IMG/VR virus record: IMGVR_UViG_3300047548_001122
Coordinates: 150,238 to 214,237 of that record
Length of the DNA stretch: 64,000 nucleotides
Reading direction: 5' to 3' (one strand)
In this document: positions 1 through 64,000 of the stretch, piece after piece
Layout of the letters: every line of letters begins with the position of its first letter
Numbering within the stretch: position 1 is the stretch's first letter
Made by a program: the position numbers and the translations under genes
The notes under the pieces: generated by a model
What the model saw: the letters and a program-made list of their open reading frames with translations, nothing else
Database searches by the model: none
Told to the model about the DNA's origin: nothing

Positions 1-2
1 AT

Positions 3-1061
3 ATGGACAGAAATTTTAGTGATGGTCTAAATTGTAATGATGATGATATTGTCACACTTGCAGGTGTAGAAGATCGTTCTGAATTCTTTTTGAGTGGTGT
101 ATCGTTAAACGACCATTACATTTCTAAAATTGTGAATGAGAGAACTCGTCTAAAGAAAAGTACAATTACATTCAGAGAATCGTTTATTTCCGATCATAAA
201 TCTTGGACAAAATTTTCAAGAGAAACGTATAAAGATTTACAAATCATTGAATTTAGTTCCGATGCTGGAATGATTATTGACAATTTGAGTGTATGTTTTA
301 TTGATTATTCGGTTAATTCAAACGCTGTAGATGTTAAAGTTTATGGTGATAAAGAATTTGTGGAGTTTCATCATAAACTTTTACATAAGAATTTTAATAC
401 TTCTAAATCTAACATAGAATGGATGTATTCTGGTGATGGAAGTTCAGTGAGTATTCCACTATCATCGGAAAAATTACCAGTAACAGAAATGTATCCTTTT
501 CTAAAAGATGAAACTGTAGAAGAATATTATGATAGATATATGAACTCTTCTGCTTCGATTTTGCTTTTGATTGGACCACCAGGTACCGGTAAAACAACTT
601 TCATTAGAGGTCTGTTGCACTATACTGGTAAAAACGCACTTGTTACTTATGATGAAAAACTTCTAGAAAAAGATTATGTGTTTGCTAGATTTCTGGAAGA
701 TGATGCCAACTTTATGATTATTGAAGATGCTGATAATTTTATCATCTCAAGAAAAGAAGGTAATACGATGATGCATCGATTCTTGAATGTTGGTGACGGT
801 CTTGTTGGTGTAAAAGGTAAAAAATTAATTTTCTCTACGAATCTACCTTCTATTGATGATATTGATTCTGCTTTGATTCGTCCTGGCCGTTGCTTTGATA
901 TTCTTCATTTCGATAACTATACTGAAGAACAGGCTAAGAACATTTCTAAAAAACTCAATATTGAATTGGTTAAGAAAGATAATGGAACTTATTCTTTGGC
1001 GGAAGTATTTCATAATGAAATTAAAGCACCAAAAAATACGAAAAAAATGGGTTTTTATTGA
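3..1061 (+). CDS. AAA+ ATPase (BCS1/FtsH-like core); may be 5'-truncated
   Basis: Walker A GPPGTGKT, Walker B IIEDAD, sensor-1 STN, SRH DSALIRPGRCFD. Confidence 0.85.
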   Translation: MDRNFSDGLNCNDDDIVTLAGVEDRSEFFLSGVSLNDHYISKIVNERTRLKKSTITFRESFISDHKSWTKFSRETYKDLQIIEFSSDAGMIIDNLSVCFIDYSVNSNAVDVKVYGDKEFVEFHHKLLHKNFNTSKSNIEWMYSGDGSSVSIPLSSEKLPVTEMYPFLKDETVEEYYDRYMNSSASILLLIGPPGTGKTTFIRGLLHYTGKNALVTYDEKLLEKDYVFARFLEDDANFMIIEDADNFIISRKEGNTMMHRFLNVGDGLVGVKGKKLIFSTNLPSIDDIDSALIRPGRCFDILHFDNYTEEQAKNISKKLNIELVKKDNGTYSLAEVFHNEIKAPKNTKKMGFY

Positions 1062-1444
1062 TGAGTCCCTTTGATTATGTTAATCAGATTCTACAGGGTA
1101 AGAAGAATCTGATTGTGGATGAAATTACTGAGAAAGACTATTCTCCGTTTCTGACAAACCGCAGTCTATCCTACCATATGGACTGTCTTATGTTTGCGAA
1201 TGAGATGAACACCCGCCATTTTGTTGACAAAAAACTTCAGAATGATTTTTTACTAAATACCATACGGTCAAGAAAAAGACCGTTTGCGAAGTGGGCTAAG
1301 TCTGAAAAAAGCGAAGATATAGAATGTATTAAACATTACTTCAATGTATCAGATTCTAAGGCTTTAGAAATCTCCCGTCTACTAAGCAAAGAACAAATCC
1401 AAGCCCTAAAACAAAAAATAGAAACCGGTGGATTGAGGAAATAA
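1058..1444 (+). CDS. 62: Clamp loader small subunit (gp62)
   Basis: SPFDYVN..YSPFLTNRSLS..FANEMN..RKRPFAKW pattern; immediately upstream of regA as in T4-like phages. Confidence 0.85.
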   Translation: MMSPFDYVNQILQGKKNLIVDEITEKDYSPFLTNRSLSYHMDCLMFANEMNTRHFVDKKLQNDFLLNTIRSRKRPFAKWAKSEKSEDIECIKHYFNVSDSKALEISRLLSKEQIQALKQKIETGGLRK

Positions 1445-1445
1445 A

Positions 1446-1847
1446 ATGGTAGATATTAATAAATTCGTAGAAGTTCAATTGGTAGAACAAGATGATTTTC
1501 TAAAGGTCAGAGAAACCTTAACCAGAATTGGTGTATCGTCAAGAAAAGAGAGAATTCTTTATCAGTCATGTCATATCTTGCACAAGCAAGGTAAATATTA
1601 TATTGTACATTTTAAAGAATTGTTTGCTCTTGATGGTAAACCTTCAAATATTACAGAGAATGATATACAAAGACGTAATGCTATCGCCAACCTTTTAGAA
1701 GAATGGGGATTAGTAAAAATCATGAACAAGAAAGTTATGGAAGATAACTTAGCACCAATACATCAAATTAAAATTATTTCCTTCAAGGAAAAAGATGATT
1801 GGGAATTAATACCAAAATACAATATAGGTAAAAAAGAAAAGATTTAA
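1446..1847 (+). CDS. regA: Translational repressor RegA
   Basis: DDFLKVRETLTRIG..LYQSCHILHKQGKYYIVHFKELFALDG signature. Confidence 0.97.
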   Translation: MVDINKFVEVQLVEQDDFLKVRETLTRIGVSSRKERILYQSCHILHKQGKYYIVHFKELFALDGKPSNITENDIQRRNAIANLLEEWGLVKIMNKKVMEDNLAPIHQIKIISFKEKDDWELIPKYNIGKKEKI

Positions 1848-1856
1848 GAAAAAGTC

Positions 1857-1885
1857 TTGACATAATATAAATATTGTTGTATAAT
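1857..1885 (+). promoter_or_regulatory. Sigma70-type promoter
   Basis: TTGACA-17bp-TATAAT perfect consensus, intergenic. Confidence 0.85.
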
Positions 1886-1909
1886 TGTGAAAAACGTTAT
1901 GGTGTTATC

Positions 1910-2092
1910 ATGAAAGAAAAAAAGATTCGACTGATAAATAAATATACAAAAGAGATTGTATATACAAGGGATTACGATAATGTAGTTAAAGAGGGTGTGA
2001 ATGAATTCATACAAGTCTTTAATGAAAGTAATCCCCAAAGAACTTATCTTGTCAATAGAGAAGCCTTTACTATTGACAAGAATAAGTCGTGA
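1910..2092 (+). CDS. Hypothetical protein
   Basis: ORF downstream of the promoter; ATG at 1910 preferred over TTG 1874, which overlaps the promoter. Confidence 0.6.
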   Translation: MKEKKIRLINKYTKEIVYTRDYDNVVKEGVNEFIQVFNESNPQRTYLVNREAFTIDKNKS

Positions 2093-2143
2093 TGCCTTCG
2101 GGGTCACGAAATTTTAACTTGCTTAATTAAGGAGAAAAATATG
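2087..2143 (+). promoter_or_regulatory. ROSE-like RNA thermometer in hsp20 5'UTR
   Basis: cUUCGg hairpin 2087-2109, then CUUGCUU-AAUU-AAGGAG (2118-2134) pairing the U(U/C)GCU motif, with a bulged G, against the SD. Confidence 0.7.
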
Positions 2144-2632
2144 ACACGTATTTCATTTGGACCTTTGTTCCATCAAACTCTTGGCTTTGAAAATTTCATT
2201 CGTGATGTTGAAAAACTTCTAGACACAGAAGTTAAGCCAACAACCTTTCCACCACATAACATTATCAAAGTAGATGAGAATCGTTATATCGTGGAACTTG
2301 CTGTTGCTGGTTTTTCAAAAGATGAAATTGAAATTACAAGGCAAGATGGTTCGTTGAAGATTGTTGGTAATAAAAATCATGAAGATATGGGACAAGCACA
2401 ATATCTATATCATGGAATTGCTGCACGTTCATTCACAAAAACAATTACGATTGCTGATACTGTAGAAGTTCACAGTTCAGAATTCAAAGATGGTGTTCTG
2501 CGTATTGGTCTTATTAATGTTATTCCAGAAAGTAAGAAACCAAAACGTATTGAAATTGGTAGTGAGTTGAAATTCTTTGAGCCACAATTGTTGCAAGAAG
2601 AAGTTTCCACTAAAACTAAAAAAGCAGCTTAA
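2141..2632 (+). CDS. hsp20: Small heat shock protein Hsp20/IbpA family
   Basis: FPPHNI..IVELAVAGF..YLYHGIAARSF..DGVLRI..IPESKKPKRIEI. Confidence 0.95.
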   Translation: MTRISFGPLFHQTLGFENFIRDVEKLLDTEVKPTTFPPHNIIKVDENRYIVELAVAGFSKDEIEITRQDGSLKIVGNKNHEDMGQAQYLYHGIAARSFTKTITIADTVEVHSSEFKDGVLRIGLINVIPESKKPKRIEIGSELKFFEPQLLQEEVSTKTKKAA

Positions 2633-2635
2633 ATT

Positions 2636-2658
2636 ATGGGGGCTCTGCCCCCATTTAT
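2636..2658 (+). terminator. Probable intrinsic terminator
   Basis: ATGGGGGC-TCT-GCCCCCAT hairpin followed by a short T-rich tail right after the hsp20 stop. Confidence 0.55.
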
Positions 2659-2672
2659 GGAGAAAATAATAT

Positions 2673-2861
2673 ATGATGAGAAAAGATCATAGCTTTCGTT
2701 TACCGAAAGAAGTCAAACGCTTGTTGTCTACTATGCCAAGTGCAGATTCGCACAAATACAAAAACCTAATGATTGAAGCAATCATCACAGGATCAAAAGA
2801 AGTTCCCAGAGAAAAGAAAAAAAATAGGAATAAATCAGTAGTTGAAATAGAATCTGAATAA
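2673..2861 (+). CDS. Hypothetical protein
   Basis: ORF with GGAG SD, translationally coupled to the next gene. Confidence 0.6.
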   Translation: MMRKDHSFRLPKEVKRLLSTMPSADSHKYKNLMIEAIITGSKEVPREKKKNRNKSVVEIESE

Positions 2862-3292
2862 TGAAACCAAAATTCCTTTCAGCTCACATGAAAGTTGCTG
2901 AAGTGTATTCGGAGCTTTCTTCAGCTAAGAGATTAAAGGTTGGTGCTGTAATTGTAAAAAACGATACAATTATAGGTATTGGTTATAACGGAACACCTTC
3001 AGGTTGGAATAACAATTGTGAATCACATATAATAAATGATGCCGGTGATTACGATTTGAAAACTAAACCAGAAGTGATTCACGCCGAATCAAATGCTATT
3101 TCCAAAGTTGCAAAATCTACAAACTCAACTGAAGGTTCATATATGTTTGTAACTCATGCACCTTGTTTGGAATGTGCAAAACTAATACACCAATCTGGAA
3201 TTACTAGAGTATATTATAAAAATACTTATAGAAATGATGATGGTGTAAAATTTTTAGAAAAATGCGGTGTTAAGATATTGAATATACAATGA
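2861..3292 (+). CDS. cd: dCMP deaminase
   Basis: VGAVIVK..GYNG..HAESNAI..PCLECAKLI zinc deaminase motifs. Confidence 0.93.
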   Translation: MKPKFLSAHMKVAEVYSELSSAKRLKVGAVIVKNDTIIGIGYNGTPSGWNNNCESHIINDAGDYDLKTKPEVIHAESNAISKVAKSTNSTEGSYMFVTHAPCLECAKLIHQSGITRVYYKNTYRNDDGVKFLEKCGVKILNIQ

Positions 3293-3306
3293 AAGAATAA
3301 AAAAAA

Positions 3307-3756
3307 ATGTTATGCTTACCTGATGATATGATAGGTAAACCAGTAGGATTTACCTGTTCAACCTTTGATCTACTTCATGCGGGACATATATTGATGCTTG
3401 CTGAATGTAAACAAATCTGCGATTATTTGATTGTTGGTTTACAAACTGACCCAACAATTGACCGACCAACAGTAAAAAATAAACCAATACAATCTGTAGT
3501 TGAGAGATACGTACAACTCTCTGCCGTCAAATTTGTTGATGAAATTATAGTTTATGAAACTGAAAAAGATTTAGAAGATTTGTTGATGTTTCTACCTATA
3601 ACGATTCGAATTTGTGGTGTAGAATATAAAGATAAACCTTTAACTGGTCTAGATATTTGTGAAAGTAGAGGAATAAAAACATACTATAATTCCAGAAGCC
3701 ATAGGTTTAGTTCAACTGAATTACGTAAGAGAGTTTATGAAAAGGAAAAATCATGA
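3307..3756 (+). CDS. Glycerol-3-phosphate cytidylyltransferase-like (TagD family)
   Basis: FDLLHAGH (HxGH), LIVGLQTD, C-terminal SSTELR. Confidence 0.85.
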   Translation: MLCLPDDMIGKPVGFTCSTFDLLHAGHILMLAECKQICDYLIVGLQTDPTIDRPTVKNKPIQSVVERYVQLSAVKFVDEIIVYETEKDLEDLLMFLPITIRICGVEYKDKPLTGLDICESRGIKTYYNSRSHRFSSTELRKRVYEKEKS

Positions 3757-4124
3757 GTAAAGTGTTTACGGATGTGGCAACATTCATGTCTGCTGCTGGG
3801 CAATCTATCAATCAAGATAATTCACAACAGGCAGAATTGTATTTGAAACTTATTGAGGAAGAATACGAAAAGGAATTTAAAGAAGCAAGGCAATTAAATG
3901 ATGATGTATTGACAATCGATGCATGTTTTGATACAATATGGGTTATCGTTGGTTATATGCTGTCGAGAGGTTGGGATTGTGAAAGAATATGGGACGAAGG
4001 TGCTCTAAGTAATCTCAAAAAGATTGATAGGGCAACACAAAAAGTTTTGAAGCGAGAAGATGGTAAAGTTTTGAAACCTGAAGGATGGCAACCTCCTGAT
4101 TTTAGTAAATTTGTTAAAAAATGA
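3753..4124 (+). CDS. MazG/PRA-PH-like nucleotide pyrophosphohydrolase
   Basis: LIEEEY..DACFDTIWV..SNLKK..REDGKVLKPEGWQPPD. Confidence 0.8.
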   Translation: MSKVFTDVATFMSAAGQSINQDNSQQAELYLKLIEEEYEKEFKEARQLNDDVLTIDACFDTIWVIVGYMLSRGWDCERIWDEGALSNLKKIDRATQKVLKREDGKVLKPEGWQPPDFSKFVKK

Positions 4125-4360
4125 AAGGCATCAATATAATGAATGAAGTAATTAAAAAACTCGTAGAAACAAATAAAAACATTACTAAAGCTTACAAGTA
4201 TGATTTGTTTTACCGCGACTATGATGACATGGTAGAACTAATTGGTCTTGTTGATGACCCAACTTATGACATGAAAGATTTTGAAGGTAGGGAAATGTTA
4301 TTCCCTAAACGTTGGTTAACTCTAGAAGTATATGATTCGAAAATGGAGATTTCAGTATAA
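4121..4360 (+). CDS. Hypothetical protein
   Basis: ORF in operon context. Confidence 0.55.
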   Translation: MKGINIMNEVIKKLVETNKNITKAYKYDLFYRDYDDMVELIGLVDDPTYDMKDFEGREMLFPKRWLTLEVYDSKMEISV

Positions 4361-4665
4361 TGGCTATTAAACTAATTACATTTAAAACCAATCAAACACT
4401 TATCGGTTCAGTAACCGATAATGATGACTTTGAAACAGTCACCATTCGTGAACCAGTACAAGTAGTTGTTGTACCTCCACGGTCACAAACCGACCAAGGT
4501 GGAATTGCTTTTTCTCCTTATCTGGAATACAGTAGTGAATTTAAAACGGGAATCAAACTCAATAAGTCTGATATTTTGTGTATCAATACTCCACTGGTTG
4601 AATTGGAAAATCAATACAATCAAATTTTCGGTTCAGGAATTCAAATCGCATCAACACTCGTTTAA
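4360..4665 (+). CDS. Conserved T4-like phage hypothetical protein (Sm-like) upstream of gp43
   Basis: IKLITFKT..EPVQV..FSPY..LENQYNQIFGSGI pattern; position before DNA polymerase. Confidence 0.6.
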   Translation: MAIKLITFKTNQTLIGSVTDNDDFETVTIREPVQVVVVPPRSQTDQGGIAFSPYLEYSSEFKTGIKLNKSDILCINTPLVELENQYNQIFGSGIQIASTLV

Positions 4666-7221
4666 ATGAAAAAATATTACACCAACGTTTCGACATACGG
4701 AAATAATATTCTATTTCGAGGTGTAAAAGACGGTCGGAGAGTTAAGATGAAAATCCAATACTCTCCGACTTTGTTTTTACCGACAAATAAAACTACTGAA
4801 TGGAAAAATCTATTTGGTGAGAGTCTTGAACCAAAAAGGTTTGAGACTATTCGTGATACTAGAGATTTTATCAAACGTTATGATGAGGTGTCAAATTTTA
4901 AAATTTATGGTAATTCAAGTTTTGAATATGCTTTTATTGCTGACACACAACCAGGAATGATCGACTGGAATATTAATGACTTAAAAGTTTCTATTATTGA
5001 TATTGAGGTCGGATCAGAAAATGGTTTTCCTGACCCATACAAAGCAACAGAGCCAATTACAGCTATTGCTATTCGTGATTTGAATGGTGACATGGTGGTT
5101 TATGGTTGTGGTGACTATGATAAAGAAAAAGATGAAACGAACAAAGATAAGAATGTTAAGTATGTGAAGTGTCGTGATGAATATACTCTTTGTAAAACTT
5201 TTCTTGATGATTGGGAGAAAGATTATCCTGATGTAATTTCTGGTTGGAATATTAAGTTCTTTGATATTCCATATTTGGTCAATCGTTTCAATCGTATTCT
5301 TGGTGAAGAAGTTACTAAAAAACTTTCACCTTGGAATAATGTTTACGGCCGAGAAAAAATCATACGTGGTAAAAATATGACTTCGTATGATTTAACTGGT
5401 GTAGCTACACTAGATTATATTGAATTGTATAAGTGGTATGCGCCTGGCGGTAAATCGCAAGAGTCTTATCGATTGGATAATATTGCTCACGTAGAACTAG
5501 GTAAGAAAAAGATTGATTACTCAGAATATGATAATCTACACCAACTATATCGTTTAAACTATCAAAAGTTTATTGAGTATAACATCGTTGACGTTGAACT
5601 TGTTTTTGAACTAGAGAGTAAATTAAAACTCATTGAACTTGGTTTGACTCTTGCTTACGATACGAAAACTAATTACGAAGATATTTTTGCTCAAACTAGA
5701 ATGTGGGATTCAATGATATATTCTTATTTGTTTGAGAAAAATATTATCGTACCACCCAAGATTATAAAAAATAAAACAGAGGCTTTTGAAGGTGCTTATG
5801 TTAAAGAACCTCAAGTTGGTATGCATAATTATGTGGCAAGTTTCGACTTGAATAGTCTATATCCTCATTTGATGATGCAATATAATATTTCACCAGAAAC
5901 ACTGATTAATCATGAAGATTACACAGATGACATGCGTGAAATTCTAGGTCAAGTTATTAATGTTGATCGAATGATTGACAGAAAGATCGACACTAGAAAA
6001 CTAAAAGATGTTACGATAACACCTAATGGCCAATTCTTCAGAACAGACATTCAAGGTTTTCTTCCTAAAATGTTGGAAGAAATGTACGAAGATCGGAAGA
6101 AGTTTAAGAAATTAATGTTGAAGTCTAAACAAGATTATGAAAATGAAACTGATGAATTTAAGAAATACGAAATTAAAAAACTTATTGCCAGATACGACAA
6201 CCTACAGTTGGCTAAAAAGGTATCACTTAATAGTGCTTACGGTGCTTTGGGTTCTCAATATTTTAGGTTTTATGATTTGCGTATGGCCTTGGGTGTCACC
6301 ACTGCTGGTCAACTAAGTATTCGTTGGATCGAAAAAGCATTAAATGAATACTTAAATAAATTATTAAAATCAGAAAATGAAGATTATGTTATCGCCTCTG
6401 ATACAGACTCGATTTATCTCCGTCTTGGTGAGCTTGTTGATTCGGTCTTTAAAGACAAATCGAATTCTAATGCAATCATCGCCTTCATGGATAAAGTCTG
6501 TGAACAGAAAATACAACCTTTTATTGATAAGAGTTATCAAGAACTTGCTTCGTATGTTAACGCATACTCACAAAAAATGCAAATGAAACGTGAAGGTCTT
6601 TCTGATAAAGGTATTTGGACAGCAAAGAAAAGATATATTCTAAACGTGTACAACAATGAGGGTGTTCAATACAAAGAACCTCAAATCAAAGTTATGGGTT
6701 TGGAAATGGTAAAGTCATCGACTCCTGCTGCTATACGAGAAAAGATGAAAGAAGTAATTCAGTTAATGATGAAGGGTAGTGAAAGTGATGTTCAAGAATT
6801 TATTTTGAACTTCCGGGAAGAGTTTAAGAAACTGCCTCCTGAAGATATATCTTTTCCCCGCGGATTAAATGGGTTGACAGATTACGCTGATTCTGTTATG
6901 ATGTATAAGAAAGGCACACCTATACATGTACGTGGTGCAATTCTTTATAACCATTATTTGAAAAAGTATGAACTTCTGAAAAAGTATCCTTTAATTCAAG
7001 AAGGTGAAAAACTAAAGTTTACTTATTTGAAAGTACCTAATCATTTTAAAGAGGATGTCATTTCGTATCCAGGTAGATTACCTAAAGAGTTTAACTTGAG
7101 TGAATATATTGATTATGAAACTCAGTTTAGTAAGGCTTTCGTTGAACCTGTTAAAGTTATACTTGATTGTATGGGATGGCAAGTTGAGAAACAAAATTCT
7201 ATAGAGAGTTTTTTTGGATAG
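4666..7221 (+). CDS. 43: Family B DNA polymerase (gp43)
   Basis: Exo DIEV, GWNIKFFDIPY; polymerase SFDLNSLYP, KKVSLNSAYG, SDTDS, KKRY. Confidence 0.98.
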   Translation: MKKYYTNVSTYGNNILFRGVKDGRRVKMKIQYSPTLFLPTNKTTEWKNLFGESLEPKRFETIRDTRDFIKRYDEVSNFKIYGNSSFEYAFIADTQPGMIDWNINDLKVSIIDIEVGSENGFPDPYKATEPITAIAIRDLNGDMVVYGCGDYDKEKDETNKDKNVKYVKCRDEYTLCKTFLDDWEKDYPDVISGWNIKFFDIPYLVNRFNRILGEEVTKKLSPWNNVYGREKIIRGKNMTSYDLTGVATLDYIELYKWYAPGGKSQESYRLDNIAHVELGKKKIDYSEYDNLHQLYRLNYQKFIEYNIVDVELVFELESKLKLIELGLTLAYDTKTNYEDIFAQTRMWDSMIYSYLFEKNIIVPPKIIKNKTEAFEGAYVKEPQVGMHNYVASFDLNSLYPHLMMQYNISPETLINHEDYTDDMREILGQVINVDRMIDRKIDTRKLKDVTITPNGQFFRTDIQGFLPKMLEEMYEDRKKFKKLMLKSKQDYENETDEFKKYEIKKLIARYDNLQLAKKVSLNSAYGALGSQYFRFYDLRMALGVTTAGQLSIRWIEKALNEYLNKLLKSENEDYVIASDTDSIYLRLGELVDSVFKDKSNSNAIIAFMDKVCEQKIQPFIDKSYQELASYVNAYSQKMQMKREGLSDKGIWTAKKRYILNVYNNEGVQYKEPQIKVMGLEMVKSSTPAAIREKMKEVIQLMMKGSESDVQEFILNFREEFKKLPPEDISFPRGLNGLTDYADSVMMYKKGTPIHVRGAILYNHYLKKYELLKKYPLIQEGEKLKFTYLKVPNHFKEDVISYPGRLPKEFNLSEYIDYETQFSKAFVEPVKVILDCMGWQVEKQNSIESFFG

Positions 7222-7224
7222 ATT

Positions 7225-8040
7225 ATGTTACAAGTGATATTTCCTTTTGTTACTGCGGTGGCTTTATCGGCCATCGCAGCTTATTATTCCGTTATAGGTT
7301 TAGCACAAATATTTCCTGGTTCTTTTTGGCCAATCATTATCATGGGGTCTGTATTAGAACTGTCCAAGTTAGTGACAGTTTCATGGTTATACAACAATTG
7401 GACAGATACAATTGGAGTTATGAAATACTATTTTTTGGTATCTATAATTCTTTTAATGACTATTACCTCAATGGGTATTTTTGGTTACCTTTCAAAGGCT
7501 CATTTGGAAACAAATATAATTGTAGGTGCTAATAGTGTTCAAATCAAAACATTAGAACAACAAGAAAAGATAGTAAAAGAAAGACTCGATTACCTATTAA
7601 AAAGAGCTGGCGATCCTGCAACTGCATCTAAAAAGATAGATAAACAAATACAAGAAACGCAACAAGAATTAAAAGAAATAAATGAAAAGAAGTTGCCTCT
7701 ATTAACTGAAGAGAATAAACTAACGGCAGAAATAGGCCCAATTAAATATATTGCCGAGGCTTTATACACAAAAGATGATCCAAACTTTATAGATAAAGCT
7801 GTACGTTTCGTAATACTAATCATCATAGTTGTTTTTGATCCACTGGCAGTTCTTCTTTTGATCGCTTCAAATCAATCGTATAGAAAATACAAAGTGAAAA
7901 ATGAACCAGAGGAAAATAAAAAAACACCCAAGAAGAAAAAGGTTGACAACTCTACAGCACCTAGTGTAGAATTGTTTGCGAAAGAAGATTCAGAATTAAT
8001 ACCTAAATCAAAGATTGCTAATATTGGAGAAATACAATGA
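7225..8040 (+). CDS. Membrane protein with coiled coil
   Basis: Three N-terminal hydrophobic segments, coiled coil, C-terminal TM (IIIVVFDPLAVLLLIA). Confidence 0.7.
   Translation: MLQVIFPFVTAVALSAIAAYYSVIGLAQIFPGSFWPIIIMGSVLELSKLVTVSWLYNNWTDTIGVMKYYFLVSIILLMTITSMGIFGYLSKAHLETNIIVGANSVQIKTLEQQEKIVKERLDYLLKRAGDPATASKKIDKQIQETQQELKEINEKKLPLLTEENKLTAEIGPIKYIAEALYTKDDPNFIDKAVRFVILIIIVVFDPLAVLLLIASNQSYRKYKVKNEPEENKKTPKKKKVDNSTAPSVELFAKEDSELIPKSKIANIGEIQ
7943..7972 (+). promoter_or_regulatory. Sigma70-type promoter upstream of uvsX (inside the previous ORF)
   Basis: TTGACA-18bp-TAGAAT. Confidence 0.5.
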
Positions 8041-9092
8041 GTTTAATGGAAAAGTTAAAAAAAGGTTCGACTATCAAGGAAACATCAATACTTGCTAAGT
8101 CCGAATTCTTTACAGAAAAAGATATGATTCGAACCGATGTGCCTATGGTAAACGTTGCATTATCAGGTTCACTAGATGGTGGCCTAACACCAGGTTTAAC
8201 TATGTTTGCTGGACCATCAAAACACTTTAAGACAGCGTTTGCTCTTTTAATGGCTTCGGCTTACTTGAAGAAATATAGTGATGCTGTCGTTTTGTTCTAC
8301 GATTCAGAATTTGGTACTCCTCAAAAATACTTTGAAACTTTTGGTATCGATACTGATAGAGTTCTACATACACCAATTACAGATGTTGAAGAATTAAAGC
8401 ACGACATTATGAATCAAATGCAAAACATCTCAAAAGGTGAACGTGTAATTATTATTCTAGATTCCATTGGTAACTTAGCATCGAAGAAAGAGATTGAAGA
8501 TTCTCTTGAGGGCAAATCTGTTGCTGATATGACTAGAGCTAAACAGATGAAATCTTTGTTTAGAATGATTACTCCACACCTAACAATTAAAGACATACCA
8601 ATGATTGTTGTCAACCACACTTATAAAGAAATTGGTATGTTTCCGAAAGATATTGTTGGTGGTGGTACAGGTTCTTATTACTCAGCAGATACAATTTGGA
8701 TTCTTGGTCGTCAACAAGAAAAAACCGGAACAGAAATTACCGGTTATAACTTTATCATCAACATTGAAAAGTCGAGATATGTTCGTGAGAAGTCCAAGAT
8801 TCCAATTACAGTAGCTTTCGACGGTGGTATTCAAAAGTATTCTGGTCTACTAGACATTGCATTAGAAGGAAGTTTTGTTGTTAAACCTGCAAATGGCTGG
8901 TATGCAAAAGTAGATCAAGAAACTGGTGAAGTATTAAACAAAGTTCGATTTGATGATACACAAACAAAAGAATTTTGGAGTGATATTTTAACTAATGAAA
9001 AATTTAAAGAATATGTAAGGAAACGTTATGAAATTGCTTATGGAAATATTATGCAAGATATTCCCATGGATGAAGAAACAACAGAGTCCTAA
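8037..9092 (+). CDS. uvsX: RecA-like recombinase UvsX
   Basis: AGPSKHFKT, YDSEFG, DSIGNLASKKE, VGGGTGSYYSAD. Confidence 0.97.
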   Translation: MSLMEKLKKGSTIKETSILAKSEFFTEKDMIRTDVPMVNVALSGSLDGGLTPGLTMFAGPSKHFKTAFALLMASAYLKKYSDAVVLFYDSEFGTPQKYFETFGIDTDRVLHTPITDVEELKHDIMNQMQNISKGERVIIILDSIGNLASKKEIEDSLEGKSVADMTRAKQMKSLFRMITPHLTIKDIPMIVVNHTYKEIGMFPKDIVGGGTGSYYSADTIWILGRQQEKTGTEITGYNFIINIEKSRYVREKSKIPITVAFDGGIQKYSGLLDIALEGSFVVKPANGWYAKVDQETGEVLNKVRFDDTQTKEFWSDILTNEKFKEYVRKRYEIAYGNIMQDIPMDEETTES

Positions 9093-9384
9093 GTATTCCA
9101 TAGATTATAGGGATGAAAATACCTATTTTACCATACTTGATGGTAAATATCAAAACGTCACCGTAACTTACTCGCAAACCCAATTCTTTGAAGATGAGGG
9201 TTTTGCGAGGTTAAAATTCAATTATAATGTCATAGATTCTTCAACATTTGCCTTAGAACAGTTGACAGACGATCAAGAATTTGTTATAATGTTAGGTGAT
9301 ATCTTACAAGACTACATTCTAGTGAAGGCAAAAAATCTTGAAACAGTTAGAGACAGTAATTCTGAAGAACTTGATTTTCAATGA
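9028..9384 (+). CDS. Hypothetical protein in the syntenic position of T4 gp40
   Basis: Between uvsX and gp41; start uncertain (9070 possible). Confidence 0.55.
   Translation: MKLLMEILCKIFPWMKKQQSPKYSIDYRDENTYFTILDGKYQNVTVTYSQTQFFEDEGFARLKFNYNVIDSSTFALEQLTDDQEFVIMLGDILQDYILVKAKNLETVRDSNSEELDFQ
9262..9290 (+). promoter_or_regulatory. Sigma70-type promoter upstream of gp41
   Basis: TTGACA-17bp-TATAAT with TG extension, inside the upstream ORF. Confidence 0.7.
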
Positions 9385-10744
9385 AGAGTATACCCGTAAA
9401 GTATTTCCTTTCATAAAACACGAATATTTTTCAGATAACGTACACAAAAAATTCTTCAATGAAGTAAAACGTTTTATTGAAGAATATAAAACTCCTCCTA
9501 CCTACGAATCACTACTCATCGATTTTACCGAATCTAAAAGATTAACACAAACCGAAGTGAACGGTTGTGTTGATTTGTTGCGTGAACTAAATTCAAATAA
9601 GAATGAAAGTTCCGAAATGGAATGGCTGATTGACCAAACAGAAAAGTTTTGTCAAGATAAAGCAATCTATAATGCAATCATGAATTCGGTCAGTATTCTT
9701 GACCAAAGTGGTGAAGATAAGAAATCTAAAGGTGAGATACCTAAACTTCTCAGTGATGCATTGGCCGTATCTTTTGATAATCATATTGGTCATGATTATG
9801 TAAATGATTTTGATGCACGGTATGATTTCTATCACAAACAAGAAACGCGGATTCAATTTGACCTTGATATCTTTAATAGGATTACCAAAGGTGGTCTTCC
9901 AATTAAAACTCTGAATATCGCACTTGCTGGCACAGGCGTTGGTAAATCTTTGTTCATGTGTCACGTTGCCGCATCTTGTATATCACAAGGTAAAAATGTT
10001 TTGTATATTACACTTGAGATGGCCGAAGAAAAGATTGCAGAACGTATAGATGCTAATCTTTTGAATGTAGACTTGAATGAGTTATATACTTTGACTAAAG
10101 ATGATTATGGTCGAAAGTTTAATCACCTGAAAACCAAACTCAATGGTAAATTAATCATCAAAGAATATCCGACTGCATCGGCATCAACACTTCATTTCAG
10201 AGCTTTGTTGAATGAATTGCAATTGAAGAAGAATTTTAAACCTGATATTGTGTTTATCGATTATCTGAATATTTGTTCATCATCTCGTATTAAACCTGGT
10301 GCGAACGTGAATAGTTATTCTTATATCAAAGCAATTGCAGAAGAACTTCGTGGTCTTGCAGTTGAATTTGCTGTGCCTGTTGTTTCTGCTACACAGACAA
10401 CTAGAAGTGGTTTTACAAATACTGATCCTGGTCTAGAAGATACTTCAGAATCTTTTGGTCTGCCAGCAACAGCAGACTTTATGTTTGCTTTGATTAGTAC
10501 TGAAGAACTTGAACAGTTGAATCAGATTATGGTGAAACAGTTGAAGAATCGTTACGGTGATCCAAATCATTTCAAACGATTCGTTGTAGGTATTGATAGA
10601 GCTAAGATGAAATTGTATGATGCTGAACCTGATGCACAGAATGATATTTCAGATTCAGGTCAACCAAATGATACACCTCCATTAAATACATTTGGTAATC
10701 GTGAGAGTAAATTTAACAAAAACTTTGGCGGAATTAAAGTATGA
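9338..10744 (+). CDS. 41: Replicative DNA helicase (gp41)
   Basis: AGTGVGKS, YITLEMAEE, IIKEYPT, DYLNIC, SATQTTR, SESFGLPATAD. Confidence 0.97.
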   Translation: MKQLETVILKNLIFNEEYTRKVFPFIKHEYFSDNVHKKFFNEVKRFIEEYKTPPTYESLLIDFTESKRLTQTEVNGCVDLLRELNSNKNESSEMEWLIDQTEKFCQDKAIYNAIMNSVSILDQSGEDKKSKGEIPKLLSDALAVSFDNHIGHDYVNDFDARYDFYHKQETRIQFDLDIFNRITKGGLPIKTLNIALAGTGVGKSLFMCHVAASCISQGKNVLYITLEMAEEKIAERIDANLLNVDLNELYTLTKDDYGRKFNHLKTKLNGKLIIKEYPTASASTLHFRALLNELQLKKNFKPDIVFIDYLNICSSSRIKPGANVNSYSYIKAIAEELRGLAVEFAVPVVSATQTTRSGFTNTDPGLEDTSESFGLPATADFMFALISTEELEQLNQIMVKQLKNRYGDPNHFKRFVVGIDRAKMKLYDAEPDAQNDISDSGQPNDTPPLNTFGNRESKFNKNFGGIKV

Positions 10745-11856
10745 GTTTGAATAAAGATCAAGCAATTTATTGTGCGAATGTATTCTCAAACTATTTCGAT
10801 AGATTCGAAAGAATAGATGAATACATGCGTGAACAAAAGTTGTCATCTATGTCAGAGAGGTCACCAACACTTTTTGGTATGGGACCTGAAGATGATTTGT
10901 TTTCAGACTTCACGGTTTCACCAGAAAAAATGAACTTTGAAGTTGTCGAACTTTCGCAAGAAAAGTGGGACATTTATTTGAATATGATTTCTTCTCATTC
11001 AAACATGACAAGTATTCCTGGTCGCTGCTTGAGATTGGCTGTACTAGAAACTACAACCAATAAATGGTGTGGTTTTATTAGACTAGGTTCGCCAGTAATT
11101 AATTGTAAACCTAGAAATGAAATGTTGGGTCAAGTGTTCACTCAAACTGAAGGTGGCGCACAGTTATTTAATCGATGCGCTATCATGGGTTTTGTTATTG
11201 TACCTGCACAGCCATTTGGTTATAATTACCTTGGTGGTAAATTGATGGCTGCGATTTGTACTACACATGAAGTACGTGAAATGTTGAACAAGAAATATAA
11301 CATGACAACTTGTTTGTTTGAAACAACCAGTTTATACGGTTCAACTAAGGCTGTATCACAATATGATGGCATGAAACCTTATATTCGATACAAAGGTTTG
11401 ACAGATAGTGATTTTCTTCCTATGTTACATGGTAAAACATACACCGATCTAAAAGAATATATGGAAGAAATTATTGGTGAACCACTCGCACCAGAAGGTG
11501 CTTCTAGTCGTAAACTAAAGATATCAAATGCCATGGTGTCACATATCAATACTGCTTTGAAGGGTACACCAGAAGGTGCCAAGTTTAAAAAGACCATAGA
11601 AAATGCAAAGAATCTGAACGAACAAAAGCGTTACTATGTTTCAGATTATGGGTTTAGTAACATGGTTGACTTTGTTAATGGAAAAACAACTAAACTGATT
11701 GCTGGTGAAAACTATGAAAAGTTTCATTTGAAAAACATAATTGAGTGGTGGAGAAAGAAAGCCATTAACAGATTTGAAACGTTAAAGACTGAGAATAGAC
11801 TTAGGACAGAGATCGAAGTCTGGACAGGCGAAAAAGAGATTGACATTATTCGGTAG
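10741..11856 (+). CDS. DUF4338/DruA-like protein
   Basis: GFIRLGSP..IVPAQPFGYNYLGGKLMA..FETTSLYG..SQYDG recognised from memory as DUF4338-like. Confidence 0.6.
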   Translation: MSLNKDQAIYCANVFSNYFDRFERIDEYMREQKLSSMSERSPTLFGMGPEDDLFSDFTVSPEKMNFEVVELSQEKWDIYLNMISSHSNMTSIPGRCLRLAVLETTTNKWCGFIRLGSPVINCKPRNEMLGQVFTQTEGGAQLFNRCAIMGFVIVPAQPFGYNYLGGKLMAAICTTHEVREMLNKKYNMTTCLFETTSLYGSTKAVSQYDGMKPYIRYKGLTDSDFLPMLHGKTYTDLKEYMEEIIGEPLAPEGASSRKLKISNAMVSHINTALKGTPEGAKFKKTIENAKNLNEQKRYYVSDYGFSNMVDFVNGKTTKLIAGENYEKFHLKNIIEWWRKKAINRFETLKTENRLRTEIEVWTGEKEIDIIR

Positions 11857-11865
11857 TCCTGATAG

Positions 11866-11894
11866 GATAAATACTCCATTATAAGTGGAGATTT
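11866..11894 (+). promoter_or_regulatory. T4-type late promoter overlapping an SD-sequestering hairpin
   Basis: GATAAATA (11866-73), then CTCCATT-ATA-AGTGGAG stem containing the GGAG SD. Confidence 0.7.
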
Positions 11895-11896
11895 AA

Positions 11897-13081
11897 ATGG
11901 CAGGCAATGCAATAGAAACCGCGAAACAAGAAAACGGATCAAAAGTTTATTTCGAATTAGTAATAGAAAACGGAAAAGACCCGGACAAAGATTTTGCTGT
12001 TTTAGCGACAGCTGTAAAAAAAGTATATTCTAATGTAAATAATGAGTGGATGGAATCTTATGCGAAACAGGCACGAGCCTTGAAAGAATATATTGGTAGA
12101 AATAAGGGTTATGAGTACTCCCGTGATGATGGGTTTATGCCATTTATTGAAAACATTGCGAAACAAAAATGTGGTGTTTCAGTTAAAGATCGTTGGGACC
12201 CTGCTGACATTTACATGGTAAAAAAATCCAAAAGAAAAGAAATTGAAGCCAAAATAAAACAGATAACATCCACTCCAGATAAAGATACAAACCTATTGGC
12301 ATTAAATGATTACATGAGAGAACTGATGCAATCTCTTGATATGTTACCAGTTTCATTAAAAGCTATTAAAAAATCCACAACAAAGGCTAAAGCTGAACCT
12401 GCGAACATAGGAGCTAAAGGTAAAAAAGTTTCTTTTGAAGTTGTTCCAGGTTCAGTAAAATGTTTATTAGATTTTGGACATAAAACTCCAAACGAATTCG
12501 ATACGGGTGAATTTGCATTTGATTTTAAAGTTGGTGATGAAGAGATTCACGGACAAGCTCGTAACTTTCAGTATTCAAAAGCAAGAAACTTAGTTCAAAC
12601 GGATTTGACACCAAAAGGTCGGTCTGGTGGTGCAAAACTTGGTAAAGTATCTTCTGAAGCATTAGATACTTTTTTAAAAAAAATTAATTTGCCAAGACCA
12701 GCATCTGCTGCCAAAGATCCAAATATTGATTTGCCTGGTGAATGGAAAAAAGAAAATATTGATTATTGGATAAAGTATATAGAAAATCTAAAGAGTGAAA
12801 AGATTGCTGGCCGACCTATTGATTTAGGTGGACTGAAAGTAAAAAATGGTAATAAAGAAACTGTGGGTGCAGAAGAAGTAATCAAAAATGCTATTATATC
12901 TGAAAATAAAACAAGAAGTTCTGCTGGTCGTTTTTCATCCAAGTTGATTGGATTAAGATGGGCTTATACATGGGCTTTAATAGAAAAAAAAGGAAAGATG
13001 GATGAATGGTTACAAACTTTATATTATGGTGCTAAAAAAGAATTTGGTGGTAAAAACGGACCATTTTTAAAAATATACTAA
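11897..13081 (+). CDS. Putative PD-(D/E)xK-like endonuclease
   Basis: DRWDPADIY..PVSLK resembles the restriction-endonuclease-fold catalytic motif. Confidence 0.5.
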   Translation: MAGNAIETAKQENGSKVYFELVIENGKDPDKDFAVLATAVKKVYSNVNNEWMESYAKQARALKEYIGRNKGYEYSRDDGFMPFIENIAKQKCGVSVKDRWDPADIYMVKKSKRKEIEAKIKQITSTPDKDTNLLALNDYMRELMQSLDMLPVSLKAIKKSTTKAKAEPANIGAKGKKVSFEVVPGSVKCLLDFGHKTPNEFDTGEFAFDFKVGDEEIHGQARNFQYSKARNLVQTDLTPKGRSGGAKLGKVSSEALDTFLKKINLPRPASAAKDPNIDLPGEWKKENIDYWIKYIENLKSEKIAGRPIDLGGLKVKNGNKETVGAEEVIKNAIISENKTRSSAGRFSSKLIGLRWAYTWALIEKKGKMDEWLQTLYYGAKKEFGGKNGPFLKIY

Positions 13082-13082
13082 T

Positions 13083-14312
13083 ATGAAATTTTTAGACTTT
13101 TTAGTAGAAGCCAAAAATGAAGGCGCAAATCTACACCTAGAACATCTAGAAGATAATATATTTAATTTTGGTGTAAATGGTACTCGACAATCAATTGATT
13201 TTTTAAGATCATTAAGAGATATGTTAGCAGGTCATTCACAATCAAAAGTAAATATTACAACAAAATGGGATGGAGCTCCAGCTGTTATATGTGGAATAAA
13301 TCCTGAAAACGGAAAGTTTTTTGTTGGAACAAAATCTGTTTTCAACAAAGATGGTAAATTAAATTACACCGATGATGATATTGATAAGAATCATCCTGGT
13401 GGGGGATTAAATGAGAAATTAAAAATAGCATTGGCCTTTTTACCAAAACTTGGCATCAAAGGTATATTACAAGGTGATTTGTTATTTACCAAAGGTGATA
13501 TACAATCAGAAACAATTGACGGACAAAAATATATAAAGTTTCAACCAAATACTATTGTGTATGCGGTGCCAACCGATTCAGTTATGGCTAAAAAAATGTT
13601 AGCCTCTCAAATGGGAATAGTTTTTCATACTTCTTATTCAGGAAGAACGATAGATACATTGAAAGCCTCCTTCAATATTGACATTGGAAATTTAACACAA
13701 ACTAAAGACGTTTGGTTCCGAGATGCTTCTTTTGTTGATGCGTCTGGTACTGCAACATTCACCGATAAAGAAACTCAAGCAATAACCTCTCTATTATCTC
13801 AAGCAGGTAGAGTTTTTCAAACCATAAATCCTGTCGTGTTAAATAGAATATCCTCTGGAATATTTAAAGAACAAATTAAGACATTCAATAATACAAAGAT
13901 TAGATCAGGACAAAAAATAACAAATACTGGCCAACATGTTTCAGAATTAATTAAATATATTGAAGATAAACTAAACAAAGAAATACTTGTTGCAAAAAAA
14001 GAAGATACAAAGAAGAAAAGAATTGCCGAAAAGAATGAAGTGATGAGGTTCTATAGAGGAAGTGCCAATCAATTAAAATCTGTTTTTGATTTGATGAACT
14101 TAATAGTTGATGCTAAGTTAATGATAATAAGAAAATTGGAATCAATCAAATCTTCAGTAGATACCTTTGTTAGAACAGAAGATGGTTATAGAGTTACTGG
14201 TCCAGAAGGGTTTGTGGCAGTAGATAGAATAAGTGGTGGTGCATTGAAGTTAGTTGATCGACTAGAATTTAGTCAGACCAACTTTAATGCCGCAAAAAAT
14301 TGGAGCAAATAA
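13083..14312 (+). CDS. Ligase-like nucleotidyltransferase (DUF6267-like) with capsid-targeting N-terminus
   Basis: TKWDG (motif I KxDG), QGDLLF (III), PEGFV (IV), LKLV (V); N-terminus MKFLDFLVE. Confidence 0.65.
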   Translation: MKFLDFLVEAKNEGANLHLEHLEDNIFNFGVNGTRQSIDFLRSLRDMLAGHSQSKVNITTKWDGAPAVICGINPENGKFFVGTKSVFNKDGKLNYTDDDIDKNHPGGGLNEKLKIALAFLPKLGIKGILQGDLLFTKGDIQSETIDGQKYIKFQPNTIVYAVPTDSVMAKKMLASQMGIVFHTSYSGRTIDTLKASFNIDIGNLTQTKDVWFRDASFVDASGTATFTDKETQAITSLLSQAGRVFQTINPVVLNRISSGIFKEQIKTFNNTKIRSGQKITNTGQHVSELIKYIEDKLNKEILVAKKEDTKKKRIAEKNEVMRFYRGSANQLKSVFDLMNLIVDAKLMIIRKLESIKSSVDTFVRTEDGYRVTGPEGFVAVDRISGGALKLVDRLEFSQTNFNAAKNWSK

Positions 14313-14584
14313 TGGCATACGACTTAAATAAAATATTACAAGAATATGGAGATGATGATTTCGGTTTCTCCGCTGTTTCTGAAGAAGAGTATAATGCTGT
14401 AATCAATGAGAAAGCTGATACAGCGGAAGAGTTTCAAGCAAGATTACAACAAGTTGAGAAATTAGTTTTACCATTCTTCACAAAACTTTTACAAACATCC
14501 GATAAAGAATACATATATTGGCCAAACAGAAAAAAATTAGTTGAAGATCAGATACAAAAGATACTTAAATTAACAAGAGGTTAA
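14312..14584 (+). CDS. Hypothetical protein
   Basis: DDDFGFSAV..KEYIYWPNR; ATG overlaps the upstream stop. Confidence 0.65.
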   Translation: MAYDLNKILQEYGDDDFGFSAVSEEEYNAVINEKADTAEEFQARLQQVEKLVLPFFTKLLQTSDKEYIYWPNRKKLVEDQIQKILKLTRG

Positions 14585-14585
14585 T

Positions 14586-14975
14586 ATGGCATATTCAACT
14601 CAAGTATTAGATCATTACGAAAATCCTAGAAACGTAGGTAAATTTGATATAGGTGATGAAAGTGTTGGCACAGGATTAGTAGGTGCTCCAGCTTGTGGTG
14701 ACGTTTTGAAATTGCAGATAAAAGTAGAAGATAATATTATCACTGATGCGAAATTTAAAACATATGGTTGCGGTAGTGCTATTGCTTCGTCATCATTAGT
14801 AACTGAATGGGTCAAAGGAAAAACACTTGAAGAAGCGGGTGCAATTAAGAACACTGAAATTGCAGAAGAGTTAGCTCTACCACCAGTAAAGATACATTGT
14901 TCAATCTTAGCTGAAGATGCTATTAAAGCAGCAATCAAAGACTATCAAGATAAAAACTTAACAAAGGCTGCATAA
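14586..14975 (+). CDS. iscU: Fe-S cluster scaffold IscU
   Basis: YSxxVLDHYENPRNVG, GAPACGD, KTYGCGSAIASSS, LPPVKIHCS. Confidence 0.97.
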   Translation: MAYSTQVLDHYENPRNVGKFDIGDESVGTGLVGAPACGDVLKLQIKVEDNIITDAKFKTYGCGSAIASSSLVTEWVKGKTLEEAGAIKNTEIAEELALPPVKIHCSILAEDAIKAAIKDYQDKNLTKAA

Positions 14976-15247
14976 TGTTAAAACAAATAAATGGTCGTTG
15001 GGCTTTAGTTTCGAAAAAAACTCAAAGACCTCTTGCCTATTATAAAGGCGAAGGTAAACCATCGGATGAGTGGGTAAAGAAGCAAGAAGCAAGAATTCAG
15101 ATGTTCAAATCTATGAATGAACAACAAGAATTTGTTTCAAAGGCAGGCGCAGGAGAATGGGGTAGACCCGAAACCACAAGAAAATATATAGAAGATACAC
15201 CAGGACAAAAAGTTCAAAGATTTAAGAAATATATAAAGAATATATAA
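14975..15247 (+). CDS. Hypothetical two-module protein
   Basis: GRWALVSK module plus GAGEWG..DTPGQ module joined at SMNE. Confidence 0.65.
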   Translation: MLKQINGRWALVSKKTQRPLAYYKGEGKPSDEWVKKQEARIQMFKSMNEQQEFVSKAGAGEWGRPETTRKYIEDTPGQKVQRFKKYIKNI

Positions 15248-15266
15248 TTATTTTATGGAGTAGAGA

Positions 15267-16100
15267 ATGAAAGATTTGATTATAGGATGTTCCACCAACT
15301 ACGATTGGTCTAAGTTAAAATATTGGATCAATTCTATCAATGCATCAGGATTTGAAGGTGATAAAATCCTGATTCTAATGAACTGTGATGCTGAAACAGT
15401 TAAAAAAATTACAGAAGCAGGTTTCGGTGTAATTGGATTCAATCAAGATGAACAAGGTAATTTGAGTTATAGTTCTTCAATGCCTGTCCACACCGAAAGA
15501 TTTTTACACATCTACAATTATTTAAAAGACAGAGACTATCGTTATGTAATCACAACCGATGTTAAAGATGTTGTCTTTCAAAAAAATCCTATCGAATATC
15601 TTGAAGCGGAATGTATTTCTAAAAATCTAATTTTTGCTTCCGAAAGTATCAAGTATAAAGACGAACCTTGGGGTGACCAAAACCTAAAAGAAACTTTTGG
15701 TCCATACATCTACGAACAGTTTAAGAACAATGAAATCTTCAACGTTGGTGTTTTGGCTGGTCACGGCTACGCTATTCGTGATTTAGCTTTGAACATTTTT
15801 GTCGCTAGTTTAAATCGTCCTATTCCAATTTGTGACCAATCTACGTTTAATTTCCTCATTAGTCAAAACCCTTACACCTCATTGAGTAAGTATTGTTTCT
15901 CTGAAGATGGTTGGGCTGCACAACTAGGAACAACAGGTGATCCATCAAAATCTGCACAATTCGATCCTTTGTTACTCGAAGAGAAACCAAAATTTGATGG
16001 TAATATTGTAACTACATCAAAAGGTAAAGAATTCTATATTGTACACCAATATGATAGAGTTCCAGAAATGAAAAAGGTCATTGAGGAAAAATTTGCATGA
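15267..16100 (+). CDS. Glycosyltransferase-like protein (GT-A)
   Basis: ITTDVKDVVFQKNP (DxxD), NVGVLAG, DQSTFN, IVHQYDR. Confidence 0.7.
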   Translation: MKDLIIGCSTNYDWSKLKYWINSINASGFEGDKILILMNCDAETVKKITEAGFGVIGFNQDEQGNLSYSSSMPVHTERFLHIYNYLKDRDYRYVITTDVKDVVFQKNPIEYLEAECISKNLIFASESIKYKDEPWGDQNLKETFGPYIYEQFKNNEIFNVGVLAGHGYAIRDLALNIFVASLNRPIPICDQSTFNFLISQNPYTSLSKYCFSEDGWAAQLGTTGDPSKSAQFDPLLLEEKPKFDGNIVTTSKGKEFYIVHQYDRVPEMKKVIEEKFA

Positions 16101-17053
16101 AACGTCTATTGTTTGTAGTTCATCGTTATGCTCCTTATCCTGGCGGTTCTGAAAATTATGTCAGAGATATGGCCGAAGAATGTGTTCGGAGAGGACATGA
16201 TGTTTCTGTTTTCACTGGCGAACACAAAGGCGATTTGAATGGAGTAAAAGTTACATCAGACGTAAATATTCTAGGTCAAAAGTTTGATCTCATTATCGTT
16301 CATGGCGGCGACGTTGGCTTACAAAATTTAGTATTGATGAACGCAGAAAGAATACCTTCACCAATACTATTCATGATTATAAAACCATCCGAAAGTCCTG
16401 TTTATATTCATGCGATGAACACCGTAAAATACCTAGGATGTTCTGCACCAGAGGATTATGAATTATTGAAAAAACATAATCACATGAATAAGTGTGTTAG
16501 AGTTATTCATGGTATAGATGAAAAGATATCAGTTGGTATGACAGGTTTTAGAGAGAAGTATGGTATAGAAACAAAATATATGTTTTTATCGTGTGGAGGT
16601 TTCTGGCCAAATAAAGCAATGAATGAACTCGCACAAATATTCAATGATATTGGAAGAGATGATGCTACGCTAGTATTAACAGGTTATGATAACAGACATA
16701 ACATTCGTCCAATTGATACGAAATATGTTAAGACATTTATGATAGAAGATAGAGAAGATGTTTTGTCGGCCATTCGTGATGCAGATTTATACATTATGCA
16801 TTCCTTCAGTGAAGGGTTTGGTTTAGTTCTTCTAGAGTCTATGTTAAATAAAACTCCTTGGGCTTCTAGAAAAATTGCTGGTGCTAATTTAATGAGTGAG
16901 TTTGGATTTACATACGAAAATGACCATCAACTTAGAGAATATATTTTAGATTTTGATGGTAATAAAGATGCACAAATAGAAAATGCATATGAGTATGTAA
17001 CATTAAATCATATGATAAAAAATACAGTTGATGATATTATGAGGTTAGTATGA
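16097..17053 (+). CDS. GT4-family glycosyltransferase
   Basis: PYPGGSE N-terminus, SFSEGFGLVLLESM (Ex7E). Confidence 0.9.
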   Translation: MKRLLFVVHRYAPYPGGSENYVRDMAEECVRRGHDVSVFTGEHKGDLNGVKVTSDVNILGQKFDLIIVHGGDVGLQNLVLMNAERIPSPILFMIIKPSESPVYIHAMNTVKYLGCSAPEDYELLKKHNHMNKCVRVIHGIDEKISVGMTGFREKYGIETKYMFLSCGGFWPNKAMNELAQIFNDIGRDDATLVLTGYDNRHNIRPIDTKYVKTFMIEDREDVLSAIRDADLYIMHSFSEGFGLVLLESMLNKTPWASRKIAGANLMSEFGFTYENDHQLREYILDFDGNKDAQIENAYEYVTLNHMIKNTVDDIMRLV

Positions 17054-17685
17054 ATTTTACTTTTGGTATTCTTACAAAATACGATGATGAAGAAAAACTA
17101 AAAGAAGTTATAGACTCGATACACAATCTAAACATTCCGGAAAATGGTGGTGATTATCAAGTTTTGGTAATAGGCGAAAAGAAAGTAGAAGGATCAAAAT
17201 ATGAGAGGTACATTTATTTTGATGAAACTGCCAAACCAGCCTGGATAACCAAAAAGAAAAATTTATTGGCTCGTGCCGCAAATTTTCAAAACATTGTTTT
17301 AATGCACGATTACTTTGTTTTTGATAAAGATTGGTATAAAAACTTTTTAGAGTTTGGAAATGATTGGGACATTTGTTCTTGTCCACAATATCTAATAAAC
17401 GGTAAACGACATTTTACCGATTGGGTTTGTTGGGATTCACCTTTATTTCCGAGATATACTTCATTACATTATGATGATTGGTCACATGTGAATTACATGT
17501 ATCAATCTGGCGGTTTCGTTGTTGCAAAAACACAGTTGATTATTGATAATCCATTCAATGAACAATTAGGTTGGGGTCAAGCTGACGATGTTGAATGGTC
17601 TCTCCGAGTGAGACATAGATACAAGTATGTTTGTAATGGAAAAAGTATAGTGAGACATAATAAGGTACATCGTGATGCGAAATAA
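17050..17685 (+). CDS. GT2-like glycosyltransferase
   Basis: WITKKKN..LMHDY..GQADDVEWS. Confidence 0.7.
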   Translation: MNFTFGILTKYDDEEKLKEVIDSIHNLNIPENGGDYQVLVIGEKKVEGSKYERYIYFDETAKPAWITKKKNLLARAANFQNIVLMHDYFVFDKDWYKNFLEFGNDWDICSCPQYLINGKRHFTDWVCWDSPLFPRYTSLHYDDWSHVNYMYQSGGFVVAKTQLIIDNPFNEQLGWGQADDVEWSLRVRHRYKYVCNGKSIVRHNKVHRDAK

Positions 17686-19045
17686 ATTAATTATATTTGA
17701 CTTAGATGGTGTTTTGATTGAATCTAGAGAATTGCATTATCACGCTCTTAATGATGCATTAAGAAAAGTCGATGAACGTTATGTAATTGACCGAGAAGAA
17801 CACCTCAGTGTTTATGATGGTTTAAACACCACTAGAAAACTTGAAATGTTGACCGAAAGAAAAGGTCTGCCTACGAGTTTCTACGATCAAGTATGGCAAG
17901 ATAAACAGTCAGCAACTTTTGAATTAATCAAACAGTTTCCAAAAAATCCAACCTTAATAGAATTTTTCAGTAGTCTAAAATCGCAAGGTATAAAAGTTGC
18001 CGTTGCAAGTAACTCTATACGTGAAACGGTAAAGCTTGCTTTAATATCTATAGGTGTGTTAGAATATGTAGATTACTTTGTAAGTAATGAGGATGTTAGG
18101 AGACCCAAGCCATATCCAGAGATGTATTGGCAATGCATGACCGTTTTAAATGCATTGCCAAAAACTACAGTTATCTTTGAAGATAGTCACATTGGTAGAG
18201 AGGGTGCTTTAAATTCTGGAGCTCACTTAATTCCATTAAAAGATTCTTTTGATTTGACCAAAGACAAAATAGACGATGCGCTTGATATATTAAATGGAAT
18301 TAAAAAAACAAATATACCATGGAGAAATAAAAAAATGAATGTATTGATACCAATGGCAGGCGCAGGTAGTAGATTTGCTGCAGCAGGTTATACTTTTCCA
18401 AAACCTCTAATCGAAGTTCGTGGAAAACCAATGATTCAGGTTGTTGTGGAAAATCTTAATGTTGAAGCGCACTTCATTTTCATTGTACAAAAAGAACACT
18501 ACGAAAAGTATAATCTAAAACAATTGTTGAATCTTATTGCTCCAGGTTGCGACATAATCCAGGTTGACGGTATAACAGAAGGTGCTGCGTGTACAACATT
18601 ACTCGCAAAAGAACTTATTAATAACGGTGAACCTCTATTGATGGCAAACTCGGATCAATTTGTTGAGTGGAATTCCAATGAGTGTTTATATGCATTTACT
18701 GCTGATACTATCGATGGTGGTATAGTTACTTTTGAAGCCACGCATCCAAAGTGGTCTTTTGCTAAATTGGATGAAAATGGTTTTGTTTCAGAAGTTGCGG
18801 AGAAAAAACCAATCTCGAATATTGCAACGGTAGGAATATATTATTGGAAACAAGGTAGCGATTATGTTAAGTATGCTGAACAGATGATACAGAAAAACAT
18901 TCGTGTCAATAATGAATTCTATGTTTGTCCAGTATTTAATGAAGCAATTGCCGATGGTAAAAAGATAAGAACCAAACATATCGAAAGAATGTGGGGAATA
19001 GGAACACCAGAAGATTTAAATTACTTTTTGGAGAACCATAAATGA
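17672..19045 (+). CDS. HAD phosphatase fused to sugar-phosphate nucleotidyltransferase
   Basis: FDLDGVL, KPYPE, FEDS; then IPMAGAGSRF..PKPLI..GIGTPEDL. Confidence 0.9.
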   Translation: MMRNKLIIFDLDGVLIESRELHYHALNDALRKVDERYVIDREEHLSVYDGLNTTRKLEMLTERKGLPTSFYDQVWQDKQSATFELIKQFPKNPTLIEFFSSLKSQGIKVAVASNSIRETVKLALISIGVLEYVDYFVSNEDVRRPKPYPEMYWQCMTVLNALPKTTVIFEDSHIGREGALNSGAHLIPLKDSFDLTKDKIDDALDILNGIKKTNIPWRNKKMNVLIPMAGAGSRFAAAGYTFPKPLIEVRGKPMIQVVVENLNVEAHFIFIVQKEHYEKYNLKQLLNLIAPGCDIIQVDGITEGAACTTLLAKELINNGEPLLMANSDQFVEWNSNECLYAFTADTIDGGIVTFEATHPKWSFAKLDENGFVSEVAEKKPISNIATVGIYYWKQGSDYVKYAEQMIQKNIRVNNEFYVCPVFNEAIADGKKIRTKHIERMWGIGTPEDLNYFLENHK

Positions 19046-19770
19046 GAGTTGCTGTCGTATTGACCGGACACCTAAGGTGCTGGAAACAAGTGTTTCCGAA
19101 TTTTAAAGAAAAAGTAATTGATCGATATAACCCAGATATATTCATTCATACTTGGGATGAAGAAGGCTGGTGGATACCTGGTGATAAACAAAATGAAAAA
19201 GGTTTCTTTGAGGGTACACCTGAGATTGTAGATCAAGAAGTGATTGATGCTTACAAACCTTTATACTTTGTAAAAGAATATTGGGACGATTTTAATCAAC
19301 ACTTCGAACAGTGTGGAACTTATTTTAAAAACTTCGCACACAGACCAAAAAATATACTTTCGATGTATTATAAAATGCATCAAGGATTTTCTTTGGTTGA
19401 AAAACATCTGGCACAACTACAGGGAAATTATGATCTAGTCATTCGTATGCGACCAGACATGGTTTTTCATGAGGATCTTCCTGATTTTAATATGGGAACT
19501 TTCTATACTATTGCTCACAGAAATCATCTAGGTCAAGGAACTGGAGATTTGATGCAAGTTGGTAGTGTGGGACAAATGTTATTCTTTACAAAAATTATTT
19601 GTTTTATTTCTGAATTATATAAACAAACAGACTTATTATGTCCTCATGTTATAACTGAACAACATATAACAAATTTAAGATTGAACTGGAAAGAATTTAA
19701 TATCAACAAAACTTTAATGCATACGCCGAAGGGTGCTTATGTAGAAATGGATAAAATAAATGCTGAATGA
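19042..19770 (+). CDS. Glycan-biosynthesis-associated protein
   Basis: VAVVLTGHLR..DIFIHTW..YDLVIRMRPD; within the GT cluster. Confidence 0.6.
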   Translation: MRVAVVLTGHLRCWKQVFPNFKEKVIDRYNPDIFIHTWDEEGWWIPGDKQNEKGFFEGTPEIVDQEVIDAYKPLYFVKEYWDDFNQHFEQCGTYFKNFAHRPKNILSMYYKMHQGFSLVEKHLAQLQGNYDLVIRMRPDMVFHEDLPDFNMGTFYTIAHRNHLGQGTGDLMQVGSVGQMLFFTKIICFISELYKQTDLLCPHVITEQHITNLRLNWKEFNINKTLMHTPKGAYVEMDKINAE

Positions 19771-20434
19771 AATTTTAAAATTAGATGATGGTCCAATTAA
19801 GTATGAGCCAAGTGGCCGTGGACATATTAAGATGGTGGGACATTCTGTGCCATACAGTATTATGCAAAAAGAATTTGATTTTTTACATAATATCATTGTA
19901 GAAAATAATTTACAAAGAGGTTTCGAATTAGCCACAGCATTCGGTATTTCCGGTACAGCAATAGGCACAGCTTTCAAAAAAACAGGTGGAAAGTTTGTAA
20001 CCATGGATGCGTATATTGAAGAGAAGTATGATAACGCAGGAACGTATGAACATTTCCAAAAAGAAGTTTATGAAAAGTCTGATGGATATAAAAGTGTAAA
20101 TTATCTCATAGATAAATTTGAATTAAGAGATACGATGTTTGCTGAAATTGGTTGGTCTCCAGACGATGTTGACAGTATAGTTGGAAAACATTTCACGGAA
20201 AAATTAGATTTTGTATTTTTGGATGCTGGACATTTTGGCGACCAGATGATTAAAGATATTAAAGAAATAAATAAACACTTAGATGAAAAATTTGTTTTTG
20301 TGTTCCACGATATTTACCCTTGGAGTTGCACACAAGAAGTTCATAATCTGTGTATAGAATTGTTTGGAAAAGATATTGATATTAAACTTCCTTATCCGGA
20401 AGGAGAAAATTTAGGCATAATTTCATGTTTATAA
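19760..20434 (+). CDS. Class I SAM-dependent methyltransferase (Methyltransf_24-like)
   Basis: ELATAFGIS, DFVFLDAGH, VFHD. Confidence 0.75.
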   Translation: MLNEILKLDDGPIKYEPSGRGHIKMVGHSVPYSIMQKEFDFLHNIIVENNLQRGFELATAFGISGTAIGTAFKKTGGKFVTMDAYIEEKYDNAGTYEHFQKEVYEKSDGYKSVNYLIDKFELRDTMFAEIGWSPDDVDSIVGKHFTEKLDFVFLDAGHFGDQMIKDIKEINKHLDEKFVFVFHDIYPWSCTQEVHNLCIELFGKDIDIKLPYPEGENLGIISCL

Positions 20435-20889
20435 TTTCACATAGAGCTAATTTAAACGGTCCAGACCCATCAATCGAAAATAAACCTGAATCAATTGTTC
20501 ACGCTATCGATCAGGGATTTTCGGTTGAGGTTGATCTTCGAATGAAAGATCAAAAACTATATTTTGGACATGATGAAGCTCAATATGAAACTGATATTAA
20601 TTTTTTAAAGAAGTACAAACAATATCTATGGATTCATTGTAAAGAAATGGAAACCATGGAGTTTTGTCTTGAACAGGCTCTACACTGTTTCTGGCATAAC
20701 GATGATGATTATACACTGACAAATTACAGATATGTCTGGGCATACCCCGGAAAAGAACCTGTCGGCAAACTAACGATAATGGTGATGCCAGAAAGGCACT
20801 GGAGTCCAGAAGAAACCCTATCAAAAAAACCATTTGGAGTATGCACAGACTACCCTTATGCGTATCAAGATATTATAAATAAGAGATAA
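20425..20889 (+). CDS. Glycerophosphodiester phosphodiesterase-like protein
   Basis: ISHRAN..EN..VEVDL..GHD..WIHCK..GVCTDY. Confidence 0.75.
   Translation: MFIISHRANLNGPDPSIENKPESIVHAIDQGFSVEVDLRMKDQKLYFGHDEAQYETDINFLKKYKQYLWIHCKEMETMEFCLEQALHCFWHNDDDYTLTNYRYVWAYPGKEPVGKLTIMVMPERHWSPEETLSKKPFGVCTDYPYAYQDIINKR
20874..20881 (+). promoter_or_regulatory. T4 late promoter
   Basis: Exact TATAAATA 33 nt before the 914-aa ORF. Confidence 0.7.
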
Positions 20890-20914
20890 AATAACACTGC
20901 TGTAGAGGCGGAGA

Positions 20915-23659
20915 ATGAAATTTAAAGACTTTCTAACAGAAAAGAAAGAAGTACATGCCGTAATGGCCTTTGGGAGAATGAATCCCATAACTTCTGGCCA
21001 CGAAAAATTAGTCAACGCTGTCAAAAAAGTTGCTGCCAAAGTTGGCGGTTCACATATTATCGCACTATCACATTCTCAAGACCCAAAGAAAAATCCTCTC
21101 ACAGCCGCACAAAAAGTCAAATACGCCAAAGGTGCATTTCCTGGCACAAATTTTGTTGCTGCATCTAAAGACGCACCTACATTCTTTGAACACGCCGAAA
21201 AACTATACAAACAAGGTGTAACACATTTACATATGATTGGTGGTTCTGATCGCGTAGAAGAATATAACAAATTACTTCACAAATATAATGGCACACATAA
21301 AGGTGCTCGTTTCAATTTTAAAACCATCGAAGTACATTCTGCTGGTGAACGTGATCCTGATGCAGATGGCGTCGAAGGAATTTCTGCAAGTAAGATGCGT
21401 GAGGCAGCAAGTAAAGGAGACTTTAATACTTTTAAGAAAGGTGCTCCGTCAACAATGTCAGTCGATCTAATGAAACAAATGTATAAAGATGTACGCAAAG
21501 GTATGAACCTTAAAGAAAGTATTAATGAAGAATTTGAAGAACTTTTGATTGAAGGTGTTCACGACAAAGGTATTTTTAAAGCTGTATTTTTAGCAGGTGG
21601 TCCAGGTTCAGGTAAAGATTATGTATTGAGTAATACACTTGATGGTCATGGTTTAACTGAAATCAATTCTGATAAGGCTTTAGAATTTTTAATGGACAAA
21701 AAAGGTCTCGATAAAAGAATGCCTGCAAGTGAAACGGAAGCTAGAGATAAAGTTAGAGCTAAAGCAAAAAATGTTACAGAGCTTCGTCAAAGACTTGCAT
21801 TACAAGGAAGAAATGGACTAATCATTAATGGTACTGGTGATGATGTTGAAAAAGTAACAAGAATCAAATCTAAGTTGGAAGAATTAGGTTACGACACTTC
21901 AATGATTTTAGTGAATACGAATGATGAAGTATCTGCTCAAAGAAATATTGAACGTGGTCAAAGAGGTGGTCGCACAGTACCAGAAACCATTCGTAAAGAA
22001 AAATGGGACAATGTTCAAAATGCTCGTACTGAATATGCAAAACTTTTTTCTAATAATTATATGGAGTTTGATAACTCCGAAGATTTGAGACAAGCTCCTC
22101 CTGATGTTGTTAAAAGTAAAAAAATGGAGATGATGCAACTGTTTAAAAACGTACAACAGTTTGTTGCACAACCTCCTCAATCACCTGCTGCACAAGAGTG
22201 GGTAGCAAATGAATTAGAACAAAAAGATACTCTTAAACCACCAAAAAATGGTGTTGAACAAGTTGTACCACATGGTTCGAGTGCAGCAGAAGAAGCCAGA
22301 AAATTAGGATTACAATATTATGGTTTCGGTAGATATGGTAAAAACGGAAAAACTACACACCGTTCCATTCATGATAAACTTGTACAAGTTACTGATAAAA
22401 AACCAGAACAACCTAAACTACCTACACCTGGTTCTTCACCAATTTCAAACAAAAAAAATGTTTCAGAAGAAATTAATATTGATGAAGAATTTAACGAAAT
22501 GCTTGATTCTTTAGATGAAGATTTACGTAAATGGTTTGACCCAAAACATCCAGAAGGTGGTTGGAAAAGAATTAACTCTAAAGGTGAAGCTATAGGTCCT
22601 TGCGCTCGTGAACCAGGTGAACCAAAACCAAAATGCATGTCAAACGAAAAGAGAGCTAAGTTGAGTAAACAAGAAAGAGCTTCTGCTGTTGCTGCAAAAC
22701 GCAAACATGATCCTATTGCAGATAGATCGGGTAAAGGTGGTAAACCAGTAAACGTTTCCAATTTTGGAAAAGGTAAATTGTCTGAATCTGTAACAGTTTC
22801 AATTACTGGTGATACTGTTGATGAAGTTAAAGATTTCTTCAACACAATGGGATCAAATTTAAATACAACTACAGAACAATATGCATTATCAGATTCCAAA
22901 AAAGAATTGATAACTCTGGGTAAATTTACTCAACCATTTGGTGAGAAAATGGAAAATACCACCATTACAAATGATATGGTTGAAAATATGCTTGAACAGA
23001 AAGAACCTAATTTACTCAAAGACAAGAGTGGTAAAGTTAGGGTATTCATGTTAAGATCGGTAGCGGCTAAAGAAGCTCATACAAGTCAAGGTACAGTTTT
23101 AAAGTATAAAAACGGTTATGTCGTTAAACTAAAAGAGGAGATTGAAGATGTTGAAGTTTATAAAGGAACTATTCGGAATTGGATTGAAGAATCCAGAAAA
23201 ACATGGATTGGAGGGAGCAACCAGAGCACCCAACGAGGACTTCTCACAGAGAGTGGAACAATATCAAACGGAAGTTCCGAAGGTAGAGGAACCGAAAGTA
23301 GAAGAATTGAAAGTGGAGAAACCAAAGAAGAAACAACCATCCAAGAAGCCTGCGAAAATAACTCCACAACCGCAACCAAAAAAATCACCCTCGCAGAAAT
23401 CAAACAGAGGCAGAAAGCCAAACACCAAAAACAAATCGACGAAATAGATCGAGGTATTGAACCTGGCATATCAATGGCTGGTGCTGGCGAAGGCATCGGC
23501 CGTGATATGGGTGAAAAAATTAAAAAAAGGTCACATAAAGTTACTGTTGTTGAATTAACTGGTGATGAAACAACAGCATCTATTGGTGACCAAAAAGAAG
23601 ATGAGTTAAAGAAAAAAGGTATCTCACTAACTACATTTAAAAAGAGAAACTACATATGA
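20915..23659 (+). CDS. Multidomain polyprotein: HIGH-type nucleotidyltransferase + zeta-toxin/PNK-like P-loop kinase + small modules
   Basis: MKFKDFLTE N-terminus; FGRMNPITSGH..GSDR..ISASKMR; LAGGPGSGK..INSD..RGGRTVP; acidic linkers LKESINEE, LLIE, SLDE, KLSE. Confidence 0.8.
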   Translation: MKFKDFLTEKKEVHAVMAFGRMNPITSGHEKLVNAVKKVAAKVGGSHIIALSHSQDPKKNPLTAAQKVKYAKGAFPGTNFVAASKDAPTFFEHAEKLYKQGVTHLHMIGGSDRVEEYNKLLHKYNGTHKGARFNFKTIEVHSAGERDPDADGVEGISASKMREAASKGDFNTFKKGAPSTMSVDLMKQMYKDVRKGMNLKESINEEFEELLIEGVHDKGIFKAVFLAGGPGSGKDYVLSNTLDGHGLTEINSDKALEFLMDKKGLDKRMPASETEARDKVRAKAKNVTELRQRLALQGRNGLIINGTGDDVEKVTRIKSKLEELGYDTSMILVNTNDEVSAQRNIERGQRGGRTVPETIRKEKWDNVQNARTEYAKLFSNNYMEFDNSEDLRQAPPDVVKSKKMEMMQLFKNVQQFVAQPPQSPAAQEWVANELEQKDTLKPPKNGVEQVVPHGSSAAEEARKLGLQYYGFGRYGKNGKTTHRSIHDKLVQVTDKKPEQPKLPTPGSSPISNKKNVSEEINIDEEFNEMLDSLDEDLRKWFDPKHPEGGWKRINSKGEAIGPCAREPGEPKPKCMSNEKRAKLSKQERASAVAAKRKHDPIADRSGKGGKPVNVSNFGKGKLSESVTVSITGDTVDEVKDFFNTMGSNLNTTTEQYALSDSKKELITLGKFTQPFGEKMENTTITNDMVENMLEQKEPNLLKDKSGKVRVFMLRSVAAKEAHTSQGTVLKYKNGYVVKLKEEIEDVEVYKGTIRNWIEESRKTWIGGSNQSTQRGLLTESGTISNGSSEGRGTESRRIESGETKEETTIQEACENNSTTATKKITLAEIKQRQKAKHQKQIDEIDRGIEPGISMAGAGEGIGRDMGEKIKKRSHKVTVVELTGDETTASIGDQKEDELKKKGISLTTFKKRNYI
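23148..23447 (+). CDS. Nested +1-frame Lys/Pro-rich small protein
   Basis: GAGGAG SD 7 nt before ATG 23148; MLKFIKELFG amphipathic start, VEEPK repeats, basic tail. Confidence 0.55.
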   Translation: MLKFIKELFGIGLKNPEKHGLEGATRAPNEDFSQRVEQYQTEVPKVEEPKVEELKVEKPKKKQPSKKPAKITPQPQPKKSPSQKSNRGRKPNTKNKSTK

Positions 23660-24183
23660 AGTCATTTACTCAATTCATAAACGAAGAAGTTGAAATTCTG
23701 GATGAAATGCCTGGTGCCAATATGGACACCAGAGCGGTTCATCAACATCTGAAAAAACAAGGATGGAAATTAACCAGAAGTTCTGGCAATCATGATGTGT
23801 TTACTCATCCAGATGCTAAACATCACATTCCCGTTCCTCGTCACAAACAATTGAAAGCTCCTTTAGTTCGTGGTATCTTAAAACAAGCTAAAGTAAATGA
23901 AGAAGTTGAATTGGATGAAACTGCTGCATGGCAACGTAAAGAAGGTAAAAATCCTGAAGGTGGATTAAACCGTAAAGGTATCGAATCGTATCGCCGTGAA
24001 AATCCTGGTTCTAAACTATCGATGGCTGTAACTACTCCTCCATCAAAACTAAAACCAGGTTCAAAGGCTGCAAAGAGAAGAAAATCCTTTTGTGCAAGAA
24101 TGGGTGGTATGCCTGGTCCAATGAAGGATGAAAAAGGTCGTCCAACAAGAAAAGCATTATCTTTGCGTAAATGGAACTGCTAA
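23656..24183 (+). CDS. Capsid-targeted two-module protein: HicA-family toxin domain + KSFCARM module
   Basis: MKSFTQFINE; LKKQGWKLTRSSGNHDVFTHP..IPVPRH..LVRGILKQA (HicA); EEVELDE linker; AAWQRKEGK..RKSFCARM..LRKWNC. Confidence 0.8.
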   Translation: MKSFTQFINEEVEILDEMPGANMDTRAVHQHLKKQGWKLTRSSGNHDVFTHPDAKHHIPVPRHKQLKAPLVRGILKQAKVNEEVELDETAAWQRKEGKNPEGGLNRKGIESYRRENPGSKLSMAVTTPPSKLKPGSKAAKRRKSFCARMGGMPGPMKDEKGRPTRKALSLRKWNC

Positions 24184-25482
24184 ATGGCACAGTTTAGAAC
24201 CGACAAAAACATTATCGATTCGGGTCAAGTATTTACTCGATATGAGATAATGATGTTATCTGATAGGCTGACACCATCTGGTACAGCCACAGATGCGTTC
24301 GGTCGTTTACGTGTTGCTGAACCACATACTCTTTTTGATTCACAACATCAAGACGTTGAAAATGATAAATGGGATACACTCATTACAGGTTCGGGCACCA
24401 AAACACATTTACCAAATGAATCTGTAATTGCTTTAGAAATTGGTACTGCAAATAACGATGGTATTATTCGTGAAACACTAAGAACAATGCCATACCAACC
24501 AGGCAAATCATTGTTGATTATGAGCACATTTGCTATGGGACAACCAAAAGCGAACGTTGTTCAGAGAGTAGGATATTATGGAGCAAATAACGGAATTTAT
24601 TTTGAAAACGATTCTGGAAATAACTATGTTGTATTAAGAAGTTCTGTTACAGGAAATGTTGTAGAAACTAGAGTTGCACAAACAAATTGGAATGTGGATA
24701 AATTTGATGGTACGGGATATTCGAGTCAGGGAACAGGACCAGAACACGTTGATGGAATAAATGTAAACAAATCAAATCTTTTTTGGATTGATATTGAATG
24801 GCTAGGCGTTGGTGATGTTCGATGTGGTTTTTTGAATGACGGCCTATTAAAAACTGCACACATATTTCATAACGACAATAAAAACAATACAACTTATATG
24901 CGTAGTGCAATTCAACCATTGCGATATGAAATATTTAACAAAGGTGTTACAACATCAAATACGCTGATGCGTCAAATTTGTTCTACAGTCATATCCGAAG
25001 GTGGTTATACACAAATTAATCAATCAAGGTCAGCATCAAATCCTTTGGCTGGTAAAAACTTAACTGTTAGTATTAATAACCCAATGGTAAGCCTTCGGTT
25101 AAAAAATGGTAGAACAAATGCTGTCGTTGTACCTGTTGCAATTGATATGTATGGATTACAAGCAACAGCATTTAAATATAGAGTGTATGAGAATGTCACA
25201 AGTTTAACCGGTCCATCATGGGTTACAACCGACGCCGCAAGTGCAGTTGAGTATGATATATCGGCAACGGCAATGACTGGTGGAACTTTACTTAAAGAAG
25301 GTATTTTCAAAGGATTAGAAGTTGCAAAAGAAGTTAATTTGTTACAACTATTAGATGGTGTTATACAACTAACAAGAAAAATAAATGCAAACACTGGCGA
25401 CATATTCACGGTTGCAATAGAACCAACAACAAACAACGATGATGCTATCGTAGCATTATCATGGCAAGAACACATTAATTAA
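24184..25482 (+). CDS. Probable virion structural protein (beta-rich)
   Basis: DAFGRLRV..YQPGKSLL..EWLGVG..ICSTVISEGG pattern in late region. Confidence 0.6.
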   Translation: MAQFRTDKNIIDSGQVFTRYEIMMLSDRLTPSGTATDAFGRLRVAEPHTLFDSQHQDVENDKWDTLITGSGTKTHLPNESVIALEIGTANNDGIIRETLRTMPYQPGKSLLIMSTFAMGQPKANVVQRVGYYGANNGIYFENDSGNNYVVLRSSVTGNVVETRVAQTNWNVDKFDGTGYSSQGTGPEHVDGINVNKSNLFWIDIEWLGVGDVRCGFLNDGLLKTAHIFHNDNKNNTTYMRSAIQPLRYEIFNKGVTTSNTLMRQICSTVISEGGYTQINQSRSASNPLAGKNLTVSINNPMVSLRLKNGRTNAVVVPVAIDMYGLQATAFKYRVYENVTSLTGPSWVTTDAASAVEYDISATAMTGGTLLKEGIFKGLEVAKEVNLLQLLDGVIQLTRKINANTGDIFTVAIEPTTNNDDAIVALSWQEHIN

Positions 25483-25497
25483 AAATAGGAGACTCAA

Positions 25498-26904
25498 ATG
25501 TTTCAAGACAAACTAACAAGAGAAATTGCTGCAGCTGCTGCACAAATCAAAACAGAACCACCAAAGAATGAAGTTAATTCTGAGTCTGTTGAGGGTGCAG
25601 TCGTTTCTGTTATGACGAATGAAGAACTAAAAGGCAATCAACACAAGATTGATGCTAACAAAAACGGCAAAGTTGATGCACATGACTTTAAACTTCTTCG
25701 TGCCAAGAAAGGTAAAACGGTAGAAGAAGGCATTAAAGGTGCTGGTATAGGTGCTGCTGTAGGTTCTGTTGCTGGTGGACCGATTGGTGCAGCAGTTGGT
25801 GGTGCTTTGGGGCATGTAGCAGGTGAAGTTCTATCAAGTGCTAAGAATAAAACAAAAGCTATGTATCGTATTGCAAAAGGTCCTTCGATGGCCGACAGCA
25901 AAATAAAGAAAGAAGAAGTTGAAGAACTCGATGAATTGTTTGGAAAAGGTAAATTACCAGCAATTGCAGCATATCACAAAGAAAAAGGTGCTGAAGCTAA
26001 AGGTAAGATGGAAACAATTAGAAGTGGTAACACTAAACTTCCTGTTCCAAAATCTACATCTGCTAAAATCTTTTCTAAAGATGCTGAAGCTAAATATCAT
26101 TCAACTCAGGAGAAAAGAGCAAAATCTTTGATGAAAAAAGAAGAAGTTGAATCCGTTGAAGAGGGATTTGGTGATCTAGTTAAAGGTATTAAACGTGTCG
26201 TTGCCGGTAAAAAGAGTCCTAGTGCCGTAAGAGATGCACACTTAGCAAAATCTGCTTTTAGTACAGATCCGAAAGTTAAAGAGCGTGAAGGTCGCCGTTA
26301 CGATAAAGTGGATAACTTCATGATGAAAAAAGAAGAAACGGAATTGGATGAAGCCTTTCCAACTGTAGCTGATGCTAGAAAACGTATGGCTGCAAAAGAA
26401 AGTGGTTTCGAGAAAAAGAAAATTTCTACTGGTACAGTTTACTCACGTAAGTATAAGGCAGAACCAGAAGAGAATGATGAAGCGCCAAAGAAAAAGGCCA
26501 AGACCATGAAAGAAATGTTGAGTATCTATTCAGCAGGTGGCGCCGAAGCTTTGGTAGAAAATCTCATGATCGAAGAACCATCACAAGATGAATATAAAAA
26601 GGAAGTTGAAACTGCTCAGGCAAAAGCTGACGGTAAAATTCGTAACGATAAAGGTATAGCTAAAGCAGCATCACAGGGTGTAAAGATGGAAGAAGTTGAA
26701 ATTGAAGTTCTTGATGCAGATGAAATCAATGGAGTTCAGATTGACAATATTGAAGAGCGCCACATGACTGATGCTGAAATGGATAAACGTGAAGAAATCG
26801 TTAAGTCAATGAAAAAAGGTATTCAAGGTTTCAAAGATCGTTATGGCGATAAAGCAAAAAATGTAATGTATGCTACTGCAACCAAATTGTCCAAAAAGGA
26901 TTAA
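25498..26904 (+). CDS. Modular polyprotein with repeated KKEEVExxxE linkers (putative head internal protein)
   Basis: EF-hand-like DANKNGKVDAHD, glycine zipper and several basic modules separated by acidic linkers. Confidence 0.7.
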   Translation: MFQDKLTREIAAAAAQIKTEPPKNEVNSESVEGAVVSVMTNEELKGNQHKIDANKNGKVDAHDFKLLRAKKGKTVEEGIKGAGIGAAVGSVAGGPIGAAVGGALGHVAGEVLSSAKNKTKAMYRIAKGPSMADSKIKKEEVEELDELFGKGKLPAIAAYHKEKGAEAKGKMETIRSGNTKLPVPKSTSAKIFSKDAEAKYHSTQEKRAKSLMKKEEVESVEEGFGDLVKGIKRVVAGKKSPSAVRDAHLAKSAFSTDPKVKEREGRRYDKVDNFMMKKEETELDEAFPTVADARKRMAAKESGFEKKKISTGTVYSRKYKAEPEENDEAPKKKAKTMKEMLSIYSAGGAEALVENLMIEEPSQDEYKKEVETAQAKADGKIRNDKGIAKAASQGVKMEEVEIEVLDADEINGVQIDNIEERHMTDAEMDKREEIVKSMKKGIQGFKDRYGDKAKNVMYATATKLSKKD

Positions 26905-26906
26905 AC

Positions 26907-28334
26907 ATGAAGAAGATGTCTGACGTTTTCAAATCCATTCGTTTTGCCAAAATGGACCCAAAACACGATAAGCCCGAAATTGGTGGTTCGAAAGATGACG
27001 AGGAACATTATACTGTTGGTGAAAAGGAATATGAACAACAGGTAAAACATGTAAAAAAGCGTGCTATGCAAGAAGAAAAGAAAGACAAATATGATGAAGG
27101 TGAATATGACCGAGAAGGCGATATGGCTAAATCTGATCTTCGTTCTATCATTGCAAATGCAAAAAGATTGCATGATATGATCGAAGATTCGGCTAACCTT
27201 CCTGAATGGGTGCAGTCTAAAATTACTGTTGCTGAAGATTATATTTCTACAGTTGCTAATTATATGACATCAGAAATGAGTGAAGGGGTATCTGATAAGT
27301 TGTACAAATCTCATCAAGATTTGCGTAAGAAGAGTGGGTTACCTCATCCCGATTACTACAAAGCATTAGGTAAATCTTATGACATTGAAGATGATAAAGA
27401 ACGCCTTACACATCAATCTGAATTAAAGAAAAAATATGGTGTGAAAGAAGAGGTTGAACTTGAAGAGTCCTCTAAATTTGCAAAAATTTTTGATAAGAGA
27501 GTCAAACAAAGAGAACTCAATAAATTACCTAAAGAACCAAAAGGTGAATATGAACGTAAAGTGGACAAGTATTTGAAGAAGAAATATAACAAAGAAGAAG
27601 TTGAACTTCAAGAAGGTCGTCCATCACAACGCCATCCATTAGAGGGTCATGAGTATCACAAAAAGTCTAATGAAGAATTGATTGGTATTGCTAAAGATGC
27701 ACATGCGGCTGCTGAAGCAATGAAGGGTCACAGTACCAGAGCAGAAAACAAATATCGTGACCAAGCAAATGATTCTGCAACAGTACGTTATTTCCGACAA
27801 AAGAGTGGTATGCCTGACTGGTACAAAAAGAAGTATGGTCATGTCAAAGAAGGAGTAGAACTTGAAGAGGGTTTACAACAAACTCTTAGAAAAGTTGTTC
27901 CTGGTTATGCAAAGAAACAAATAAACGATAAAATGGACCGTGAAAAGTTTGGTAGAAGAGATGTGGATAAAGACGAGAATTATTATCGTTATAAAAAAGT
28001 CCTCGACAAATTAAAAAAAGAAGATGTTGAACAATTAGAAGAAAAGAATGTTCCAACTTCTCCAGAAAAATGGGCTCAAGCCAAAGCACAAGCAAAGGCC
28101 AAGTTTGACGTTTATCCTTCTGCCTATGCAAATGGTTGGGCTGCAAAGAAATATAAAGCAATGGGTGGTGGTTGGAAATCAGTCAGTGAAGAATCTATTT
28201 TAGAGTCTCGTAAGGCTGAAATTGTCAAAAAGATAGTTAAGAGTAAAAAAACTAATAGTGATGATAAATTTGAACCTAACCCTATCATGTCGAAAGATGA
28301 AGATAGGGGCAGAGATAACATAAATAACAAGTAA
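26907..28334 (+). CDS. Modular polyprotein with repeated KEEVELxE linkers (putative head internal protein)
   Basis: EGDMAKS..LPEWVQSKIT module, HPLEGHEYH module, YPSAYANGW..GGGWK module; four KE(E/G/D)VE(Q)LxE linkers. Confidence 0.7.
   Translation: MKKMSDVFKSIRFAKMDPKHDKPEIGGSKDDEEHYTVGEKEYEQQVKHVKKRAMQEEKKDKYDEGEYDREGDMAKSDLRSIIANAKRLHDMIEDSANLPEWVQSKITVAEDYISTVANYMTSEMSEGVSDKLYKSHQDLRKKSGLPHPDYYKALGKSYDIEDDKERLTHQSELKKKYGVKEEVELEESSKFAKIFDKRVKQRELNKLPKEPKGEYERKVDKYLKKKYNKEEVELQEGRPSQRHPLEGHEYHKKSNEELIGIAKDAHAAAEAMKGHSTRAENKYRDQANDSATVRYFRQKSGMPDWYKKKYGHVKEGVELEEGLQQTLRKVVPGYAKKQINDKMDREKFGRRDVDKDENYYRYKKVLDKLKKEDVEQLEEKNVPTSPEKWAQAKAQAKAKFDVYPSAYANGWAAKKYKAMGGGWKSVSEESILESRKAEIVKKIVKSKKTNSDDKFEPNPIMSKDEDRGRDNINNK
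28319..28326 (+). promoter_or_regulatory. T4-type late promoter
   Basis: CATAAATA before ORF 28359. Confidence 0.5.
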
Positions 28335-28358
28335 AAACAATTTTTAGGAGAAATAAAA

Positions 28359-28697
28359 ATGCCTTTATTTTCAGCAACAGATGCAAACACCGGTGCCCCA
28401 AAATGGGCAGTAGCTAGTGGTCTTGGTGTGTCTGCAAATGGATTTACATTATATGCAAACACCACTTCTGGTGCATACGTAAGTGGCGCAGCAGTTGGTG
28501 TTTTTGGTGTTAACGCAACAGAAATCGGTCTAGCAAATAATGCCTTAAATAAACCAGCACATACTGGTTGGGTATTAAGAACGCAAGGTACTGGTGGTCG
28601 TGCAGGTCGTATTCAAACTGAAGTTCTTGTAGCCGGCGGTATGAGTGCTGACACTTCAGCAACAGCTAACGACAACGTTGTTTACGCCAATACCTAA
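28359..28697 (+). CDS. Probable virion structural protein
   Basis: HTGWVLRT.GTGGRAGR.QTEVLVA motif; strong SD; late promoter. Confidence 0.6.
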   Translation: MPLFSATDANTGAPKWAVASGLGVSANGFTLYANTTSGAYVSGAAVGVFGVNATEIGLANNALNKPAHTGWVLRTQGTGGRAGRIQTEVLVAGGMSADTSATANDNVVYANT

Positions 28698-29116
28698 TGA
28701 GATACGAGGACGATAGCATCGAATCTGCTTCGACACCTAAAACCATTCAGGCAGGTCAAGCAATCGATGCACATGAACCATCAGGTGAGGATTCAATCTC
28801 AGCATTGAATCCGAACGTGATTACTGAAATCAATTTCAGACTCAGAAATGAACTGAATGAAATATTACTCAATGCCGATCAAGGTATTCAAAAAATAAGA
28901 AAGACCTTGCATCGGTATGGGTTTGATTTACCTGCTATTTACGAGGCAGATAGAGAAGGTGATGAACTAGTCATTGAATTAAATCAATTTGGATTCGATG
29001 ATATAGAGAGTAATATATACATTTTGTATTATATGACTGATAAAGGAGTTTATGAGTTTTATGCTGAAATTGGTGATGACGAACGTATGGATGAACTATT
29101 GTCCGACGGTATTTAA
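28697..29116 (+). CDS. Hypothetical acidic protein
   Basis: ORF coupled to the upstream gene. Confidence 0.6.
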   Translation: MRYEDDSIESASTPKTIQAGQAIDAHEPSGEDSISALNPNVITEINFRLRNELNEILLNADQGIQKIRKTLHRYGFDLPAIYEADREGDELVIELNQFGFDDIESNIYILYYMTDKGVYEFYAEIGDDERMDELLSDGI

Positions 29117-29127
29117 AAAGAAAAATA

Positions 29128-29520
29128 ATGGTTTTTGATAATTTGACTAGTGAAAATATAATGCTTTATGCAATGAAGATTTATGATAGACCAGATTGCA
29201 TCATGAGTGAGTTTAAAGAAGATATGAAACGATTCAACTATTTAAAAAGGTTGTTTCGTAGGTATAGAAAAATAGGTGAAATAAAAGAACGTTTAGTTCT
29301 GAATCACTTGGTTGTTCTTTATAACGTTTTTGGTGCTGAAGCAATGACCAGAATGTTATTTTTTAAAATGTCAAAAGATGACCTACCAATAGTAAAAACA
29401 TATCTTTTATTTTTAAGTTGTATGCCAGAAATTGTAAAGGGTATAAAAGGACAAGATATACTTTCTTCCGATATACCTGTTGATTTAAAGATAGCTGAAG
29501 TTTTAAGAGAAATAAAATGA
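29128..29520 (+). CDS. Conserved T4-like phage hypothetical protein
   Basis: EFKEDMKRFNYLKRLF..ERLVLNHLVVLYNVFG. Confidence 0.7.
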   Translation: MVFDNLTSENIMLYAMKIYDRPDCIMSEFKEDMKRFNYLKRLFRRYRKIGEIKERLVLNHLVVLYNVFGAEAMTRMLFFKMSKDDLPIVKTYLLFLSCMPEIVKGIKGQDILSSDIPVDLKIAEVLREIK

Positions 29521-29744
29521 CCAACGAATTTAAAAAACAATGTGGTGAAGGAATGTATTGGTGCAACACTGATAAAAAGTGTAAACCAATACAGGAAGAT
29601 ATGCCCACAAATAATGCTGGAGGTGGTGCTGTTGCAGGCATTGGTGTTGGTCCACAAGGTGAACCTGGTATAAACAAAAAGAAAAAAAGAAATTTAATCC
29701 CTTTAATGGCCTTTATGAGAAGAAAAGCAAATGTGGCTTCTTAG
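29517..29744 (+). CDS. Hypothetical two-module protein
   Basis: CxxGMYWCxxxKKCK module, IQE, then PTNNAGGGAVAG module. Confidence 0.6.
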   Translation: MTNEFKKQCGEGMYWCNTDKKCKPIQEDMPTNNAGGGAVAGIGVGPQGEPGINKKKKRNLIPLMAFMRRKANVAS

Positions 29745-30246
29745 TTTTTTATCGACAGAGTTTTTGGAGTATGTTGTTAATTCAGTATTGATTTTGGGTA
29801 TTGTTGGTACTATCGTAGGATTTTTTGGCGGCAAAATACCTTTTGTCGGGTCTTATTTAAATATTATTAAATATGTTTCTATTGTTCTATTCTGCATTGG
29901 TTTATATTGGAAAGGTGGAATGAGTGTAGAAAAAGAATGGCGTCAAAGAGTTGAAGAGATGGAAGCAAAAGTAAGAGCTGCCGAAGAAAAGTCAAAAGAA
30001 GTAAACACTGAAATAGAAACGAAAGTAGTTCAAAAAACTAAAGTAATCAGAGAAAAGGGTAAGATACAGATTGAATATATCAATCGTTTAGTTGAAGGTA
30101 AAACGGTTGAAATCGTAAAAGATATGAGTGCAGAAGAAAGAGCAGTTTTTGAAGCAAAACAAAAAGAATTATTAGATTCAATCAAAAATTGTCCAATACC
30201 TAGAATTATTATAGAAGAACATAATAAAGCGACAGAATCAAAATGA
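29731..30246 (+). CDS. Putative inner-membrane spanin (Rz-like)
   Basis: N-terminal TM segments plus coiled coil ending in Cys; directly followed by a lipoprotein. Confidence 0.6.
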   Translation: MWLLSFLSTEFLEYVVNSVLILGIVGTIVGFFGGKIPFVGSYLNIIKYVSIVLFCIGLYWKGGMSVEKEWRQRVEEMEAKVRAAEEKSKEVNTEIETKVVQKTKVIREKGKIQIEYINRLVEGKTVEIVKDMSAEERAVFEAKQKELLDSIKNCPIPRIIIEEHNKATESK

Positions 30247-30509
30247 AATCATACACTATTTTATTAAGTTTATTACTTGTTGGTTGTTCGACAACTGTAC
30301 CTGTCGTAGCAAAGTTTCCAGAAGCACCAAAATCTTTAACAGAAAATTGTTCACCGTTGAAAAAAATAGACGGTGAAACTGTTTCTATTGTAGATTTGCA
30401 CAAAGTTGTGGTTGAAAATTACACCACACATCATGAATGTGCCATAAAGGTAGAATCTTGGAATGAATGGTATATTAAACAGAAACAAATATTTGAGGAA
30501 ATAAAATGA
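30243..30509 (+). CDS. Putative outer-membrane spanin lipoprotein (Rz1-like)
   Basis: Lipobox LVGC, Pro-rich segment, two further Cys. Confidence 0.65.
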   Translation: MKSYTILLSLLLVGCSTTVPVVAKFPEAPKSLTENCSPLKKIDGETVSIVDLHKVVVENYTTHHECAIKVESWNEWYIKQKQIFEEIK

Positions 30510-30859
30510 AATATTTAATGATTGCAGTATTATCAATTTCTTTAATGGGTTGTACTACTATTAAAAAATATTGGCCAAGAGATCATGACCCCGTTATGTT
30601 TAGTCAGTTAGTTGAAATTGATAGAATGGTTGAAATGGTAGATTGTGAAAATCCTGATTGGCGTATGGCTGAAAATTTAAGTTCACATTTATCCAGATAT
30701 ACTGAATGGCGTCAAGACCCACAAGCGGAAAATATTAAAGGTTTACATTCTCATACTGTTCGTATGAGTAAAGGTGGCAGTAAAACGTTTTGTGAACTCG
30801 GTAAAAAAACTGCTGCACAAAGAATACAAGCAGCTAAAAGTGCATGGGAGGGAAGATAA
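30506..30859 (+). CDS. Lipoprotein
   Basis: Lipobox LMGC. Confidence 0.65.
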   Translation: MKYLMIAVLSISLMGCTTIKKYWPRDHDPVMFSQLVEIDRMVEMVDCENPDWRMAENLSSHLSRYTEWRQDPQAENIKGLHSHTVRMSKGGSKTFCELGKKTAAQRIQAAKSAWEGR

Positions 30860-31047
30860 TGCATCCATTAGAACAAGAAATACAAGCTCTTAATGAAGCT
30901 TATGAAAACGGTGATATAGACCGAAATGAAAGAGATTATTTGTTGCTCGAAATCAGAGATATTAGAGCAGCACAAGAATGTGCAGGTGACGAACAATTAG
31001 CAAGACAAATATTTCAAGCCTGCAATATAGCAATGGCAGTACTTTAA
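30859..31047 (+). CDS. Hypothetical protein
   Basis: Coupled ORF; YENGDI motif similar to the ORF at 38416. Confidence 0.55.
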   Translation: MHPLEQEIQALNEAYENGDIDRNERDYLLLEIRDIRAAQECAGDEQLARQIFQACNIAMAVL

Positions 31048-31113
31048 AATTATGCAACAGGAATCTTGTCCTATTTGTGGTGGCAAACATAAAAAATAAA
31101 GGATGAATTATCT

Positions 31114-31731
31114 ATGGAATTAACTAAAGAACAATTAAAACAATTATTACCAAAAAACCCATACATTAATCAATGGCACCATGCACTAAGTCAGTTATTA
31201 CCTGACTATGAAATCAATACTCCACAAAGAATTGCATCATTCATTGCACAATGCGCTCATGAATCTGGTAATTTTATTTTTCTTACAGAAAATCTAAACT
31301 ATAAAGCAGAAAGTCTAATGAAGGTATTTCCAAAATACTTCAAAGATATAACTACTGCAAAAGCTTATGAAAAGAAACCGGAAAAGATTGCAAACAAAAT
31401 TTATGCCAATCGCATGGGTAACGGCGACGAAACTAGTGGCGATGGTTGGCGTTATCGTGGACGTGGACTAATTCAATTGACTGGTAAAACAAATTATCAG
31501 TGGTTTGCTGCATCACTTGAAATTTCACCAGAAGAAGCCGCAGAATATACACAAACATTTGAAGGTGCTGCACAGTCAGCATGTTGGTTCTGGGAAACTA
31601 ATAAGTTAAACAATGAAGCTGACAAAGGTGATATTAAAGTAATGACTCGTAAAATCAATGGTGGTTTCATTGGACTAGAAGATCGTATTAAACACTATAA
31701 TCACGCTCTTCATGTTTTAGGAGTGCATTAA
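31114..31731 (+). CDS. Glycoside hydrolase family 19 endolysin
   Basis: FIAQCAHES..ENLNY..YRGRGLIQLTGKTNY..SACWFW..TRKINGG. Confidence 0.93.
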   Translation: MELTKEQLKQLLPKNPYINQWHHALSQLLPDYEINTPQRIASFIAQCAHESGNFIFLTENLNYKAESLMKVFPKYFKDITTAKAYEKKPEKIANKIYANRMGNGDETSGDGWRYRGRGLIQLTGKTNYQWFAASLEISPEEAAEYTQTFEGAAQSACWFWETNKLNNEADKGDIKVMTRKINGGFIGLEDRIKHYNHALHVLGVH

Positions 31732-31973
31732 TGAAATATCTAGCAATTTTATTTTTACCACTATTGGTGGCATGTCAAGAAAATTATCGTTATCCTTGCC
31801 AGGACCCCGATAATTGGGAAAAGAAAGAATGTCAAAAACCTTATTGTAGCGCAAACGGAACTTGTCCTGAAGATTTAACTCCATATGAAAAAGATAAAGT
31901 TGGAGGATTACCAGGAAATACAAATATAACACAGCCTGCACAACAGATGCCAAAAAAAGGAGAATGTAAATGA
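31731..31973 (+). CDS. Cys-rich lipoprotein
   Basis: Lipobox LVAC; YRYPCQDP..C..C..CP. Confidence 0.7.
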   Translation: MKYLAILFLPLLVACQENYRYPCQDPDNWEKKECQKPYCSANGTCPEDLTPYEKDKVGGLPGNTNITQPAQQMPKKGECK

Positions 31974-32449
31974 TTAACGAATTATGGTCAGGAGAAAGAT
32001 ACACAACTGAAGAATTAAATGCTCGTTTGAAATTTTTTATTGGTATTGTTTTGGGCTTGACTTTATTTGGTATTGTTTTCGTTGTTCTCTACAGTCTTAT
32101 TTTCGTAACTCAGCCAATGAATGGTATGAGTCCTGTTGATAACAAGTTCTTTGAATTGATTATTCCAATTGCTACATTTTTAACAGGTACACTGTCAGGC
32201 ATCATGTTGGCGGGTGACGATAAAGAATTAAGAGCAAAGGCTATTGATGCTGCAAACAAACCTTATACACCACCTCCATCACCACCATCAGTAACACCAA
32301 AAGTTGGTTCATCGTTTACACCAAGCGCTGCACCAGTTTCAAGTTCTTTTGATACTGTGATGAACAGTGTACCTTCATTTGTCGCAAGTGAAGTTTCAGG
32401 ATTTGGTGGTAAACCAGCACCATCACAACCAGAACATCCGGAGAAATAA
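31970..32449 (+). CDS. Two-TM membrane protein (holin-like)
   Basis: Two hydrophobic helices, Pro/Ser-rich tail, adjacent to endolysin. Confidence 0.55.
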   Translation: MINELWSGERYTTEELNARLKFFIGIVLGLTLFGIVFVVLYSLIFVTQPMNGMSPVDNKFFELIIPIATFLTGTLSGIMLAGDDKELRAKAIDAANKPYTPPPSPPSVTPKVGSSFTPSAAPVSSSFDTVMNSVPSFVASEVSGFGGKPAPSQPEHPEK

Positions 32450-32673
32450 TGAACTTTTTCACCAAAATGCTCTCAGGAGAAGGTGAAAATAATCCAAGTA
32501 GTAAGAGAGTAATTACGTTTTTAGCTTTCTTATTACTTGCTGTTGGATTTATTGCAGAAATGTTTTTTGAAAAAAAAGTAAACCCTACTACATATGAATA
32601 CATGATGTATATTGTCATAGGTGGTTTAGGGTTTACTGCATCTGAAAAATTTACTAAAAAGGATACAAAATGA
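32449..32673 (+). CDS. Small two-TM holin-like protein
   Basis: SSKRVITF + 2 TMs + basic C-terminus. Confidence 0.55.
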   Translation: MNFFTKMLSGEGENNPSSKRVITFLAFLLLAVGFIAEMFFEKKVNPTTYEYMMYIVIGGLGFTASEKFTKKDTK

Positions 32674-32858
32674 AAAGATTACTAACTATTGCTTTACTAG
32701 CATTGATGCCTTTAGCCTATGCGGATTGTCATGCTGCCGAAGAAAAAAAAGTTTGCGTTAAAGAGTTCGATAACAAAACTAAAAAAGAAAAAGAAGTTTG
32801 CAAAACTATCAAAGTTCATAAGAAACTTGAAGGCACAAAGATTCCTGATAAAAAATAA
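32670..32858 (+). CDS. Small secreted basic protein
   Basis: Signal peptide (AYA), two KxVC motifs. Confidence 0.6.
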   Translation: MKRLLTIALLALMPLAYADCHAAEEKKVCVKEFDNKTKKEKEVCKTIKVHKKLEGTKIPDKK

Positions 32859-32868
32859 AGGTTAAGTA

Positions 32869-33609
32869 ATGCCACTCACTAGAATAACTACCGAAAATAT
32901 CTCCAATACTGCTATTGGGATACAGGATTTAAATGCGGATACAGTAAATTCGTTAATGTCTACTTCCAATTCTGCGTTAAGTATTGCCACTAGTGCTAAT
33001 TCCAATACTGGCGTTGTATCTGGAACATATGGAGGTATAGCTATAAATCCAATAATAGTGACAGATTCTAGAGGAAAAATAACTTCCGCTACAAATGGTG
33101 TTGGTTTTTTACTTTATAGGTTAAATGATAATATTGTTGGTAGTAATGCTACAGGAAATCAAAAAGTTTTTGATAAGGCTGTAACATTAGAGGGTAGTAC
33201 ACAATATGAAATAGAAGCTCAATACGCATTTTCCAAAACATCTGGCACCACTAGTCATAACTTTCAAATAGGATTTGGTGGAACAGCAACACTTAATAAC
33301 ATAGCATATCATACTTCCTTTAAATATAATACTGGTAGTTTTACTTCAGCTCCAACAACAGACAGTTTGCACTCATTTATACAAGTTCCAACTCAAACTA
33401 CAATTTTATCAGGATTAACTTCTGCTGCTGCATACATAGTAATCTCAATTAGAGGAACAGTTTCAATAAATGAAGCGGGAACTTTTCAACCAAATTATAG
33501 TTTGACTACTGCTCCAGGCGGAGCTTACACTGTTGCTTTAGGAAGTTATATTAAACTCACTAAAATAGGATCCGCTGGTTCTGATGTTGTTATTGGAACT
33601 TGGGCATAA
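32869..33609 (+). CDS. Tail-fibre/virion appendage-like protein
   Basis: SGTYGG..TDSRGKITSATN fibre motif; Ser/Thr/Gly-rich beta C-terminus. Confidence 0.6.
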   Translation: MPLTRITTENISNTAIGIQDLNADTVNSLMSTSNSALSIATSANSNTGVVSGTYGGIAINPIIVTDSRGKITSATNGVGFLLYRLNDNIVGSNATGNQKVFDKAVTLEGSTQYEIEAQYAFSKTSGTTSHNFQIGFGGTATLNNIAYHTSFKYNTGSFTSAPTTDSLHSFIQVPTQTTILSGLTSAAAYIVISIRGTVSINEAGTFQPNYSLTTAPGGAYTVALGSYIKLTKIGSAGSDVVIGTWA

Positions 33610-33623
33610 TTAATAGGGAAAAA

Positions 33624-33989
33624 ATGGCACATTTTGCACAATTGAATGAAGAAAATAAAGTTATTCAAGTTATCGTAGTTCACAATAATGAACTAATGCT
33701 TGATGGTGAAGAAAACGAAACAAAAGGAATTTTGTTTTGTAAATCTCTATTTGGTGAAGAAACTAAATGGAAACAAACGAGTTATAATGGAACTTTTAGA
33801 AAAAATTATGCTGGAATAGATTACACATATGATGCGGTCAAAGATGCTTTTATCCCACCAAAACCATATAATTCTTGGTCACTAAACGAAACAACATGTT
33901 TGTGGGAAGCACCTACACCATATCCTACTGATGGCCAACCTTATATTTGGAATGAAGAAACAACCAGCTGGGTACTAGTTGCAGAATGA
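33624..33989 (+). CDS. Fibre-associated conserved phage protein
   Basis: MAHFAQL..VIQVIVV..WKQTSYN..RKNYAGI..DAFIPPKPY. Confidence 0.65.
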   Translation: MAHFAQLNEENKVIQVIVVHNNELMLDGEENETKGILFCKSLFGEETKWKQTSYNGTFRKNYAGIDYTYDAVKDAFIPPKPYNSWSLNETTCLWEAPTPYPTDGQPYIWNEETTSWVLVAE

Positions 33990-34354
33990 CAACATACATA
34001 AACAGCGGTAACATAGAACAAACAGCAGTCGATGAATTTGTTAAACCAAAAATAACATCGATCACTGTTACAAATAGTAGCTATGTTGCCACTGGAGCTA
34101 ACACCGTATCAACAAGTGGTGGATACGTACAAATAGTCGGATCAAGTTTTAGTAGTCCGATGCAAGTGTTTTTGGACCCAATAGGAACAAATAGAGTAGA
34201 AACTACAACATCAGCAACAGCAGTAACGTATGTAAGTTCCACAACAATTAATGTGCAACTACCAGCAAAAGCAGCAGGAAATTATACATGTTTTATTGTG
34301 AGAACATCAGATGGTCAATTCGCAACAAAAATTAACGGCATAAGATACGCATAA
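33986..34354 (+). CDS. IPT/TIG (Ig-like) domain protein
   Basis: PKITSI..GGYVQIVGSSF..TYVSSTTINVQLPA..GNY. Confidence 0.7.
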   Translation: MTTYINSGNIEQTAVDEFVKPKITSITVTNSSYVATGANTVSTSGGYVQIVGSSFSSPMQVFLDPIGTNRVETTTSATAVTYVSSTTINVQLPAKAAGNYTCFIVRTSDGQFATKINGIRYA

Positions 34355-34357
34355 AAA

Positions 34358-37300
34358 ATGACACAAAAAATATCCTCAGTAAACATTGAAGCTGCGACAC
34401 TGGCATCTTTTTCTGGACCAACAATTGCAAATGTTTCTATTGCGAATTCAACATATACAATATTAGATGATACAGCAGTTTCAAATGCTGGAGGTTATGT
34501 CGTCATCACTGGTAGTAACTTTCAATCAGGCGCTCAAGTTTTATTTGGAAGCACTTCAGCATGTACGGTTACTTTTGTAGATTCGACTCAACTGAATGTT
34601 CAAGTTCCCGCATTAACATCTGGTAGTTATGTGGTGTATGTACAAAATGGTGATGGTTCAACAGCAATTAAATTAAATGGTATTACATCAAGTCCAATAC
34701 CAGTTTGGTCAACAGATAGTACTTTAACACAACAAGATTCTGGCGCAGTAATTAGTATTTCTTTGGCAGCACCATCCGATTCAAATGTTACATATTCTCT
34801 TGCACAAGGAAGTTCTTTACCAAGTGGAACCACACTAGCAGCAAATGGATTGTTTAGTGGTACAGTTACAATAGAAAATGAAACGACTTACAATTTTACG
34901 GTTAATGCAATCGATGATGAAAATCAAGATGCTTCGAGGTCGTTTAGTATCACAATTGCAACTGGAGACCCATACTACTATCTCACAACTCTACATTTAT
35001 CCGGCGAAACACCCGCAAATAATTGGTTAACTGATGTAAGTACAAATAATTTTGCATTAACTGTAAATGGTGATGCAAAGCCAACATCATTTAGTCCATA
35101 TGAAACCAATTGGGGCGTTTACTTCGATGGATCGGATGATTATGTTTATGCAGCAGCAAACGCTGCCTTTGATTTACCTGGAGATTTCACAATCGAATGT
35201 TGGGCTAATTTTAGCAATTTAGGAGGAAACAGATTACTAATTGATACTTATATTGCTGGAGATAATGCATCTTATCAGTTATACTGGAGAACCACAGGAA
35301 GTTCAATCGTATTTTATACTCCTGGTGATGGCGTCATTTTACAGGATCCATCATCCTCAACAGTTGTGATAAACAAGTGGTATCATATTGCTGTTGTAAG
35401 AAGTGGTACAACAGCAAAACTTTATATTGATGGTCAAGAAAAAGCGTCAGCAACACTGACTAGAGATTTAACACATGGAAATGATCTTGCGTTAGGTATT
35501 CAGAAAACTTCACTTACTAATGATTTAACTGGATATATTTCTAACGTTCGTATTGTAAAAGGTACGGCGGTCTATACCTCAAACTTCACACCATCAACAT
35601 CACCATTAACAGCAATATCAGGTACAACTTTCTTGGCATGTCAATCCAATAGATTTGTTGACAATAGCACTAATAACCTTCCTCTTATTGTTAGTGGCAC
35701 AGTAAATACAACTAGTTATGGTCCATTTACAGAAACAGATTTAGTAACTGGTAGTGCATATTTTGATGGTTCTGGAGATTATTTAACTGCTTCTGCTAAC
35801 TCCAGTTTAGCTATGGGAACAGGAGATTTTACAGTAGAATTTTGGATCAATCTTAATGTATCTCAATCATCAGATGTTATTACTTTATCCCCCGGCGGTT
35901 GGTCGATTATTCTGTTCTCGGGAGATTTGTATTTTCAAACAGGTCGCGGCGGCGGAAGTTTAAATAATTATTTCACTGTAGGAACATATATTCCATATAA
36001 ATCTTGGGGACACGTTGCATATGTTAGGTCTGGTGGTACTGGAAGATTTTATGCGAATGGTGTAGCGGTGGGAACGCCTGTTGCCGACTCTACGAATTAT
36101 TCTTCAACACAAACTTCTGTTTTAATAGGCGGAGGTGCAAGTCCTGCTTACGGAGCATTAGCAGGTTATATTTCAAACATTCGCATAGTAAAAGGTGTTG
36201 CTTTATATACCGGCAACTTTACACCTCCTGTAAACACTTTAGTTCTAACTGGATCATCACCTTACTCCAATACAACAAACGTAAACACTACATTTAGTTC
36301 ATCTAACACCAGTCTGCTAACACTACAAAACAGATTTGGTGAAAACAATAATCGTTTTGTTGATACATCTGGAACCAATAATATTATTACAAGAGTTGGC
36401 AATTCAACACAAGGTACATTTAGTCCGTTCAGTAAAACTGGTTGGAGTAATTATTTTGATGGTACAGGAGATTATGTTACATTTTCTAACTCATCACAAT
36501 TTGCATTTGGCACAGGACCATTTACCATTGAATTTTGGATTAATGCTCCTTTAAATAATGATAAGTTTATTTTAGGAGGAAGAACCGCAATCGGAACGAT
36601 GCATATTACTACTGGAGGTTTTAGTAGTACCGCTGGAGTTTTAAGATATGTTGGTTCGTCAACGATTGTAAGCTCGAATGTTATCACTGACAATACATGG
36701 CACCATTGTGCAATAGTTCGAGATGGAAGTAATAACATTACATTATACGTGGATGGCGTATCTGTTGGAACTGGAACTGATACTACAAACTATACTACTA
36801 CTAGTGGAGAATGGAAAATTGGATCAAATGATAATTTTGCCGGTAGTAATTTACTAACAGGTTATTTGTCCAATATGCGTATCATAAAAGGTACCGCACT
36901 TTATACATCCACATTCACACCATCAACAACTTCACTAACAGCAATTGCAAACACTAGTCTATTAACGTGTCAATCAAATCAATTTGCTGATAGTAGCAAC
37001 AACAATTTAACTTTAACTGTCAATGGTAATCCTAGCGTTCAACCATTCAGTGCATTTAAACCAACTTCTGAATGGTCATTAAGTACAGTTGGTGGTAGTA
37101 TGTATTTTGATGGGTCTGGAGATTATTTGTCGTGTCCAAACAATGCAAATTTAAATCCAAACACTAATGATTTTATTATGGAAGCTTGGGTTTACATTAC
37201 TGGAACAACAGGGTCGAATCAAGGATTTAATGGAAAAGGAACAGCGGGTACCGATGGATACAGTTTTTACATAACAAATTCTCTTGTTCTGTCTTTCATA

Positions 37301-38257
37301 TGGAATGGAACAGGAGGAGCAACAATCACAGCTGGAACATTAAAATTGAACAATTGGCATCATGTAGCTGTAGTTAGAAACAGTGATGTCATTCGACTAT
37401 ATTTGGATGGCGTTGGTGCAGGTAGTTCTACTAGTTGCACCACAGATATAACCACCACCGGTATAAAATATATTGGACAAGCAAGAGGTGCCAATGTAAT
37501 GAAAGGATACATGTCGGGTTATCGAATGATAAAAGGTAATTTGCCAGCTGGTTATGATGCAACATCTAGCACCATCACTGTTCCGCCAGCGCCACCAGAA
37601 GTAGTTAAATCATCTTCTCTAATACTTGGTGGAACTAATGGTGGCATTATAGATTATACAACAAAAAATAATTATGAAACTGTAGGTAATGTACAGCTGA
37701 GAAATAACATTGTAAAGTATGGAAATAGTTCAATGTATTTTGATGGAAATGGAGATTTTCTTTTACTTGGAAACACAAATCTAATAACATTTAATGGTTC
37801 TTCCACATTCACAGTAGAAGGATGGTTTTATCAAACTGCATATGATTCTACCTCAGGATTTATGAATAATGTGGTAGGAGACTTAACACCAAATGGCACT
37901 TATGGTGATGCGCTTTATTGGTCAATAGGTATGAATTCAGCAAATAAACCTGCCATTAGATGGTATGGAGGTCCTACGGTGTGTGATGCTACGAATGCTT
38001 TATCTTTGAATACGTGGAATCATGTTGCTTGGGTTGTGAGTAATGGAGCAGTTAAAATTTTCATAAATGGTGTACAAGAAACTTTAACGGGTACAACAAC
38101 TATAACAGCCGCAGCAGGTTCAGTGGGATATCTTGTTCTTGGCGCTGATAGGGGAAAATATTATACTGGTTATATTGACGATCTTCGCATTACTAATGGA
38201 TATGCACGTTATACATCCAACTTTACGCCGCCAACAACAGCATTCAAATTAAAATAA
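34358..38257 (+). CDS. Large adhesin: Ig/TIG domains + five LamG/concanavalin-A-like repeats
   Basis: Five YFDGxxD[YF] .. W[YGHN]H[IVC]A.V .. GY..xxRI repeats; N-terminal TIG and Ig-like domains. Confidence 0.85.
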   Translation: MTQKISSVNIEAATLASFSGPTIANVSIANSTYTILDDTAVSNAGGYVVITGSNFQSGAQVLFGSTSACTVTFVDSTQLNVQVPALTSGSYVVYVQNGDGSTAIKLNGITSSPIPVWSTDSTLTQQDSGAVISISLAAPSDSNVTYSLAQGSSLPSGTTLAANGLFSGTVTIENETTYNFTVNAIDDENQDASRSFSITIATGDPYYYLTTLHLSGETPANNWLTDVSTNNFALTVNGDAKPTSFSPYETNWGVYFDGSDDYVYAAANAAFDLPGDFTIECWANFSNLGGNRLLIDTYIAGDNASYQLYWRTTGSSIVFYTPGDGVILQDPSSSTVVINKWYHIAVVRSGTTAKLYIDGQEKASATLTRDLTHGNDLALGIQKTSLTNDLTGYISNVRIVKGTAVYTSNFTPSTSPLTAISGTTFLACQSNRFVDNSTNNLPLIVSGTVNTTSYGPFTETDLVTGSAYFDGSGDYLTASANSSLAMGTGDFTVEFWINLNVSQSSDVITLSPGGWSIILFSGDLYFQTGRGGGSLNNYFTVGTYIPYKSWGHVAYVRSGGTGRFYANGVAVGTPVADSTNYSSTQTSVLIGGGASPAYGALAGYISNIRIVKGVALYTGNFTPPVNTLVLTGSSPYSNTTNVNTTFSSSNTSLLTLQNRFGENNNRFVDTSGTNNIITRVGNSTQGTFSPFSKTGWSNYFDGTGDYVTFSNSSQFAFGTGPFTIEFWINAPLNNDKFILGGRTAIGTMHITTGGFSSTAGVLRYVGSSTIVSSNVITDNTWHHCAIVRDGSNNITLYVDGVSVGTGTDTTNYTTTSGEWKIGSNDNFAGSNLLTGYLSNMRIIKGTALYTSTFTPSTTSLTAIANTSLLTCQSNQFADSSNNNLTLTVNGNPSVQPFSAFKPTSEWSLSTVGGSMYFDGSGDYLSCPNNANLNPNTNDFIMEAWVYITGTTGSNQGFNGKGTAGTDGYSFYITNSLVLSFIWNGTGGATITAGTLKLNNWHHVAVVRNSDVIRLYLDGVGAGSSTSCTTDITTTGIKYIGQARGANVMKGYMSGYRMIKGNLPAGYDATSSTITVPPAPPEVVKSSSLILGGTNGGIIDYTTKNNYETVGNVQLRNNIVKYGNSSMYFDGNGDFLLLGNTNLITFNGSSTFTVEGWFYQTAYDSTSGFMNNVVGDLTPNGTYGDALYWSIGMNSANKPAIRWYGGPTVCDATNALSLNTWNHVAWVVSNGAVKIFINGVQETLTGTTTITAAAGSVGYLVLGADRGKYYTGYIDDLRITNGYARYTSNFTPPTTAFKLK

Positions 38258-38387
38258 TATGTGGGCACTGAATACATTTTTCTTTTTTATTATATTGATC
38301 GCTATAAGAACTGGTGAACTTTTTGCTTTAATTCCTAGTCTTATCGTTTATATTATACTCCTAACAGTTTGGGAAAATCAAATAAAA

Positions 38388-38395
38388 GATAAATA
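38388..38395 (+). promoter_or_regulatory. T4-type late promoter
   Basis: GATAAATA before ORF 38416. Confidence 0.5.
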
Positions 38396-38415
38396 CTAGT
38401 TAAACGGAGAAAACG

Positions 38416-38610
38416 ATGAGTCCCAAAATGATCGAAGCTGCTTTTCAAGGAGCTAAACAAATGTATGAATCAGGTGATGTCACTAGAGATGATTACTTAA
38501 AGATGTTAAAAAGCATCGATACGGAAAAAATACCTTCCACCACCGAAAACGATACCAAAAAACAAGAATTGAGAACTTTGATTGATGATGCTATTTTATC
38601 GGTAGAATAA
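38416..38610 (+). CDS. Hypothetical protein
   Basis: GGAG SD; YESGDV motif. Confidence 0.6.
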   Translation: MSPKMIEAAFQGAKQMYESGDVTRDDYLKMLKSIDTEKIPSTTENDTKKQELRTLIDDAILSVE

Positions 38611-38611
38611 A

Positions 38612-39049
38612 ATGCTGCAAGATCAAGACGAAATAAACCTCAAGGTAGATGTAAGCGTACTTAAAGAAAAAGTATCGACACTCACAATACTTTGTGATAA
38701 AATGGACAGAGTAATTGAAAAGTTGGCAGACAGTCAACTAGATTTGTCATCACAAATTTATAGAGATATGGAAAAAAGAAAAGAAGAAACTGTTGGTGAC
38801 ATTAAAGAATTACATTCTAGAATTACTACCGTCGATAGAAATTTATCCGATAAGATTGAACTTACCGAACGTAGAATTATGGATGAAATTAAATCTTTAC
38901 GTGACCACATTACCGAACATAATCAAAAAGAAGATGATGCCATGCAAACCCTTACCCAATGGAAATGGATGATTGCTGGTGGTGTCATCATATTGGCATG
39001 GGTAATTTCCAACATAAAATTTGAATCTTTGGTAAAGTTATTTTTATAA
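38612..39049 (+). CDS. Coiled-coil protein with C-terminal TM
   Basis: Heptad pattern; WKWMIAGGVIILAWVI. Confidence 0.65.
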   Translation: MLQDQDEINLKVDVSVLKEKVSTLTILCDKMDRVIEKLADSQLDLSSQIYRDMEKRKEETVGDIKELHSRITTVDRNLSDKIELTERRIMDEIKSLRDHITEHNQKEDDAMQTLTQWKWMIAGGVIILAWVISNIKFESLVKLFL

Positions 39050-39050
39050 C

Positions 39051-39079
39051 TTGATATAGATTTGTTTTTGTGTTATAAT
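39051..39079 (+). promoter_or_regulatory. Sigma70-type promoter upstream of primase
   Basis: TTGATA-17bp-TATAAT with TG extension. Confidence 0.65.
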
Positions 39080-39105
39080 TTGATTTTGAGAAAAAATTTA
39101 TTGTT

Positions 39106-40137
39106 ATGTCCTTGTCTATTGATACAAAATATGTTCGCCTAATCTCCTCTCGTCTGAGGAATTTTAAACAGAAGAATGACAACCTGTTTAATTTCTCTTG
39201 TAATTTTTGTGGTGATTCACAGAAAAACAAAACTAAGGCTCGAGGATATGTTTTCGAAAAAGCTGGTGGTCTTTTCTATAGATGCCACAATTGTGGTATA
39301 AGTACAAATGTTGCCAATCTCATCAAACATACAGATGCCGCTTTATACCAAGAATATATTATGGAGCGATACAAGTCTGGCGAATCGGGTAACTCCAATT
39401 ACCAAAAGCCAACTTTCGATATACCGCAACCAAAGTTCGATAAAGTTAAAAAGCAAACTGTATTCGAATATGCAGAACCCATTTCAAAACTCCCAAGTGG
39501 ACATTTTTGTTTAACATACGTACAAAAAAGAAAGATACCCGAAAGGTTCTACGATAAGTTATACTTTACTACAAATTATGAAAAGTTCATCAAGACTTTA
39601 ATACCTGATTGTGAAAAAGAATTAACGAAAGACGCAAGACTTGTAATTCCTTTTTATAATGAGTATAATGAGTTAATTGCTGTAACTGGTCGATCACTTG
39701 AATCTGGTAATAAAACACTTCGTTATGTAACTGTGCGAACAAATGATTCTACAAATAAATTATTGTATGGCATGGACACCGTTGATTTGAATGAGCCCGT
39801 AAAGATTGTTGAAGGACAGATAGATTCTCTGTTTCTAAATAATTGTGTTGCATCAGGTGACGGTAATCTATCAATCGCTGCAAAAAATATTGATTGTAAG
39901 AAAAAGATTTTAATTTTTGATAATGAAAAAAGAAATCGTGAAATTTTGAAGATGATGCAGGATGCAATCAAATTAGGTCATGATATTGTTATTTGGCCTG
40001 ATTCTATTGAACCCAAAGATATTAATGAAATGGTTATGTCGGGTATTTCACCTCTCGAAATTGAAGAAATTATAAGTAATAACACATTTTCTGGTTTGGA
40101 AGCTCAGACTAGATTTACATTTTGGAAGAAAATATAA
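39106..40137 (+). CDS. 61: DNA primase (gp61)
   Basis: CNFCGDS..CHNCG zinc finger; VEGQIDSLF; FDNE; KDINEM TOPRIM. Confidence 0.95.
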   Translation: MSLSIDTKYVRLISSRLRNFKQKNDNLFNFSCNFCGDSQKNKTKARGYVFEKAGGLFYRCHNCGISTNVANLIKHTDAALYQEYIMERYKSGESGNSNYQKPTFDIPQPKFDKVKKQTVFEYAEPISKLPSGHFCLTYVQKRKIPERFYDKLYFTTNYEKFIKTLIPDCEKELTKDARLVIPFYNEYNELIAVTGRSLESGNKTLRYVTVRTNDSTNKLLYGMDTVDLNEPVKIVEGQIDSLFLNNCVASGDGNLSIAAKNIDCKKKILIFDNEKRNREILKMMQDAIKLGHDIVIWPDSIEPKDINEMVMSGISPLEIEEIISNNTFSGLEAQTRFTFWKKI

Positions 40138-40799
40138 TGAAAGTTGAATTGATTAGTTATTCGCAACCTGAAGTTCGTTTTGTTGAAAACACCACAGAAT
40201 TGGTTGCATTTTGTGCTAGAGTATCAAACCCTAGTAATCAAATGAATAAAGAAACAAGTGAGAAGCTGATTCGTTATTTAATTAAACATCAACACTGGTC
40301 ACCACTTGAGATGGTCAGTATGTGTTTGGAAATTGAAACGACCCGTGACATTGCAAGACAAATTCTTCGTCACCGTAGTTTCAGTTTTCAAGAGTTTAGT
40401 CAACGATATGCTGACCCAACTGCTGAACTAGATGAAACATTTGTTTATCGTGAAGCAAGACTACAAGATGTAAAGAATCGTCAGAACAGTATTGAAACAG
40501 ATGATGATTATTTGCAAGAAAGATGGGAAGCAGAACAGGCTTCTGTTATTCTACAATCGATGAAGTCCTATAAATGGGCTATTGATAATGGTATTGCCAA
40601 AGAACAAGCCAGAGCAGTTCTACCTGAAGGCTTGACCAAATCACGTTTGTATATGAATGGAACCTTGCGTAGTTGGATACACTATATACAACTCCGTTCC
40701 GCAAACGGCACACAGAAAGAACACATGGAAATTGCACATAAATGTGCAGAAGTAATCGCCAAAGTATTTCCTATGGCGAATGAATTTATAGAAAAATAA
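40137..40799 (+). CDS. thyX: Flavin-dependent thymidylate synthase
   Basis: HWSPLE, RHRSFSFQEFSQRY motif. Confidence 0.96.
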   Translation: MKVELISYSQPEVRFVENTTELVAFCARVSNPSNQMNKETSEKLIRYLIKHQHWSPLEMVSMCLEIETTRDIARQILRHRSFSFQEFSQRYADPTAELDETFVYREARLQDVKNRQNSIETDDDYLQERWEAEQASVILQSMKSYKWAIDNGIAKEQARAVLPEGLTKSRLYMNGTLRSWIHYIQLRSANGTQKEHMEIAHKCAEVIAKVFPMANEFIEK

Positions 40800-40816
40800 T
40801 AACTGGAGCAGAATTA

Positions 40817-42613
40817 ATGGAAAATATCATCAATGGTATTACGGTAGACTATTCACGCGATAATTTGTTTGATGAATTAGGAATTAAACGATTAAAAGAA
40901 TCGTACATGAAAGAAGAAGAAAACTCTCCGCAAGAAAGGTTTGCATATGTATCAAAAGCTTTTAGTAGTAATCCAGAACATGCACAAAGACTTTATGATT
41001 ATAGCAGCAAGCATTGGCTTAGTTATTCTACTCCCATTCTTAGTTTTGGCCGTTCTAAGCGCGGTTTGCCTATCTCTTGTTTCTTACCTTATTTGGATGA
41101 TAGTGCTGAAGGCTTGGTCAATACGTTATCAGAAGTCAACTGGCTTTCAATGTTAGGAGGAGGAGTTGGAATTGGACTTGGTATACGATCCGCTGACGAT
41201 AAAAGTGTTGGCATCATGCCTCACTTGCGTACTTACGATGCTAGTAGTTTGGCTTATAGACAGGGGAGAACACGCCGTGGCTCCTATGCTGCTTACCTTG
41301 ATGTGTCTCATCCCGACATTCTTATCTTCTTAGAGATGCGTAAGCCTACGGGCGATCAGAATATGCGCTGTTTGAATTTACACCATGGAATTAACATTAC
41401 AGATAAATTCATGCAATTAATTCAAACGTGCATGGAAGATCATCACGCTGATGATACATGGGAACTTGTTGATCCACACTCAGGTGAAGTAAGAGATAAA
41501 GTTTCTGCTCGTGAATTGTGGCAACGTATACTTGAAATGCGTATGATGACTGGTGAACCATATCTACACTTCATCGATACAAGTAATCGTATGATGCCAG
41601 AGTTTCAAAAGAAAAAAGGACTGAGTATCAAGCAATCAAACTTGTGTAGTGAAATTATTTTACCAACTGATAAAGATCGAACGGCAGTTTGTTGCTTATC
41701 GTCTGTTAATTTGGAGTATTATGATGAATGGAAAGATAGTGAACTTTTTCTTCGGGACATTGCAGAGATGCTGGATAACGTACTTCAGTACTTTATTGAC
41801 AATGCTCCTAGCCATATCAGCAGAGCGAGGTTCTCTGCTGAGCAGGAGCGCAGCATTGGTGTGGGCGCTCTCGGTTTTCATGCTTATTTACAGAGAAATA
41901 ATATACCGTTTGAATCGGCGTTAGCAACAAGTGCTAACAATAAAATGTTTAGTCACATACGAAAAGGATTAGATCATGCAAATATTGAATTGGGTAAAGA
42001 ACGTGGTGAAGCACCCGATGCTGTGGGTACCGGTTTCCGTTTCTCTCATCTTATGGCTATCGCACCAAATGCTTCTAGCTCCATTATTATGGGTAACACT
42101 AGTCCTAGTGTCGAGCCTTACCGTGCTAATGCTTACAGGCAAGATACTCTATCTGGTGCTCACCTCAATAAAAACAAATTCCTAGATAAAATTATTCAGG
42201 AGAAATGTAATGCAGACACAAAACTGGATTACCAAGAAATCTGGTCATCTATCATTGCTAACGACGGTTCCGTCCAACATTTGGAATTCTTGGATGAATG
42301 GACAAAAGATGTCTACAAAACTAGTATGGAAATTGACCAAAGATGGATTGTGGACCACGCAGCTAACAGACAAAATTACATTGACCAGGCGCAATCCATT
42401 AACACCTTTTTTAGACCTGATGTAAATGTCAAGTATCTACACGCAGTACATTTTCAAGCCTGGAAACAGGGGTTAAAGACATTGTATTACTGCCGCAGTG
42501 AAAAATTAGCTAAAGCTGATAAGGTTTCAAAACGAATAGAAAGAAAAGTTATTGAAGAAATCGATTTGAAAGCCTTAGCAACTGAAGATGTTTGTTTAGC
42601 TTGCGAAGGGTAA
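40817..42613 (+). CDS. nrdA: Class I ribonucleotide reductase alpha subunit (no ATP cone)
   Basis: PISCF, GGGVG, SNLCSEI, APNASS, KTLYY, C-terminal CLACEG. Confidence 0.96.
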   Translation: MENIINGITVDYSRDNLFDELGIKRLKESYMKEEENSPQERFAYVSKAFSSNPEHAQRLYDYSSKHWLSYSTPILSFGRSKRGLPISCFLPYLDDSAEGLVNTLSEVNWLSMLGGGVGIGLGIRSADDKSVGIMPHLRTYDASSLAYRQGRTRRGSYAAYLDVSHPDILIFLEMRKPTGDQNMRCLNLHHGINITDKFMQLIQTCMEDHHADDTWELVDPHSGEVRDKVSARELWQRILEMRMMTGEPYLHFIDTSNRMMPEFQKKKGLSIKQSNLCSEIILPTDKDRTAVCCLSSVNLEYYDEWKDSELFLRDIAEMLDNVLQYFIDNAPSHISRARFSAEQERSIGVGALGFHAYLQRNNIPFESALATSANNKMFSHIRKGLDHANIELGKERGEAPDAVGTGFRFSHLMAIAPNASSSIIMGNTSPSVEPYRANAYRQDTLSGAHLNKNKFLDKIIQEKCNADTKLDYQEIWSSIIANDGSVQHLEFLDEWTKDVYKTSMEIDQRWIVDHAANRQNYIDQAQSINTFFRPDVNVKYLHAVHFQAWKQGLKTLYYCRSEKLAKADKVSKRIERKVIEEIDLKALATEDVCLACEG

Positions 42614-42624
42614 ACTGAAATAAA

Positions 42625-43263
42625 GTGGCCACGATTGGTTTATTTGTTCAACACCCTAAATGTTCAGTTCAATCGTGCAATGGTATAATCAAAGCACTTG
42701 GATCAGATTACACATATAAATTATTTACTAAACATGAAATCGAAAACGACTTTTTCAATTCTGTGGACCTCGTATGCTTTCCTGGTGGTGTCGGTGATAG
42801 TGATGCTTATGACACATATTTTAAATCTAATGGGCGTCTTATCACCGACTACATCAAAAATGGTGGAAGATATCTTGGTATCTGTATGGGTGCCTACTGG
42901 GCTGGTCCTGATTATTTTAATATTTTGTACGGATCCAGACCAACGCAATACATCAAACGACCAAACACTTGCACAAGAAGGTCATATTCAAAAGCAGTGG
43001 AATGTAACTGGAATGGCACACAAGATAGATTCTTCTTTTACGATGGACCTGCATTTGTCGGAAATTCAGAATACTTCGAAACAGTTGCACGATATAAAAA
43101 TGGTGACGCAGCAGCAATAATTCAAGGAAATATAGGTTTAATTGGTCCACACTTAGAAGCAGAAGAGTATTGGTACGATAAACCATATTTGCACAGACAT
43201 TGGAATGAAGGCAGACATCATGGTTTGTTGAAAAAATTTGTAGACAAATTAATGGAGAAATGA
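42625..43263 (+). CDS. BPL_N-like class I glutamine-amidotransferase-fold protein
   Basis: FPGG, YLGICMGAY (nucleophile elbow), GPHLE. Confidence 0.75.
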   Translation: MATIGLFVQHPKCSVQSCNGIIKALGSDYTYKLFTKHEIENDFFNSVDLVCFPGGVGDSDAYDTYFKSNGRLITDYIKNGGRYLGICMGAYWAGPDYFNILYGSRPTQYIKRPNTCTRRSYSKAVECNWNGTQDRFFFYDGPAFVGNSEYFETVARYKNGDAAAIIQGNIGLIGPHLEAEEYWYDKPYLHRHWNEGRHHGLLKKFVDKLMEK

Positions 43264-43445
43264 TATGATTGGTGAGTTATTACTTGCTGGATTCATATCA
43301 GCATTAGGATGGATGAGTGCTAATTGGACCGTGGATAAATTAATGTCTGAGAAAACAGAAACACAGATTTGTTCAGAGTGGAAAGAAGAACTTCAGTCAG
43401 ACGGTACAATTCAACGAACAAGAACCTGTAACCCTAAAAAATAAA

Positions 43446-44081
43446 ATGGCACATTTAGTAGCGAACTTACCACCAGTACATTGTTATGTGCGAAAAGAAT
43501 TTTTATATGACTTTCAAAAAGGACACGGAGAGTATGAACCGTGTATATGGGTATCGATTAAAAGTATTCGTGGTCAAGCATTTAGAATAGAAAGTTATTT
43601 ACCAAACTATGGAGCACTTTATGACAAACTACCTCTCCATGCGTATGTATCACGCACAGAGAATCTTGACCCTACAAAGTTTTTACCTTTAGATACATTG
43701 CAAATTTGGGATTGCTTTAGTTACGATTTTACTATTATACAAAAACCGTTTCTAAGAAATCTTTCTGCAAAGTTTTATGCAAAAGATAAAAATTTTTATC
43801 AAGGTAATTATATGTTCACTGTAGACCACTCTGCACCAGACTTTAATATCATTGATACGAGTTATGCGGAATGGCCAGAAGATCATAAGAGTTTTAATTT
43901 CTTAGAAATGGATAATGGACAATATGCTGCACAACCAAACAATCGTTGTTTATTTTTTGATGCGGCAAGTAATCCAAAAGAATTAAAGTTTCCAGATTTT
44001 AAAGTTTGTACTAAAAAATATGTAGTTGAACAAAATCCAAAATGGGCACTAGGTGACACAGACACCGTAATGTATGAATAG
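43446..44081 (+). CDS. Conserved phage hypothetical protein
   Basis: ANLPP..VRKEFLYD..LQIWDCFSY..HKSFN..NGQYAAQPNNR. Confidence 0.7.
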   Translation: MAHLVANLPPVHCYVRKEFLYDFQKGHGEYEPCIWVSIKSIRGQAFRIESYLPNYGALYDKLPLHAYVSRTENLDPTKFLPLDTLQIWDCFSYDFTIIQKPFLRNLSAKFYAKDKNFYQGNYMFTVDHSAPDFNIIDTSYAEWPEDHKSFNFLEMDNGQYAAQPNNRCLFFDAASNPKELKFPDFKVCTKKYVVEQNPKWALGDTDTVMYE

Positions 44082-44220
44082 GAGAAAATATGGCTAAGCA
44101 AAGTGGAACATCAAAACACAAATCGGTACACAAAAGAACTAAACAAGGTGGTCAGAAAAAAACATCATCTATGAATAAAACTGAAAAAAGAACTTATAAA
44201 AAATATAGAGGACAAGGACG

Positions 44221-44466
44221 ATGAAAAAAATATTAAGATTCACAGCATCATGGTGTGGTCCATGTAAGTCACTAGCAAAAACACTAGAACAAATCGAAAC
44301 AAATATACCTATTGAAGTGATTGATATTGACGTTCATCCTGAAATCGCAACTGAATTTGGAATACGTGGAGTTCCAACTCTCGTTATGATGGAAGATAAT
44401 GTCGCAACAAAAAGAATAGTAGGAAGTCAAACAATACAAGAATTAGAGGCATTCATCCATGATTAA
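44221..44466 (+). CDS. trxA: Thioredoxin
   Basis: WCGPC, GVPT. Confidence 0.93.
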   Translation: MKKILRFTASWCGPCKSLAKTLEQIETNIPIEVIDIDVHPEIATEFGIRGVPTLVMMEDNVATKRIVGSQTIQELEAFIHD

Positions 44467-45451
44467 AAAGCAAAATACAAAATTAACAGACGAAAGAACC
44501 GCATTTAAACCCTTTGCTTATCCTTGGGCTTACAATGCATGGTTGCAACACGAACAGGCTCATTGGCTTCATTCTGAAGTTCCTATGATTGAAGATGTAA
44601 AAGATTGGAAAAATAAATTAACAACAGAACAAAAACAATTTTTAACACACATCTTTAGATTTTTTACGCAAGGTGACATTGATGTGGCTGGTGGATATGT
44701 TAAAAACTATTTACCATATTTTCCACAACCAGAAGTTCGTATGATGTTACTTGGTTTTGCTGCTCGTGAAGCTTTACATATCGCAGCATACTCACACTTG
44801 ATTGAAACATTAGGACTGCCTGACACAATGTACAATCAATTCTTAGAATATCAGGCAATGAGGGACAAACATGATTATGTTCTTGGTCTTAGCGCACAGA
44901 ATGGCGATGCTGCTTCTACTGCTACTCACATTGCAGTATTCTCTGCTTTCACCGAAGGGATGCAACTATTCAGTTCCTTTATCATGTTACTTAACTTCCC
45001 ACGCCACGGTGCGATGAAAGGTATGGGACAAATCGTTACTTGGTCTATCGTCGATGAAACGATGCATGCCGAGAATATGATTAAATTATTTCGTACATAT
45101 ATTGAAGAGAACAAAGAAATTTGGAACGATGATTTAAAATCGAGAATATATACTATTGCAGAGAAAATGGTTGAACTAGAGGACAAGTTCATTGATTTAG
45201 CATTTGAGATGGGTCCTATGGAGAATCTAGATGCAAAAGATGTTAAGTCTTATATTCGCTATATTGCTGACCGCAGGCTTATTTCTCTTGGTCTTAAAGG
45301 GATTTTTAAAGTAAAGAAAAATCCTTTACCTTGGGTCGAAGAAATGATTAATGCACCAATTCACGGCAATTTCTTTGAGAATCGTGTAACAGATTATGCA
45401 AAAGGTGCTTTATCTGGTCAGTGGGATGATGTATGGGGTAAAGCCGCATAA
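44459..45451 (+). CDS. nrdB: Class I ribonucleotide reductase beta subunit
   Basis: FFTQGD, REALHIAAYS, EGMQLFSSF, DETMH, NFFENRVTDY. Confidence 0.96.
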   Translation: MIKKQNTKLTDERTAFKPFAYPWAYNAWLQHEQAHWLHSEVPMIEDVKDWKNKLTTEQKQFLTHIFRFFTQGDIDVAGGYVKNYLPYFPQPEVRMMLLGFAAREALHIAAYSHLIETLGLPDTMYNQFLEYQAMRDKHDYVLGLSAQNGDAASTATHIAVFSAFTEGMQLFSSFIMLLNFPRHGAMKGMGQIVTWSIVDETMHAENMIKLFRTYIEENKEIWNDDLKSRIYTIAEKMVELEDKFIDLAFEMGPMENLDAKDVKSYIRYIADRRLISLGLKGIFKVKKNPLPWVEEMINAPIHGNFFENRVTDYAKGALSGQWDDVWGKAA

Positions 45452-45452
45452 T

Positions 45453-45564
45453 ACTAAATATGAAGTCTGATTATCTTCGATGGTCGGACTATTAAAAAAA
45501 ATTTCAAATTGTGACAATCCCGTTACAGTTGAATTGTTTTAGTAGTCTAACCATAGGAGATAAT
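45453..45564 (+). promoter_or_regulatory. Late-type promoter plus structured pstS leader
   Basis: ACTAAATA, hairpin 45464-45490 and long hairpin 45486-45548 sharing GGACT; SD AGGAG at 45555. Confidence 0.55.
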
Positions 45565-46575
45565 ATGAAGAAGTTTTTAACATCTTTTCTATTCGCAGTA
45601 TCTTCAGTTGCATCGGCAGTAGATATAACTGGAGCAGGCGCAACATTTCCATTTCCAATCTATGCAAAGTGGGCTGAAGCATACAAAGCACAAACTGGCA
45701 TTGGTCTGAATTATCAATCAATAGGTTCAGGTGGTGGCATCAAACAAATCAAATCAAAAACAGTTGATTTTGGTGCCTCTGACATGCCGTTGAAATTAGA
45801 AGAACTTGATAAAGAAGGTCTTGTACAATTCCCAGCAATTATTGGTGGTGTTGTTCCCGTAGTAAATGTTGAAGGTGTTAAACCTGGACAATTGAAATTA
45901 ACAAGTGAAATTATCTCATCGATTTATCTGGGCAAAATTACAAAATGGAATGATAAATTAATCGTAGATTTAAATCCTGATGTAAAATTACCCAACCAAA
46001 GTATTACAGTTGTGCATCGTTCAGATGGTTCCGGCACTACATTTCTATTCACAAATTGGTTGAGCAAAACTAATAGTGATTGGAAAACAAATGTAGGTGA
46101 AGGCACCGCTGTAAAATGGCCTACAGGTATTGGTGGTAAAGGTAATGAAGGTGTTGCGTCGATGATTATGCAAGCAAAAGGTAGTATTGGTTATGTAGAA
46201 TATGCATACGCTAAAAAGAATAAGTTGTCACACACATTATTGAAGAATCGTGATGGTAAATTTGTGGAACCTGATGATGAAACATTCAAATCTGCAGCAA
46301 GTAATGCAGAGTGGTCGACAACAAATGGAATGTATAACATATTAACCGATCAAAGTGGAAAAAATAGTTGGCCAATTACAGGAGCATCTTATATCTTAAT
46401 GCATCGCCAACAACAAGATCCACTAGTCGGCAAAGCAGTTTTAAAGTTTTTTAGTTGGGCGTATAACAATGGTTCTGGAATGGCGACAGAATTAGATTAT
46501 GTGCCTTTACCAAAAGAAGTAGTATCAAAAGTCCGTGTGGAGTGGACAAAATTTAACCTAGGAGAAATTAAATGA
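45565..46575 (+). CDS. pstS: Phosphate ABC transporter substrate-binding protein
   Basis: Signal peptide; GAGATFP, GSGGG, DFGASD, RSDGSGTT, GYVE, WPI; ATG with SD at 45565. Confidence 0.97.
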   Translation: MKKFLTSFLFAVSSVASAVDITGAGATFPFPIYAKWAEAYKAQTGIGLNYQSIGSGGGIKQIKSKTVDFGASDMPLKLEELDKEGLVQFPAIIGGVVPVVNVEGVKPGQLKLTSEIISSIYLGKITKWNDKLIVDLNPDVKLPNQSITVVHRSDGSGTTFLFTNWLSKTNSDWKTNVGEGTAVKWPTGIGGKGNEGVASMIMQAKGSIGYVEYAYAKKNKLSHTLLKNRDGKFVEPDDETFKSAASNAEWSTTNGMYNILTDQSGKNSWPITGASYILMHRQQQDPLVGKAVLKFFSWAYNNGSGMATELDYVPLPKEVVSKVRVEWTKFNLGEIK

Positions 46576-47141
46576 AATTAGTAAAAACATTATCACTAAC
46601 ATTATTATTAATCACAGGACTTGCTCAAGCACAAAACAAAGGTTATACAAGTTTAGAATACTACGACGAACATAATCGTGCAACTAATGCTGATAACATT
46701 GCAGGTGCGATAGTTGTTGGTATCAAAACAACTGATAATTGGGATTATAGTTTGAAAGCTTCTGGTAGTCAAACAGAGTTGGGAAATGGTTCTATCAGTA
46801 CAGCAATAGAAACACGTATACGTAAAAATTTTCCAAAAGCATTGGGTGTTCTTTCACCATGGGTTGGAATTCGTTTAGGAGAATCAATCAAATCTTCGGA
46901 ACATTTTAGTTATTATGCTGCTGAAGGTGGCGTAAAGTTTCCATTATTTGGTAATTTTAGTGGCGATGTTGGATATCGTTACAGAGATGCTTTTACTCAT
47001 GATTCTTACAAAACAGACCGAGTTTATGGTCTAGTAAGTTATGCTCTAACCAAGCAAGATAGTATTGCTGTACGTTTTTCACGTAGTTATGGTGATGAAG
47101 AAAAAGATGTATGGCGTTTGAATTACACACGTTCATTCTAA
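46572..47141 (+). CDS. Small outer-membrane beta-barrel/porin-like protein
   Basis: Signal peptide, alternating amphipathic strands, C-terminal YTRSF BAM signal; coupled to pstS. Confidence 0.7.
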   Translation: MKLVKTLSLTLLLITGLAQAQNKGYTSLEYYDEHNRATNADNIAGAIVVGIKTTDNWDYSLKASGSQTELGNGSISTAIETRIRKNFPKALGVLSPWVGIRLGESIKSSEHFSYYAAEGGVKFPLFGNFSGDVGYRYRDAFTHDSYKTDRVYGLVSYALTKQDSIAVRFSRSYGDEEKDVWRLNYTRSF

Positions 47142-47156
47142 TAAATGAAAGTTGAT

Positions 47157-47180
47157 AAAGCCCCGAAAGGGGCTTTTTTT
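47157..47180 (+). terminator. Intrinsic terminator
   Basis: AAAGCCCC-GAAA-GGGGCTTT + T run. Confidence 0.9.
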
Positions 47181-47182
47181 CG

Positions 47183-47190
47183 TCTAAATA
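47183..47190 (+). promoter_or_regulatory. T4-type late promoter
   Basis: TCTAAATA directly after the terminator, before iscA. Confidence 0.55.
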
Positions 47191-47209
47191 AAGATCAAAG
47201 GAGAAACAT

Positions 47210-47530
47210 ATGATAACAATGACCGAACTTGCATCGAGAAAAACTAAATTATCACTCGAAAAAAGAGGCAAAGGCTTAGGAATAAAAGTTGGTGTAAGAA
47301 CTACAGGTTGTAGTGGTCTAGCATATGTTCTCGAATATGTGGATTCACCATTGGAAACGGATACTATATACGAGTCCAATGGTGTTAAAATTTTTGTTGA
47401 TCCAAAAAATATTCCTTATCTAGAAGGTATGGAAATAGATTGGAAAAGAAATGGACTTAACGAAGGTTTCGACTTCATCAACTCTCTCGAAAAAGCAAGA
47501 TGTGGTTGTGGCGAGAGTTTCACTGTTTAA
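47210..47530 (+). CDS. iscA: Fe-S carrier IscA
   Basis: TTGCSGLAY, GLNEGF, CGCGESF. Confidence 0.95.
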   Translation: MITMTELASRKTKLSLEKRGKGLGIKVGVRTTGCSGLAYVLEYVDSPLETDTIYESNGVKIFVDPKNIPYLEGMEIDWKRNGLNEGFDFINSLEKARCGCGESFTV

Positions 47531-47539
47531 GGAGAAAGT

Positions 47540-47983
47540 ATGAAAAAGTTTTATTCTTTGGTTGGATTTTTATTTCTTTGTTTAGTTTTACCCGTATCAG
47601 CAAAAACTCCACAAGGTGTCATGTATGATGCACAAATCGTCCGTGTAAACGATGGTGATACCGTAGTTATTGCTGCACCTTTTTTACCACAACCTTTGAA
47701 ACCAGAATTGGCAGTTAGAATTTATGGTGTAGATACACCAGAAAAAGGACACAGAGCGCAATGCCCTAGTGAAGATCAAAGGGGTCAAGCTGCAACAGTT
47801 TTTACAAAAAATGCTGTTGCTAAATCCCTAAAACGTCAAGTTATTTTATATGGTTGGGATAAATTTGGTGGTCGTGTATTAGGTGATATTGTTTTAGATG
47901 GACAAAGTTTACGTGCAATGTTAATTCAAAATGGGTTTGCTCGCGAATACTTTGGTGAAGCAAAGCAATCATGGTGTAATTAA
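47540..47983 (+). CDS. Thermonuclease (SNase-like), with signal peptide
   Basis: DGDT, RIYGVDTPE, DKFGGRVLG. Confidence 0.9.
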   Translation: MKKFYSLVGFLFLCLVLPVSAKTPQGVMYDAQIVRVNDGDTVVIAAPFLPQPLKPELAVRIYGVDTPEKGHRAQCPSEDQRGQAATVFTKNAVAKSLKRQVILYGWDKFGGRVLGDIVLDGQSLRAMLIQNGFAREYFGEAKQSWCN

Positions 47984-48132
47984 TGGCTTCGTTGAAACAC
48001 CATTGCGAGGCCTGTTCCTCAGAATTCACTATTCGTTATGATGAATCTGCTTGTGAGGATGATCCACACTTTTGCCCCTTCTGCGGCGAATATTTAATTG
48101 AGACAGAAGATTTTGATGATGAAGATGAATGA
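47983..48132 (+). CDS. Small zinc-ribbon protein
   Basis: Translated by hand: CEAC..CPFCG, acidic tail. Confidence 0.6.
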   Translation: MASLKHHCEACSSEFTIRYDESACEDDPHFCPFCGEYLIETEDFDDEDE

Positions 48133-48530
48133 CCTGGACACATAACGGCGTAGAATTTACTTCTGAATTGGCCGAAGGTTATTTTGGTTTCGTATATTTA
48201 ATCACTCATACTCTTACCGGCAGAATGTATGTCGGTAAGAAGTTCTTTACTAAATCTAAAACAAAACAAGTTAAAGGTAAGAAAAAGAAAATCAGAGTAG
48301 AATCTGATTGGGCTGATTATTATGGTTCAAATGAACAGTTAGCAAATGAAGTAAAGGGAAAAGAATCTGAATACACTAGAGAGATTCTTCACCTCTGCAA
48401 ATCAAGGTCGGAATGTTCCTATTGGGAAACTTGGGAGATTTTCAATAGGCACGCTTTACTTAAAGAAGAATACTACAATCAATGGGTTTCTTGTAAGATT
48501 CGGAAAAATCACGTATTAAAACGTGATTGA
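48129..48530 (+). CDS. GIY-YIG family nuclease
   Basis: GFVYLIT..MYVGKK..YYGS..REIL..E..YYN. Confidence 0.8.
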   Translation: MTWTHNGVEFTSELAEGYFGFVYLITHTLTGRMYVGKKFFTKSKTKQVKGKKKKIRVESDWADYYGSNEQLANEVKGKESEYTREILHLCKSRSECSYWETWEIFNRHALLKEEYYNQWVSCKIRKNHVLKRD

Positions 48531-49436
48531 ACCTGCGCCTGTAAATTTATAGTATGTGTAACCATCACCAGGAGTTGTAATTGTTGGTGATCCTGTAGTT
48601 GATGCTTGAAAAGCAGTTCCCAAATGTCTGACTATAATTACACCCGAACCGCCATTACCGCCGCGACCGGCAGCACTGTTATTACCTGCACCACCTCCGC
48701 CGCCGCCACCTGAATTGGCGCCACCCGCACCACCTGTACCTACTACTCCCGCACTACCAGTACCACTATTTCCACCATTCGAACCCCCAGTACCACTTCC
48801 TGCAGCTGCGCCACCGCCGCCGCCACCTCCATTGCCGCCGTTACCGCCAGTACCACTGTTAGACATACCAGCACCACCTCCACCACCAGCATAATATGTA
48901 GATCCACCTGAAGGCCAAACCTCACCTATGCCGCCGGTACCACCAACAAAAGCAGAAGCCGGAGTTTGTCCAACAGCGCCTTTGCCGCCACCGCCGGCAG
49001 ATTGATAGGTGCCGCCGCCGTTATTACCTTGGCCGCTTGTGTTTGTGCCCGCTGTTGCGCCGCCACCACCTGAGCCTCCAGAAGTTGCTGGACCTGCCGC
49101 ATCGGCACCTTGACCAGCACCACCACCTACAGCAGTTAAAGAAAAACCAGTGGTGTTTGAACCATTTGTTCCTCTTGTTGCGTTTGATGATGTTGTTCCG
49201 CCGGCACCTACTGTAAAACTATAAGTTCCTGATGGACCACTTATAGTTCCTGTCAACATACCACCAGCACCGCCACCACCACCCGGACTGTAGTTAGTTA
49301 CTCCACCGCCGCCTGCGCCGCCGCCGGCAACAACTAGATAATCTAATGATGTTGGTCTTCCAGAAGGATTTGCAGTATTTCTTTTATTAAATCTTTGTTC
49401 TCTGAAAGACTGTTGAGTAAATGCTTTGATTGACAT
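48516..49436 (-). CDS. Glycine-rich virion appendage protein
   Basis: YLVVAGGGAGG..YYAGGGGG..GGSGVIIVR..YKFTGAGSITF; GC-rich. Confidence 0.75.
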   Translation of the reverse strand: MSIKAFTQQSFREQRFNKRNTANPSGRPTSLDYLVVAGGGAGGGGVTNYSPGGGGGAGGMLTGTISGPSGTYSFTVGAGGTTSSNATRGTNGSNTTGFSLTAVGGGAGQGADAAGPATSGGSGGGGATAGTNTSGQGNNGGGTYQSAGGGGKGAVGQTPASAFVGGTGGIGEVWPSGGSTYYAGGGGGAGMSNSGTGGNGGNGGGGGGGAAAGSGTGGSNGGNSGTGSAGVVGTGGAGGANSGGGGGGGAGNNSAAGRGGNGGSGVIIVRHLGTAFQASTTGSPTITTPGDGYTYYKFTGAGSITF

Positions 49437-49437
49437 T

Positions 49438-49770
49438 TTAGGTTATTTCCGATCCAAAAATACCAAAAGAAATATTAGATGTCGAAGCATAAACTGTAAC
49501 GACATCTGTATTCCCTAATGTTAAACCTAATGTTAAACCTATACTGTCTCCACTCTGAACAACATTATTATTCGTAATATAGTGTTTAGCTTCAAGTGTT
49601 TGTCCTGCTGGTCTAACTGCTATACTGTAGTTGGAATTTGATATAGCACTTGCATTAGCTATAGTAATAGTGGAAATCACTGCTTGAGTTGCTTCTGGTA
49701 CCGTATACAAAGTAGTATTTGTAAAGGCTGTTGGATTCGATTGACCTAGTACTTTAAAATTTTGTGCCAT
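49438..49770 (-). CDS. Small virion-associated beta protein
   Basis: KVLGQSNP..LYTVP..LTLGLTL..FGIFGSEIT. Confidence 0.65.
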   Translation of the reverse strand: MAQNFKVLGQSNPTAFTNTTLYTVPEATQAVISTITIANASAISNSNYSIAVRPAGQTLEAKHYITNNNVVQSGDSIGLTLGLTLGNTDVVTVYASTSNISFGIFGSEIT

Positions 49771-49771
49771 T

Positions 49772-49972
49772 TTACATTCCCGATAACATTAACATTGTTG
49801 GTATTGATGATTCTGCGCTGCCGCCTCCAGTACTAACCGCAACATTAGATGCAGCAGTAATTCTACCTTGTGCATCGACGACAAATGAAGCAGCATTGGC
49901 GCCCCCACCATACGTTCCTGCGGTCACTGTGGTATTTGCTAGATTGTGCGATTTTACTTTTGTATTTGACAT
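49772..49972 (-). CDS. Short fibre-like protein
   Basis: VTAGTYGG..VDAQGRITAASN motif. Confidence 0.6.
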   Translation of the reverse strand: MSNTKVKSHNLANTTVTAGTYGGGANAASFVVDAQGRITAASNVAVSTGGGSAESSIPTMLMLSGM

Positions 49973-49994
49973 GAATACCTCTTGAATTATACAC

Positions 49995-50002
49995 TATTTA
50001 GT
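49995..50002 (-). promoter_or_regulatory. T4-type late promoter for the minus-strand operon
   Basis: ACTAAATA on the minus strand, followed by SD GAGG and ATG 49972. Confidence 0.6.
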
Positions 50003-50022
50003 CGAACTCACAATTACCGTTA

Positions 50023-50045
50023 TTTATGTTGTGCTGCAACATAAA
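50023..50045. promoter_or_regulatory. Perfect palindromic operator-like site
   Basis: TTTATGTTG-TGCTG-CAACATAAA (9-bp arms) in a divergent intergenic region. Confidence 0.6.
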
Positions 50046-50074
50046 ATAGGATATATACTTGTATAGGAGATTTT

Positions 50075-50215
50075 ATGCAATTACTGAAAAAAATACTAAA
50101 CGTTTTTATACCCGACACAAAAACCGATATAGAATTATTTATTGAATCGAAACAACCAAAGACCACAGCTGATGTGGAACATTGGATACAAGTTTATAAC
50201 TATAGGAGACACTAA
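50075..50215 (+). CDS. Small hypothetical protein (46 aa)
   Basis: AGGAG SD; MQLLKKIL..FIESKQPKTTADVEHW. Confidence 0.6.
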   Translation: MQLLKKILNVFIPDTKTDIELFIESKQPKTTADVEHWIQVYNYRRH

Positions 50216-50216
50216 A

Positions 50217-50465
50217 ATGTTTTATAACTTCCCACCCGTACCAACTTTTAATGAGGTCGTTGATCGTCAAAAAGATTTTGCTAAGGCTTTCGTTGACCTC
50301 AAAGTAGAAGGTTATAAGTCTTTTTCTAAGGCTTTCGACCATGCTACATATTCCTTTTTTACTACATATACCAAAGAGTCTGAAAAATTTGTAGTAGGAT
50401 TAGGAAACTATGCAAAAGAAGCTATTGACTACGACCCAGCAAAAGTACAATCAAATAAAAAGTGA
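50217..50465 (+). CDS. Small amphipathic helical protein (phasin-like?)
   Basis: AGGAG SD at 50204; all-helical amphipathic pattern QKDFAKAFVD. Confidence 0.5.
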   Translation: MFYNFPPVPTFNEVVDRQKDFAKAFVDLKVEGYKSFSKAFDHATYSFFTTYTKESEKFVVGLGNYAKEAIDYDPAKVQSNKK

Positions 50466-50679
50466 TTTAAAATTGTGGTCAACCGTTGAAAGGAATGGGT
50501 GGTATATAAAATTCTCTATTCTTAGAGATGAATGTGTATTACTCATTTTTGTTTCGGGAGACACATATCAAACTATCATAAGATATTTTGGTAATGAAGA
50601 TGAAGCAGTAAAATATATCAATTTTATCTGCGAAAAAGATCCAAGAATTATGTTACAAGGTGACGAGAACCCGGCTTAA
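50410..50679 (+). CDS. Hypothetical protein
   Basis: ORF ending at a terminator. Confidence 0.55.
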   Translation: MQKKLLTTTQQKYNQIKSDLKLWSTVERNGWYIKFSILRDECVLLIFVSGDTYQTIIRYFGNEDEAVKYINFICEKDPRIMLQGDENPA

Positions 50680-50696
50680 TGTCGGGTTTATTTTTT
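50668..50696 (+). terminator. Intrinsic terminator
   Basis: AACCCGGC-TTAAT-GTCGGGTT + TATTTTTT. Confidence 0.75.
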
Positions 50697-51011
50697 ATGC
50701 CGATTGAAAAAACTTGTCCACAATGCGGTACGAAACATCAAAAGAGAGGACCTTATTGCTCAAGGTCTTGCGGTAATGTTCGCGTTCATACCGAAGAAGA
50801 TAAAAAGATTCGCCGCAAAAAACTCATAGAATATCACCAAACTCCTGAAGGTATAGCTACACAAGAAAAATCTCGCCGTATGGTTATTGCCATGAATAAA
50901 GGTGAAGATTGGACACAAGTGTCCGTTGAAGATTTTGCTGTTGACATTCCTGATGTAACCGACTATAATGAATTTTATGATTCATCGTGGGGTCGGGCAG
51001 AAAAATGGTAG
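50697..51011 (+). CDS. Zinc-finger protein
   Basis: CPQC..YCSRSC; start placed after the terminator. Confidence 0.6.
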   Translation: MPIEKTCPQCGTKHQKRGPYCSRSCGNVRVHTEEDKKIRRKKLIEYHQTPEGIATQEKSRRMVIAMNKGEDWTQVSVEDFAVDIPDVTDYNEFYDSSWGRAEKW

Positions 51012-51012
51012 C

Positions 51013-51041
51013 TTGACAAAACTTATTGGTACGTGTATAAT
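51013..51041 (+). promoter_or_regulatory. Sigma70-type early promoter
   Basis: TTGACA-17bp-TATAAT. Confidence 0.85.
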
Positions 51042-51046
51042 AAGTT

Positions 51047-51457
51047 ATGATTATCAATGGAAAAGTACCGAAATTACATTTATCGGCAATTAATCATTTT
51101 GCCGAGTTACTTTTCACACCACAAAAAATTGTCAGAATTGAAATAACTATAAAATACCTAAAGATGCAATTTCTTGGTTCGGCTTACATAGATAGTTATG
51201 ACCTAAAAGGAAAACCGGATTCATTTGTCGTTGAAATAAATCGTTCATTATCTACTGAAGATAAACTTAAAACTTTAGCACACGAAATGGTACACATTAA
51301 ACAATTTTCGTGTGGATATTTAAATGAATCGATGACAAGATGGCGAGGCAAAAAAGTGGACGTATATTGTTATGATTATGATGAATTGCCTTGGGAAATT
51401 GAAGCCGAATCTTATGGTCTTAATCTTTACGAATCCTTTATTTACAATCATAAATGA
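51047..51457 (+). CDS. Zincin-like metallopeptidase
   Basis: LAHEMVH + PWEIEA. Confidence 0.8.
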   Translation: MIINGKVPKLHLSAINHFAELLFTPQKIVRIEITIKYLKMQFLGSAYIDSYDLKGKPDSFVVEINRSLSTEDKLKTLAHEMVHIKQFSCGYLNESMTRWRGKKVDVYCYDYDELPWEIEAESYGLNLYESFIYNHK

Positions 51458-51726
51458 AAGACCTATTTAAATTTTTACCTCAAATACTTTCTGCATTGCC
51501 AGAACTATCAAAGTATGTTAAAATAATTCCTATTTTATTGTTATTGGCAGGCCTTGGGTATGGAGCATTTTACTATTTTACCAACTATAAAGATCCTTAT
51601 AAATGCGTAAACAATCAAGTCTTTGAACAAATCAGAGTGGATTCGAATGTTTATGTTTTTAAGGGAGATACATGCATTGACGGACAAAGGAGTTATAATG
51701 AATCTGAACAAAAAAGCCGCGATTAA
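51454..51726 (+). CDS. Membrane protein
   Basis: Single TM, two Cys. Confidence 0.55.
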   Translation: MKDLFKFLPQILSALPELSKYVKIIPILLLLAGLGYGAFYYFTNYKDPYKCVNNQVFEQIRVDSNVYVFKGDTCIDGQRSYNESEQKSRD

Positions 51727-51988
51727 AACCGCAAAAATAACCTTAGGATTTTCTTTTCTAGTTTTGTTGTTTTCAATTATACTTGCAAACATAACTATAG
51801 AGGTTTTTCTTGGTGTAGTTTTCGTTCTAATACTGGGTATCTTCATTCGATTAATATATCAAATTTGTTTGAGTGATATTGAATGGGAAGAAAAATATAA
51901 AGAGCGTGAAGCTATGTGGCAAAAAATAGATGAGAAAAGACAAGCTATGCTTGATGATCGTCAAAAATCAGTTAAGAATAATGAATGA
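51698..51988 (+). CDS. Two-TM membrane protein
   Basis: AGGAG SD before MNLNKK; two hydrophobic helices. Confidence 0.55.
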   Translation: MNLNKKAAIKTAKITLGFSFLVLLFSIILANITIEVFLGVVFVLILGIFIRLIYQICLSDIEWEEKYKEREAMWQKIDEKRQAMLDDRQKSVKNNE

Positions 51989-52388
51989 CATTGAAAAAAT
52001 AATTGCTGATAAAAAGGTGAGAGTTAAGTTTTTACTTGATGATGCTGATTTTCTCGATGAAGATGGTTATCCCACCGAACAAGCTCTAGAAGTCGTTGAA
52101 AAATGGCATTGGGATGATATACCTGGTTGGTTTCAATTCATCAAGTCAATTTGGCATCTCCATTCTTGGGGTTGGAAAGAAAAACTTGAACCTCACGATT
52201 GGAATGGAAAATTTGAACAATATAAAAACAGAATGGTGCAACGCCATTATGTTTCCACTGGTGGTTGGTCTGGCAACGAATCAATCATTGGTGCTATGCA
52301 AAGAAACGATATGATGTGGCATTTGAATTGGGTACAATCACGCCGAGGTGGCCATTATATTTTTGAGGAGTATCATCTTGCGGATTGA
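51981..52388 (+). CDS. Conserved phage hypothetical protein
   Basis: DGYPT..STGGWSGNESII..RRGGHY. Confidence 0.65.
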   Translation: MNDIEKIIADKKVRVKFLLDDADFLDEDGYPTEQALEVVEKWHWDDIPGWFQFIKSIWHLHSWGWKEKLEPHDWNGKFEQYKNRMVQRHYVSTGGWSGNESIIGAMQRNDMMWHLNWVQSRRGGHYIFEEYHLAD

Positions 52389-52662
52389 TTTGAACCAAAA
52401 TAATACAAGAGTTTATCATAGCACACTTTCAATTGGTTATGCATCTGAAATGAATATGAGTCCAAGTATGGATCCAAAACAAGTTGAGCAAGAAATAAAG
52501 AGAAAGTTGACCTCAATGCTTGTTCAAAAATTATTTGAAGATGGTTATATTGAATTCACGAAAGAAACAAACCCAACCGATTTCAATCGTGTGTTTCGTG
52601 CTAGAATTGTGACAGTGGATAAGAATGTAGTAGGTGAATTAAGAAAAAATAGTATCATATAA
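52348..52662 (+). CDS. Hypothetical protein
   Basis: ORF fills the gap; start uncertain. Confidence 0.45.
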   Translation: MAIIFLRSIILRIDLNQNNTRVYHSTLSIGYASEMNMSPSMDPKQVEQEIKRKLTSMLVQKLFEDGYIEFTKETNPTDFNRVFRARIVTVDKNVVGELRKNSII

Positions 52663-52672
52663 AGGAGATTCA

Positions 52673-53452
52673 ATGACCCGAAAAAACTCTGTTCCTAATG
52701 TAGACCTTAGAGTTATTCATGCTGAAAACGACAACTCTATAAAACAAACAAAAACAAAAACAATGACACATACATTAAAGGTTAGAATAGATGATTTAAA
52801 AACTTTCGAACCACTTACAGATAATCAAAAAAAATTCTTTGATGCATATAAGAGACAAGATTATTTTATAGCACTGCATGGAGTAGCAGGTACAGGGAAA
52901 ACATTTTGTGCATTATATAAAGCTCTTGAAGAGGTATTGGATAGAAATAATCCCTTTCAAAAAATAATCGTAGTTCGTTCGGCAGTACAGTCGAGAGAAA
53001 TCGGTCATTTGCCAGGTGATGTAAGTGATAAGATGGAAATCTATCAACAACCATATAGACAAATTTGTGAAACATTATTTGGTCGCAAAGATGCATGGGA
53101 TAGATTAGAAGAGCAGGGTCATATTGAGTTTATCAGCACCAGTTTCATTCGAGGAATGTCATTTGATAATGCAATCATTATTGTGGACGAAATGCAAAAT
53201 CTTTCCTTCGAAGAGATTGATACAGTAATGACACGGGTTGGTTATCGTTCAAAAATTATGTGGTGTGGTGACTATAGACAAACCGATTTGAATAAAAAGA
53301 AAAATGATGTAAGTGGTATTTTAAAATTCTTTGAAATCGCTCATCACATGGATGCATTTACGAGAATTGAATTTAGTGTTGATGATATTGTGAGAAGTAG
53401 CTTAGTGAAAGATTATATTGTAGCAAAACTTAAAGTTGAGGACTTTACATAA
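52673..53452 (+). CDS. phoH: PhoH family ATPase
   Basis: GVAGTGKT, IGHLPG, FIRGMSF, VDEMQN, GDYRQTDL, DIVRS. Confidence 0.95.
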   Translation: MTRKNSVPNVDLRVIHAENDNSIKQTKTKTMTHTLKVRIDDLKTFEPLTDNQKKFFDAYKRQDYFIALHGVAGTGKTFCALYKALEEVLDRNNPFQKIIVVRSAVQSREIGHLPGDVSDKMEIYQQPYRQICETLFGRKDAWDRLEEQGHIEFISTSFIRGMSFDNAIIIVDEMQNLSFEEIDTVMTRVGYRSKIMWCGDYRQTDLNKKKNDVSGILKFFEIAHHMDAFTRIEFSVDDIVRSSLVKDYIVAKLKVEDFT

Positions 53453-53461
53453 GGAAATATT

Positions 53462-53908
53462 ATGACCATATATTATGACGATAAACGTGATTATTCTGTA
53501 ATAGTTGAAGGTTGGGTAAGAGATTTCATTGATACTATGGACCACGAAGATGATTTGTATCCTGGAAATGAATCTGGTGATACACCATTCGGTGTTAAAA
53601 TCATTTTCGATGGTTTTGGATATGATGAAGAAACAGATGAAGAAAATGCGGATCGAAATACCCAATCCTTTGCTGTATTCGTTCACAAAAATTCTTTGAC
53701 CGAAGAATTCCCTCCACACGAACTCACACCTTGGGCATTAATTCACCGACCAAAAGAAGAAGTTTGCATTTATGCTTGGTATGATGTTGCGGCCGATTTG
53801 GTTGATATTATTCCATTCGAGGATAATAATTCAACAGAACTAGATCCGAAATTCGTTACAGAATTAATTTTCAAAATACAAGAAAGGGATTATGGTGAAT
53901 CAGCTTGA
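53462..53908 (+). CDS. Hypothetical acidic protein
   Basis: ORF with SD. Confidence 0.6.
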   Translation: MTIYYDDKRDYSVIVEGWVRDFIDTMDHEDDLYPGNESGDTPFGVKIIFDGFGYDEETDEENADRNTQSFAVFVHKNSLTEEFPPHELTPWALIHRPKEEVCIYAWYDVAADLVDIIPFEDNNSTELDPKFVTELIFKIQERDYGESA

Positions 53909-54167
53909 GATAAAATTCTTTTGGCCACTTACTGAACAGATATCACTTGATTTGGATTATAGTAATTGTGAAAAACCAAAATTAACAACAACTACGAATT
54001 ATAATGTACTTAATACAGGTCTCTACACTCTTGCGAGTTCAAATACACAATGGTCAACCTACATTAATATTGATGAGAATAATTTTGTAGTTAAAACAAA
54101 TAAAGAAATACCTTGGTATCGTAGTTTAATATTTAAAATTATTGGAATTAAATTGGAGAAAAAATGA
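53892..54167 (+). CDS. Hypothetical protein
   Basis: ORF in operon. Confidence 0.55.
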   Translation: MVNQLEIKFFWPLTEQISLDLDYSNCEKPKLTTTTNYNVLNTGLYTLASSNTQWSTYINIDENNFVVKTNKEIPWYRSLIFKIIGIKLEKK

Positions 54168-54670
54168 GTTTAGTCAAATACGCAGAAAATGAATTAGACC
54201 GTATTGGTATGACCGATGATGGAGATATGAATGGCATGATGCGAAAGCATTTGTTACACATGGTCAAAGAGTTTGCAGATGAAGGACACACCGGTTTCTC
54301 TGCTAGTTATGCATTACAATGCCTTGAAAAATTAATGCGATTCAAACCACTGTCACCACTGACCGGTGAAGATGATGAGTGGACAGAAGTAACCCGAATA
54401 AGTGGTTATCCTCATTTTCAAAACAAACGATGCAGTTCAGTATTTAAAGAGGGTCAAAATGGTGAAGCATATGACATCGATGGCAAGGTATTTTGGGAAT
54501 GGTATCGTGATGAAGAAACTGGTGAAGCGTATAAATCATATTACACTTCGTTCGAAAGTCGTGTGCCTGTAACTTTTCCATATATTGTACCCGATGAACC
54601 CATTTACGAGTATCGAAAGTCCGATTCAGAACCACAATCACCACCACAGAACGAAAATGGATTATTGTAA
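54164..54670 (+). CDS. Conserved phage hypothetical protein
   Basis: EGHTGFSA..PLSPLTGEDDEW..QNKRCSSVFK. Confidence 0.7.
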   Translation: MSLVKYAENELDRIGMTDDGDMNGMMRKHLLHMVKEFADEGHTGFSASYALQCLEKLMRFKPLSPLTGEDDEWTEVTRISGYPHFQNKRCSSVFKEGQNGEAYDIDGKVFWEWYRDEETGEAYKSYYTSFESRVPVTFPYIVPDEPIYEYRKSDSEPQSPPQNENGLL

Positions 54671-54906
54671 TGAAGTACTACACCATATGCTATCCTGACT
54701 ATAATACACTTGGTCAAGATTATGTACATTGGGAAACACTATCAGAAAAAGAAATTCTTAATGATTATTGGAATTATTGGTCAAATAAAATGGCAGAACT
54801 TGACCAACACCATTTAATCACAAAAGAAAATTGCATTGATGATTGGTGTGTTATTCATTGGGCAGAAAGAAATTATTGGCGTGAGATGAAGGACTGTATA
54901 GCGTGA
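54670..54906 (+). CDS. Hypothetical protein
   Basis: SEKEIL..YW.YW..CIDDWCVIHWA. Confidence 0.6.
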   Translation: MKYYTICYPDYNTLGQDYVHWETLSEKEILNDYWNYWSNKMAELDQHHLITKENCIDDWCVIHWAERNYWREMKDCIA

Positions 54907-55085
54907 ATCAATTACACACACAATTTAAAGTTGTAGAATTCTATGACCAAGCGAAAAACAAAATTTGGAAAGTAGAACTACAATACAAACAAGATATCAA
55001 AGATTCATATGGTAATATTGTTAATGCCGGTTATTGGACTACTGTACCTAGAGAACGATTTAATATGATAGAAGGTGTTTCATGA
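54903..55085 (+). CDS. Hypothetical protein
   Basis: Coupled ORF. Confidence 0.5.
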   Translation: MNQLHTQFKVVEFYDQAKNKIWKVELQYKQDIKDSYGNIVNAGYWTTVPRERFNMIEGVS

Positions 55086-55801
55086 GAAGCAATTTTTTTG
55101 AATTTACTTGGTCTGAATACAATCATTTTCATTTTTACTTGACATTGCCTACAGAAGATTCTGAAGATAAGAATCTTAAAATGTATGTTGGTTTTTGGAA
55201 ATTATATTTCTTCATTGGTTTTTGGCCTGTAGCACCTAAAAAGATTGATTGGGAATTAGGACAAATTTCTAATCAATATGGTTTTTCCTACTTTGAAAGA
55301 AACCTGATGATTTATCGTGGAGAAAAGCCTACGATATTTTTTGAAATGCCCTGGTCTTGGCAAATCGTTCGACACGACCTTTTAATGCCTGATGGAAAAG
55401 TTTATCACAGTAACCGTTGGGACTATGATGGTAAAAAAATAGGCCGACATTTATCTTGGTTTGATATCTTTAATGGTTGGAAAGATAAACGAATACAAGA
55501 TCGTTTAAAGAAAAAATGTACGAAAAAAATGGATTTGGTACACTACACTAAAGATGGCCGAAAGCAAGAAGCAGTCATTACATTTACCGGCGAAGAAAGA
55601 GAATGGCGTTGGAAATGGTTTACATGGTTGCCATTATTCAATAAGGTTTCAAGAGTAATTTCTTGTGATAGTAACGTTGAATTGGGTAAAAGAGCAGGCA
55701 GCTGGAAAGGCGGCATGATGGGTTGGTCTTGTGAGTGGGATTTACATGAAAGTATGGAGATGGCCTTTAGGAGATGGTATGACAAATGGGACGGAAACTA
55801 G
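55082..55801 (+). CDS. Trp-rich hypothetical protein
   Basis: EEREWRWKW..ELGKRAGSWKGG. Confidence 0.6.
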   Translation: MRSNFFEFTWSEYNHFHFYLTLPTEDSEDKNLKMYVGFWKLYFFIGFWPVAPKKIDWELGQISNQYGFSYFERNLMIYRGEKPTIFFEMPWSWQIVRHDLLMPDGKVYHSNRWDYDGKKIGRHLSWFDIFNGWKDKRIQDRLKKKCTKKMDLVHYTKDGRKQEAVITFTGEEREWRWKWFTWLPLFNKVSRVISCDSNVELGKRAGSWKGGMMGWSCEWDLHESMEMAFRRWYDKWDGN

Positions 55802-56006
55802 ATGCGAGTGTCACGCTTGCATCAAAGAATTTAATATCACTGCCGGCGGACAAGGAATTTTCGGCAGTTTGCCTTTAAGTTCCACCAAAATGATTCTTTG
55901 CCCAAAATGCGGCAATAAAAGATGTCCTAAGGCAAGCGACCATCGTTTAGAATGTACAGGCAGTAATGTACCTGGACAACCAGGCAGTATTTACTATAAG
56001 TCTTGA
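55776..56006 (+). CDS. Cys-rich zinc-binding protein
   Basis: CECHAC..MILCPKCGNKRCPKASDH..C. Confidence 0.6.
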   Translation, partial: GMTNGTETRCECHACIKEFNITAGGQGIFGSLPLSSTKMILCPKCGNKRCPKASDHRLECTGSNVPGQPGSIYYKS

Positions 56007-56031
56007 CAGGCAACCTTTTATGCTGTATAAT
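56003..56031 (+). promoter_or_regulatory. Sigma70-type early promoter
   Basis: TTGACA-17bp-TATAAT. Confidence 0.85.
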
Positions 56032-56082
56032 ATACAAAATCGAGGTTGAATTCTTATTGATGACATAGAGAGTGTACCCATA

Positions 56083-56643
56083 ATGTTTACTCAAGAACAA
56101 AAAGATCATATTCAAGAAGTAAAAAAGAAAATTCAAATGCACATTGTCGAAGTTTGGATGTATGATGTAAAATACACCAGAGCTCTTAGATTAGATAAAA
56201 TAAATTTATCTGGTGGTGCAATTGCTTCTTTGCTTCAAGGTGAAGAACCGAAAGACTGGGATTTTTATTTCGAAGATCAAATGTCATGTGAAAACTTTGA
56301 ACAGGCTATTCTTAGTAACGTAGATAAAGTTGAAGTTGCTGATGTAGATCCAAAATATGGAGATTATATCGGACAAAATGGCAAAATGATTACTGCTAAT
56401 GCTATTACAATGAAAGACGGTAATTCATTCATCACGAAATTTTATGGTGAAATTGATGACATTAAAAAAGAATTTGATTTTTTACATTGTACACCACACT
56501 ATAGTTTGAAAGAAGAAAAACTTTACATTAGTTATAATCAATATGATGCTTGCGTAAATAAAAAACTTATCGTAAACAATCCAAAAAAAGTTAAAAGTCA
56601 CCGTATTTTAAAATTTAAAGAGAGAGGTTATCACCGTGTCTGA
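56083..56643 (+). CDS. Pol-beta-superfamily nucleotidyltransferase-like protein
   Basis: SGGAIASLL..KDWDFYF (GG..DxD), FDFLHC. Confidence 0.65.
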   Translation: MFTQEQKDHIQEVKKKIQMHIVEVWMYDVKYTRALRLDKINLSGGAIASLLQGEEPKDWDFYFEDQMSCENFEQAILSNVDKVEVADVDPKYGDYIGQNGKMITANAITMKDGNSFITKFYGEIDDIKKEFDFLHCTPHYSLKEEKLYISYNQYDACVNKKLIVNNPKKVKSHRILKFKERGYHRV

Positions 56644-56845
56644 TTCTAAAAATGAGATTCTTATGGATAGAAATGATTTGTCAGCAATTATGGAAAAAAT
56701 TGAAAAGGTCAACAGCGAAGGACCTTTTTTCATTCGTCAAAAAGAAACAGATACAGAAAATACATTTCCAGATGAGGAAATTTTTGAAATTGAGGTGCCA
56801 TTGACAATCAATGGAATTTTTGGTCTTTTTACTTTTAAGGTATAA
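56636..56845 (+). CDS. Hypothetical protein
   Basis: ORF in operon. Confidence 0.5.
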   Translation: MSDSKNEILMDRNDLSAIMEKIEKVNSEGPFFIRQKETDTENTFPDEEIFEIEVPLTINGIFGLFTFKV

Positions 56846-56847
56846 AA

Positions 56848-57075
56848 ATGGAAGATATCATTGCTGATGATGAAATTCTTGAATCTGCTGCTAATGTAGA
56901 TGATTGTATGATGGACATGGTTGAAAAAGGTTTTGGCATCAATGCTATCAATGGTATTGTATTGGCCAGATTATTCATGTTAAATCGTGAAACAAATAAT
57001 GAAAATGATTTTTTTAAATTTCTGACCGATATGAAACAATCTAATGCTTATCAAGCACCTAAAACTTTGCAATGA
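56848..57075 (+). CDS. Hypothetical protein
   Basis: ORF in operon. Confidence 0.55.
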   Translation: MEDIIADDEILESAANVDDCMMDMVEKGFGINAINGIVLARLFMLNRETNNENDFFKFLTDMKQSNAYQAPKTLQ

Positions 57076-57369
57076 TGTACGCCGCAATAATTTATAACCT
57101 TGTGATATTGGCAGGCACAGCATATCTTGTGCAAGTATATAATTGGTCACCAGCAACGTTTATATTATCCATTCTTTTATTGTTTACGTTCCGTGAAATA
57201 GATGAACTCAAATAAAAATGAATATACTTTTTCTTATACTTGATGTTTATCTTGCTTATACATTCTATACTTGGTCTACAGAATTTCAGAAACAAGGCAA
57301 AAACATTCTATCTTTAATTTCTTTTTTATCTAGCACTTATTTTGGCGCAATGATTTTGGTGCGAATACT

Positions 57370-57609
57370 ATGAATGAAAAAATAAAACAATTGGCAGAGA
57401 AAGCAGGTTTCCATCTATGGGAAAATGAACCGTGGAAACCAGAAGGTGCTGTTGTTGATTGGTCATGTAATTATGATTCTGAATTGGAAAAATTTGCTGA
57501 GTTGATTATTCGTGAATGTGGCTTATCGTTGAATCCTATGTTGCGTGATATGATTAGTCGTGGACATGCATACGATTTAATTAAACAAAATTTTGATATT
57601 GAAACGTGA
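57370..57609 (+). CDS. MNE(R/K)I..FAELIIxEC family small protein
   Basis: Paralog of 60991, 61570 and 62601. Confidence 0.65.
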   Translation: MNEKIKQLAEKAGFHLWENEPWKPEGAVVDWSCNYDSELEKFAELIIRECGLSLNPMLRDMISRGHAYDLIKQNFDIET

Positions 57610-57616
57610 GTAATGA

Positions 57617-58213
57617 ATGTTTATTTTTGATGTAGAAACCCTTGGCAAGCAATCTCATTCAGTGATTCTATCGATGGCATGTATCTATTTTAATCCTGAT
57701 GAAGATATAAATTTTCGTGAATTAAAAGAATCGGCCTTCTTTGCAAAGTTTGACGCTGAAGATCAGATAAAGAGATTGAATCGTAAAGCAGGAAAATCCA
57801 CCATTGAATGGTGGGCAAAGCAATGTGATAATGTACGAAACAAATCATTCAAGCCATCAAGTATCGATGAAAAATTTGAAGATGGTTATGAGCGTATGCG
57901 TGAATGGGTAAAATCCAAAAACGATACAAAATGTTGGGTTTGGGCTCGAGGCAATTTAGATCAGTTGGTTATGGATGATATTGAAGAATCTATTGGCCTC
58001 GAGCCAATTTTTCCTTATGCTCGATGGCGTGATGTGAGAACTGCTATCGATTTTCTTTATGGCACAATGAATGGTTACGTTGAAGTTGATGTACCGCCAT
58101 GGGTTGAAGAGTTTGATCCACAATTACATATAACCAAACATGATCCAGTTGATGATTGTGTTTTTGATGCGATGATGCTAAAATATGGAAAAACACAAAT
58201 TCGGGATGAATGA
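57617..58213 (+). CDS. DEDDh 3'-5' exonuclease (DexA-like)
   Basis: FDVETLG, WARGNLD, RDVRT, HDPVDDC. Confidence 0.85.
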   Translation: MFIFDVETLGKQSHSVILSMACIYFNPDEDINFRELKESAFFAKFDAEDQIKRLNRKAGKSTIEWWAKQCDNVRNKSFKPSSIDEKFEDGYERMREWVKSKNDTKCWVWARGNLDQLVMDDIEESIGLEPIFPYARWRDVRTAIDFLYGTMNGYVEVDVPPWVEEFDPQLHITKHDPVDDCVFDAMMLKYGKTQIRDE

Positions 58214-58784
58214 AAAAATATTCATTATAGCTGGCAATTATAATGAATATAAAGATTGGGTGCAAAAAAACATGGCGCGCCTATATTCAGAAAATAATTC
58301 AATCAGTTTATCAAATTTTGTTTATGTTGATAGTATCGATAGACTTCGCGGCCGAAAAGAGGTGCATGGGTTTTTTATTGGGTCGTATGAAAATAGAGCC
58401 GACTATCGAAAGATAAAAGCTTATATTGAGATAGTAAATTCTGTAAACAAAGTAATAAAAAATGATCTTGCTGACCCCGATGATGTAAAAGCAGTCGTTA
58501 AAAAAATAAATGGCGGAAGCTTATACGGCACAATTCCAAGTGGTAACGCAGCACCCTATACAAAATTTAACGAAACAAGGTTTTGTCCCGTAGTCGTTTA
58601 TCATCAAAATAAAATAATAGATTCAAAAACTTGGGATGAAGAATTGTGGGTAGAACGAGGTGAAGATTATTATGGTTTAATGAGCTCACAATTGGTAAAT
58701 AAAAAAGTTAGGGTAATTGACCGTGAAGAGTGGTTAAAATCACCAGTGATAGTTAAAGATATAAACTATGTTGACAGGAGTTAA
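58207..58784 (+). CDS. Hypothetical protein
   Basis: ORF in operon; start uncertain. Confidence 0.5.
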
Positions 58785-58789
58785 AAAGT

Positions 58790-59200
58790 ATGTTAGAATG
58801 TTTAATAGTGGGTGACAGTATTGCTGTCGGTGTTTCACAAGTAAGGCCTGAGTGTCAAGCAATCGCTAAGAGTGGTATTAATTCCTCGAATTGGAATAAA
58901 CTTCATTTACACAAATTAAAACCCACAAAAACTTTAATTATTAGTTTAGGTGCCAATGATTTGGGTATTAATACTGAAGGTAATATTCGTTCGTTGAGAA
59001 CAATGGCAAATGCTGAAAAAGTATTTTGGTTGTTACCTAGTCAAAAACTAAAACCGAAACAAGTTGAAGCTGTGAAACAAGTTGCATCAGAATTTGGTGA
59101 TACAGTAATACCACGACCAGAAAAAGATATTTCTGGTGATGGTGTTCACCCAACCTATAAAGGTTATAAAGTTTTAGCTGAACAAACTAAGGAACATTAA
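58790..59200 (+). CDS. SGNH/GDSL hydrolase
   Basis: GDSI, LGAND, DGVHP. Confidence 0.85.
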   Translation: MLECLIVGDSIAVGVSQVRPECQAIAKSGINSSNWNKLHLHKLKPTKTLIISLGANDLGINTEGNIRSLRTMANAEKVFWLLPSQKLKPKQVEAVKQVASEFGDTVIPRPEKDISGDGVHPTYKGYKVLAEQTKEH

Positions 59201-59385
59201 TGAAAATTTTAACTACTACAACCTTTGGTCGTCCTGTATCCTTTAACTGTGCTTTGATTAGTCGAGTTGAAGAACACGTTTCAGAAAATCAAAAAACCTG
59301 GATTTATACTGGCAATGAAATGTTGGGCATTATCATTGATATGTCTTACCTTGAAGTTGTGGGATTTTTGAAAGCAATCGAATGA
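59200..59385 (+). CDS. Hypothetical protein
   Basis: Coupled ORF. Confidence 0.5.
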   Translation: MKILTTTTFGRPVSFNCALISRVEEHVSENQKTWIYTGNEMLGIIIDMSYLEVVGFLKAIE

Positions 59386-59597
59386 ACATGATATGGAAAA
59401 CTTTAGCGCCGTATAAAAAAGTTTATTATGATGAATCTAGTGGCCTTATTTTTGGTATAGTTCTATATAATGTATCTGATGGTACAGCTCAAGGATATTA
59501 TAATAATAAACTTATTGGTGATTTTATATCTGAAGATAAAGCAAAAAATGCCGTTGAGAATCACCATGCAGTTGAATTAATGGAATATCCACAATGA
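59382..59597 (+). CDS. Hypothetical protein (paralog-like of next ORF)
   Basis: W..YY..G.I.G..LG.(F/Y)I..AK.AV shared with 59594. Confidence 0.55.
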   Translation: MNMIWKTLAPYKKVYYDESSGLIFGIVLYNVSDGTAQGYYNNKLIGDFISEDKAKNAVENHHAVELMEYPQ

Positions 59598-59842
59598 AAG
59601 AATATAAGTGGGAACGCCATCGTGATAATTATTATTACTATGAGATCGATACTGGCAAAATTCGTGGACTTGCATCGAAGATAGCCTTGAGTGAAATTTG
59701 GATCGGACTCATATACATTGGTGACATGTCATATACGATTAATGATGAAAAACATTTAGGTCAGTATATTACAATGGAATTTGCAAAAGAGGCAGTACAA
59801 AGATTTTGGGACATTCAAAATAGGACTTTACTCGAGCAATGA
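59594..59842 (+). CDS. Hypothetical protein
   Basis: Coupled ORF; same motif as 59382. Confidence 0.55.
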   Translation: MKEYKWERHRDNYYYYEIDTGKIRGLASKIALSEIWIGLIYIGDMSYTINDEKHLGQYITMEFAKEAVQRFWDIQNRTLLEQ

Positions 59843-60021
59843 AAAATTTTTTAAGGACCACACTACCATTAATTATAATCGGTATATTGGTAATAATGTT
59901 TTTAATTTTTATGCCGCAACCTAAACAGCAGGTTGTAAATTGTAGTCTGGTGGAAATATCGCCTGATTTTACAGCCGAACACCGCAAGGAGTGTAGAATG
60001 ATACGAGGCACAAAACTATGA
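59839..60021 (+). CDS. Small membrane-anchored protein
   Basis: TM + CSLVEISPD..ECR. Confidence 0.55.
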   Translation: MKNFLRTTLPLIIIGILVIMFLIFMPQPKQQVVNCSLVEISPDFTAEHRKECRMIRGTKL

Positions 60022-60206
60022 AATTCTTTTCAAGTCCGTTGAATTGGTTGATCGCCTTTGTGGGATTATTGTGTATTGCATTGGTGTTCATTATGATGCG
60101 AAACCTGGATTATCGTACCGAACAATGCACTGAGAAAAAAGGTACAATGGTAAGAACGTTAGAAGGTTGGCGATGCCTTGATGTGCGAGAATTGAAACTA
60201 GATTAA
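60018..60206 (+). CDS. Small membrane-anchored protein
   Basis: TM + C..KGTMVR..C. Confidence 0.55.
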   Translation: MKFFSSPLNWLIAFVGLLCIALVFIMMRNLDYRTEQCTEKKGTMVRTLEGWRCLDVRELKLD

Positions 60207-60388
60207 TCGATCAAATAGTCTTTGAATGTACAGGATGCGGTGATTTTGCTATTTTTAAGTTTTAGTGTTTCTTTGGCAGCATCCATTTCACGGGTACATT
60301 CCGCTTCGGTTTTATAGGTGTTGAAGATTGAACCCATATGTTTATGGGGTGGTGTAGAGGTGAGGACGACAATAAGTAATAACCACAT
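60203..60388 (-). CDS. Small exported protein under a late promoter
   Basis: Exact TATAAATA (60394-60401, minus strand) 5 nt before ATG; MWLLLIVV..EC..ITASC. Confidence 0.55.
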   Translation of the reverse strand: MWLLLIVVLTSTPPHKHMGSIFNTYKTEAECTREMDAAKETLKLKNSKITASCTFKDYLID

Positions 60389-60575
60389 ATGGGTATTTAT
60401 AAAGGCGAATAAAATTGAAAGAATATACTGCATTATCGGACAGTGATAAGTATGAGTTGATAAATGAGTTTTTCAAGACTACGCCAGGTTTACCAAACCC
60501 TGACAATCAGCCTATGATCGTGAAAACTCTGTTTAAATTTTTTCTGTATAGTAAAGGGTATGAGGTGCCCAAATA

Positions 60576-60752
60576 ATGTGGACTTTAATTGTAATGCTTC
60601 ATGCGGTATCTCCAGATATACCGCCATCAAAGGGTTCTATACTGTTACCTACAAAAGGGTATGAGGAATGTTTACAGTCTAGGGATTCTGTAATCAAAGG
60701 GTGGGGGTCGAATATGTATAGAGTAACGGCTAATTGTATTAGGATGAAATGA
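60576..60752 (+). CDS. Small exported protein, similar to 60203-60388
   Basis: Hand translation MWTLIVML..GSI..EEC..VTANC; GAGG SD. Confidence 0.55.
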   Translation: MWTLIVMLHAVSPDIPPSKGSILLPTKGYEECLQSRDSVIKGWGSNMYRVTANCIRMK

Positions 60753-60994
60753 TGAATAAAATTTTATATAAGACGGTGAAGGTTATCTATAACGCTCACG
60801 TTAAATGTTATGATGTTTATTATCGGAACTGGTTTACTTGGCACTTGGACGAGAGGTATTGGTATGATGAAGATCCGAGGCACCCTGTGCATCATAAGAG
60901 TAAGGAACAAGCCAAAAACCGAGCGATTGAACGAGCTGAGTCTTTACTGAATACGGTAGAAGTTTTTCGAAAATCGAATGTATTTTATTATTGA
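60749..60994 (+). CDS. Hypothetical protein
   Basis: Coupled ORF. Confidence 0.5.
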   Translation: MMNKILYKTVKVIYNAHVKCYDVYYRNWFTWHLDERYWYDEDPRHPVHHKSKEQAKNRAIERAESLLNTVEVFRKSNVFYY

Positions 60995-61188
60995 TGAATA
61001 AGAAAATTGAAGAGATTATGCGGAATCATGGGTTGCACAAGAATATATCCCAGGACTGCCAGCATCGTATGGAGATGTTATCTGAGCTGATAGTTCGGGA
61101 ATGTGCTAGCGTAGCGCATACCTGTATAGATGACGAGTGGTTTGATGTAGGTGGTGCGATACTGGATCATTTTGGTGTGAAGAAATGA
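60991..61188 (+). CDS. MNE(R/K)I..ELIVREC family small protein
   Basis: ELIVRECA..HFGV. Confidence 0.6.
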   Translation: MMNKKIEEIMRNHGLHKNISQDCQHRMEMLSELIVRECASVAHTCIDDEWFDVGGAILDHFGVKK

Positions 61189-61448
61189 ATGAACTCCTGG
61201 TGATACTACAGGAAGAATGTGCCGAGGTTTCTCAAGCAATCTCCAAGATACACCGATTCGGTATGGAGGCACAAAACCCTGAGACTAGGGAGCATAATAT
61301 TGATGCCTTGCATAAAGAGGTGGGAGATTTACTTTGCATGGTTGAACTTTGCATTGAAAAAGGTATATTTTCGGAAGAAGAGTTATTCCTGTATACCGCC
61401 ATGAAACGAGAAAAACTCAAAAAATGGTCAAATATTCCTATAGATTAA
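61185..61448 (+). CDS. MazG-like NTP pyrophosphohydrolase
   Basis: LQEECAEV.QAISK..RFG..EVGDL. Confidence 0.75.
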   Translation: MNELLVILQEECAEVSQAISKIHRFGMEAQNPETREHNIDALHKEVGDLLCMVELCIEKGIFSEEELFLYTAMKREKLKKWSNIPID

Positions 61449-61569
61449 TTTTCCTCCTACTACTCTTCGGATGTACCAATCCTACCACAATCCGAGTAAT
61501 CAGCGTTTCCGACGGTTCTAATGACCACTGTATAAAGAATAACCATATAGTCTGCGAGTATAGTACAAA

Positions 61570-61788
61570 ATGAATGAACGAATTCAATCCTTAGCCGAAG
61601 AATCCGAATTTTCACTGAAAGACCTACACCTACAGAACGATAATTTTCAACGATTCGCCGAACTCCTCATTCGAGAATGTATAGAGGTTATACGTAAAGC
61701 CGAGAGAACGCCGCCAGGGTTTTTCTATGCCAAGGGTGCCAATATCCTTGAAGTGGAAATTTATAAACATTTTGGAGTTGAAAAATGA
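61570..61788 (+). CDS. MNERI..FAELLIREC family small protein
   Basis: Paralog motif, ends HFGVEK. Confidence 0.65.
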   Translation: MNERIQSLAEESEFSLKDLHLQNDNFQRFAELLIRECIEVIRKAERTPPGFFYAKGANILEVEIYKHFGVEK

Positions 61789-61954
61789 TACAAATGCGAT
61801 GGTATGCTACAGTAAATAGACCCGAACCGAGACTGCAATATCGTCAACAATATGATGTTACTATTCGTGCAGGGCTAAACTGGTCAAATGAAGAACTGGC
61901 TAGAACTGCAAAATATGAGTGGTCAGATTGGATGGATGTACCTATGGTGAAAGA

Positions 61955-62116
61955 ATGATGATGACAGAATTTGAACAAGATTGTATGCATTTTCATGGTA
62001 AAGTACTCACCGGTAAGTATAAGCATTATTGTTCGGACTTCGATTATTTACCTATAGATGAAACCTGTACCGAATTTGAATATTGCCTTTGCGAATGGGA
62101 GAATGATGACCAATGA
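61955..62116 (+). CDS. Cys-rich hypothetical protein
   Basis: HYCSDFDYLPIDETC.EF..C.C. Confidence 0.5.
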   Translation: MMMTEFEQDCMHFHGKVLTGKYKHYCSDFDYLPIDETCTEFEYCLCEWENDDQ

Positions 62117-62600
62117 TTACATATAATATAGCACCCCGTGAGATACAGGAAGCCATTGATAAAGCGGCCTATTTCCTGTTAGAATCAAAGAAAGCAGGTA
62201 TTGCATATGGTACGGCGATTACAGAAAAACACCTAGAAAACCTGTATAAACTACAGATGACCGTCCTGAGTAGAGTAGATTCAAAATAACCATGAATATA
62301 TTTAAACACATATATTGGGCGGTTCGATACGGTGACTGGGATTGTGGTTGGGAACTGTATGATGGAAAACCCATGTTAAATGTATTCCATTTCTGGTATG
62401 ACGGCCATTGGACGGGGTTTCACCTTTATAAGTTATGGGTTTCGGTGCATTACTGATGAAAGGTCCCCGAGAATTAAAAAATTATGTGGCTAGACACCGA
62501 AAACACCTGAAGGCCATACACTGGGACAGTCTATTGATATTTAAACTTGAACGGTGTAAAAAGTGGTTTAAACGAAATAAACGAGTGGATTGGAAAGATG

Positions 62601-62822
62601 ATGAATGAACGAATTGGAGAACTTTGGGACAAGGCTGCGGAAGGTACGATGGACTACTCTTGGGAAAGTCAAACTAAATTTATGGAGAGATTTGCTGAGT
62701 TGATTATCCAAGATTGTATCTATACTATACAGATGAAGATACCGAGAAATGGAAAAACACCAGAAAACCTTCGTAGTTATGAACATGTAAGAGATATCCG
62801 AGAACGATTTGGAGTAGAATAA
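62601..62822 (+). CDS. MNERI..FAELIIQDC family small protein
   Basis: Paralog motif, ends RFGVE. Confidence 0.65.
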   Translation: MNERIGELWDKAAEGTMDYSWESQTKFMERFAELIIQDCIYTIQMKIPRNGKTPENLRSYEHVRDIRERFGVE

Positions 62823-63140
62823 TGCCTAGATTTATTGTTGACCTCTGGCTAGATGGGTATGAAACCGAAGAAGATATGATAGAAGCCTGTGAGGATTTTA
62901 TCTATGAGCAATTAAACATGACATCCAGCTCCGTAACAATTACTCTATTGGAGGATGTGGAATGAAAGAACATTTTAAAAAACAAATTGAAGATGGTGCG
63001 ACCGACATGTTTTTTTATGCTATGGAAGACAATGATGGTAATTTAAAGATTGACCGCCATCGTGGTACAATCGATACAATTCCCACTATGGAATATCTAA
63101 GACACCTCACCGATGGAATTCCACTATTCAAGAAAATCTG

Positions 63141-63326
63141 ATGAACAAAATAATCAAAGTATCCCATAATGATACACAAATAGCCGTTACCGTACAGACC
63201 ATTCAAGGGTATGAGATCCACCTGTATAATGAGAATGGGTACGTAGAACTCCATAGTAAAGCCGATGATATAGACACCGCACTAGAATACCACCAGTACC
63301 TATGCGAAAAGTGTAGTATGAAATAA
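63141..63326 (+). CDS. Hypothetical protein
   Basis: ORF in early region. Confidence 0.5.
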   Translation: MNKIIKVSHNDTQIAVTVQTIQGYEIHLYNENGYVELHSKADDIDTALEYHQYLCEKCSMK

Positions 63327-63349
63327 CCATTCTGCGGATCATTGGTTTT

Positions 63350-63393
63350 ACAGAATATCCTACTGTAGAATAGAGTATAACAGAATATCCTAC
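63350..63393 (+). repeat. Direct repeat ACAGAATATCCTAC x2 (30-bp period)
   Basis: Copies at 63350-63363 and 63380-63393 in non-coding DNA. Confidence 0.7.
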
Positions 63394-63538
63394 CGTGGTG
63401 ATGTACTGGATATGCTGCGCGAACGCACTACCTATAGACCATTGAAAACCAGAGCTTTCCTTTAAAAAGACGACCGTACTAAAATTCGAACGGTTTTCCC
63501 AGGTTTCCTAATGTTGTCACTCTGATAACCATTCTGGC

Positions 63539-63566
63539 TTGCCATTTTACGTGGTTGTGTTATACT
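63539..63566 (+). promoter_or_regulatory. Sigma70-type early promoter
   Basis: TTGCCA-16bp-TATACT with TG extension. Confidence 0.6.
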
Positions 63567-63604
63567 GTAACCGTGGTAGAGGTTCTTAAAAAAAGGAGAA
63601 TACC

Positions 63605-63799
63605 ATGTCAGAAATGCAACTATCTGGACCCCTTTTCAAAGTGACAATGACCGAGTATGAGCGTGGTTATGGCCAGCGTGAAATGGGCGTTAAGTTTTTT
63701 ACAACGGAATTCGAAGCTAAAGAATTTTGTTTCAATTATAACAACCCTCCTGGCGACCCCGATTGTTTCTACCGTGCAAGTTATCAAAAAGTAAACTAA
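63605..63799 (+). CDS. Hypothetical protein
   Basis: AGGAG SD; EYERGYGQR motif. Confidence 0.65.
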   Translation: MSEMQLSGPLFKVTMTEYERGYGQREMGVKFFTTEFEAKEFCFNYNNPPGDPDCFYRASYQKVN

Positions 63800-63807
63800 A
63801 ATAATGC

Positions 63808-63835
63808 TTGCCATCCTGGCCATTACCTGTATACT
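63808..63835 (+). promoter_or_regulatory. Sigma70-type early promoter
   Basis: TTGCCA-16bp-TATACT. Confidence 0.6.
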
Positions 63836-63841
63836 ATAGGC

Positions 63842-64000
63842 ATGGTTAAGAGAAAAGATAAATTCGATATAAGTGAGGCCTGCGGTTGGGTCGGTATGTT
63901 ACTGATCCACGCTGCGACCCTTCCTACTAGTCTGGGTGTGATTCTGGGATATAGTGATAAACTGCCACCACTGAGCATGGTTCTGATGGTCTGGAGTGGT
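63842..64000 (+). CDS. Membrane protein (3'-truncated by window end)
   Basis: Hand translation MVKRKDKFDISEACGWVGMLLIHAATLP..; open to window end. Confidence 0.55.
   Translation, partial: MVKRKDKFDISEACGWVGMLLIHAATLPTSLGVILGYSDKLPPLSMVLMVWSG

Follow-up and report, generated by a model that had tools for sequence, protein, structure and literature searches.

The 64,000-nt stretch analyzed here (the window; positions 150,238 to 214,237 of IMG/VR virus record IMGVR_UViG_3300047548_001122) belongs to a 214-kb T4-like phage from fresh water. It carries a 914-codon gene, within which a second, 99-codon open reading frame (ORF) is located in the +1 frame. An in-frame TTG at 23142 would extend the small ORF to 101 aa, but the ATG at 23148 is the start conserved in relatives. 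The features of the locus are as follows.

20874-20881 (+): TATAAATA, the T4 late-promoter consensus, 34 nt before the ATG of the host gene
20915-23659 (+): host gene, 914 codons, comprising a CTS-like N-terminus (MKFKDFLTE), a cytidylyltransferase-like domain (aa 7-204), a P-loop ATPase-like domain (aa 210-433), a phrog_727-type domain (aa 476-626) and a C-terminal module split by the cassette
23129-23137 (+): main-frame L-K-E, the 5' junction motif of prohead-protease type
23135-23140 (+): Shine-Dalgarno site GAGGAG, 7 nt before the nested ATG
23138-23443 (+): main-frame spacer of 102 codons, S/G/T/E/R-rich, between L-K-E and I-D-E
23148-23447 (+): embedded gene in the +1 frame, 99 codons plus TAG (23445-23447), starting MLKFIKELFGIG and ending KNKSTK
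23148-23189 (+): codons 1-14 of the embedded gene (MLKFIKELFGIGLK), a conserved, predicted amphipathic helix resembling the MinD membrane-targeting sequence KGFLKRLFGG
23202-23225 (+): codons 19-26 (HGLEGATR), possibly the window's form of the family motif HPLDG(A/P)TR, with 5 of 8 residues identical
23382-23402 (+): codons 79-85 (K-S-P-S-Q-K-S), the tail core, overlapping main-frame K-I-T-L-A-E-I
23435-23443 (+): main-frame I-D-E, the 3' junction motif, directly before IDRGIEPG
23444-23659 (+): conserved C-terminal module of the host protein (IDRGIEPG...KKKGISLTTFKK), which was used to find relatives

The late-promoter consensus is one of only 3 matches in the window and is present at -41 to -48 in most relatives; the host gene probably has a late promoter. 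In contrast, no such site was found within 150 nt upstream of the nested ATG, and TATAAAAA at about 23113 is not conserved. The small protein has the make-up described in the sequence-only reading, with an N-terminal helix (AF2 residues 2-14), a P/V/E/K-rich middle and a basic last third (+11; whole protein pI 10.1, net +13). AF2 gave two helices and otherwise low confidence (pLDDT 63). PHROGs and NCBIfam gave no family for the nested protein, and the best look-alikes in the ESM Atlas scored 0.86 to unnamed phage clusters, which was uninformative. Likewise, tblastn of the nested protein and of the host C-terminal region against 50,697 phage records gave no match.

To assess whether the ORF could have arisen by chance, synonymous codons were resampled. 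With the main protein held fixed, the +1 frame stayed open over the span in 0.9% of trials for the window, in 0.1-3% for most relatives and in 10.8% for one. With the nested protein held fixed, the main frame stayed open in 0 of 5000 trials in every locus. The +1 ORF with its ATG and Shine-Dalgarno site is present in 18 of 24 viral contigs and in 48 of 52 assessable metagenome loci, and nearly all of the latter have AGGAG at 7 nt or GAGGA at 5-8 nt before the ATG. Among 59 distinct versions from uncultured phage contigs, neither the nested nor the main frame contains a stop, while the third frame has stops in all 59. The region is T-poor (0.13 against 0.25 for the gene), but given the stops in the third frame, this alone does not explain the openness.

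In three clades, the most variable codon position moves from main position 3 in the flanks to main position 1, which is nested position 3, in the overlap. Nested-frame dNN/dNS lay at 0.43-0.52, with values of 0.48 [0.33-0.67], 0.49 [0.29-0.82] and 0.52, while the third-frame control gave about 1-1.9. However, this statistic alone is only moderately discriminating, as 5-13% of equally long control windows elsewhere in the gene reach values as low. Main-frame dNN/dSN was 0.98, 0.41 and 0.48 in the overlap, against 0.07-0.29 in the flanks; in the window's own clade, a value of 0.98 faces 0.21-0.29. Pairwise identity across all 59 versions was only slightly higher in the nested frame (0.225) than in the main frame (0.209), and both readings are largely disordered. 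Nevertheless, the nucleotides of the tail core are almost invariant at all three codon positions, with S80, S82, K84 and S85 of the nested protein invariant, whereas nested third positions are the most variable in the HGLEGATR segment.

Interestingly, ten relatives lack exactly the block of Shine-Dalgarno site, ORF and stop, and their big protein reads KLKE|SIDKG. In the versions carrying the cassette, [LIV]xE occurs within 10 codons before the ATG in 55 of 59 and directly before (S)ID.GIEPG in 51 of 59. The genome holds homologues of T4 gp17-gp23, including the gp21 protease, with tblastn hits for gp21, gp22, gp23 and gp20 at 126-132 kb. T4 ipII and ipIII begin MKTYQEFIAE, which compares with MKFKDFLTE in the host gene and MKSFTQFINE in the next gene. 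The bracketing motifs fit excision of the spacer by the prohead protease, in which case the mature pieces of the big protein would be the same with or without the cassette, although cleavage is so far only inferred. The 5' L-K-E motif and the Shine-Dalgarno site are, moreover, encoded by the same bases, so the conservation of each is confounded with the other.

A profile search of 1.84 billion representative proteins found 23 small proteins of the same family. Six that were looked up are stand-alone genes with their own AAGGAG site, and their other same-strand frames carry 1-10 stops. Alignment of nested against stand-alone members by hhalign gave 97.8% (E 7.8e-13 over 29 N-terminal columns), and an HMM built from stand-alone members alone found the window's ORF as the only hit in the 214-kb genome (E 9.2e-9). 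No second copy of the family was found in the genome or in the flanks of cassette-less loci. The window's own N-terminus (FIKELFGIG) and HGLEG motif fit the family consensus less closely than many relatives do; many embedded relatives have HPLDGPTR, and some clades lack the motif. Gene callers discard ORFs embedded in longer ones, and the embedded-type copies among the 23 proteins that we traced were called on short or low-coverage contigs. As a possible second case, the alternative-frame ORF 42698-43120 inside 42625-43263 was checked, but it has no family and a hydrophobic nonsense sequence and is probably a chance ORF.

Taken together, these data indicate that 23148-23447 is very probably a real protein-coding gene lying wholly inside a larger gene, even though no translation of either frame has been demonstrated and no RNA run was found to hold the phage. 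Ribosomes are inferred to start independently at ATG 23148 on the same mRNA, using the GAGGAG site, and to make a 99-residue basic protein. The sequence-only reading had proposed true dual coding, with the polyprotein frame running through an independent small gene as a disposable spacer between cleavage sites, and each part of this is supported as far as sequence comparison can go. It had not recognized that the N-terminus looks like a MinD-type membrane-targeting helix, nor that the embedded gene is probably the older partner. The latter is inferred from the distribution of the family, which other phages encode as ordinary stand-alone genes. The host frame crossing it would then be a young, nearly unconstrained low-complexity spacer that selection merely keeps free of stops. 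However, a tree of the host N-terminal domains, one clade of which has a different N-terminal domain, did not resolve whether the cassette was gained or lost.

The function of the small protein can only be inferred from its architecture. The N-terminal amphipathic helix (hydrophobic moment 0.53, and 0.31-0.76 over residues 2-12 in 13 relatives) resembles the MinD membrane-targeting sequence, while the lysine/arginine-rich tail would bind nucleic acid or acidic lipid. We therefore tentatively propose a peripheral-membrane tether or coat for DNA, working like Noc or phi29 p16.7. This guess rests on short-motif resemblance and, taken on its own, is doubtful; the genes next to stand-alone members show no consistent theme. 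A less likely alternative, which leaves the dual coding untouched, is a small basic internal head protein of the T4 IPI-III kind, carried into the prohead with the host protein by a capsid-targeting N-terminal helix and neutralizing packaged DNA with its basic tail. Its size (56-111 aa), pI (9.5-10.9) and lysine content resemble T4 ipII (100 aa), it is embedded in and followed by genes with CTS-like N-termini, the genome has the gp21 protease and the gp22 scaffold, and CTS-bearing internal proteins are diverse among T4-like phages (PMC9026906). The window's protein also has I-K-E at residues 5-7, but the glutamate is not conserved among relatives (MMRFFKG, MFKALIN, MLKALVN), which read FKG, LIN, LVN or IKS at that place. 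Furthermore, the N-terminus matches the MinD sequence better than MKTYQEFIAE does, no other protein in the genome shares it, and stand-alone members sit outside head modules, next to UvdE, PhoH, ClpS and HSP20.

Explanations that dispense with independent initiation, with the gene itself or with the 914-codon ORF appear very unlikely. Programmed frameshifting from the host frame, giving a truncated host protein with a basic tail, could be suggested by the shared strand and the A-rich region with an A7 run at 23378-23384, and frameshift products appear to be common in phage structural genes. However, a +1-frame stop (TAA at 23130-23132) lies just upstream of the Shine-Dalgarno site, so a shift would have to occur inside the cassette, no conserved slippery site was seen in the alignments, the ATG and an AGGAG site at fixed 7-nt spacing are conserved in nearly all versions, and the stand-alone homologues begin at the same Met. 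A by-product of a T-poor, low-complexity linker would agree with the base composition, with the dNN/dNS values of the control windows and with a third frame that is also open for 30-79 codons in parts of the region, but it is contradicted by the resampling, the conserved start and Shine-Dalgarno site, the codon-position shift and the non-repetitive motifs shared with stand-alone genes. An assembly or sequencing error joining three separate genes is the most remote possibility. One related contig (L102) shows the three pieces as separate calls, but it has 1x coverage and a frameshift upstream of the cassette. The host frame is open across the cassette in 59 independent assemblies, which chance would not give, and the source run covers the stretch with one contig at a depth of about 160 with no differences, while independent samples differ by net indels of 15 nt.

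A more far-reaching scenario is possible, but less likely than not: a pre-existing, free-standing phage gene was engulfed by a neighboring long ORF that reads through it in another frame, and the nonsense spacer is removed by the prohead protease at sites duplicated on either side of the cassette. Such protein-level 'splicing' would let a small-gene cassette sit inside, and come and go from, a virion polyprotein gene without harming it, and would be a new way for phages to carry cargo genes. Noteworthy, the same family occurs stand-alone and embedded, and the same host gene occurs with and without the cassette, which makes the locus an unusually clean natural experiment on how dual coding constrains each partner and how overlaps arise. 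The case also shows that a conserved protein family can hide inside a longer gene in dozens of large phages.

Among the closest known systems is the unnamed family of small phage proteins (MFxFLKxLFG...HPLDGATR...basic tail). Its 124 clusters, widespread in aquatic phages, are all labelled 'hypothetical protein' without a Pfam family, and they share the N-terminal helix, possibly an HPLDG-type motif, the proline-rich middle and the basic tail. The members looked up are single-coding genes, whereas the window's copy is embedded and carries a KSPSQKS tail core that is doubly constrained by the host frame. The FLK(K/R)LFG(G) pattern is shared with the E. coli MinD membrane-targeting sequence (PMC5471200), and as in B. 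subtilis Noc (PMC4331003), the helix is N-terminal and followed by a variable spacer and a part likely to bind nucleic acid. This resemblance covers 8-10 residues only and is not homology of whole proteins; the MinD helix is C-terminal, and Noc binds DNA through a ParB-type fold instead of a disordered basic tail. The host gene and its downstream neighbor resemble the capsid-targeted, gp21-processed T4 internal proteins and Alt (PMC9026906, PMC3012670, PMC5694885) in their N-termini and in (L/I)-x-E motifs at domain junctions, but the host protein is a 914-residue chain of enzyme-like domains, its packaging and cleavage are inferred, and the nested protein itself lacks a conserved cleavage glutamate. 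In its layout, the locus is comparable to the Rz/Rz1 spanin genes of phage lambda, where Rz1, with its own ribosome-binding site, would likewise lie in the +1 frame of a larger gene. There is probably no sequence or functional relation, the product has no lipoprotein signal, the gene is not in a lysis cassette, and here the embedded gene has stand-alone homologues while the host frame across it is a nearly neutral spacer rather than a functional domain. Finally, as in viral overprinting, where a de novo gene arises inside an older one (PMC8227390, PMC3494269), two same-strand frames encode two proteins, and one partner is disordered, compositionally biased and weakly constrained. However, the polarity appears reversed; the short embedded gene is the widespread, probably older family and the novel, weakly constrained reading is the piece of the long host ORF that crosses it.

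The virus record of 214,237 bp, of which the window forms the last 64 kb, carries direct terminal repeats, and homologues of T4 gp17, gp18, gp19, gp20, gp21 (prohead protease), gp22 and gp23 were all found at 121-132 kb of the genome. The window itself encodes a T4-type DNA polymerase, helicase, primase and ribonucleotide reductase, and the virus is therefore a large T4-like phage, present in sequencing runs from freshwater metagenomes. The GC content of the window is about 0.34, and nearly all long ORFs lie on the + strand. The only long minus-strand ORF (48516-49436) is located in a GC-rich island (0.44 against about 0.34) with reversed GC skew and matches only phrog_2295 (unknown function); it may be a mobile insert. 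The sequence-only reading had placed a complete small gene with its own Shine-Dalgarno site in the +1 frame of a longer gene, and its coordinates proved to be exact:

20915-23659: the host gene, an ORF of 914 codons that stays open across the nested ORF.
23135-23140: the Shine-Dalgarno site GAGGAG.
23148: the ATG of the nested ORF, 7 nt after GAGGAG, in the +1 frame of the host gene.
23445-23447: the stop codon TAG of the nested ORF, giving 99 codons.

As the overlap is T-poor (0.13 against 0.25), which lowers the number of stops in every frame, each frame was tested against the other. With the main-frame protein held fixed and synonymous codons resampled from the phage's own usage, the +1 frame stayed open over the span in 0.9% of trials for the window and in 0.1-3% for relatives, with 10.8% in one short version. 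With the nested protein held fixed, the main frame stayed open in 0 of 5000 trials in every locus. A second long same-strand alternative-frame ORF in the window (42698-43120 inside 42625-43263; 140 codons, TTG start) showed no family match and a hydrophobic, nonsense-like sequence, and is probably due to chance.

A scan of viral contigs with the host C-terminal region gave 24 loci, and a scan of metagenome contigs with the conserved C-terminal module gave 62 more. The +1 ORF was present in 18 of the 24 viral contigs and in 48 of the 52 metagenome loci where the site could be assessed. It is 55-111 codons long and, in nearly all cases, is preceded by AGGAG exactly 7 nt, or by GAGGA 5-8 nt, before the ATG. 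In 59 distinct versions, neither the nested nor the main frame has a single stop, while the third frame has stops in all 59. Variants of this stretch were also found in independent freshwater and fish-gut samples, with net length differences of 15 nt, a multiple of three.

In three separate clades, the flanks showed the usual pattern with main-frame position 3 as the most variable (for example, 0.36 against 0.13 and 0.09), whereas in the overlap the most variable position became main position 1, which is position 3 of the nested frame. An OLGenie-style count gave nested-frame dNN/dNS values of 0.48 [0.33-0.67], 0.49 [0.29-0.82] and 0.52 (the last not significant), while the third frame, used as a control in the same bases, gave about 1-1.9. 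Main-frame dNN/dSN rose from 0.07-0.29 in the flanks to 0.98, 0.41 and 0.48 in the overlap. However, this statistic is noisy, as 5-13% of equally long control windows elsewhere in the gene reach values as low, and we consider it moderate support only. The motif-level analysis agrees: around the start and the HPLDG motif, nested third positions vary most, and in the tail core the bases AAATCACCCTC are almost invariant at all three positions, as is expected if nested K-S-P-S and main K-I-T-L are both constrained.

Interestingly, the ORF behaves as a clean cassette. Ten relatives (loci L019-L024, L042, L047, L048 and L061) lack it, and in L019 and L023, the two whose junction was read, the big protein runs ...GYVIKLK-ESIDKGIEPG..., and the missing block there is exactly the Shine-Dalgarno site, the ORF and the stop. 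In one clade that carries the cassette (L007-L012, L015 and L018), the cytidylyltransferase-like domain of the host gene is replaced by a different N-terminal domain (MKFSQFFQEAKGQPKVIVVYGGGFQ...), while the CTS-like start, the C-terminal module and the embedded gene are kept. This points to domain shuffling within the host gene, and the cassette therefore travels with the C-terminal module, not with the enzymes, although the tree did not resolve whether the cassette was gained or lost. A leader sequence just before the host ATG (20894-20914, ACTGCTGTAGAGGCGGAG) is nearly identical in every clade, including the one with the different N-terminal domain, and may be a translational operator or an RNA element.

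Searches of family libraries, isolate phages and the ESM Atlas gave nothing for the small protein. However, a profile of 33 embedded versions, searched against 1.84 billion representatives, found 23 small proteins. Some of these are the same embedded ORF, called on short contigs, but six that were looked up (profile hits P0012, P0014, P0015, P0016, P0021 and P0023) are ordinary stand-alone genes in other phage contigs of up to 378 kb, each with its own AAGGAG site and with 1-10 stops in their other same-strand frames. A word search with their alignment found 124 clusters, all labelled 'hypothetical' and without a Pfam family. In the source sample (run X2), another contig matches only the first 34 nt of the nested gene (23148-23181), with a different AAGGAG site in its upstream flank and a downstream flank encoding ...APY..., and is probably a stand-alone family member from a different phage in the same water. 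The only recurring neighbour seen was a UvdE (UV damage endonuclease) gene on the opposite strand, which lies next to, or one gene from, the stand-alone member in two unrelated large contigs (L095 and L100).

The family reads M-F-x-F-L-K-(K/N)-L-F-G, then HPLDG(A/P)TR-A-x-E, then a proline-rich middle, then a basic tail. Alignment of embedded against stand-alone members with hhalign gave 97.8%, E 7.8e-13 over the N-terminal 29 columns, and an HMM built from stand-alone members alone found the window's ORF as its only hit in the 214-kb genome, at E 9e-9. The embedded gene is thus a member of a wider and more diverse family.

The host protein carries, in order, a cytidylyltransferase-like domain (aa 7-204), a P-loop ATPase-like domain (aa 210-433), a phrog_727-type domain (aa 476-626) and a C-terminal module; in Pelagibacter phage HTVC008M, the first two domains are separate adjacent genes. 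The host protein starts MKFKDFLTE, which resembles the start of T4 ipII and ipIII, MKTYQEFIAE, the capsid-targeting sequence that is removed by gp21 after Glu-10 (PMC9026906; PMC5694885). The sequence TATAAATA, which appears to correspond to the T4 late-promoter consensus, lies 34 nt before the host ATG and occurs only 3 times in the window against 7.4 expected from shuffles, which fits avoidance of stray late promoters. Noteworthy features were also observed downstream:

23656-24183: the next gene, starting with a near-copy of the T4 capsid-targeting sequence (MKSFTQFINE), followed by a HicA-like toxin domain (phrog_353, aa 22-82) and a C-terminal '...RKWNC' domain shared by many PHROGs; a toxin-like domain apparently addressed to the capsid.
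25498-26904 and 26907-28334: two long ORFs with no clear family, punctuated by repeated K-(K/E)-E-E-V-E-L-x-E motifs that fit (L/I)-x-E protease sites; candidates for multiply cleaved head polyproteins.

With regards to the proposal of the sequence-only reading that the polyprotein frame runs through the small gene as a disposable spacer between cleavage sites, the main frame carries (L/I/V)-x-E at the cassette junctions in 55 of 59 versions on the 5' side and in 51 of 59 on the 3' side, and the cassette-less junction is KLKE|SIDKG. If the protease cuts at both motifs, the spacer is released and the mature pieces equal those of cassette-less relatives. This remains an inference, however. The 5' motif shares its bases with the Shine-Dalgarno site, so its conservation is confounded.

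All versions of the small protein share one architecture, consisting of a 12-14-residue amphipathic helix, a variable disordered middle, and a last third with a net charge of +8 to +11 in all but one of the 13 versions scored (+3 in the version from L006), with an overall pI of 9.5-10.9. The N-terminus of many members (FLKKLFGG) is nearly the E. coli MinD membrane-targeting sequence KGFLKRLFGG (PMC5471200), and the layout recalls Noc, whose weak N-terminal amphipathic helix, spacer and DNA-binding part recruit DNA to the membrane (PMC4331003). We tentatively suggest a peripheral-membrane protein that binds nucleic acid or acidic lipid through its tail. Alternatively, the product could be a small basic internal head protein whose helix serves as a capsid-targeting sequence, but this appears less likely still, since the cleavage glutamate is not conserved and stand-alone members lie outside head modules.

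Other explanations for the nested ORF itself were considered as well. Access to the +1 frame by frameshifting instead of initiation is unlikely, as a +1-frame stop lies just before the Shine-Dalgarno site, the ATG and its spacing are conserved, and homologues are stand-alone genes that begin at the same Met. Chance openness is contradicted by the resampling, by the 59 of 59 versions without stops and by the family match, while an assembly artefact is contradicted by 59 independent assemblies and by the source-run contig, which covers the stretch at a depth of about 160 with no differences.

Taken together, the nested ORF is confirmed and its interpretation as a dual-coding gene within a spacer is supported, with translation, cleavage, packaging and function all inferred in the absence of transcript, ribosome or protein data for this uncultured phage. 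Embedded same-strand overlapping genes are known, but the present one is unusual in that it behaves as a clean cassette, that it may be tolerated because the host protein is cut on both sides of it, and that it appears to be the older partner. As the reading without relatives is the host-frame spacer, we infer that the long ORF came to read through the small gene, which is the reverse of classical overprinting (PMC8227390, PMC3494269).

What the first reader, a model, noticed from the sequence alone, without database searches (positions are those of the whole stretch)
20915..28334. Head-packaged 'cargo polyprotein' arrays: unrelated mini-domains strung between a repeated protease-site linker
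Seen in sequence: the ORFs at 23656, 25498 and 26907 are strings of ~40-90 aa unrelated, mostly basic modules separated by a stereotyped acidic linker. The linkers are EEVEILDE, EEVELDE, KKEEVEELDE, KKEEVESVEE, KKEETELDE, KEEVELEE, KEEVELQE, KEGVELEE and KEDVEQLEE; looser versions (LKESINEE, LLIE, SLDE, KLSE) bound the domains of 20915. ORFs 20915 (MKFKDFLTE), 23656 (MKSFTQFINE) and also 13083 (MKFLDFLVE) begin with a peptide resembling the T4 internal-protein capsid-targeting sequence (MKTYQEFIAE-type), and an exact TATAAATA late promoter precedes the block. Established knowledge: T4 prohead protease gp21 cleaves after (I/L)-x-E, and internal proteins are injected with the DNA (IPI blocks GmrSD). 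Inference: these are precursors loaded into the prohead and cut into roughly 20 separate peptides and enzymes delivered at infection, a modular effector / anti-defence payload rather than ordinary 'hypothetical' proteins.
Basis: partly seen in the sequence, partly recalled or inferred. Interest (0 to 1): 0.92.

Follow-up and report, generated by a model that had tools for sequence, protein, structure and literature searches.

The report
Protease-linked cargo polyproteins in T4-like phage
A freshwater T4-like phage encodes late proteins built as strings of unrelated small modules, each joined by a short acidic linker ending in the cutting motif of the phage's own head protease; this looks like a shuffled, virion-packaged cargo made as polyproteins, an arrangement I did not find described in the papers I could search.

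Summary

- **Genome:** a complete 214-kb freshwater T4-like phage with a gp21 (S77) head protease and gp23.
- **Start peptides:** only three ORFs in the genome (window 13083, 20915, 23656) begin with a T4 internal-protein-like targeting peptide.
- **Linkers:** 9 of the 10 acidic linkers in the proteome lie in ORFs 23656, 25498 and 26907. The tenth lies in a head-core gene near gp21.
- **Promoters:** late-type NATAAATA motifs bracket the block 20915-28334.
- **Relatives:** the same modules occur in other orders, other ORFs or alone. They are almost always preceded exactly by [LIVM]-x-E: 172 of 173 instances in an unbiased search, and 45 of 48 in related loci.
- **Junction equivalence:** the junction after a linker equals the junction after the N-terminal targeting peptide.
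- **Exchange:** single modules are up to 91% identical in DNA where the backbone is 68%. Contigs from other lakes join modules linker to linker.
- **Virion evidence:** homologues in cyanophage S-SCSM1 were detected in virions by published mass spectrometry.

Cleavage, head location, injection and any anti-defence role remain untested. ORFs 25498 and 26907 lack the T4-type start peptide. ORF 24184, inside the block, looks like an external lectin-fold structural protein, not cargo. I rate this a new variant of the T4 internal-protein system.

The parts
20874..20881 (+). Late-promoter-like TATAAATA, 33 nt before ORF 20915
   Evidence: NATAAATA occurs 30 times on the + strand and 6 times on the - strand of the genome. 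Eighteen copies lie within 60 nt upstream of ORF starts, including gp18, gp19 and gp22.
20915..23659 (+). 914-aa polyprotein. Parts: 9-aa targeting-like peptide MKFKDFLTE (20915-20941); HxGH-type nucleotidyltransferase (20942-21553); P-loop NMP-kinase/Zeta-like module (21554-22234); unknown module (22235-22519); basic Cys-containing module (22520-22786); two further unknown parts (22787-23137, 23138-23656).
   Evidence: Pfam, PHROG and PDB hits. Junctions LLIE|, SLDE| and KLSE| are conserved as [LIVFM]xE in all aligned homologues. The nucleotidyltransferase is 39% identical to the S-SCSM1 virion NMNAT-like ORF91.
23656..24183 (+). 175-aa polyprotein. Parts: 10-aa peptide MKSFTQFINE (23656-23685); linker EVEILDE (23686-23706); HicA-fold module (23707-23919, ending in linker EEVELDE); DUF6321 module (23920-24180).
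   Evidence: Pfam HicA_toxin E 3.9e-13 and DUF6321 E 3.3e-23. The HicA module sits in the downstream arrays of L006, L008 and L015, after a linker. DUF6321 is 48% identical to the end of S-SCSM1 virion protein ORF29.
24184..25482 (+). 432-aa virion structural protein (phrog_1645). All-beta, two lectin-like jelly rolls. No targeting peptide and no linkers, so not part of the arrays.
   Evidence: AF2 pLDDT 78.8. Best Foldseek match is the receptor-binding domain of phage TM4 gp23, followed by lectins and phage carbohydrate-binding modules.
25498..26904 (+). 468-aa array. First part holds an EF-hand/dockerin-like loop and a glycine-zipper segment (25498-25935). It is followed by modules 25936-26163, 26164-26352, 26353-26757 and 26758-26901. 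Linker sites end at 25935, 26163 and 26352.
   Evidence: The last module is preceded by [LIV]xE in 7 of 7 homologues. There is no T4-type start peptide.
26907..28334 (+). 475-aa array. N-terminal part 26907-27467, then modules 27468-27614, 27615-27869, 27870-28043, 28044-28205 (weak DUF5872) and 28206-28331. Linker sites end at 27467, 27614, 27869 and 28043.
   Evidence: An unbiased search found 5039 representative clusters. Modules 237-321, 322-379, 380-433 and 434-475 are preceded by [LIVFM]xE in 172 of 173 instances.
28319..28326 (+). Next late-promoter-like motif CATAAATA, before ORF 28359. It marks the end of the unit.
13083..14312 (+). 409-aa DUF6267 protein with a 9-aa targeting-like peptide MKFLDFLVE. 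Third predicted cargo protein, outside the stated coordinates.
   Evidence: Pfam E 1.6e-113. In 40 of 40 IMG/VR homologues the start reads M[KN]Fx[EDQ][FY][LI]xE.
11866..13081 (+). GATAAATA motif (11866-11873) and ORF 11897 (394 aa), upstream partner of ORF 13083.
   Evidence: Weak similarity to S-SCSM1 virion protein ORF90 (25% identity, E 5e-5).
29517..29744 (+). 75-aa stand-alone copy of a Cys-rich module (CxxGxYWCxxDKKCKPI) that begins arrays in other phages.

Best explanation
ORFs 20915, 23656, 25498 and 26907, and separately ORF 13083, are late-expressed precursors of virion cargo built on the T4 internal-protein principle.

Proposed steps, all inferred:
1. A short N-terminal peptide of the T4 targeting-sequence type docks the precursor onto the scaffolding core of the prohead.
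2. The phage's gp21 protease then cuts after Glu at every exposed [LIVM]-x-E.
3. These sites are presented in stereotyped acidic linkers, typically K-E-E-V-E-L-D-E.
4. About 15-20 small, mostly basic proteins of 5-10 kDa are released, plus a few enzymes: an HxGH nucleotidyltransferase, a P-loop kinase and a HicA-fold module.
5. The products stay with the DNA and leave through the tail at infection. Pieces this small could pass the portal channel without much unfolding.

The linker also works as an in-frame cassette junction. Its DNA core, GAA GAA GTT GAA, recurs at every junction, so modules can be swapped, deleted or moved between arrays and between phages without breaking frame or processing.

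Shown here: the architecture, the junction rule, the shuffling, co-occurrence with the protease, the late promoter motifs, and virion detection of homologues.

Inferred: targeting, cleavage, retention in the head, ejection, and what each module does.
For: - T4-like genome with an S77 protease (E 3e-35) and gp23. The catalytic motifs GELxHP and GVSSR are kept, and gp23 has LTE|A as in T4.
- T4 gp21 cuts after L/I-x-E. The 10-aa targeting sequence depends on residues 4 and 7 for targeting and 8 and 10 for processing (PMC9026906). ORF 23656 has F4, F7, I8 and E10. The 9-mers of ORFs 20915 and 13083 keep the same pattern one residue shorter, conserved in 40 of 40 homologues.
- The genome-wide concentration of linkers and start peptides is given in the observation check.
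- Junction rule in related loci: 45 of 48 homologous module instances are preceded exactly by [LIVFM]xE, and 33 of 36 when the upstream neighbour is unrelated.
- Junction rule in the top 150 hits of an unbiased search of 1.84 billion representatives: 172 of 173. In 159 distinct contexts, P1 is E in 159, P3 is L/I/V/M in 158, and P2 is free.
- A boundary I had set arbitrarily (residue 71 of ORF 26907) shows no such motif in 123 instances. This serves as an internal control.
- The same module follows a linker in one phage and follows the start peptide directly in another. Examples: MKSFKSYITE| in L007 and MKNFRVLKE| before the DLRxWF module.
- P1' is Ala in 72 of 261 linkers. T4 gp22 is cut at a Glu-Ala bond.
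- The K-E-E-V-E-L-D-E coding pattern occurs in at least 120 IMG/VR contigs. Seven of 10 larger ones, including both complete ones, encode S77. The other three are 28-47% complete fragments.
- Virion mass spectrometry of S-SCSM1 detected the syntenic block ORF89-93, 95 and 97, plus ORF29 (PMC9602691).
- NMNAT/cytidylyltransferase-like proteins were also found in virions of S-CBWM1, S-SZBM1 and S-CREM2 (PMC10665884).
- Shuffling and recent exchange are seen.
Against: - There is no direct evidence of cleavage, head location or ejection for any of these proteins. The S-SCSM1 supplement holds no peptide-level data.
- ORFs 25498 and 26907 lack the T4-type start peptide. Their conserved N-termini (xSDVFKSIRF followed by TVGE, and MQFxNxITRKVAE in relatives) are only candidate alternatives.
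- A glycine-zipper, membrane-like segment in ORF 25498 is odd for a soluble head protein.
- The same operon carries an apparently external lectin-fold protein, so operon membership alone does not mean head cargo.
- The authors of the proteome papers caution that abundant late proteins could co-purify with virions.
- Many [LIV]xE triplets also occur inside modules, so the motif alone does not define cutting.
Confidence: 0.62

Rival explanations
1. The arrays are cut by gp21 inside the prohead, but the pieces serve assembly and DNA packing rather than acting on the host. They would be extra scaffold or core material and small basic counter-ions for the 214-kb genome, like T4 gp22, gp67 and gp68 fragments and the bulk role once assumed for internal proteins.
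For: - Most modules are small and basic, pI 9-11.
- The same linker type occurs in a head-core gene next to gp21 and in gp22-like acidic stretches.
- T4 core proteins are cut into many fragments.
- No function could be assigned to most modules.
Against: - The modules are sequence-specific, conserved families. They also exist as stand-alone genes in phages without an S77 protease, such as a T7-like cyanopodovirus and phage C72C1.
- They turn over and move horizontally far faster than the backbone. This is the pattern of conflict genes, not of counter-ions.
- Enzyme and HicA modules are included.
Confidence: 0.2
2. The ORFs are ordinary uncleaved multi-domain virion or late proteins, and the acidic K-E-E-V-E-L-D-E stretches are flexible or helical spacers with no protease role.
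For: - Acidic linkers between domains are common.
- No cleavage data exist.
- Two arrays lack the T4-type start peptide.
Against: - A spacer need not keep an invariant Glu and a hydrophobic residue two places before it at the exact module boundary in 172 of 173 cases while P2 varies freely.
- The junction after a linker is interchangeable with the junction after the N-terminal targeting-like peptide.
- The motif equals the known gp21 site and this phage's own gp23 site.
- The arrays co-occur with S77.
Confidence: 0.1
3. The linker is conserved chiefly at the DNA level, as a short recombination site for cassette exchange. The products are cytoplasmic late proteins that are not packaged.
For: - All nine linkers share the core GAA GAA GTT GAA.
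- Joints in other lakes' contigs fall in or next to linkers, for example 27845 to 28017 with 7 shared letters and 26149 to 27609.
Against: - The junction is kept at the protein level with different codons and with degenerate linkers lacking the EEVE core, such as NITE, MVQE and VIKE.
- Homologues are found in virions.
- This explanation does not account for the T4-like start peptides.
- It is compatible with the best explanation rather than opposed to it.
Confidence: 0.05

Closest known systems
T4 internal proteins IPI, IPII, IPIII (and Alt) with the capsid targeting sequence, processed by gp21
   Same: - T4-like phage with an S77 protease.
- A 9-10-aa start peptide of the MKTYQEFIAE type, ending in [LI]-x-E.
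- Late expression.
- Small basic products.
- Hypervariable gene content between relatives.
   Different: T4 internal proteins are single proteins, each with its own gene and its own targeting peptide. Here up to about 6-8 unrelated modules share one reading frame and, at most, one targeting peptide. They are separated by a stereotyped acidic linker that repeats the cleavage motif. Two arrays have no T4-type start peptide.
Inner-body and ejection proteins of giant phages phiKZ, 201phi2-1 and SPN3US, cut by a gp21-like protease
   Same: Many head proteins are processed after Glu by a diverged gp21 homologue, with multiple cuts per protein, and the cargo is ejected into the host.
   Different: - The motif there is S/A/G-x-E.
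- The cuts remove or shred propeptides of 20-254 residues and leave one mature protein. They do not release a string of autonomous modules.
- No repeated linker is described.
Polyvalent proteins of phages and conjugative elements (Iyer et al. 2017, PMC5512222)
   Same: Several unrelated domains sit in one polypeptide, are predicted to be delivered with the DNA, and are predicted to be processed.
   Different: - Those proteins are typically built of large enzymatic domains with zincin-like or other embedded peptidases.
- The paper has no mention of cyanophage, Synechococcus, HicA or zeta toxin, only one passing mention of T4-like phages (their ADP-ribosyltransferases), and 'prohead protease' occurs only in its reference list.
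- No embedded peptidase domain was found here.
Virion-associated NMNAT/cytidylyltransferase-like proteins of cyanomyoviruses (S-CBWM1, S-SZBM1, S-SCSM1, S-CREM2)
   Same: The first enzyme module of ORF 20915 is homologous (39% identity to S-SCSM1 ORF91). It was detected in virions by mass spectrometry.
   Different: Neither of the two papers I read for this point describes a targeting peptide, cleavage or a polyprotein context. One has no occurrence of 'internal' or 'cleav'; the other gave no virion-related hit for the terms searched. Many cyanophage copies are stand-alone, about 185 aa, and lack the start peptide.
Polyproteins of RNA viruses and retroviruses (own knowledge)
   Same: One translation product is cut by a virus-coded protease at short repeated consensus sites into separate functional proteins, in some cases inside the assembling particle.
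   Different: The protease, virus class and purpose are unrelated. Here module order is not fixed but shuffled between close relatives.

Membership tests
T4-type internal (head-packaged, injected) proteins | Encoded by a phage with a gp21 (Peptidase_S77) prohead protease | tested here: met
   PF03420 E 3.2e-35 at genome 129486-129944. His and Ser motifs conserved.
T4-type internal (head-packaged, injected) proteins | N-terminal targeting peptide of about 10 aa ending in a gp21 site ([LI]-x-E) | tested here: met
   Met for ORFs 20915, 23656 and 13083. Not met for ORFs 25498 and 26907, whose N-termini are of other conserved types.
T4-type internal (head-packaged, injected) proteins | Late transcription | tested here: inconclusive
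   TATAAATA and NATAAATA motifs sit at the right distance and show strong strand and position bias. No RNA data were examined.
T4-type internal (head-packaged, injected) proteins | Physically inside the head, N-terminally processed, and ejected with the DNA | not testable with these tools
   Only indirect support: homologues are in the S-SCSM1 virion proteome. No peptide-level data are held.
Polyvalent proteins (Iyer et al. 2017) | Two to 15 domains of disparate activity in one polypeptide of a phage or plasmid | tested here: met
   Nucleotidyltransferase, P-loop kinase, HicA, DUF6321, EF-hand-like, glycine zipper and many unknown modules.
Polyvalent proteins (Iyer et al. 2017) | Embedded zincin-like or other processing peptidase, and the characteristic domain set of that study | tested here: not met
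   No peptidase domain in any of the four ORFs. The paper does not cover these architectures.
HicA toxin of a HicAB toxin-antitoxin pair | HicA domain above the Pfam threshold | tested here: met
   PF07927 at 49.7 bits against a cut-off of 27, residues 28-79 of ORF 23656.
HicA toxin of a HicAB toxin-antitoxin pair | Adjacent HicB antitoxin gene, in a stand-alone two-gene module | tested here: not met
   The domain is embedded between two linkers in a polyprotein. No HicB hit among the neighbours.
Zeta toxin / epsilon antitoxin | Zeta_toxin domain with a partner antitoxin | tested here: inconclusive
   PF06414 at 46.8 bits, above its cut-off. AAA_33 also matches, the best solved relatives are UMP/CMP and adenylate kinases, and no antitoxin is evident. 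It is best called a P-loop kinase of unknown substrate.
NadR-like NMNAT plus ribosylnicotinamide kinase | NMN adenylyltransferase specificity of the HxGH domain, followed by a P-loop kinase | tested here: inconclusive
   The domain order fits. However, the profile against PDB gives only weak PPAT hits (E 0.003). The NMNAT name in S-SCSM1 rests on CDD cd02167 at E 5.8e-5.

The most novel reading that the evidence does not exclude
T4-like phages of lakes and oceans carry a combinatorial, rapidly shuffled repertoire of injected mini-proteins. One short sequence would serve three purposes at once: protease site, in-frame recombination junction and module delimiter. Any small gene could then be recruited into, or lost from, the head cargo by a single linker-to-linker exchange. 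The thousands of 'hypothetical' small viral proteins related to these modules would be a largely unexplored pool of early-acting host-takeover and counter-defence factors.
Probability: 0.35. Interest if true: 0.9.

Novelty: new variant of a known kind. Interest (0 to 1): 0.8.

Why it matters
- **Annotation.** It would explain a large class of unannotated proteins: 5039 representative clusters relate to ORF 26907 alone, from abundant aquatic T4-like phages.
- **Published proteomes.** It would give a mechanism for the repeated, unexplained finding of enzymes such as NMNAT-like proteins in cyanophage virions.
- **Prediction.** The rule is simple and testable: a start peptide plus [LIVM]-x-E in an acidic linker predicts both which proteins are packaged and where they are cut, directly from sequence.
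- **Follow-up.** Each module becomes a defined, short candidate for an early-acting factor that can be expressed and screened.
- **Wider use.** It extends T4's targeted-packaging principle, already used to load foreign proteins into heads, to natural multi-cargo precursors.

Tried and rejected
- **Naive boundary statistic.** An all-against-all BLAST boundary test gave only weak enrichment. The alignments include the conserved linker itself, and many non-array ORFs were in the set. I replaced it with projections from modules cut exactly at the site.
- **Arbitrary module boundaries.** My boundaries at residues 70/71 and 125/126 of ORF 26907 are not junctions. Homologues show EYDYE before residue 71, not [LIV]xE. 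The N-terminal 187 residues therefore probably hold fewer pieces than I first drew.
- **Module function by Pfam.** Scans of 18 separate modules gave nothing above threshold. The only leads were a weak DUF5872 hit and EF-hand/dockerin and glycine-zipper hints. NCBIfam added nothing.
- **Module function by ESM Atlas.** Look-alikes of two modules are only unnamed 80-100-aa viral proteins.
- **Nucleotidyltransferase.** No PDB hit by phmmer and only weak PPAT hits by profile, so the substrate is unresolved.
- **DUF6267.** The AF2 model was poor (pLDDT 57.8), so I did not fold-search it. The KWDG ligase-like motif remains an unsupported lead, and PDB phmmer gave nothing.
- **Peptide-level proteomics.** The S-SCSM1 supplement has no peptide-level data.
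- **Literature.** Searches for a prior description of targeting peptides or polyprotein cargo in cyanophages or T4-like aquatic phages found none.
- **Tool limits.** A first collection pattern had too few specified bases and was lengthened.

Full report
**What the sequence is.**
- The window is the last 64 kb of a 214,237-bp viral contig with direct terminal repeats, rated complete. Near-identical DNA is found in freshwater and lake metagenomes.
- All substantial ORFs but two lie on the + strand.
- The genome is T4-like. It has a Peptidase_S77 (gp21) gene (E 3e-35) and a gp23 major capsid gene (E 4e-139) in the usual gp20-gp67-gp68-gp21-gp22-gp23 order.
- Against T4 itself, the protease keeps the GELxHP and GVSSR motifs. 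gp23 carries LTE|A, the same triplet at which T4 gp23 matures.

**The observation.**
- A regex for the linker hits ten times in about 61,900 residues of the genome's + strand ORFs. Nine hits are in ORFs 23656, 25498 and 26907. The tenth is in a 271-aa gene between the gp67-like and gp68-like genes, which itself begins MKSLNEFKNLVEE.
- T4 IPII and IPIII, translated from the T4 record, begin MKTYQEFIAE.
- A review of T4 head assembly states that residues 4 and 7 of this 10-mer carry targeting, residues 8 and 10 carry processing, and gp21 cuts after L/I-x-E (PMC9026906). ORF 23656 has F4, F7, I8 and E10.
- The 9-mers of ORFs 20915 and 13083 keep the same pattern one residue shorter. In 40 of 40 IMG/VR homologues of ORF 13083 the start reads M[KN]Fx[EDQ][FY][LI]xE, with the other positions free.
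- With linkers stripped, the 22 pieces I delimited show no similarity to one another. Most are basic.

**Transcription.**
- TATAAATA lies 33 nt before ORF 20915.
- Genome-wide, NATAAATA occurs 30 times on the + strand against 6 on the - strand. Eighteen copies lie within 60 nt of an ORF start, including tail sheath, tail tube and gp22.
- In the window, such motifs precede ORFs 11897, 20915 and 28359. The five tightly packed ORFs from 20915 to 28334 therefore look like one late unit. This is a consensus-level inference, and I did not examine RNA.

**Comparative test of the junctions.**
- I used the conserved ORF 24184 as an anchor and fetched 37 related loci.
- Relatives whose ORF 24184 is 80-88% identical keep the block but differ sharply in the arrays. 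The second ORF is 107 to 372 aa long, and one relative has a 1431-aa array with nine linkers.
- Window modules, cut exactly after the linker Glu, find homologues module by module in other positions and other ORFs. For example, the HicA module lies upstream of ORF 24184 here but in the downstream arrays of three relatives.
- Of 48 distinct homologous instances, 45 are preceded exactly by [LIVFM]-x-E. The figure is 33 of 36 when the upstream neighbour is unrelated to the one here.
- In several phages the same module follows the N-terminal peptide directly: MKSFKSYITE| before the module that follows ELQE| here, and MKNFRVLKE| before the module that follows SLDE| here. The end of the start peptide and the end of a linker are therefore equivalent junctions.

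**An unbiased repeat.**
- ORF 26907 was searched against 1.84 billion representative proteins. It gave 5039 clusters at E up to 0.001 and 281 at E up to 1e-30. Matches were typically one to six separate stretches at unrelated positions.
- In the best 150 proteins, the four linker-defined modules are preceded by [LIVFM]-x-E in 172 of 173 instances, at start positions from residue 7 to 653.
- Over 159 distinct contexts, P1 is Glu in all, P3 is L/I/V/M in 158, P2 is free, and P5, P7 and P8 are mostly Glu.
- A boundary I had drawn arbitrarily at residue 71 shows no such motif in 123 instances. This acts as an internal control and corrects my segmentation.

**Link to the protease.**
By my rough estimate, which I did not compute, chance would give only about one hit in a collection of this size. 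Half of the ORFs holding it have two or more linkers.
- Of ten larger contigs tested, seven encode S77, including both complete genomes. The three without it are fragments estimated 28-47% complete.
- In a pattern-biased sample, the residue after the cut is most often Ala, in 72 of 261 linkers. T4 gp22 is cut at a Glu-Ala bond.
- Modules also exist as stand-alone small genes in phages without this protease. DUF6321 lies right after the capsid gene of a T7-like cyanopodovirus, and a DUF5872-like module occurs in phage C72C1. Atlas look-alikes are 80-100-aa viral proteins.

**Exchange.**
- At the DNA level the backbone aligns collinearly at 66-81% identity, while the array region is a non-collinear patchwork.
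- Single modules are much closer than the backbone. Window 27594-27868 is 90.9% identical to L015, where ORF 24184 is 68%. Window 28017-28190 is 88.5% identical to L013, where the backbone is 70.7%.
- Contigs from four other lake or fish-gut samples, laid at 90% likeness, cover only certain modules. Depth is near zero on the module between them (27868-28023) and on most of ORF 24184.
- Their joints often run linker to linker: 27845 to 28017 with 7 shared letters, 25935 to 26130, 26149 to 27609 and 25703 to 28017.
- By my hand count from that table, not a tool result, about 17 of about 38 joint ends lie in or within 5 nt of the nine 30-nt linker windows, which make up 5.8% of the stretch. The tool warns that such joints come from other organisms. 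Here they show other module orders, not rearrangements of this genome.
- All nine linkers share the DNA core GAA GAA GTT GAA.

**Virion evidence from the literature.**
- In cyanophage S-SCSM1, the syntenic block ORF89 to ORF97 and the array ORF29 are annotated as virion proteins from mass spectrometry of CsCl-purified particles (PMC9602691).
- ORF91 begins MKSFLQFLKE. ORF89 and ORF92 carry KKEEVENVDE and NKEEVELDE.
- Direct similarity exists between ORF 20915 and ORF91 (39% identity, E 1e-33), and between ORF29 and both the basic module of ORF 20915 and the DUF6321 module.
- NMNAT-like or cytidylyltransferase-like proteins were also reported in virions of S-CBWM1, S-SZBM1 and S-CREM2. The authors speculated about delivery into the host but did not mention targeting peptides or cleavage, and they cautioned about co-purification (PMC10665884).
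- The polyvalent-protein study does not cover these architectures. In SPN3US, processing removes propeptides rather than releasing strings of modules.

**What the modules are.**
- ORF 20915: an HxGH nucleotidyltransferase, then a P-loop kinase. The kinase matches Pfam Zeta_toxin and AAA_33, and its best solved relatives are UMP/CMP and adenylate kinases. A NadR-like NAD salvage pair is possible but not shown.
- ORF 23656: a HicA-fold module and DUF6321.
- ORF 25498: opens with an EF-hand/dockerin-like loop and a glycine zipper.
- The remaining modules are unassigned.
- ORF 24184, between the arrays, has no linkers. Its model shows two lectin-like jelly rolls, closest to a phage receptor-binding domain. 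I read it as an external structural protein.

**Verdict.**
- The architecture, the junction rule and the shuffling are real and widespread.
- The most likely mechanism is prohead targeting followed by gp21 cutting at the linkers, giving many small packaged proteins. I put this at about 0.6.
- The effector or anti-defence reading is plausible from the turnover pattern and the enzyme and HicA modules, but it is untested.
- I rate it a new variant of the T4 internal-protein system.

Noticed in passing
window 24184-25482: This ORF lies between the arrays and is a conserved virion structural protein (phrog_1645), also present in cyanomyoviruses and podovirus HMO-2011. Its AF2 model is all-beta with two lectin-like jelly rolls. 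The best Foldseek match is the receptor-binding domain of mycobacteriophage TM4 gp23. In one lake sample, contigs join 24184 directly to 25477, as if the gene were absent there.
   Followed up: partly
G000:C1:127802-128617 (outside the window): A 271-aa gene lies between the gp67-like and gp68-like head-core genes. It begins MKSLNEFKNLVEE and holds EETEEINE and EEVQLEE. This puts the same start-peptide and linker style inside the head morphogenesis cluster next to gp21.
   Followed up: partly
window 13083-14312: The DUF6267 protein with the targeting-like start has an invariant KWDG motif reminiscent of ligase or capping nucleotidyltransferases. PHROG 455 joins DUF6267 and the cytidylyltransferase in one profile. 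The AF2 model was too poor to test the idea.
   Followed up: partly
window 29517-29744, and L007:13296-14852: A 75-aa ORF here is a stand-alone Cys-rich module (CxxGxYWC...DKKCKPI) that opens long arrays in other phages. At the same place, relative L007 has a 518-aa array starting MNRFIEFLIE.
   Followed up: partly
window 48129-49770: This is the only stretch with raised G+C (0.44) and reversed skew. It holds the window's only two - strand genes: a 305-aa Gly_rich_2 domain protein and a 109-aa ORF.
   Followed up: no
window 34358-38257: A 1299-aa protein with five Laminin_G_3 (ConA-like) domains and a TIG domain. It is probably a fibre or adhesin.
   Followed up: no
window 14586-14975: A full-length IscU/NifU_N iron-sulfur scaffold gene (E 5e-52) in the phage, just downstream of the DUF6267 gene.
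   Followed up: no
window 15267-20889: A run of seven genes lies directly upstream of the block. From reading the translations they look like sugar or cell-wall modification genes (glycosyltransferase-like, HAD plus nucleotidyltransferase-like, methyltransferase-like). I did not search them against any family library.
   Followed up: no
window 26907-27023: ORF 26907 and 19 relatives share a conserved start of the xSDVFKSIRF type. In 12 of the 19 it is followed by T[VI]GE near residue 39. This could be a second, longer kind of targeting propeptide.
   Followed up: partly
whole genome G000: NATAAATA shows a 30 to 6 strand bias. The exact TATAAATA is rarer in the window than shuffles predict (3 against a mean of 7.4), as expected if the motif is a functional late promoter avoided elsewhere.
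   Followed up: partly

What the first reader, a model, noticed from the sequence alone, without database searches (positions are those of the whole stretch)
23656..24183. Orphan HicA toxin domain flanked by cleavage linkers behind a capsid-targeting peptide
Seen: MKSFTQFINE-EVEILDE | LKKQGWKLTRSSGNHDVFTHP..IPVPRHKQLKAPLVRGILKQA | EEVELDE | a second module (..RKSFCARM..LRKWNC). Established: this is the HicA dsRBD-fold mRNA interferase pattern, with the catalytic G-x-H His. No HicB antitoxin is recognisable in the window. Inference: an RNase released by protease processing and injected with the genome for host shut-off, or a decoy acting on host HicB / TA defences. Fusion to the precursor might keep it inactive during synthesis.
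Basis: partly seen in the sequence, partly recalled or inferred. Interest (0 to 1): 0.78.

Follow-up and report, generated by a model that had tools for sequence, protein, structure and literature searches.

The report
HicA RNase cassette in phage head-protein precursor
A freshwater T4-like phage encodes an intact HicA toxin-type RNase with no antitoxin, built into a small late protein that carries a T4-style head-targeting peptide and protease-site linkers, so the RNase is probably packed into the virion and delivered with the DNA, an untested variant of T4's internal proteins.

Summary
Window 23656-24183 (+) is an intact 175-aa ORF. It consists of a 10-aa N-terminal peptide (MKSFTQFINE), an acidic linker, a HicA module (aa 18-88) and a DUF6321 module (aa 89-175).

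**HicA identity.** Pfam scores 49.7 bits against a cutoff of 27. The predicted fold's six best PDB matches are all HicA toxins. The G-x-H histidine (H46) is invariant in the aligned relatives. dN/dS is about 0.1.

**Genome context.** The complete 214-kb genome has no HicB. It does encode a T4 gp21-type prohead protease, a scaffold and a gp67-like core protein.

**Module borders.** All three (L/I)-x-E motifs of the protein lie exactly at module borders. The border before HicA is [LIV]-x-E in 49 of 49 relatives. Relatives exist with the N-terminal peptide joined directly to DUF6321, so HicA plus its linker is a discrete cassette.

**Expression.** The gene lies in a tightly packed operon behind a TATAAATA late-promoter motif, next to a virion-protein homologue.

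**Best reading (about 0.5).** This is a T4-type internal-protein precursor that the prohead protease cuts into two small basic proteins, which are ejected with the DNA. HicA then cleaves host RNA. Packaging, cleavage and RNase activity are inferred, not shown.

**Novelty.** New variant of a known kind. I found no literature describing it.

The parts
20874..20881 (+). TATAAATA, a T4-type late-promoter motif 33 nt upstream of the ATG of the first gene of the cluster
   Evidence: The window has only 3 exact copies (7.4 expected by chance). The genome has 9, and 5 of them lie 22-33 nt upstream of a gene start, including the scaffold gene next to the prohead protease. The scan found only one weak + strand terminator-like site before 29829, at 21290 inside the 914-aa ORF.
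20915..23659 (+). 914-aa modular protein that starts with MKFKDFLTE (targeting-peptide-like, ending L-T-E). It carries a cytidylyltransferase-like module, a Zeta-toxin/AAA_33 P-loop kinase module and further modules separated by acidic linkers. Its stop overlaps the start of the HicA gene (ATGA).
   Evidence: Pfam Zeta_toxin E 3.1e-12 and AAA_33 5.5e-8. PHROG cytidyltransferase E 4e-64. N-terminal motif. The same gene precedes the HicA gene in relatives.
23656..24183 (+). The 175-aa precursor ORF of the finding
   Evidence: 52 metagenomic clusters share its HicA module.
23656..23685 (+). aa 1-10, MKSFTQFINE: capsid-targeting-sequence-like propeptide ending in I-N-E
   Evidence: 5 of 10 residues are identical and 7 of 10 similar to T4 IPII/IPIII MKTYQEFIAE. 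The same kind of start occurs on 45 of 149 DUF6321 proteins, against 4 of 222 genes of this genome. pLDDT is below 50.
23686..23706 (+). aa 11-17, EVEILDE: acidic linker ending in L-D-E, the predicted cleavage site directly before the HicA module
   Evidence: [LIV]-x-E stands at this place in 49 of 49 relatives, and E17 is invariant. The model is disordered here.
23707..23919 (+). aa 18-88: HicA module. The core is aa 18-80 (pI about 11), with catalytic H46 at 23791-23793. The trailing linker VNEEVELDE runs from 23893 to 23919 and ends in L-D-E.
   Evidence: Pfam. PDB profile hits 4c26, 6g26, 1whz, 9svk. AF2 gives helix, three strands, helix at pLDDT 78-88. Foldseek's top six hits are all HicA, with TM-score up to 0.85 and rmsd 1.1-1.6 A. 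dN/dS is 0.08-0.18. Relatives' contigs skip about 23686-23921.
23920..24180 (+). aa 89-175: DUF6321 module, basic (pI 11.1), with three predicted helices and invariant W, SFC.RM and a C-terminal WNC
   Evidence: Pfam E 3.3e-23. 3386 representative clusters match at E<=1e-3, nearly all through this part, mostly at the C-terminal end of the match and at 53-94% identity. In the Atlas the clusters are made up of viruses only. No PDB fold match. Stand-alone podovirus versions begin at the same TAAWQRK.
24184..25482 (+). 432-aa homologue of a cyanomyophage / HMO-2011 'virion structural protein', abutting the HicA gene (TAAATG)
   Evidence: phrog_1645, E 1.9e-102. About 39-42% identity to S-RIM8, S-RIM12 and HMO-2011 proteins annotated as virion structural.
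25498..28334 (+). Two further linker-rich 'beads on a string' proteins (468 and 475 aa) of the same operon. In other phages, orthologues of the second one carry the HicA cassette.
   Evidence: Linkers KEEVEELDE, KEETELDE, KEEVELEE, KEEVELQE, KEGVELEE and EDVEQLEE. P0020, P0037, P0042 and P0050 join modules of this gene to HicA.
13083..14312 (+). 409-aa DUF6267 protein that starts with MKFLDFLVE: a third gene of the window with the targeting-peptide-like start
   Evidence: The best cultured relative is Methylophilales phage Melnitz-3, 48.8% identity over the full length.

Best explanation
The gene encodes a T4-type internal (head-packaged) protein precursor into which a HicA endoribonuclease cassette has been inserted.

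Proposed course of events:
1. The gene is made late, from an operon with virion genes.
2. The N-terminal decapeptide MKSFTQFINE takes the precursor into the prohead core.
3. The phage's gp21-type prohead protease cuts after the Glu of the (L/I)-x-E motifs at E10, E17 and E88.
4. This frees a 71-aa HicA (aa 18-88) and an 87-aa DUF6321 protein. Both are very basic and stay with the packaged DNA.
5. At the next infection they are ejected with the DNA. HicA then cleaves host RNA before any phage gene is expressed, either for host shut-off or to remove a defence RNA.
6. Sequestration in proheads, and possibly the acidic linker, would limit damage to the producing cell, which would explain why no HicB is needed.

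Shown here: HicA identity, fold and catalytic His. Purifying selection. Absence of HicB. Presence of protease, scaffold and core protein. Exact coincidence of conserved (L/I)-x-E sites with module borders. The cassette nature of HicA. A late-promoter motif and a packed operon.

Inferred: targeting, cleavage, packaging, ejection, RNase activity and its target.
For: **HicA identity**
- Pfam 49.7 bits against cutoff 27.
- The family profile hits PDB HicAs, with H46 on the catalytic His.
- The AF2 fold's top six PDB matches are all HicA, TM-score up to 0.85.
- 31 invariant residues in the 20-sequence HicA-module alignment, including G44 and H46.
- dN/dS is 0.08-0.18 at saturated dS.

**Orphan status**
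- No HicB in the complete genome.
- No HicB family on record for any called neighbour of four syntenic relatives.

**Targeting and processing machinery**
- S77 protease: Pfam E 3.2e-35, phrog_207 E 1.4e-72. Scaffold: phrog_237. gp67-like core protein starting MKLINLILE.
- The phage's own gp23 keeps L-T-E|A at the place of T4's Glu65|Ala66 site.
- T4 gp21 cuts after L/I-X-E, and the first 10 aa of IPIII are sufficient for head targeting (PMC9026906, read).
- T4 IPII and IPIII start with MKTYQEFIAE.

**Borders**
- All 3 [LI]xE motifs lie at module borders.
- 49 of 49 relatives have the motif before HicA and 50 of 50 after it. 57 of 72 unrelated upstream contexts have it just before DUF6321.
- The linkers have pLDDT below 50.
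- The predicted mature N-terminus TAAWQRK matches the start of stand-alone DUF6321 proteins.

**Cassette**
- P0110 and P0212 are the targeting peptide joined directly to DUF6321.
- Relatives' contigs skip about 23686-23921.
- HicA sits in different genes of the same cluster in other phages.

**Late expression**
- TATAAATA lies 33 nt upstream of the operon.
- The DUF6321 homologue PHM2_112 of cyanophage P-HM2 is classed Late (PMC5082946, supplement file 3).

**Product properties**
- The mature products are IP-like: 8.2 and 9.5 kDa, pI 10-11.
Against: - There are no virion proteomics for this uncultured phage.
- The Syn9 DUF6321 protein gp114 is not marked as a structural virion protein in its record, although its neighbours are.
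- DUF6321 also occurs as a stand-alone late protein in T7-like podoviruses (P-GSP1) and in small pelagiphages (Greip). There it has no targeting peptide, so DUF6321 itself does not need the T4 route.
- (L/I)-x-E is a very short motif, and acidic linkers could simply be flexible spacers.
- An RNase precursor made late could harm the phage's own late mRNAs unless it is inactive or quickly sequestered. Nothing here shows either.
- The model gives no confident packing between modules (pTM 0.36), so there is no evidence for cis-inhibition.
Confidence: 0.5

Rival explanations
1. It is a late cytoplasmic polyprotein that is never packaged. The modules act in the producing cell late in infection, for example by degrading residual host or early phage mRNA or by timing the switch to late functions. 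The acidic stretches are only flexible spacers or sites for some other protease.
For: Syn9 gp114 is not flagged as structural. DUF6321 works as a stand-alone late protein in podoviruses that lack the targeting peptide. There is no direct evidence of packaging.
Against: The N-terminal decapeptide is enriched about 17-fold on DUF6321 proteins compared with other genes of this genome, and it resembles the tested T4 targeting sequence. [LIV]xE is conserved exactly at every border, even where the upstream modules are unrelated. The gene abuts a virion-protein homologue.
Confidence: 0.22
2. It is a packaged but non-catalytic nucleic-acid binder. The dsRBD-like HicA fold and DUF6321 serve as small basic DNA- or RNA-binding internal proteins, for charge neutralisation or protection of the DNA on entry, as proposed for the T4 IPs. 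Neither acts as an RNase.
For: Both modules have pI about 11 and are IP-sized. HicA has a double-stranded-RNA-binding-domain-like fold.
Against: The catalytic G-x-H histidine and the other HicA signature positions (THP, VPRH) are invariant under strong purifying selection. A mere polycation would not need them.
Confidence: 0.13
3. It is a counter-defence decoy or competitor. The phage HicA binds host HicB or otherwise interferes with a host HicAB abortive-infection system, or it cleaves a specific defence RNA rather than bulk mRNA.
For: TA systems are known phage defences, and phages are known to encode antitoxin mimics (general knowledge, restated in PMC12619734). Other cargo modules in the same frame look effector-like: Zeta kinase, Pol-beta NTase, deaminase and RMF.
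Against: Titrating HicB would free the host toxin, which does not obviously help a phage. No close cellular HicA relative exists that would point to mimicry of a host protein. The host is unknown.
Confidence: 0.08
4. It is an ordinary type II toxin with an unrecognised antitoxin encoded nearby, acting as an addiction or superinfection-exclusion module.
For: Antitoxins are diverse and can escape profile searches.
Against: The genome is that of a lytic T4-like phage. The gene is translationally coupled on both sides to large conserved late genes, with no small partner ORF. The module moves between genes without any constant neighbour except the linker.
Confidence: 0.04

Closest known systems
T4 internal proteins IPI, IPII, IPIII (and Alt): prohead-core-targeted, gp21-processed, ejected proteins
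   Same: - A 10-aa N-terminal peptide of the same pattern ending in (L/I)-x-E.
- A gp21-type protease, scaffold and gp67-like core protein in the genome.
- Small, very basic predicted mature products.
- Hypervariable cargo behind a conserved targeting peptide.
- Signs of late expression.
   Different: - The mature parts share no sequence homology with the T4 IPs.
- The precursor is a multi-module string with internal sites, giving two or more products from one chain. T4 IPs lose only the propeptide.
- The cargo is a TA-type RNase, not an anti-restriction inhibitor or an ADP-ribosyltransferase.
- The phage belongs to the aquatic cyanophage / Melnitz-like branch of T4-like phages.
- Packaging is not demonstrated.
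HicAB type II toxin-antitoxin systems (HicA mRNA interferases; PDB 6g26, 4c26, 1whz, 5yrz, 4p78)
   Same: The Pfam family, the fold, the G-x-H catalytic histidine and the size of the excised module (about 70 aa).
   Different: - There is no HicB anywhere in the genome.
- The module is embedded in a larger late phage protein between protease-type linkers.
- It forms a distinct subfamily with no close stand-alone relatives and about 30% identity to the solved HicAs.
Polyvalent proteins of phages and conjugative elements (Iyer et al. 2017, PMC5512222)
   Same: Several conflict-type modules sit in one polypeptide in a virion-gene context, predicted to be delivered with the DNA and processed proteolytically.
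   Different: - That paper does not mention HicA, Zeta toxin or cyanophages.
- Polyvalent proteins typically carry their own zincin-like peptidase. Here no peptidase domain was found, and the sites fit the prohead protease acting in trans.
- These proteins are much smaller and are framed by a targeting peptide and DUF6321.
MuF polymorphic toxins of temperate phages (Jamet et al. 2017, PMC5576092)
   Same: A variable toxin module is attached to a conserved head-associated part and is presumed to be injected.
   Different: There is no MuF domain and no immunity gene, and the phage is a lytic T4-like one. HicA is not mentioned in that paper.

Membership tests
HicA toxin family (PF07927) | Profile match above the curated threshold | tested here: met
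   49.7 bits against cutoff 27, E 3.9e-13. The six-frame genome search gives 52.4 bits.
HicA toxin family (PF07927) | dsRBD-like fold: helix, three strands, helix | tested here: met
   AF2 gives H25-34, E38-43, E46-50, E57-61 and H68-78 at pLDDT 78-88. The Foldseek top six hits are all HicA, with TM-score up to 0.85 and rmsd 1.1-1.6 A.
HicA toxin family (PF07927) | Catalytic histidine in the G-x-H motif | tested here: met
   H46 aligns with position 24 of 4c26 (the H24A mutant), with GGH of 1whz and with GSH of 9svk. It is invariant in both family alignments.
HicA toxin family (PF07927) | Ribosome-independent RNA cleavage | not testable with these tools
   Needs an enzyme assay.
HicAB type II toxin-antitoxin operon | Adjacent or co-encoded HicB antitoxin | tested here: not met
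   PF15919 and PF05534 give no hit at E<=1 in the complete 214-kb genome, while control genomes do give hits. No HicB family is on record for any called neighbour in the relatives.
T4-type internal (head-packaged, gp21-processed) proteins | N-terminal capsid targeting sequence of about 10 aa ending in (L/I)-x-E | tested here: met
   MKSFTQFINE against T4 MKTYQEFIAE: 5 identical, 7 similar. This is resemblance only. Function is untested.
T4-type internal (head-packaged, gp21-processed) proteins | gp21-type prohead protease and prohead core in the same genome | tested here: met
   Peptidase_S77 E 3.2e-35. phrog_207, phrog_237 and phrog_1064.
T4-type internal (head-packaged, gp21-processed) proteins | Small basic mature product | tested here: met
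   HicA 8.2 kDa with pI 9.8 (core 11.2). DUF6321 9.5 kDa with pI 11.1.
T4-type internal (head-packaged, gp21-processed) proteins | Late expression | tested here: inconclusive
   A TATAAATA motif lies 33 nt upstream of the operon. The P-HM2 DUF6321 homologue is classed Late. There are no transcript data for this phage. RNA-library contigs come from relatives only and may be DNA carry-over.
T4-type internal (head-packaged, gp21-processed) proteins | Presence in virions and ejection into the host | not testable with these tools
   The phage is uncultured. The Syn9 gp114 record carries no structural flag.
T4-type internal (head-packaged, gp21-processed) proteins | Homology of the mature part to IPI, IPII or IPIII | tested here: not met
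   Pfam and PHROG scans return only HicA, DUF6321 and unknown-function families. IPs are hypervariable, so this is not strictly required.
Polyvalent proteins (Iyer et al. 2017) | Two or more conflict/effector domains in one polypeptide in a virion or transfer context | tested here: inconclusive
   HicA is one such domain. DUF6321 has no known function. The upstream 914-aa protein has cytidylyltransferase-like and Zeta-kinase modules.
Polyvalent proteins (Iyer et al. 2017) | Embedded peptidase (for example zincin-like MPTase) for self-processing | tested here: not met
   No peptidase family was found in any of the five cluster proteins.
MuF polymorphic toxins | N-terminal MuF head domain with a C-terminal toxin and an immunity gene | tested here: not met
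   There is no MuF hit and no small downstream immunity ORF.

The most novel reading that the evidence does not exclude
Aquatic T4-like phages have a general, undescribed cassette system for virion-delivered effectors. A T4-type targeting decapeptide sits at the N-terminus and the near-invariant basic DUF6321 module at the C-terminus. Between them, interchangeable effector 'beads' are strung, each bounded by (L/I)-x-E prohead-protease sites. The beads seen so far are HicA RNase, Zeta-type kinase, nucleotidyltransferases, a deaminase, ribosome modulation factor and many unknowns. One polyprotein would therefore be cut inside the head into a cocktail of small proteins that is injected with the DNA. 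HicA would then be the first case of a TA toxin used by a lytic phage as a pre-packaged weapon.
Probability: 0.4. Interest if true: 0.8.

Novelty: new variant of a known kind. Interest (0 to 1): 0.62.

Why it matters
- **Reach of the internal-protein paradigm.** If true, the T4 internal-protein paradigm extends to the abundant aquatic T4-like phages (cyanomyophages, pelagi- and methylophage relatives). There, thousands of 'hypothetical' DUF6321 proteins would get a common explanation.
- **A toxin used by a lytic phage.** A classical toxin-antitoxin RNase would be deployed without an antitoxin, kept harmless by packaging and processing rather than by a partner protein.
- **A rule for annotation.** The pattern targeting peptide ... 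(L/I)-x-E | cargo | (L/I)-x-E | S/T-AAW gives a sequence rule for predicting virion-delivered effectors and their mature ends in metagenomes.
- **Testable in culture.** Cultured models exist that carry the frame, though not the HicA cassette: S-RIM8, Syn9, P-HM2 and Melnitz.

Tried and rejected
- **Close phage relatives of the locus by DNA.** The search found only a 113-bp match.
- **HicA part against 50,697 phage records.** The only hit was an unrelated Bifidobacterium phage YcfA gene, so no cultured phage in that collection has this cassette.
- **Stand-alone relatives of the excised module.** Only two short fragments turned up.
- **Literature.** The polyvalent-protein paper and the MuF toxin paper do not mention HicA. 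'Capsid targeting sequence' plus cyanophage gives only a T4 review. DUF6321 appears in no paper. A 2025 paper on large aquatic phages concerns another lineage and HicB-like antitoxins.
- **Fold of DUF6321.** No PDB match. AlphaFold DB matches are only its own kin. Its function stays unknown.
- **NCBIfam.** It added nothing.
- **RNA runs.** None holds this phage. Relatives' contigs in RNA libraries mostly cover DUF6321 and cannot prove transcription.
- **Structure prediction.** It was unavailable twice. I removed those rows altogether.
- **Not attempted.** A protease-substrate complex prediction, because I judged it too unreliable for a short linear motif to change the verdict.
- **Rejected idea.** That DUF6321 is a cis-antitoxin. 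HicA occurs without it in at least ten clusters.


Full report
**The sequence.** Its ATG overlaps the stop of the upstream 914-aa ORF (ATGA). Its stop abuts the ATG of the next ORF (TAAATG). Pfam finds two domains: HicA_toxin at aa 28-79 (E 3.9e-13, 49.7 bits, curated cutoff 27) and DUF6321 at aa 97-173 (E 3.3e-23).

The window is the last 64 kb of a 214,237-bp virus contig with direct terminal repeats, judged complete. It comes from a freshwater metagenome. The phage is T4-like. It has a family-B DNA polymerase of the T4 type, helicase, primase, ribonucleotide reductase and a PstS-like gene. It also has a head module with portal, a gp67-like core protein, a Peptidase_S77 (gp21-type) prohead protease, scaffold and gp23. 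Its best cultured relatives for neighbouring genes are cyanomyophages and Methylophilales phage Melnitz.

**Is it a real HicA?** Yes.
- A profile of the family matches solved HicA toxins: 4c26 at E 4.9e-5, then 6g26, 1whz and 9svk. H46 of G44-N45-H46 lies on the catalytic histidine, which is the H24A position of 4c26.
- An AlphaFold2 model on a 57-row alignment gives helix, three strands, helix for aa 25-78 at pLDDT 78-88.
- The six best PDB matches by Foldseek are all HicA: 6g26, 1whz, 4c26, 5yrz and 4p78. The TM-score by target reaches 0.85 and the rmsd is 1.1-1.6 A.
- Fifty-two metagenomic clusters carry the same module. In an alignment of 20 of them, 31 positions are invariant, including G44, H46, T50-H51 and V60-P61-R62-H63.
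- dN/dS between four loci is 0.08-0.18 with saturated synonymous sites.

The module is therefore a functional, selected HicA. It forms a subfamily of its own. A search with the excised module found only two short fragments. No other phage in a 50,697-record collection has it apart from an unrelated Bifidobacterium phage gene.

**Is it an orphan?** Yes. Neither HicB Pfam model hits the complete genome at E<=1, while both give hits in control genomes. In four syntenic relatives no called neighbour has a HicB family on record.

**The N-terminal peptide.** T4 IPII and IPIII, translated from the T4 record, both begin MKTYQEFIAE|A. T4 gp24 begins MAKINELLRE|S and gp22 MLKEQLIAE|A. The review PMC9026906 states three things:
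- gp21 cuts C-terminal to Glu in the short motif L/I-X-E.
- The first 10 residues of IPIII suffice for incorporation into the head.
- This capsid targeting sequence may be the way T4-like phages load varied proteins.

The ORF here begins MKSFTQFINE|E, which is 5 of 10 identical and 7 of 10 similar. A loose pattern for such a start matches only 4 of 222 genes of this genome. The four are this gene, the upstream 914-aa gene (MKFKDFLTE), the DUF6267 gene at 13083 (MKFLDFLVE) and the gp67-like prohead core gene (MKLINLILE). The same pattern matches 45 of 149 representatives of DUF6321-bearing proteins from the 1.8-billion-protein library. Examples are MKTWKDIIAE, MKINEIITE and MRANEFITE. The parts that follow those starts are unrelated to one another. 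A cultured cyanomyophage, S-RIM8, has a 108-aa protein starting MKSYNEFISE in the same slot, directly upstream of the homologous 'virion structural protein'.

**The linkers.** The protein has three [LI]-x-E motifs, against 1.2 expected from composition. All three lie at module borders: I-N-E10, L-D-E17 and L-D-E88. None lies inside HicA or DUF6321.
- In the HicA family the three residues before the module's M(P/A)GANM are [LIV]-x-E in 49 of 49 sequences, and Glu is invariant.
- In 50 of 50 sequences a [LIV]-x-E follows within 16 residues of the last helix.
- In DUF6321 proteins whose upstream modules are unrelated, 57 of 72 have [LIV]-x-E ending 0-2 residues before the AAW that opens the domain, and Glu stands at position -2 in 50 of 72.
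- The linkers are the only low-confidence parts of the model, with pLDDT below 50 at aa 1-20 and 82-88.
- The predicted mature start T89-AAWQRK matches where the stand-alone DUF6321 protein of pelagiphage Greip begins, MAK-TAAWQRK.
- The phage's own major capsid protein keeps L-T-E|A where T4 gp23 is cut at Glu65|Ala66. The protease specificity is therefore probably conserved.
- Genome-wide, the stereotyped acidic linker [KN]EE[VT]E..L.E is confined to four adjacent genes, 20915-28334, apart from one looser match at genome 86318.

**HicA is a cassette.**
- Minimal proteins exist that are just the decapeptide plus DUF6321: P0110 (MKSFKEYLIE|TAAWTRKEGKNP) and P0212 in locus L022.
- In L022 that minimal gene occupies the slot behind the Zeta-kinase gene. 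HicA sits four genes downstream as a separate gene with its own start, MNSFKEHIEQLEE|MPGANMD.
- In other clusters HicA is inserted into orthologues of the 475-aa gene at 26907 (P0020, P0037, P0042, P0050). It is combined there with a Gly-zipper module, a small CW..G..VPNCVP module or an SfsA-like nuclease fragment.
- Contigs of relatives laid on the window skip from about 23686 to 23921. That is 78 codons, equal to aa 11-88. One contig carries SEAWTRKEGQSE directly behind the decapeptide.

The unit 'linker plus HicA' is thus bounded exactly by the two predicted cleavage sites.

**DUF6321.**
- 3386 representative clusters match the protein at E<=1e-3, nearly all through this part. It is mostly at the C-terminal end of proteins of 130-1214 aa, at 53-94% identity.
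- In the Atlas its clusters consist only of viruses.
- It is basic (pI 11.1) and predicted to have three helices. It has no PDB fold match.
- In phage records it occurs in 533 genomes. Most are cyanomyophages, but it is also a stand-alone protein of about 80 aa, without the decapeptide, in the T7-like podovirus P-GSP1 and in the small pelagiphage Greip.
- Among 95 long DUF6321 proteins the recognisable cargo modules are DUF5661 (9), HicA (3), Zeta toxin/AAA_33 (2), a cytidine deaminase, a Pol-beta nucleotidyltransferase, ribosome modulation factor and HEAT repeats. Most cargo is unknown.

**Timing.** An exact TATAAATA, the T4 late-promoter core, lies 33 nt upstream of the ATG at 20915. The genome has nine exact copies. 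Five of them lie 22-33 nt upstream of gene starts, including the scaffold gene. On the + strand the scan finds only one weak terminator-like site before 29829, at 21290 inside the 914-aa ORF. The five genes are packed with overlaps or gaps of at most 15 nt. In cyanophage P-HM2 the DUF6321 gene PHM2_112 lies between gp16 and gp17 and was classed Late in infection experiments (PMC5082946, supplement file 3).

**Mechanism.** The best-supported reading is a T4-type internal-protein precursor. It is made late and targeted to the prohead core by the decapeptide. The gp21-type protease cuts it after E10, E17 and E88 into a 71-aa HicA and an 87-aa DUF6321 protein. Both are basic, are retained with the DNA and are ejected at the next infection, where HicA cleaves host RNA. 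I put this at about 0.5 overall. By step:

| Step | Confidence |
|---|---|
| HicA identity and integrity | about 0.95 |
| Processing at the borders | about 0.7 |
| Packaging | about 0.6 |
| Early RNase action in the new host | about 0.45 |

**Weaknesses.**
- There are no proteomics for this phage.
- Syn9 gp114 is not flagged as structural.
- DUF6321 also works without the T4 route in podoviruses.
- The cleavage motif is very short.
- It is not explained how the producing cell tolerates the precursor.
- The model shows no confident contact between modules (pTM 0.36).

The rival explanations are a non-packaged late polyprotein (0.22), a non-catalytic basic nucleic-acid binder (0.13), a decoy or specific counter-defence role (0.08) and a conventional toxin with a hidden antitoxin (0.04).

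**Comparison with what is known.**
- It works like T4 IPs and Alt. It meets the testable family features: targeting-type start, protease and core present, small basic products. It is not homologous to them in the mature part, and it differs in being a multi-module string.
- It is a member of the HicA family, but not of a HicAB operon.
- It resembles polyvalent proteins (PMC5512222) and MuF toxins (PMC5576092) in concept. It lacks their defining peptidase or MuF parts, and neither paper mentions HicA.

I found no paper that links HicA or DUF6321 with head targeting. I file it as a new variant of a known kind, with interest 0.62.

Noticed in passing
window 20915-23659: The 914-aa upstream protein starts with a targeting-peptide-like MKFKDFLTE. 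It combines a cytidylyltransferase-like module (aa 7-205) with a Zeta-toxin/AAA_33 P-loop kinase (aa 222-370), and then a Cys-motif module (KWF..GGW..G.C..PKC) of the kind also seen in S-RIM8 and Syn9 gp114. The nucleotidyltransferase-plus-kinase pairing recalls NadR-type NAD salvage enzymes (from memory). That idea was not tested.
   Followed up: partly
window 13083-14312: A DUF6267 protein (409 aa) also begins with a targeting-peptide-like MKFLDFLVE|A. In PHROG 455 this domain is fused to the cytidylyltransferase. In P-SSM4 the genes corresponding by position and size (PSSM4_154 and PSSM4_155) are adjacent. The best cultured relative is Melnitz-3, 48.8% identity including the N-terminus.
   Followed up: partly
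window 25498-28334: Two K/E-rich proteins consist of short conserved modules: a Gly-zipper, an EF-hand/dockerin-like loop and a DUF5661-like FDVYPSAYANGW module. The modules are separated by 7 stereotyped KEEVE.L.E linkers. They could be further polyprotein cargo, or scaffold-like core proteins that get chopped up as T4 gp22 is.
   Followed up: partly
P0055-P0203 (representatives): DUF6321 is a near-invariant C-terminal module of thousands of aquatic phage proteins. About 30% of the representatives start with a T4-like targeting decapeptide, and most have Glu two residues before the domain's AAW. As far as I could find, this frame is undescribed.
   Followed up: yes
L010:6671-6997 (Synechococcus phage S-RIM8, NC_020486 94105-94431): A 108-aa hypothetical protein of a cultured cyanomyophage starts with MKSYNEFISE, almost the T4 IP targeting sequence. 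It sits between the DUF6321 protein gp114 and the virion structural protein. This is a ready experimental model for the targeting hypothesis.
   Followed up: partly
P0037 (284 aa, ENA metagenome): In this relative the HicA cassette is followed by a fragment matching the SfsA restriction-endonuclease-like domain (E 1.7e-7). This is another nuclease-type module in the same string.
   Followed up: no
members of alignment A6: Single DUF6321 proteins carry a ribosome modulation factor domain, a cytidine/dCMP deaminase domain or a Pol-beta nucleotidyltransferase domain. These cargo types would fit host-takeover effectors.
   Followed up: no
window 23686-23921, RNA-library contigs: Contigs of relatives in four aquatic metatranscriptome libraries pile up on the DUF6321 part (23920-24180). 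Several skip the HicA cassette exactly. One 275-nt contig covers the HicA module at about 82% identity. DNA carry-over cannot be excluded.
   Followed up: partly
window 45511-46572 and 40817-42613: A PstS-like phosphate-binding auxiliary gene (phrog_5385) and a class I ribonucleotide reductase large subunit. Both are ordinary for aquatic T4-like phages.
   Followed up: no
window 34358-38257: A 1299-aa protein with five repeated domains matches 'virion structural protein / baseplate wedge' PHROGs. It is probably a fibre or baseplate-attached adhesin.
   Followed up: no
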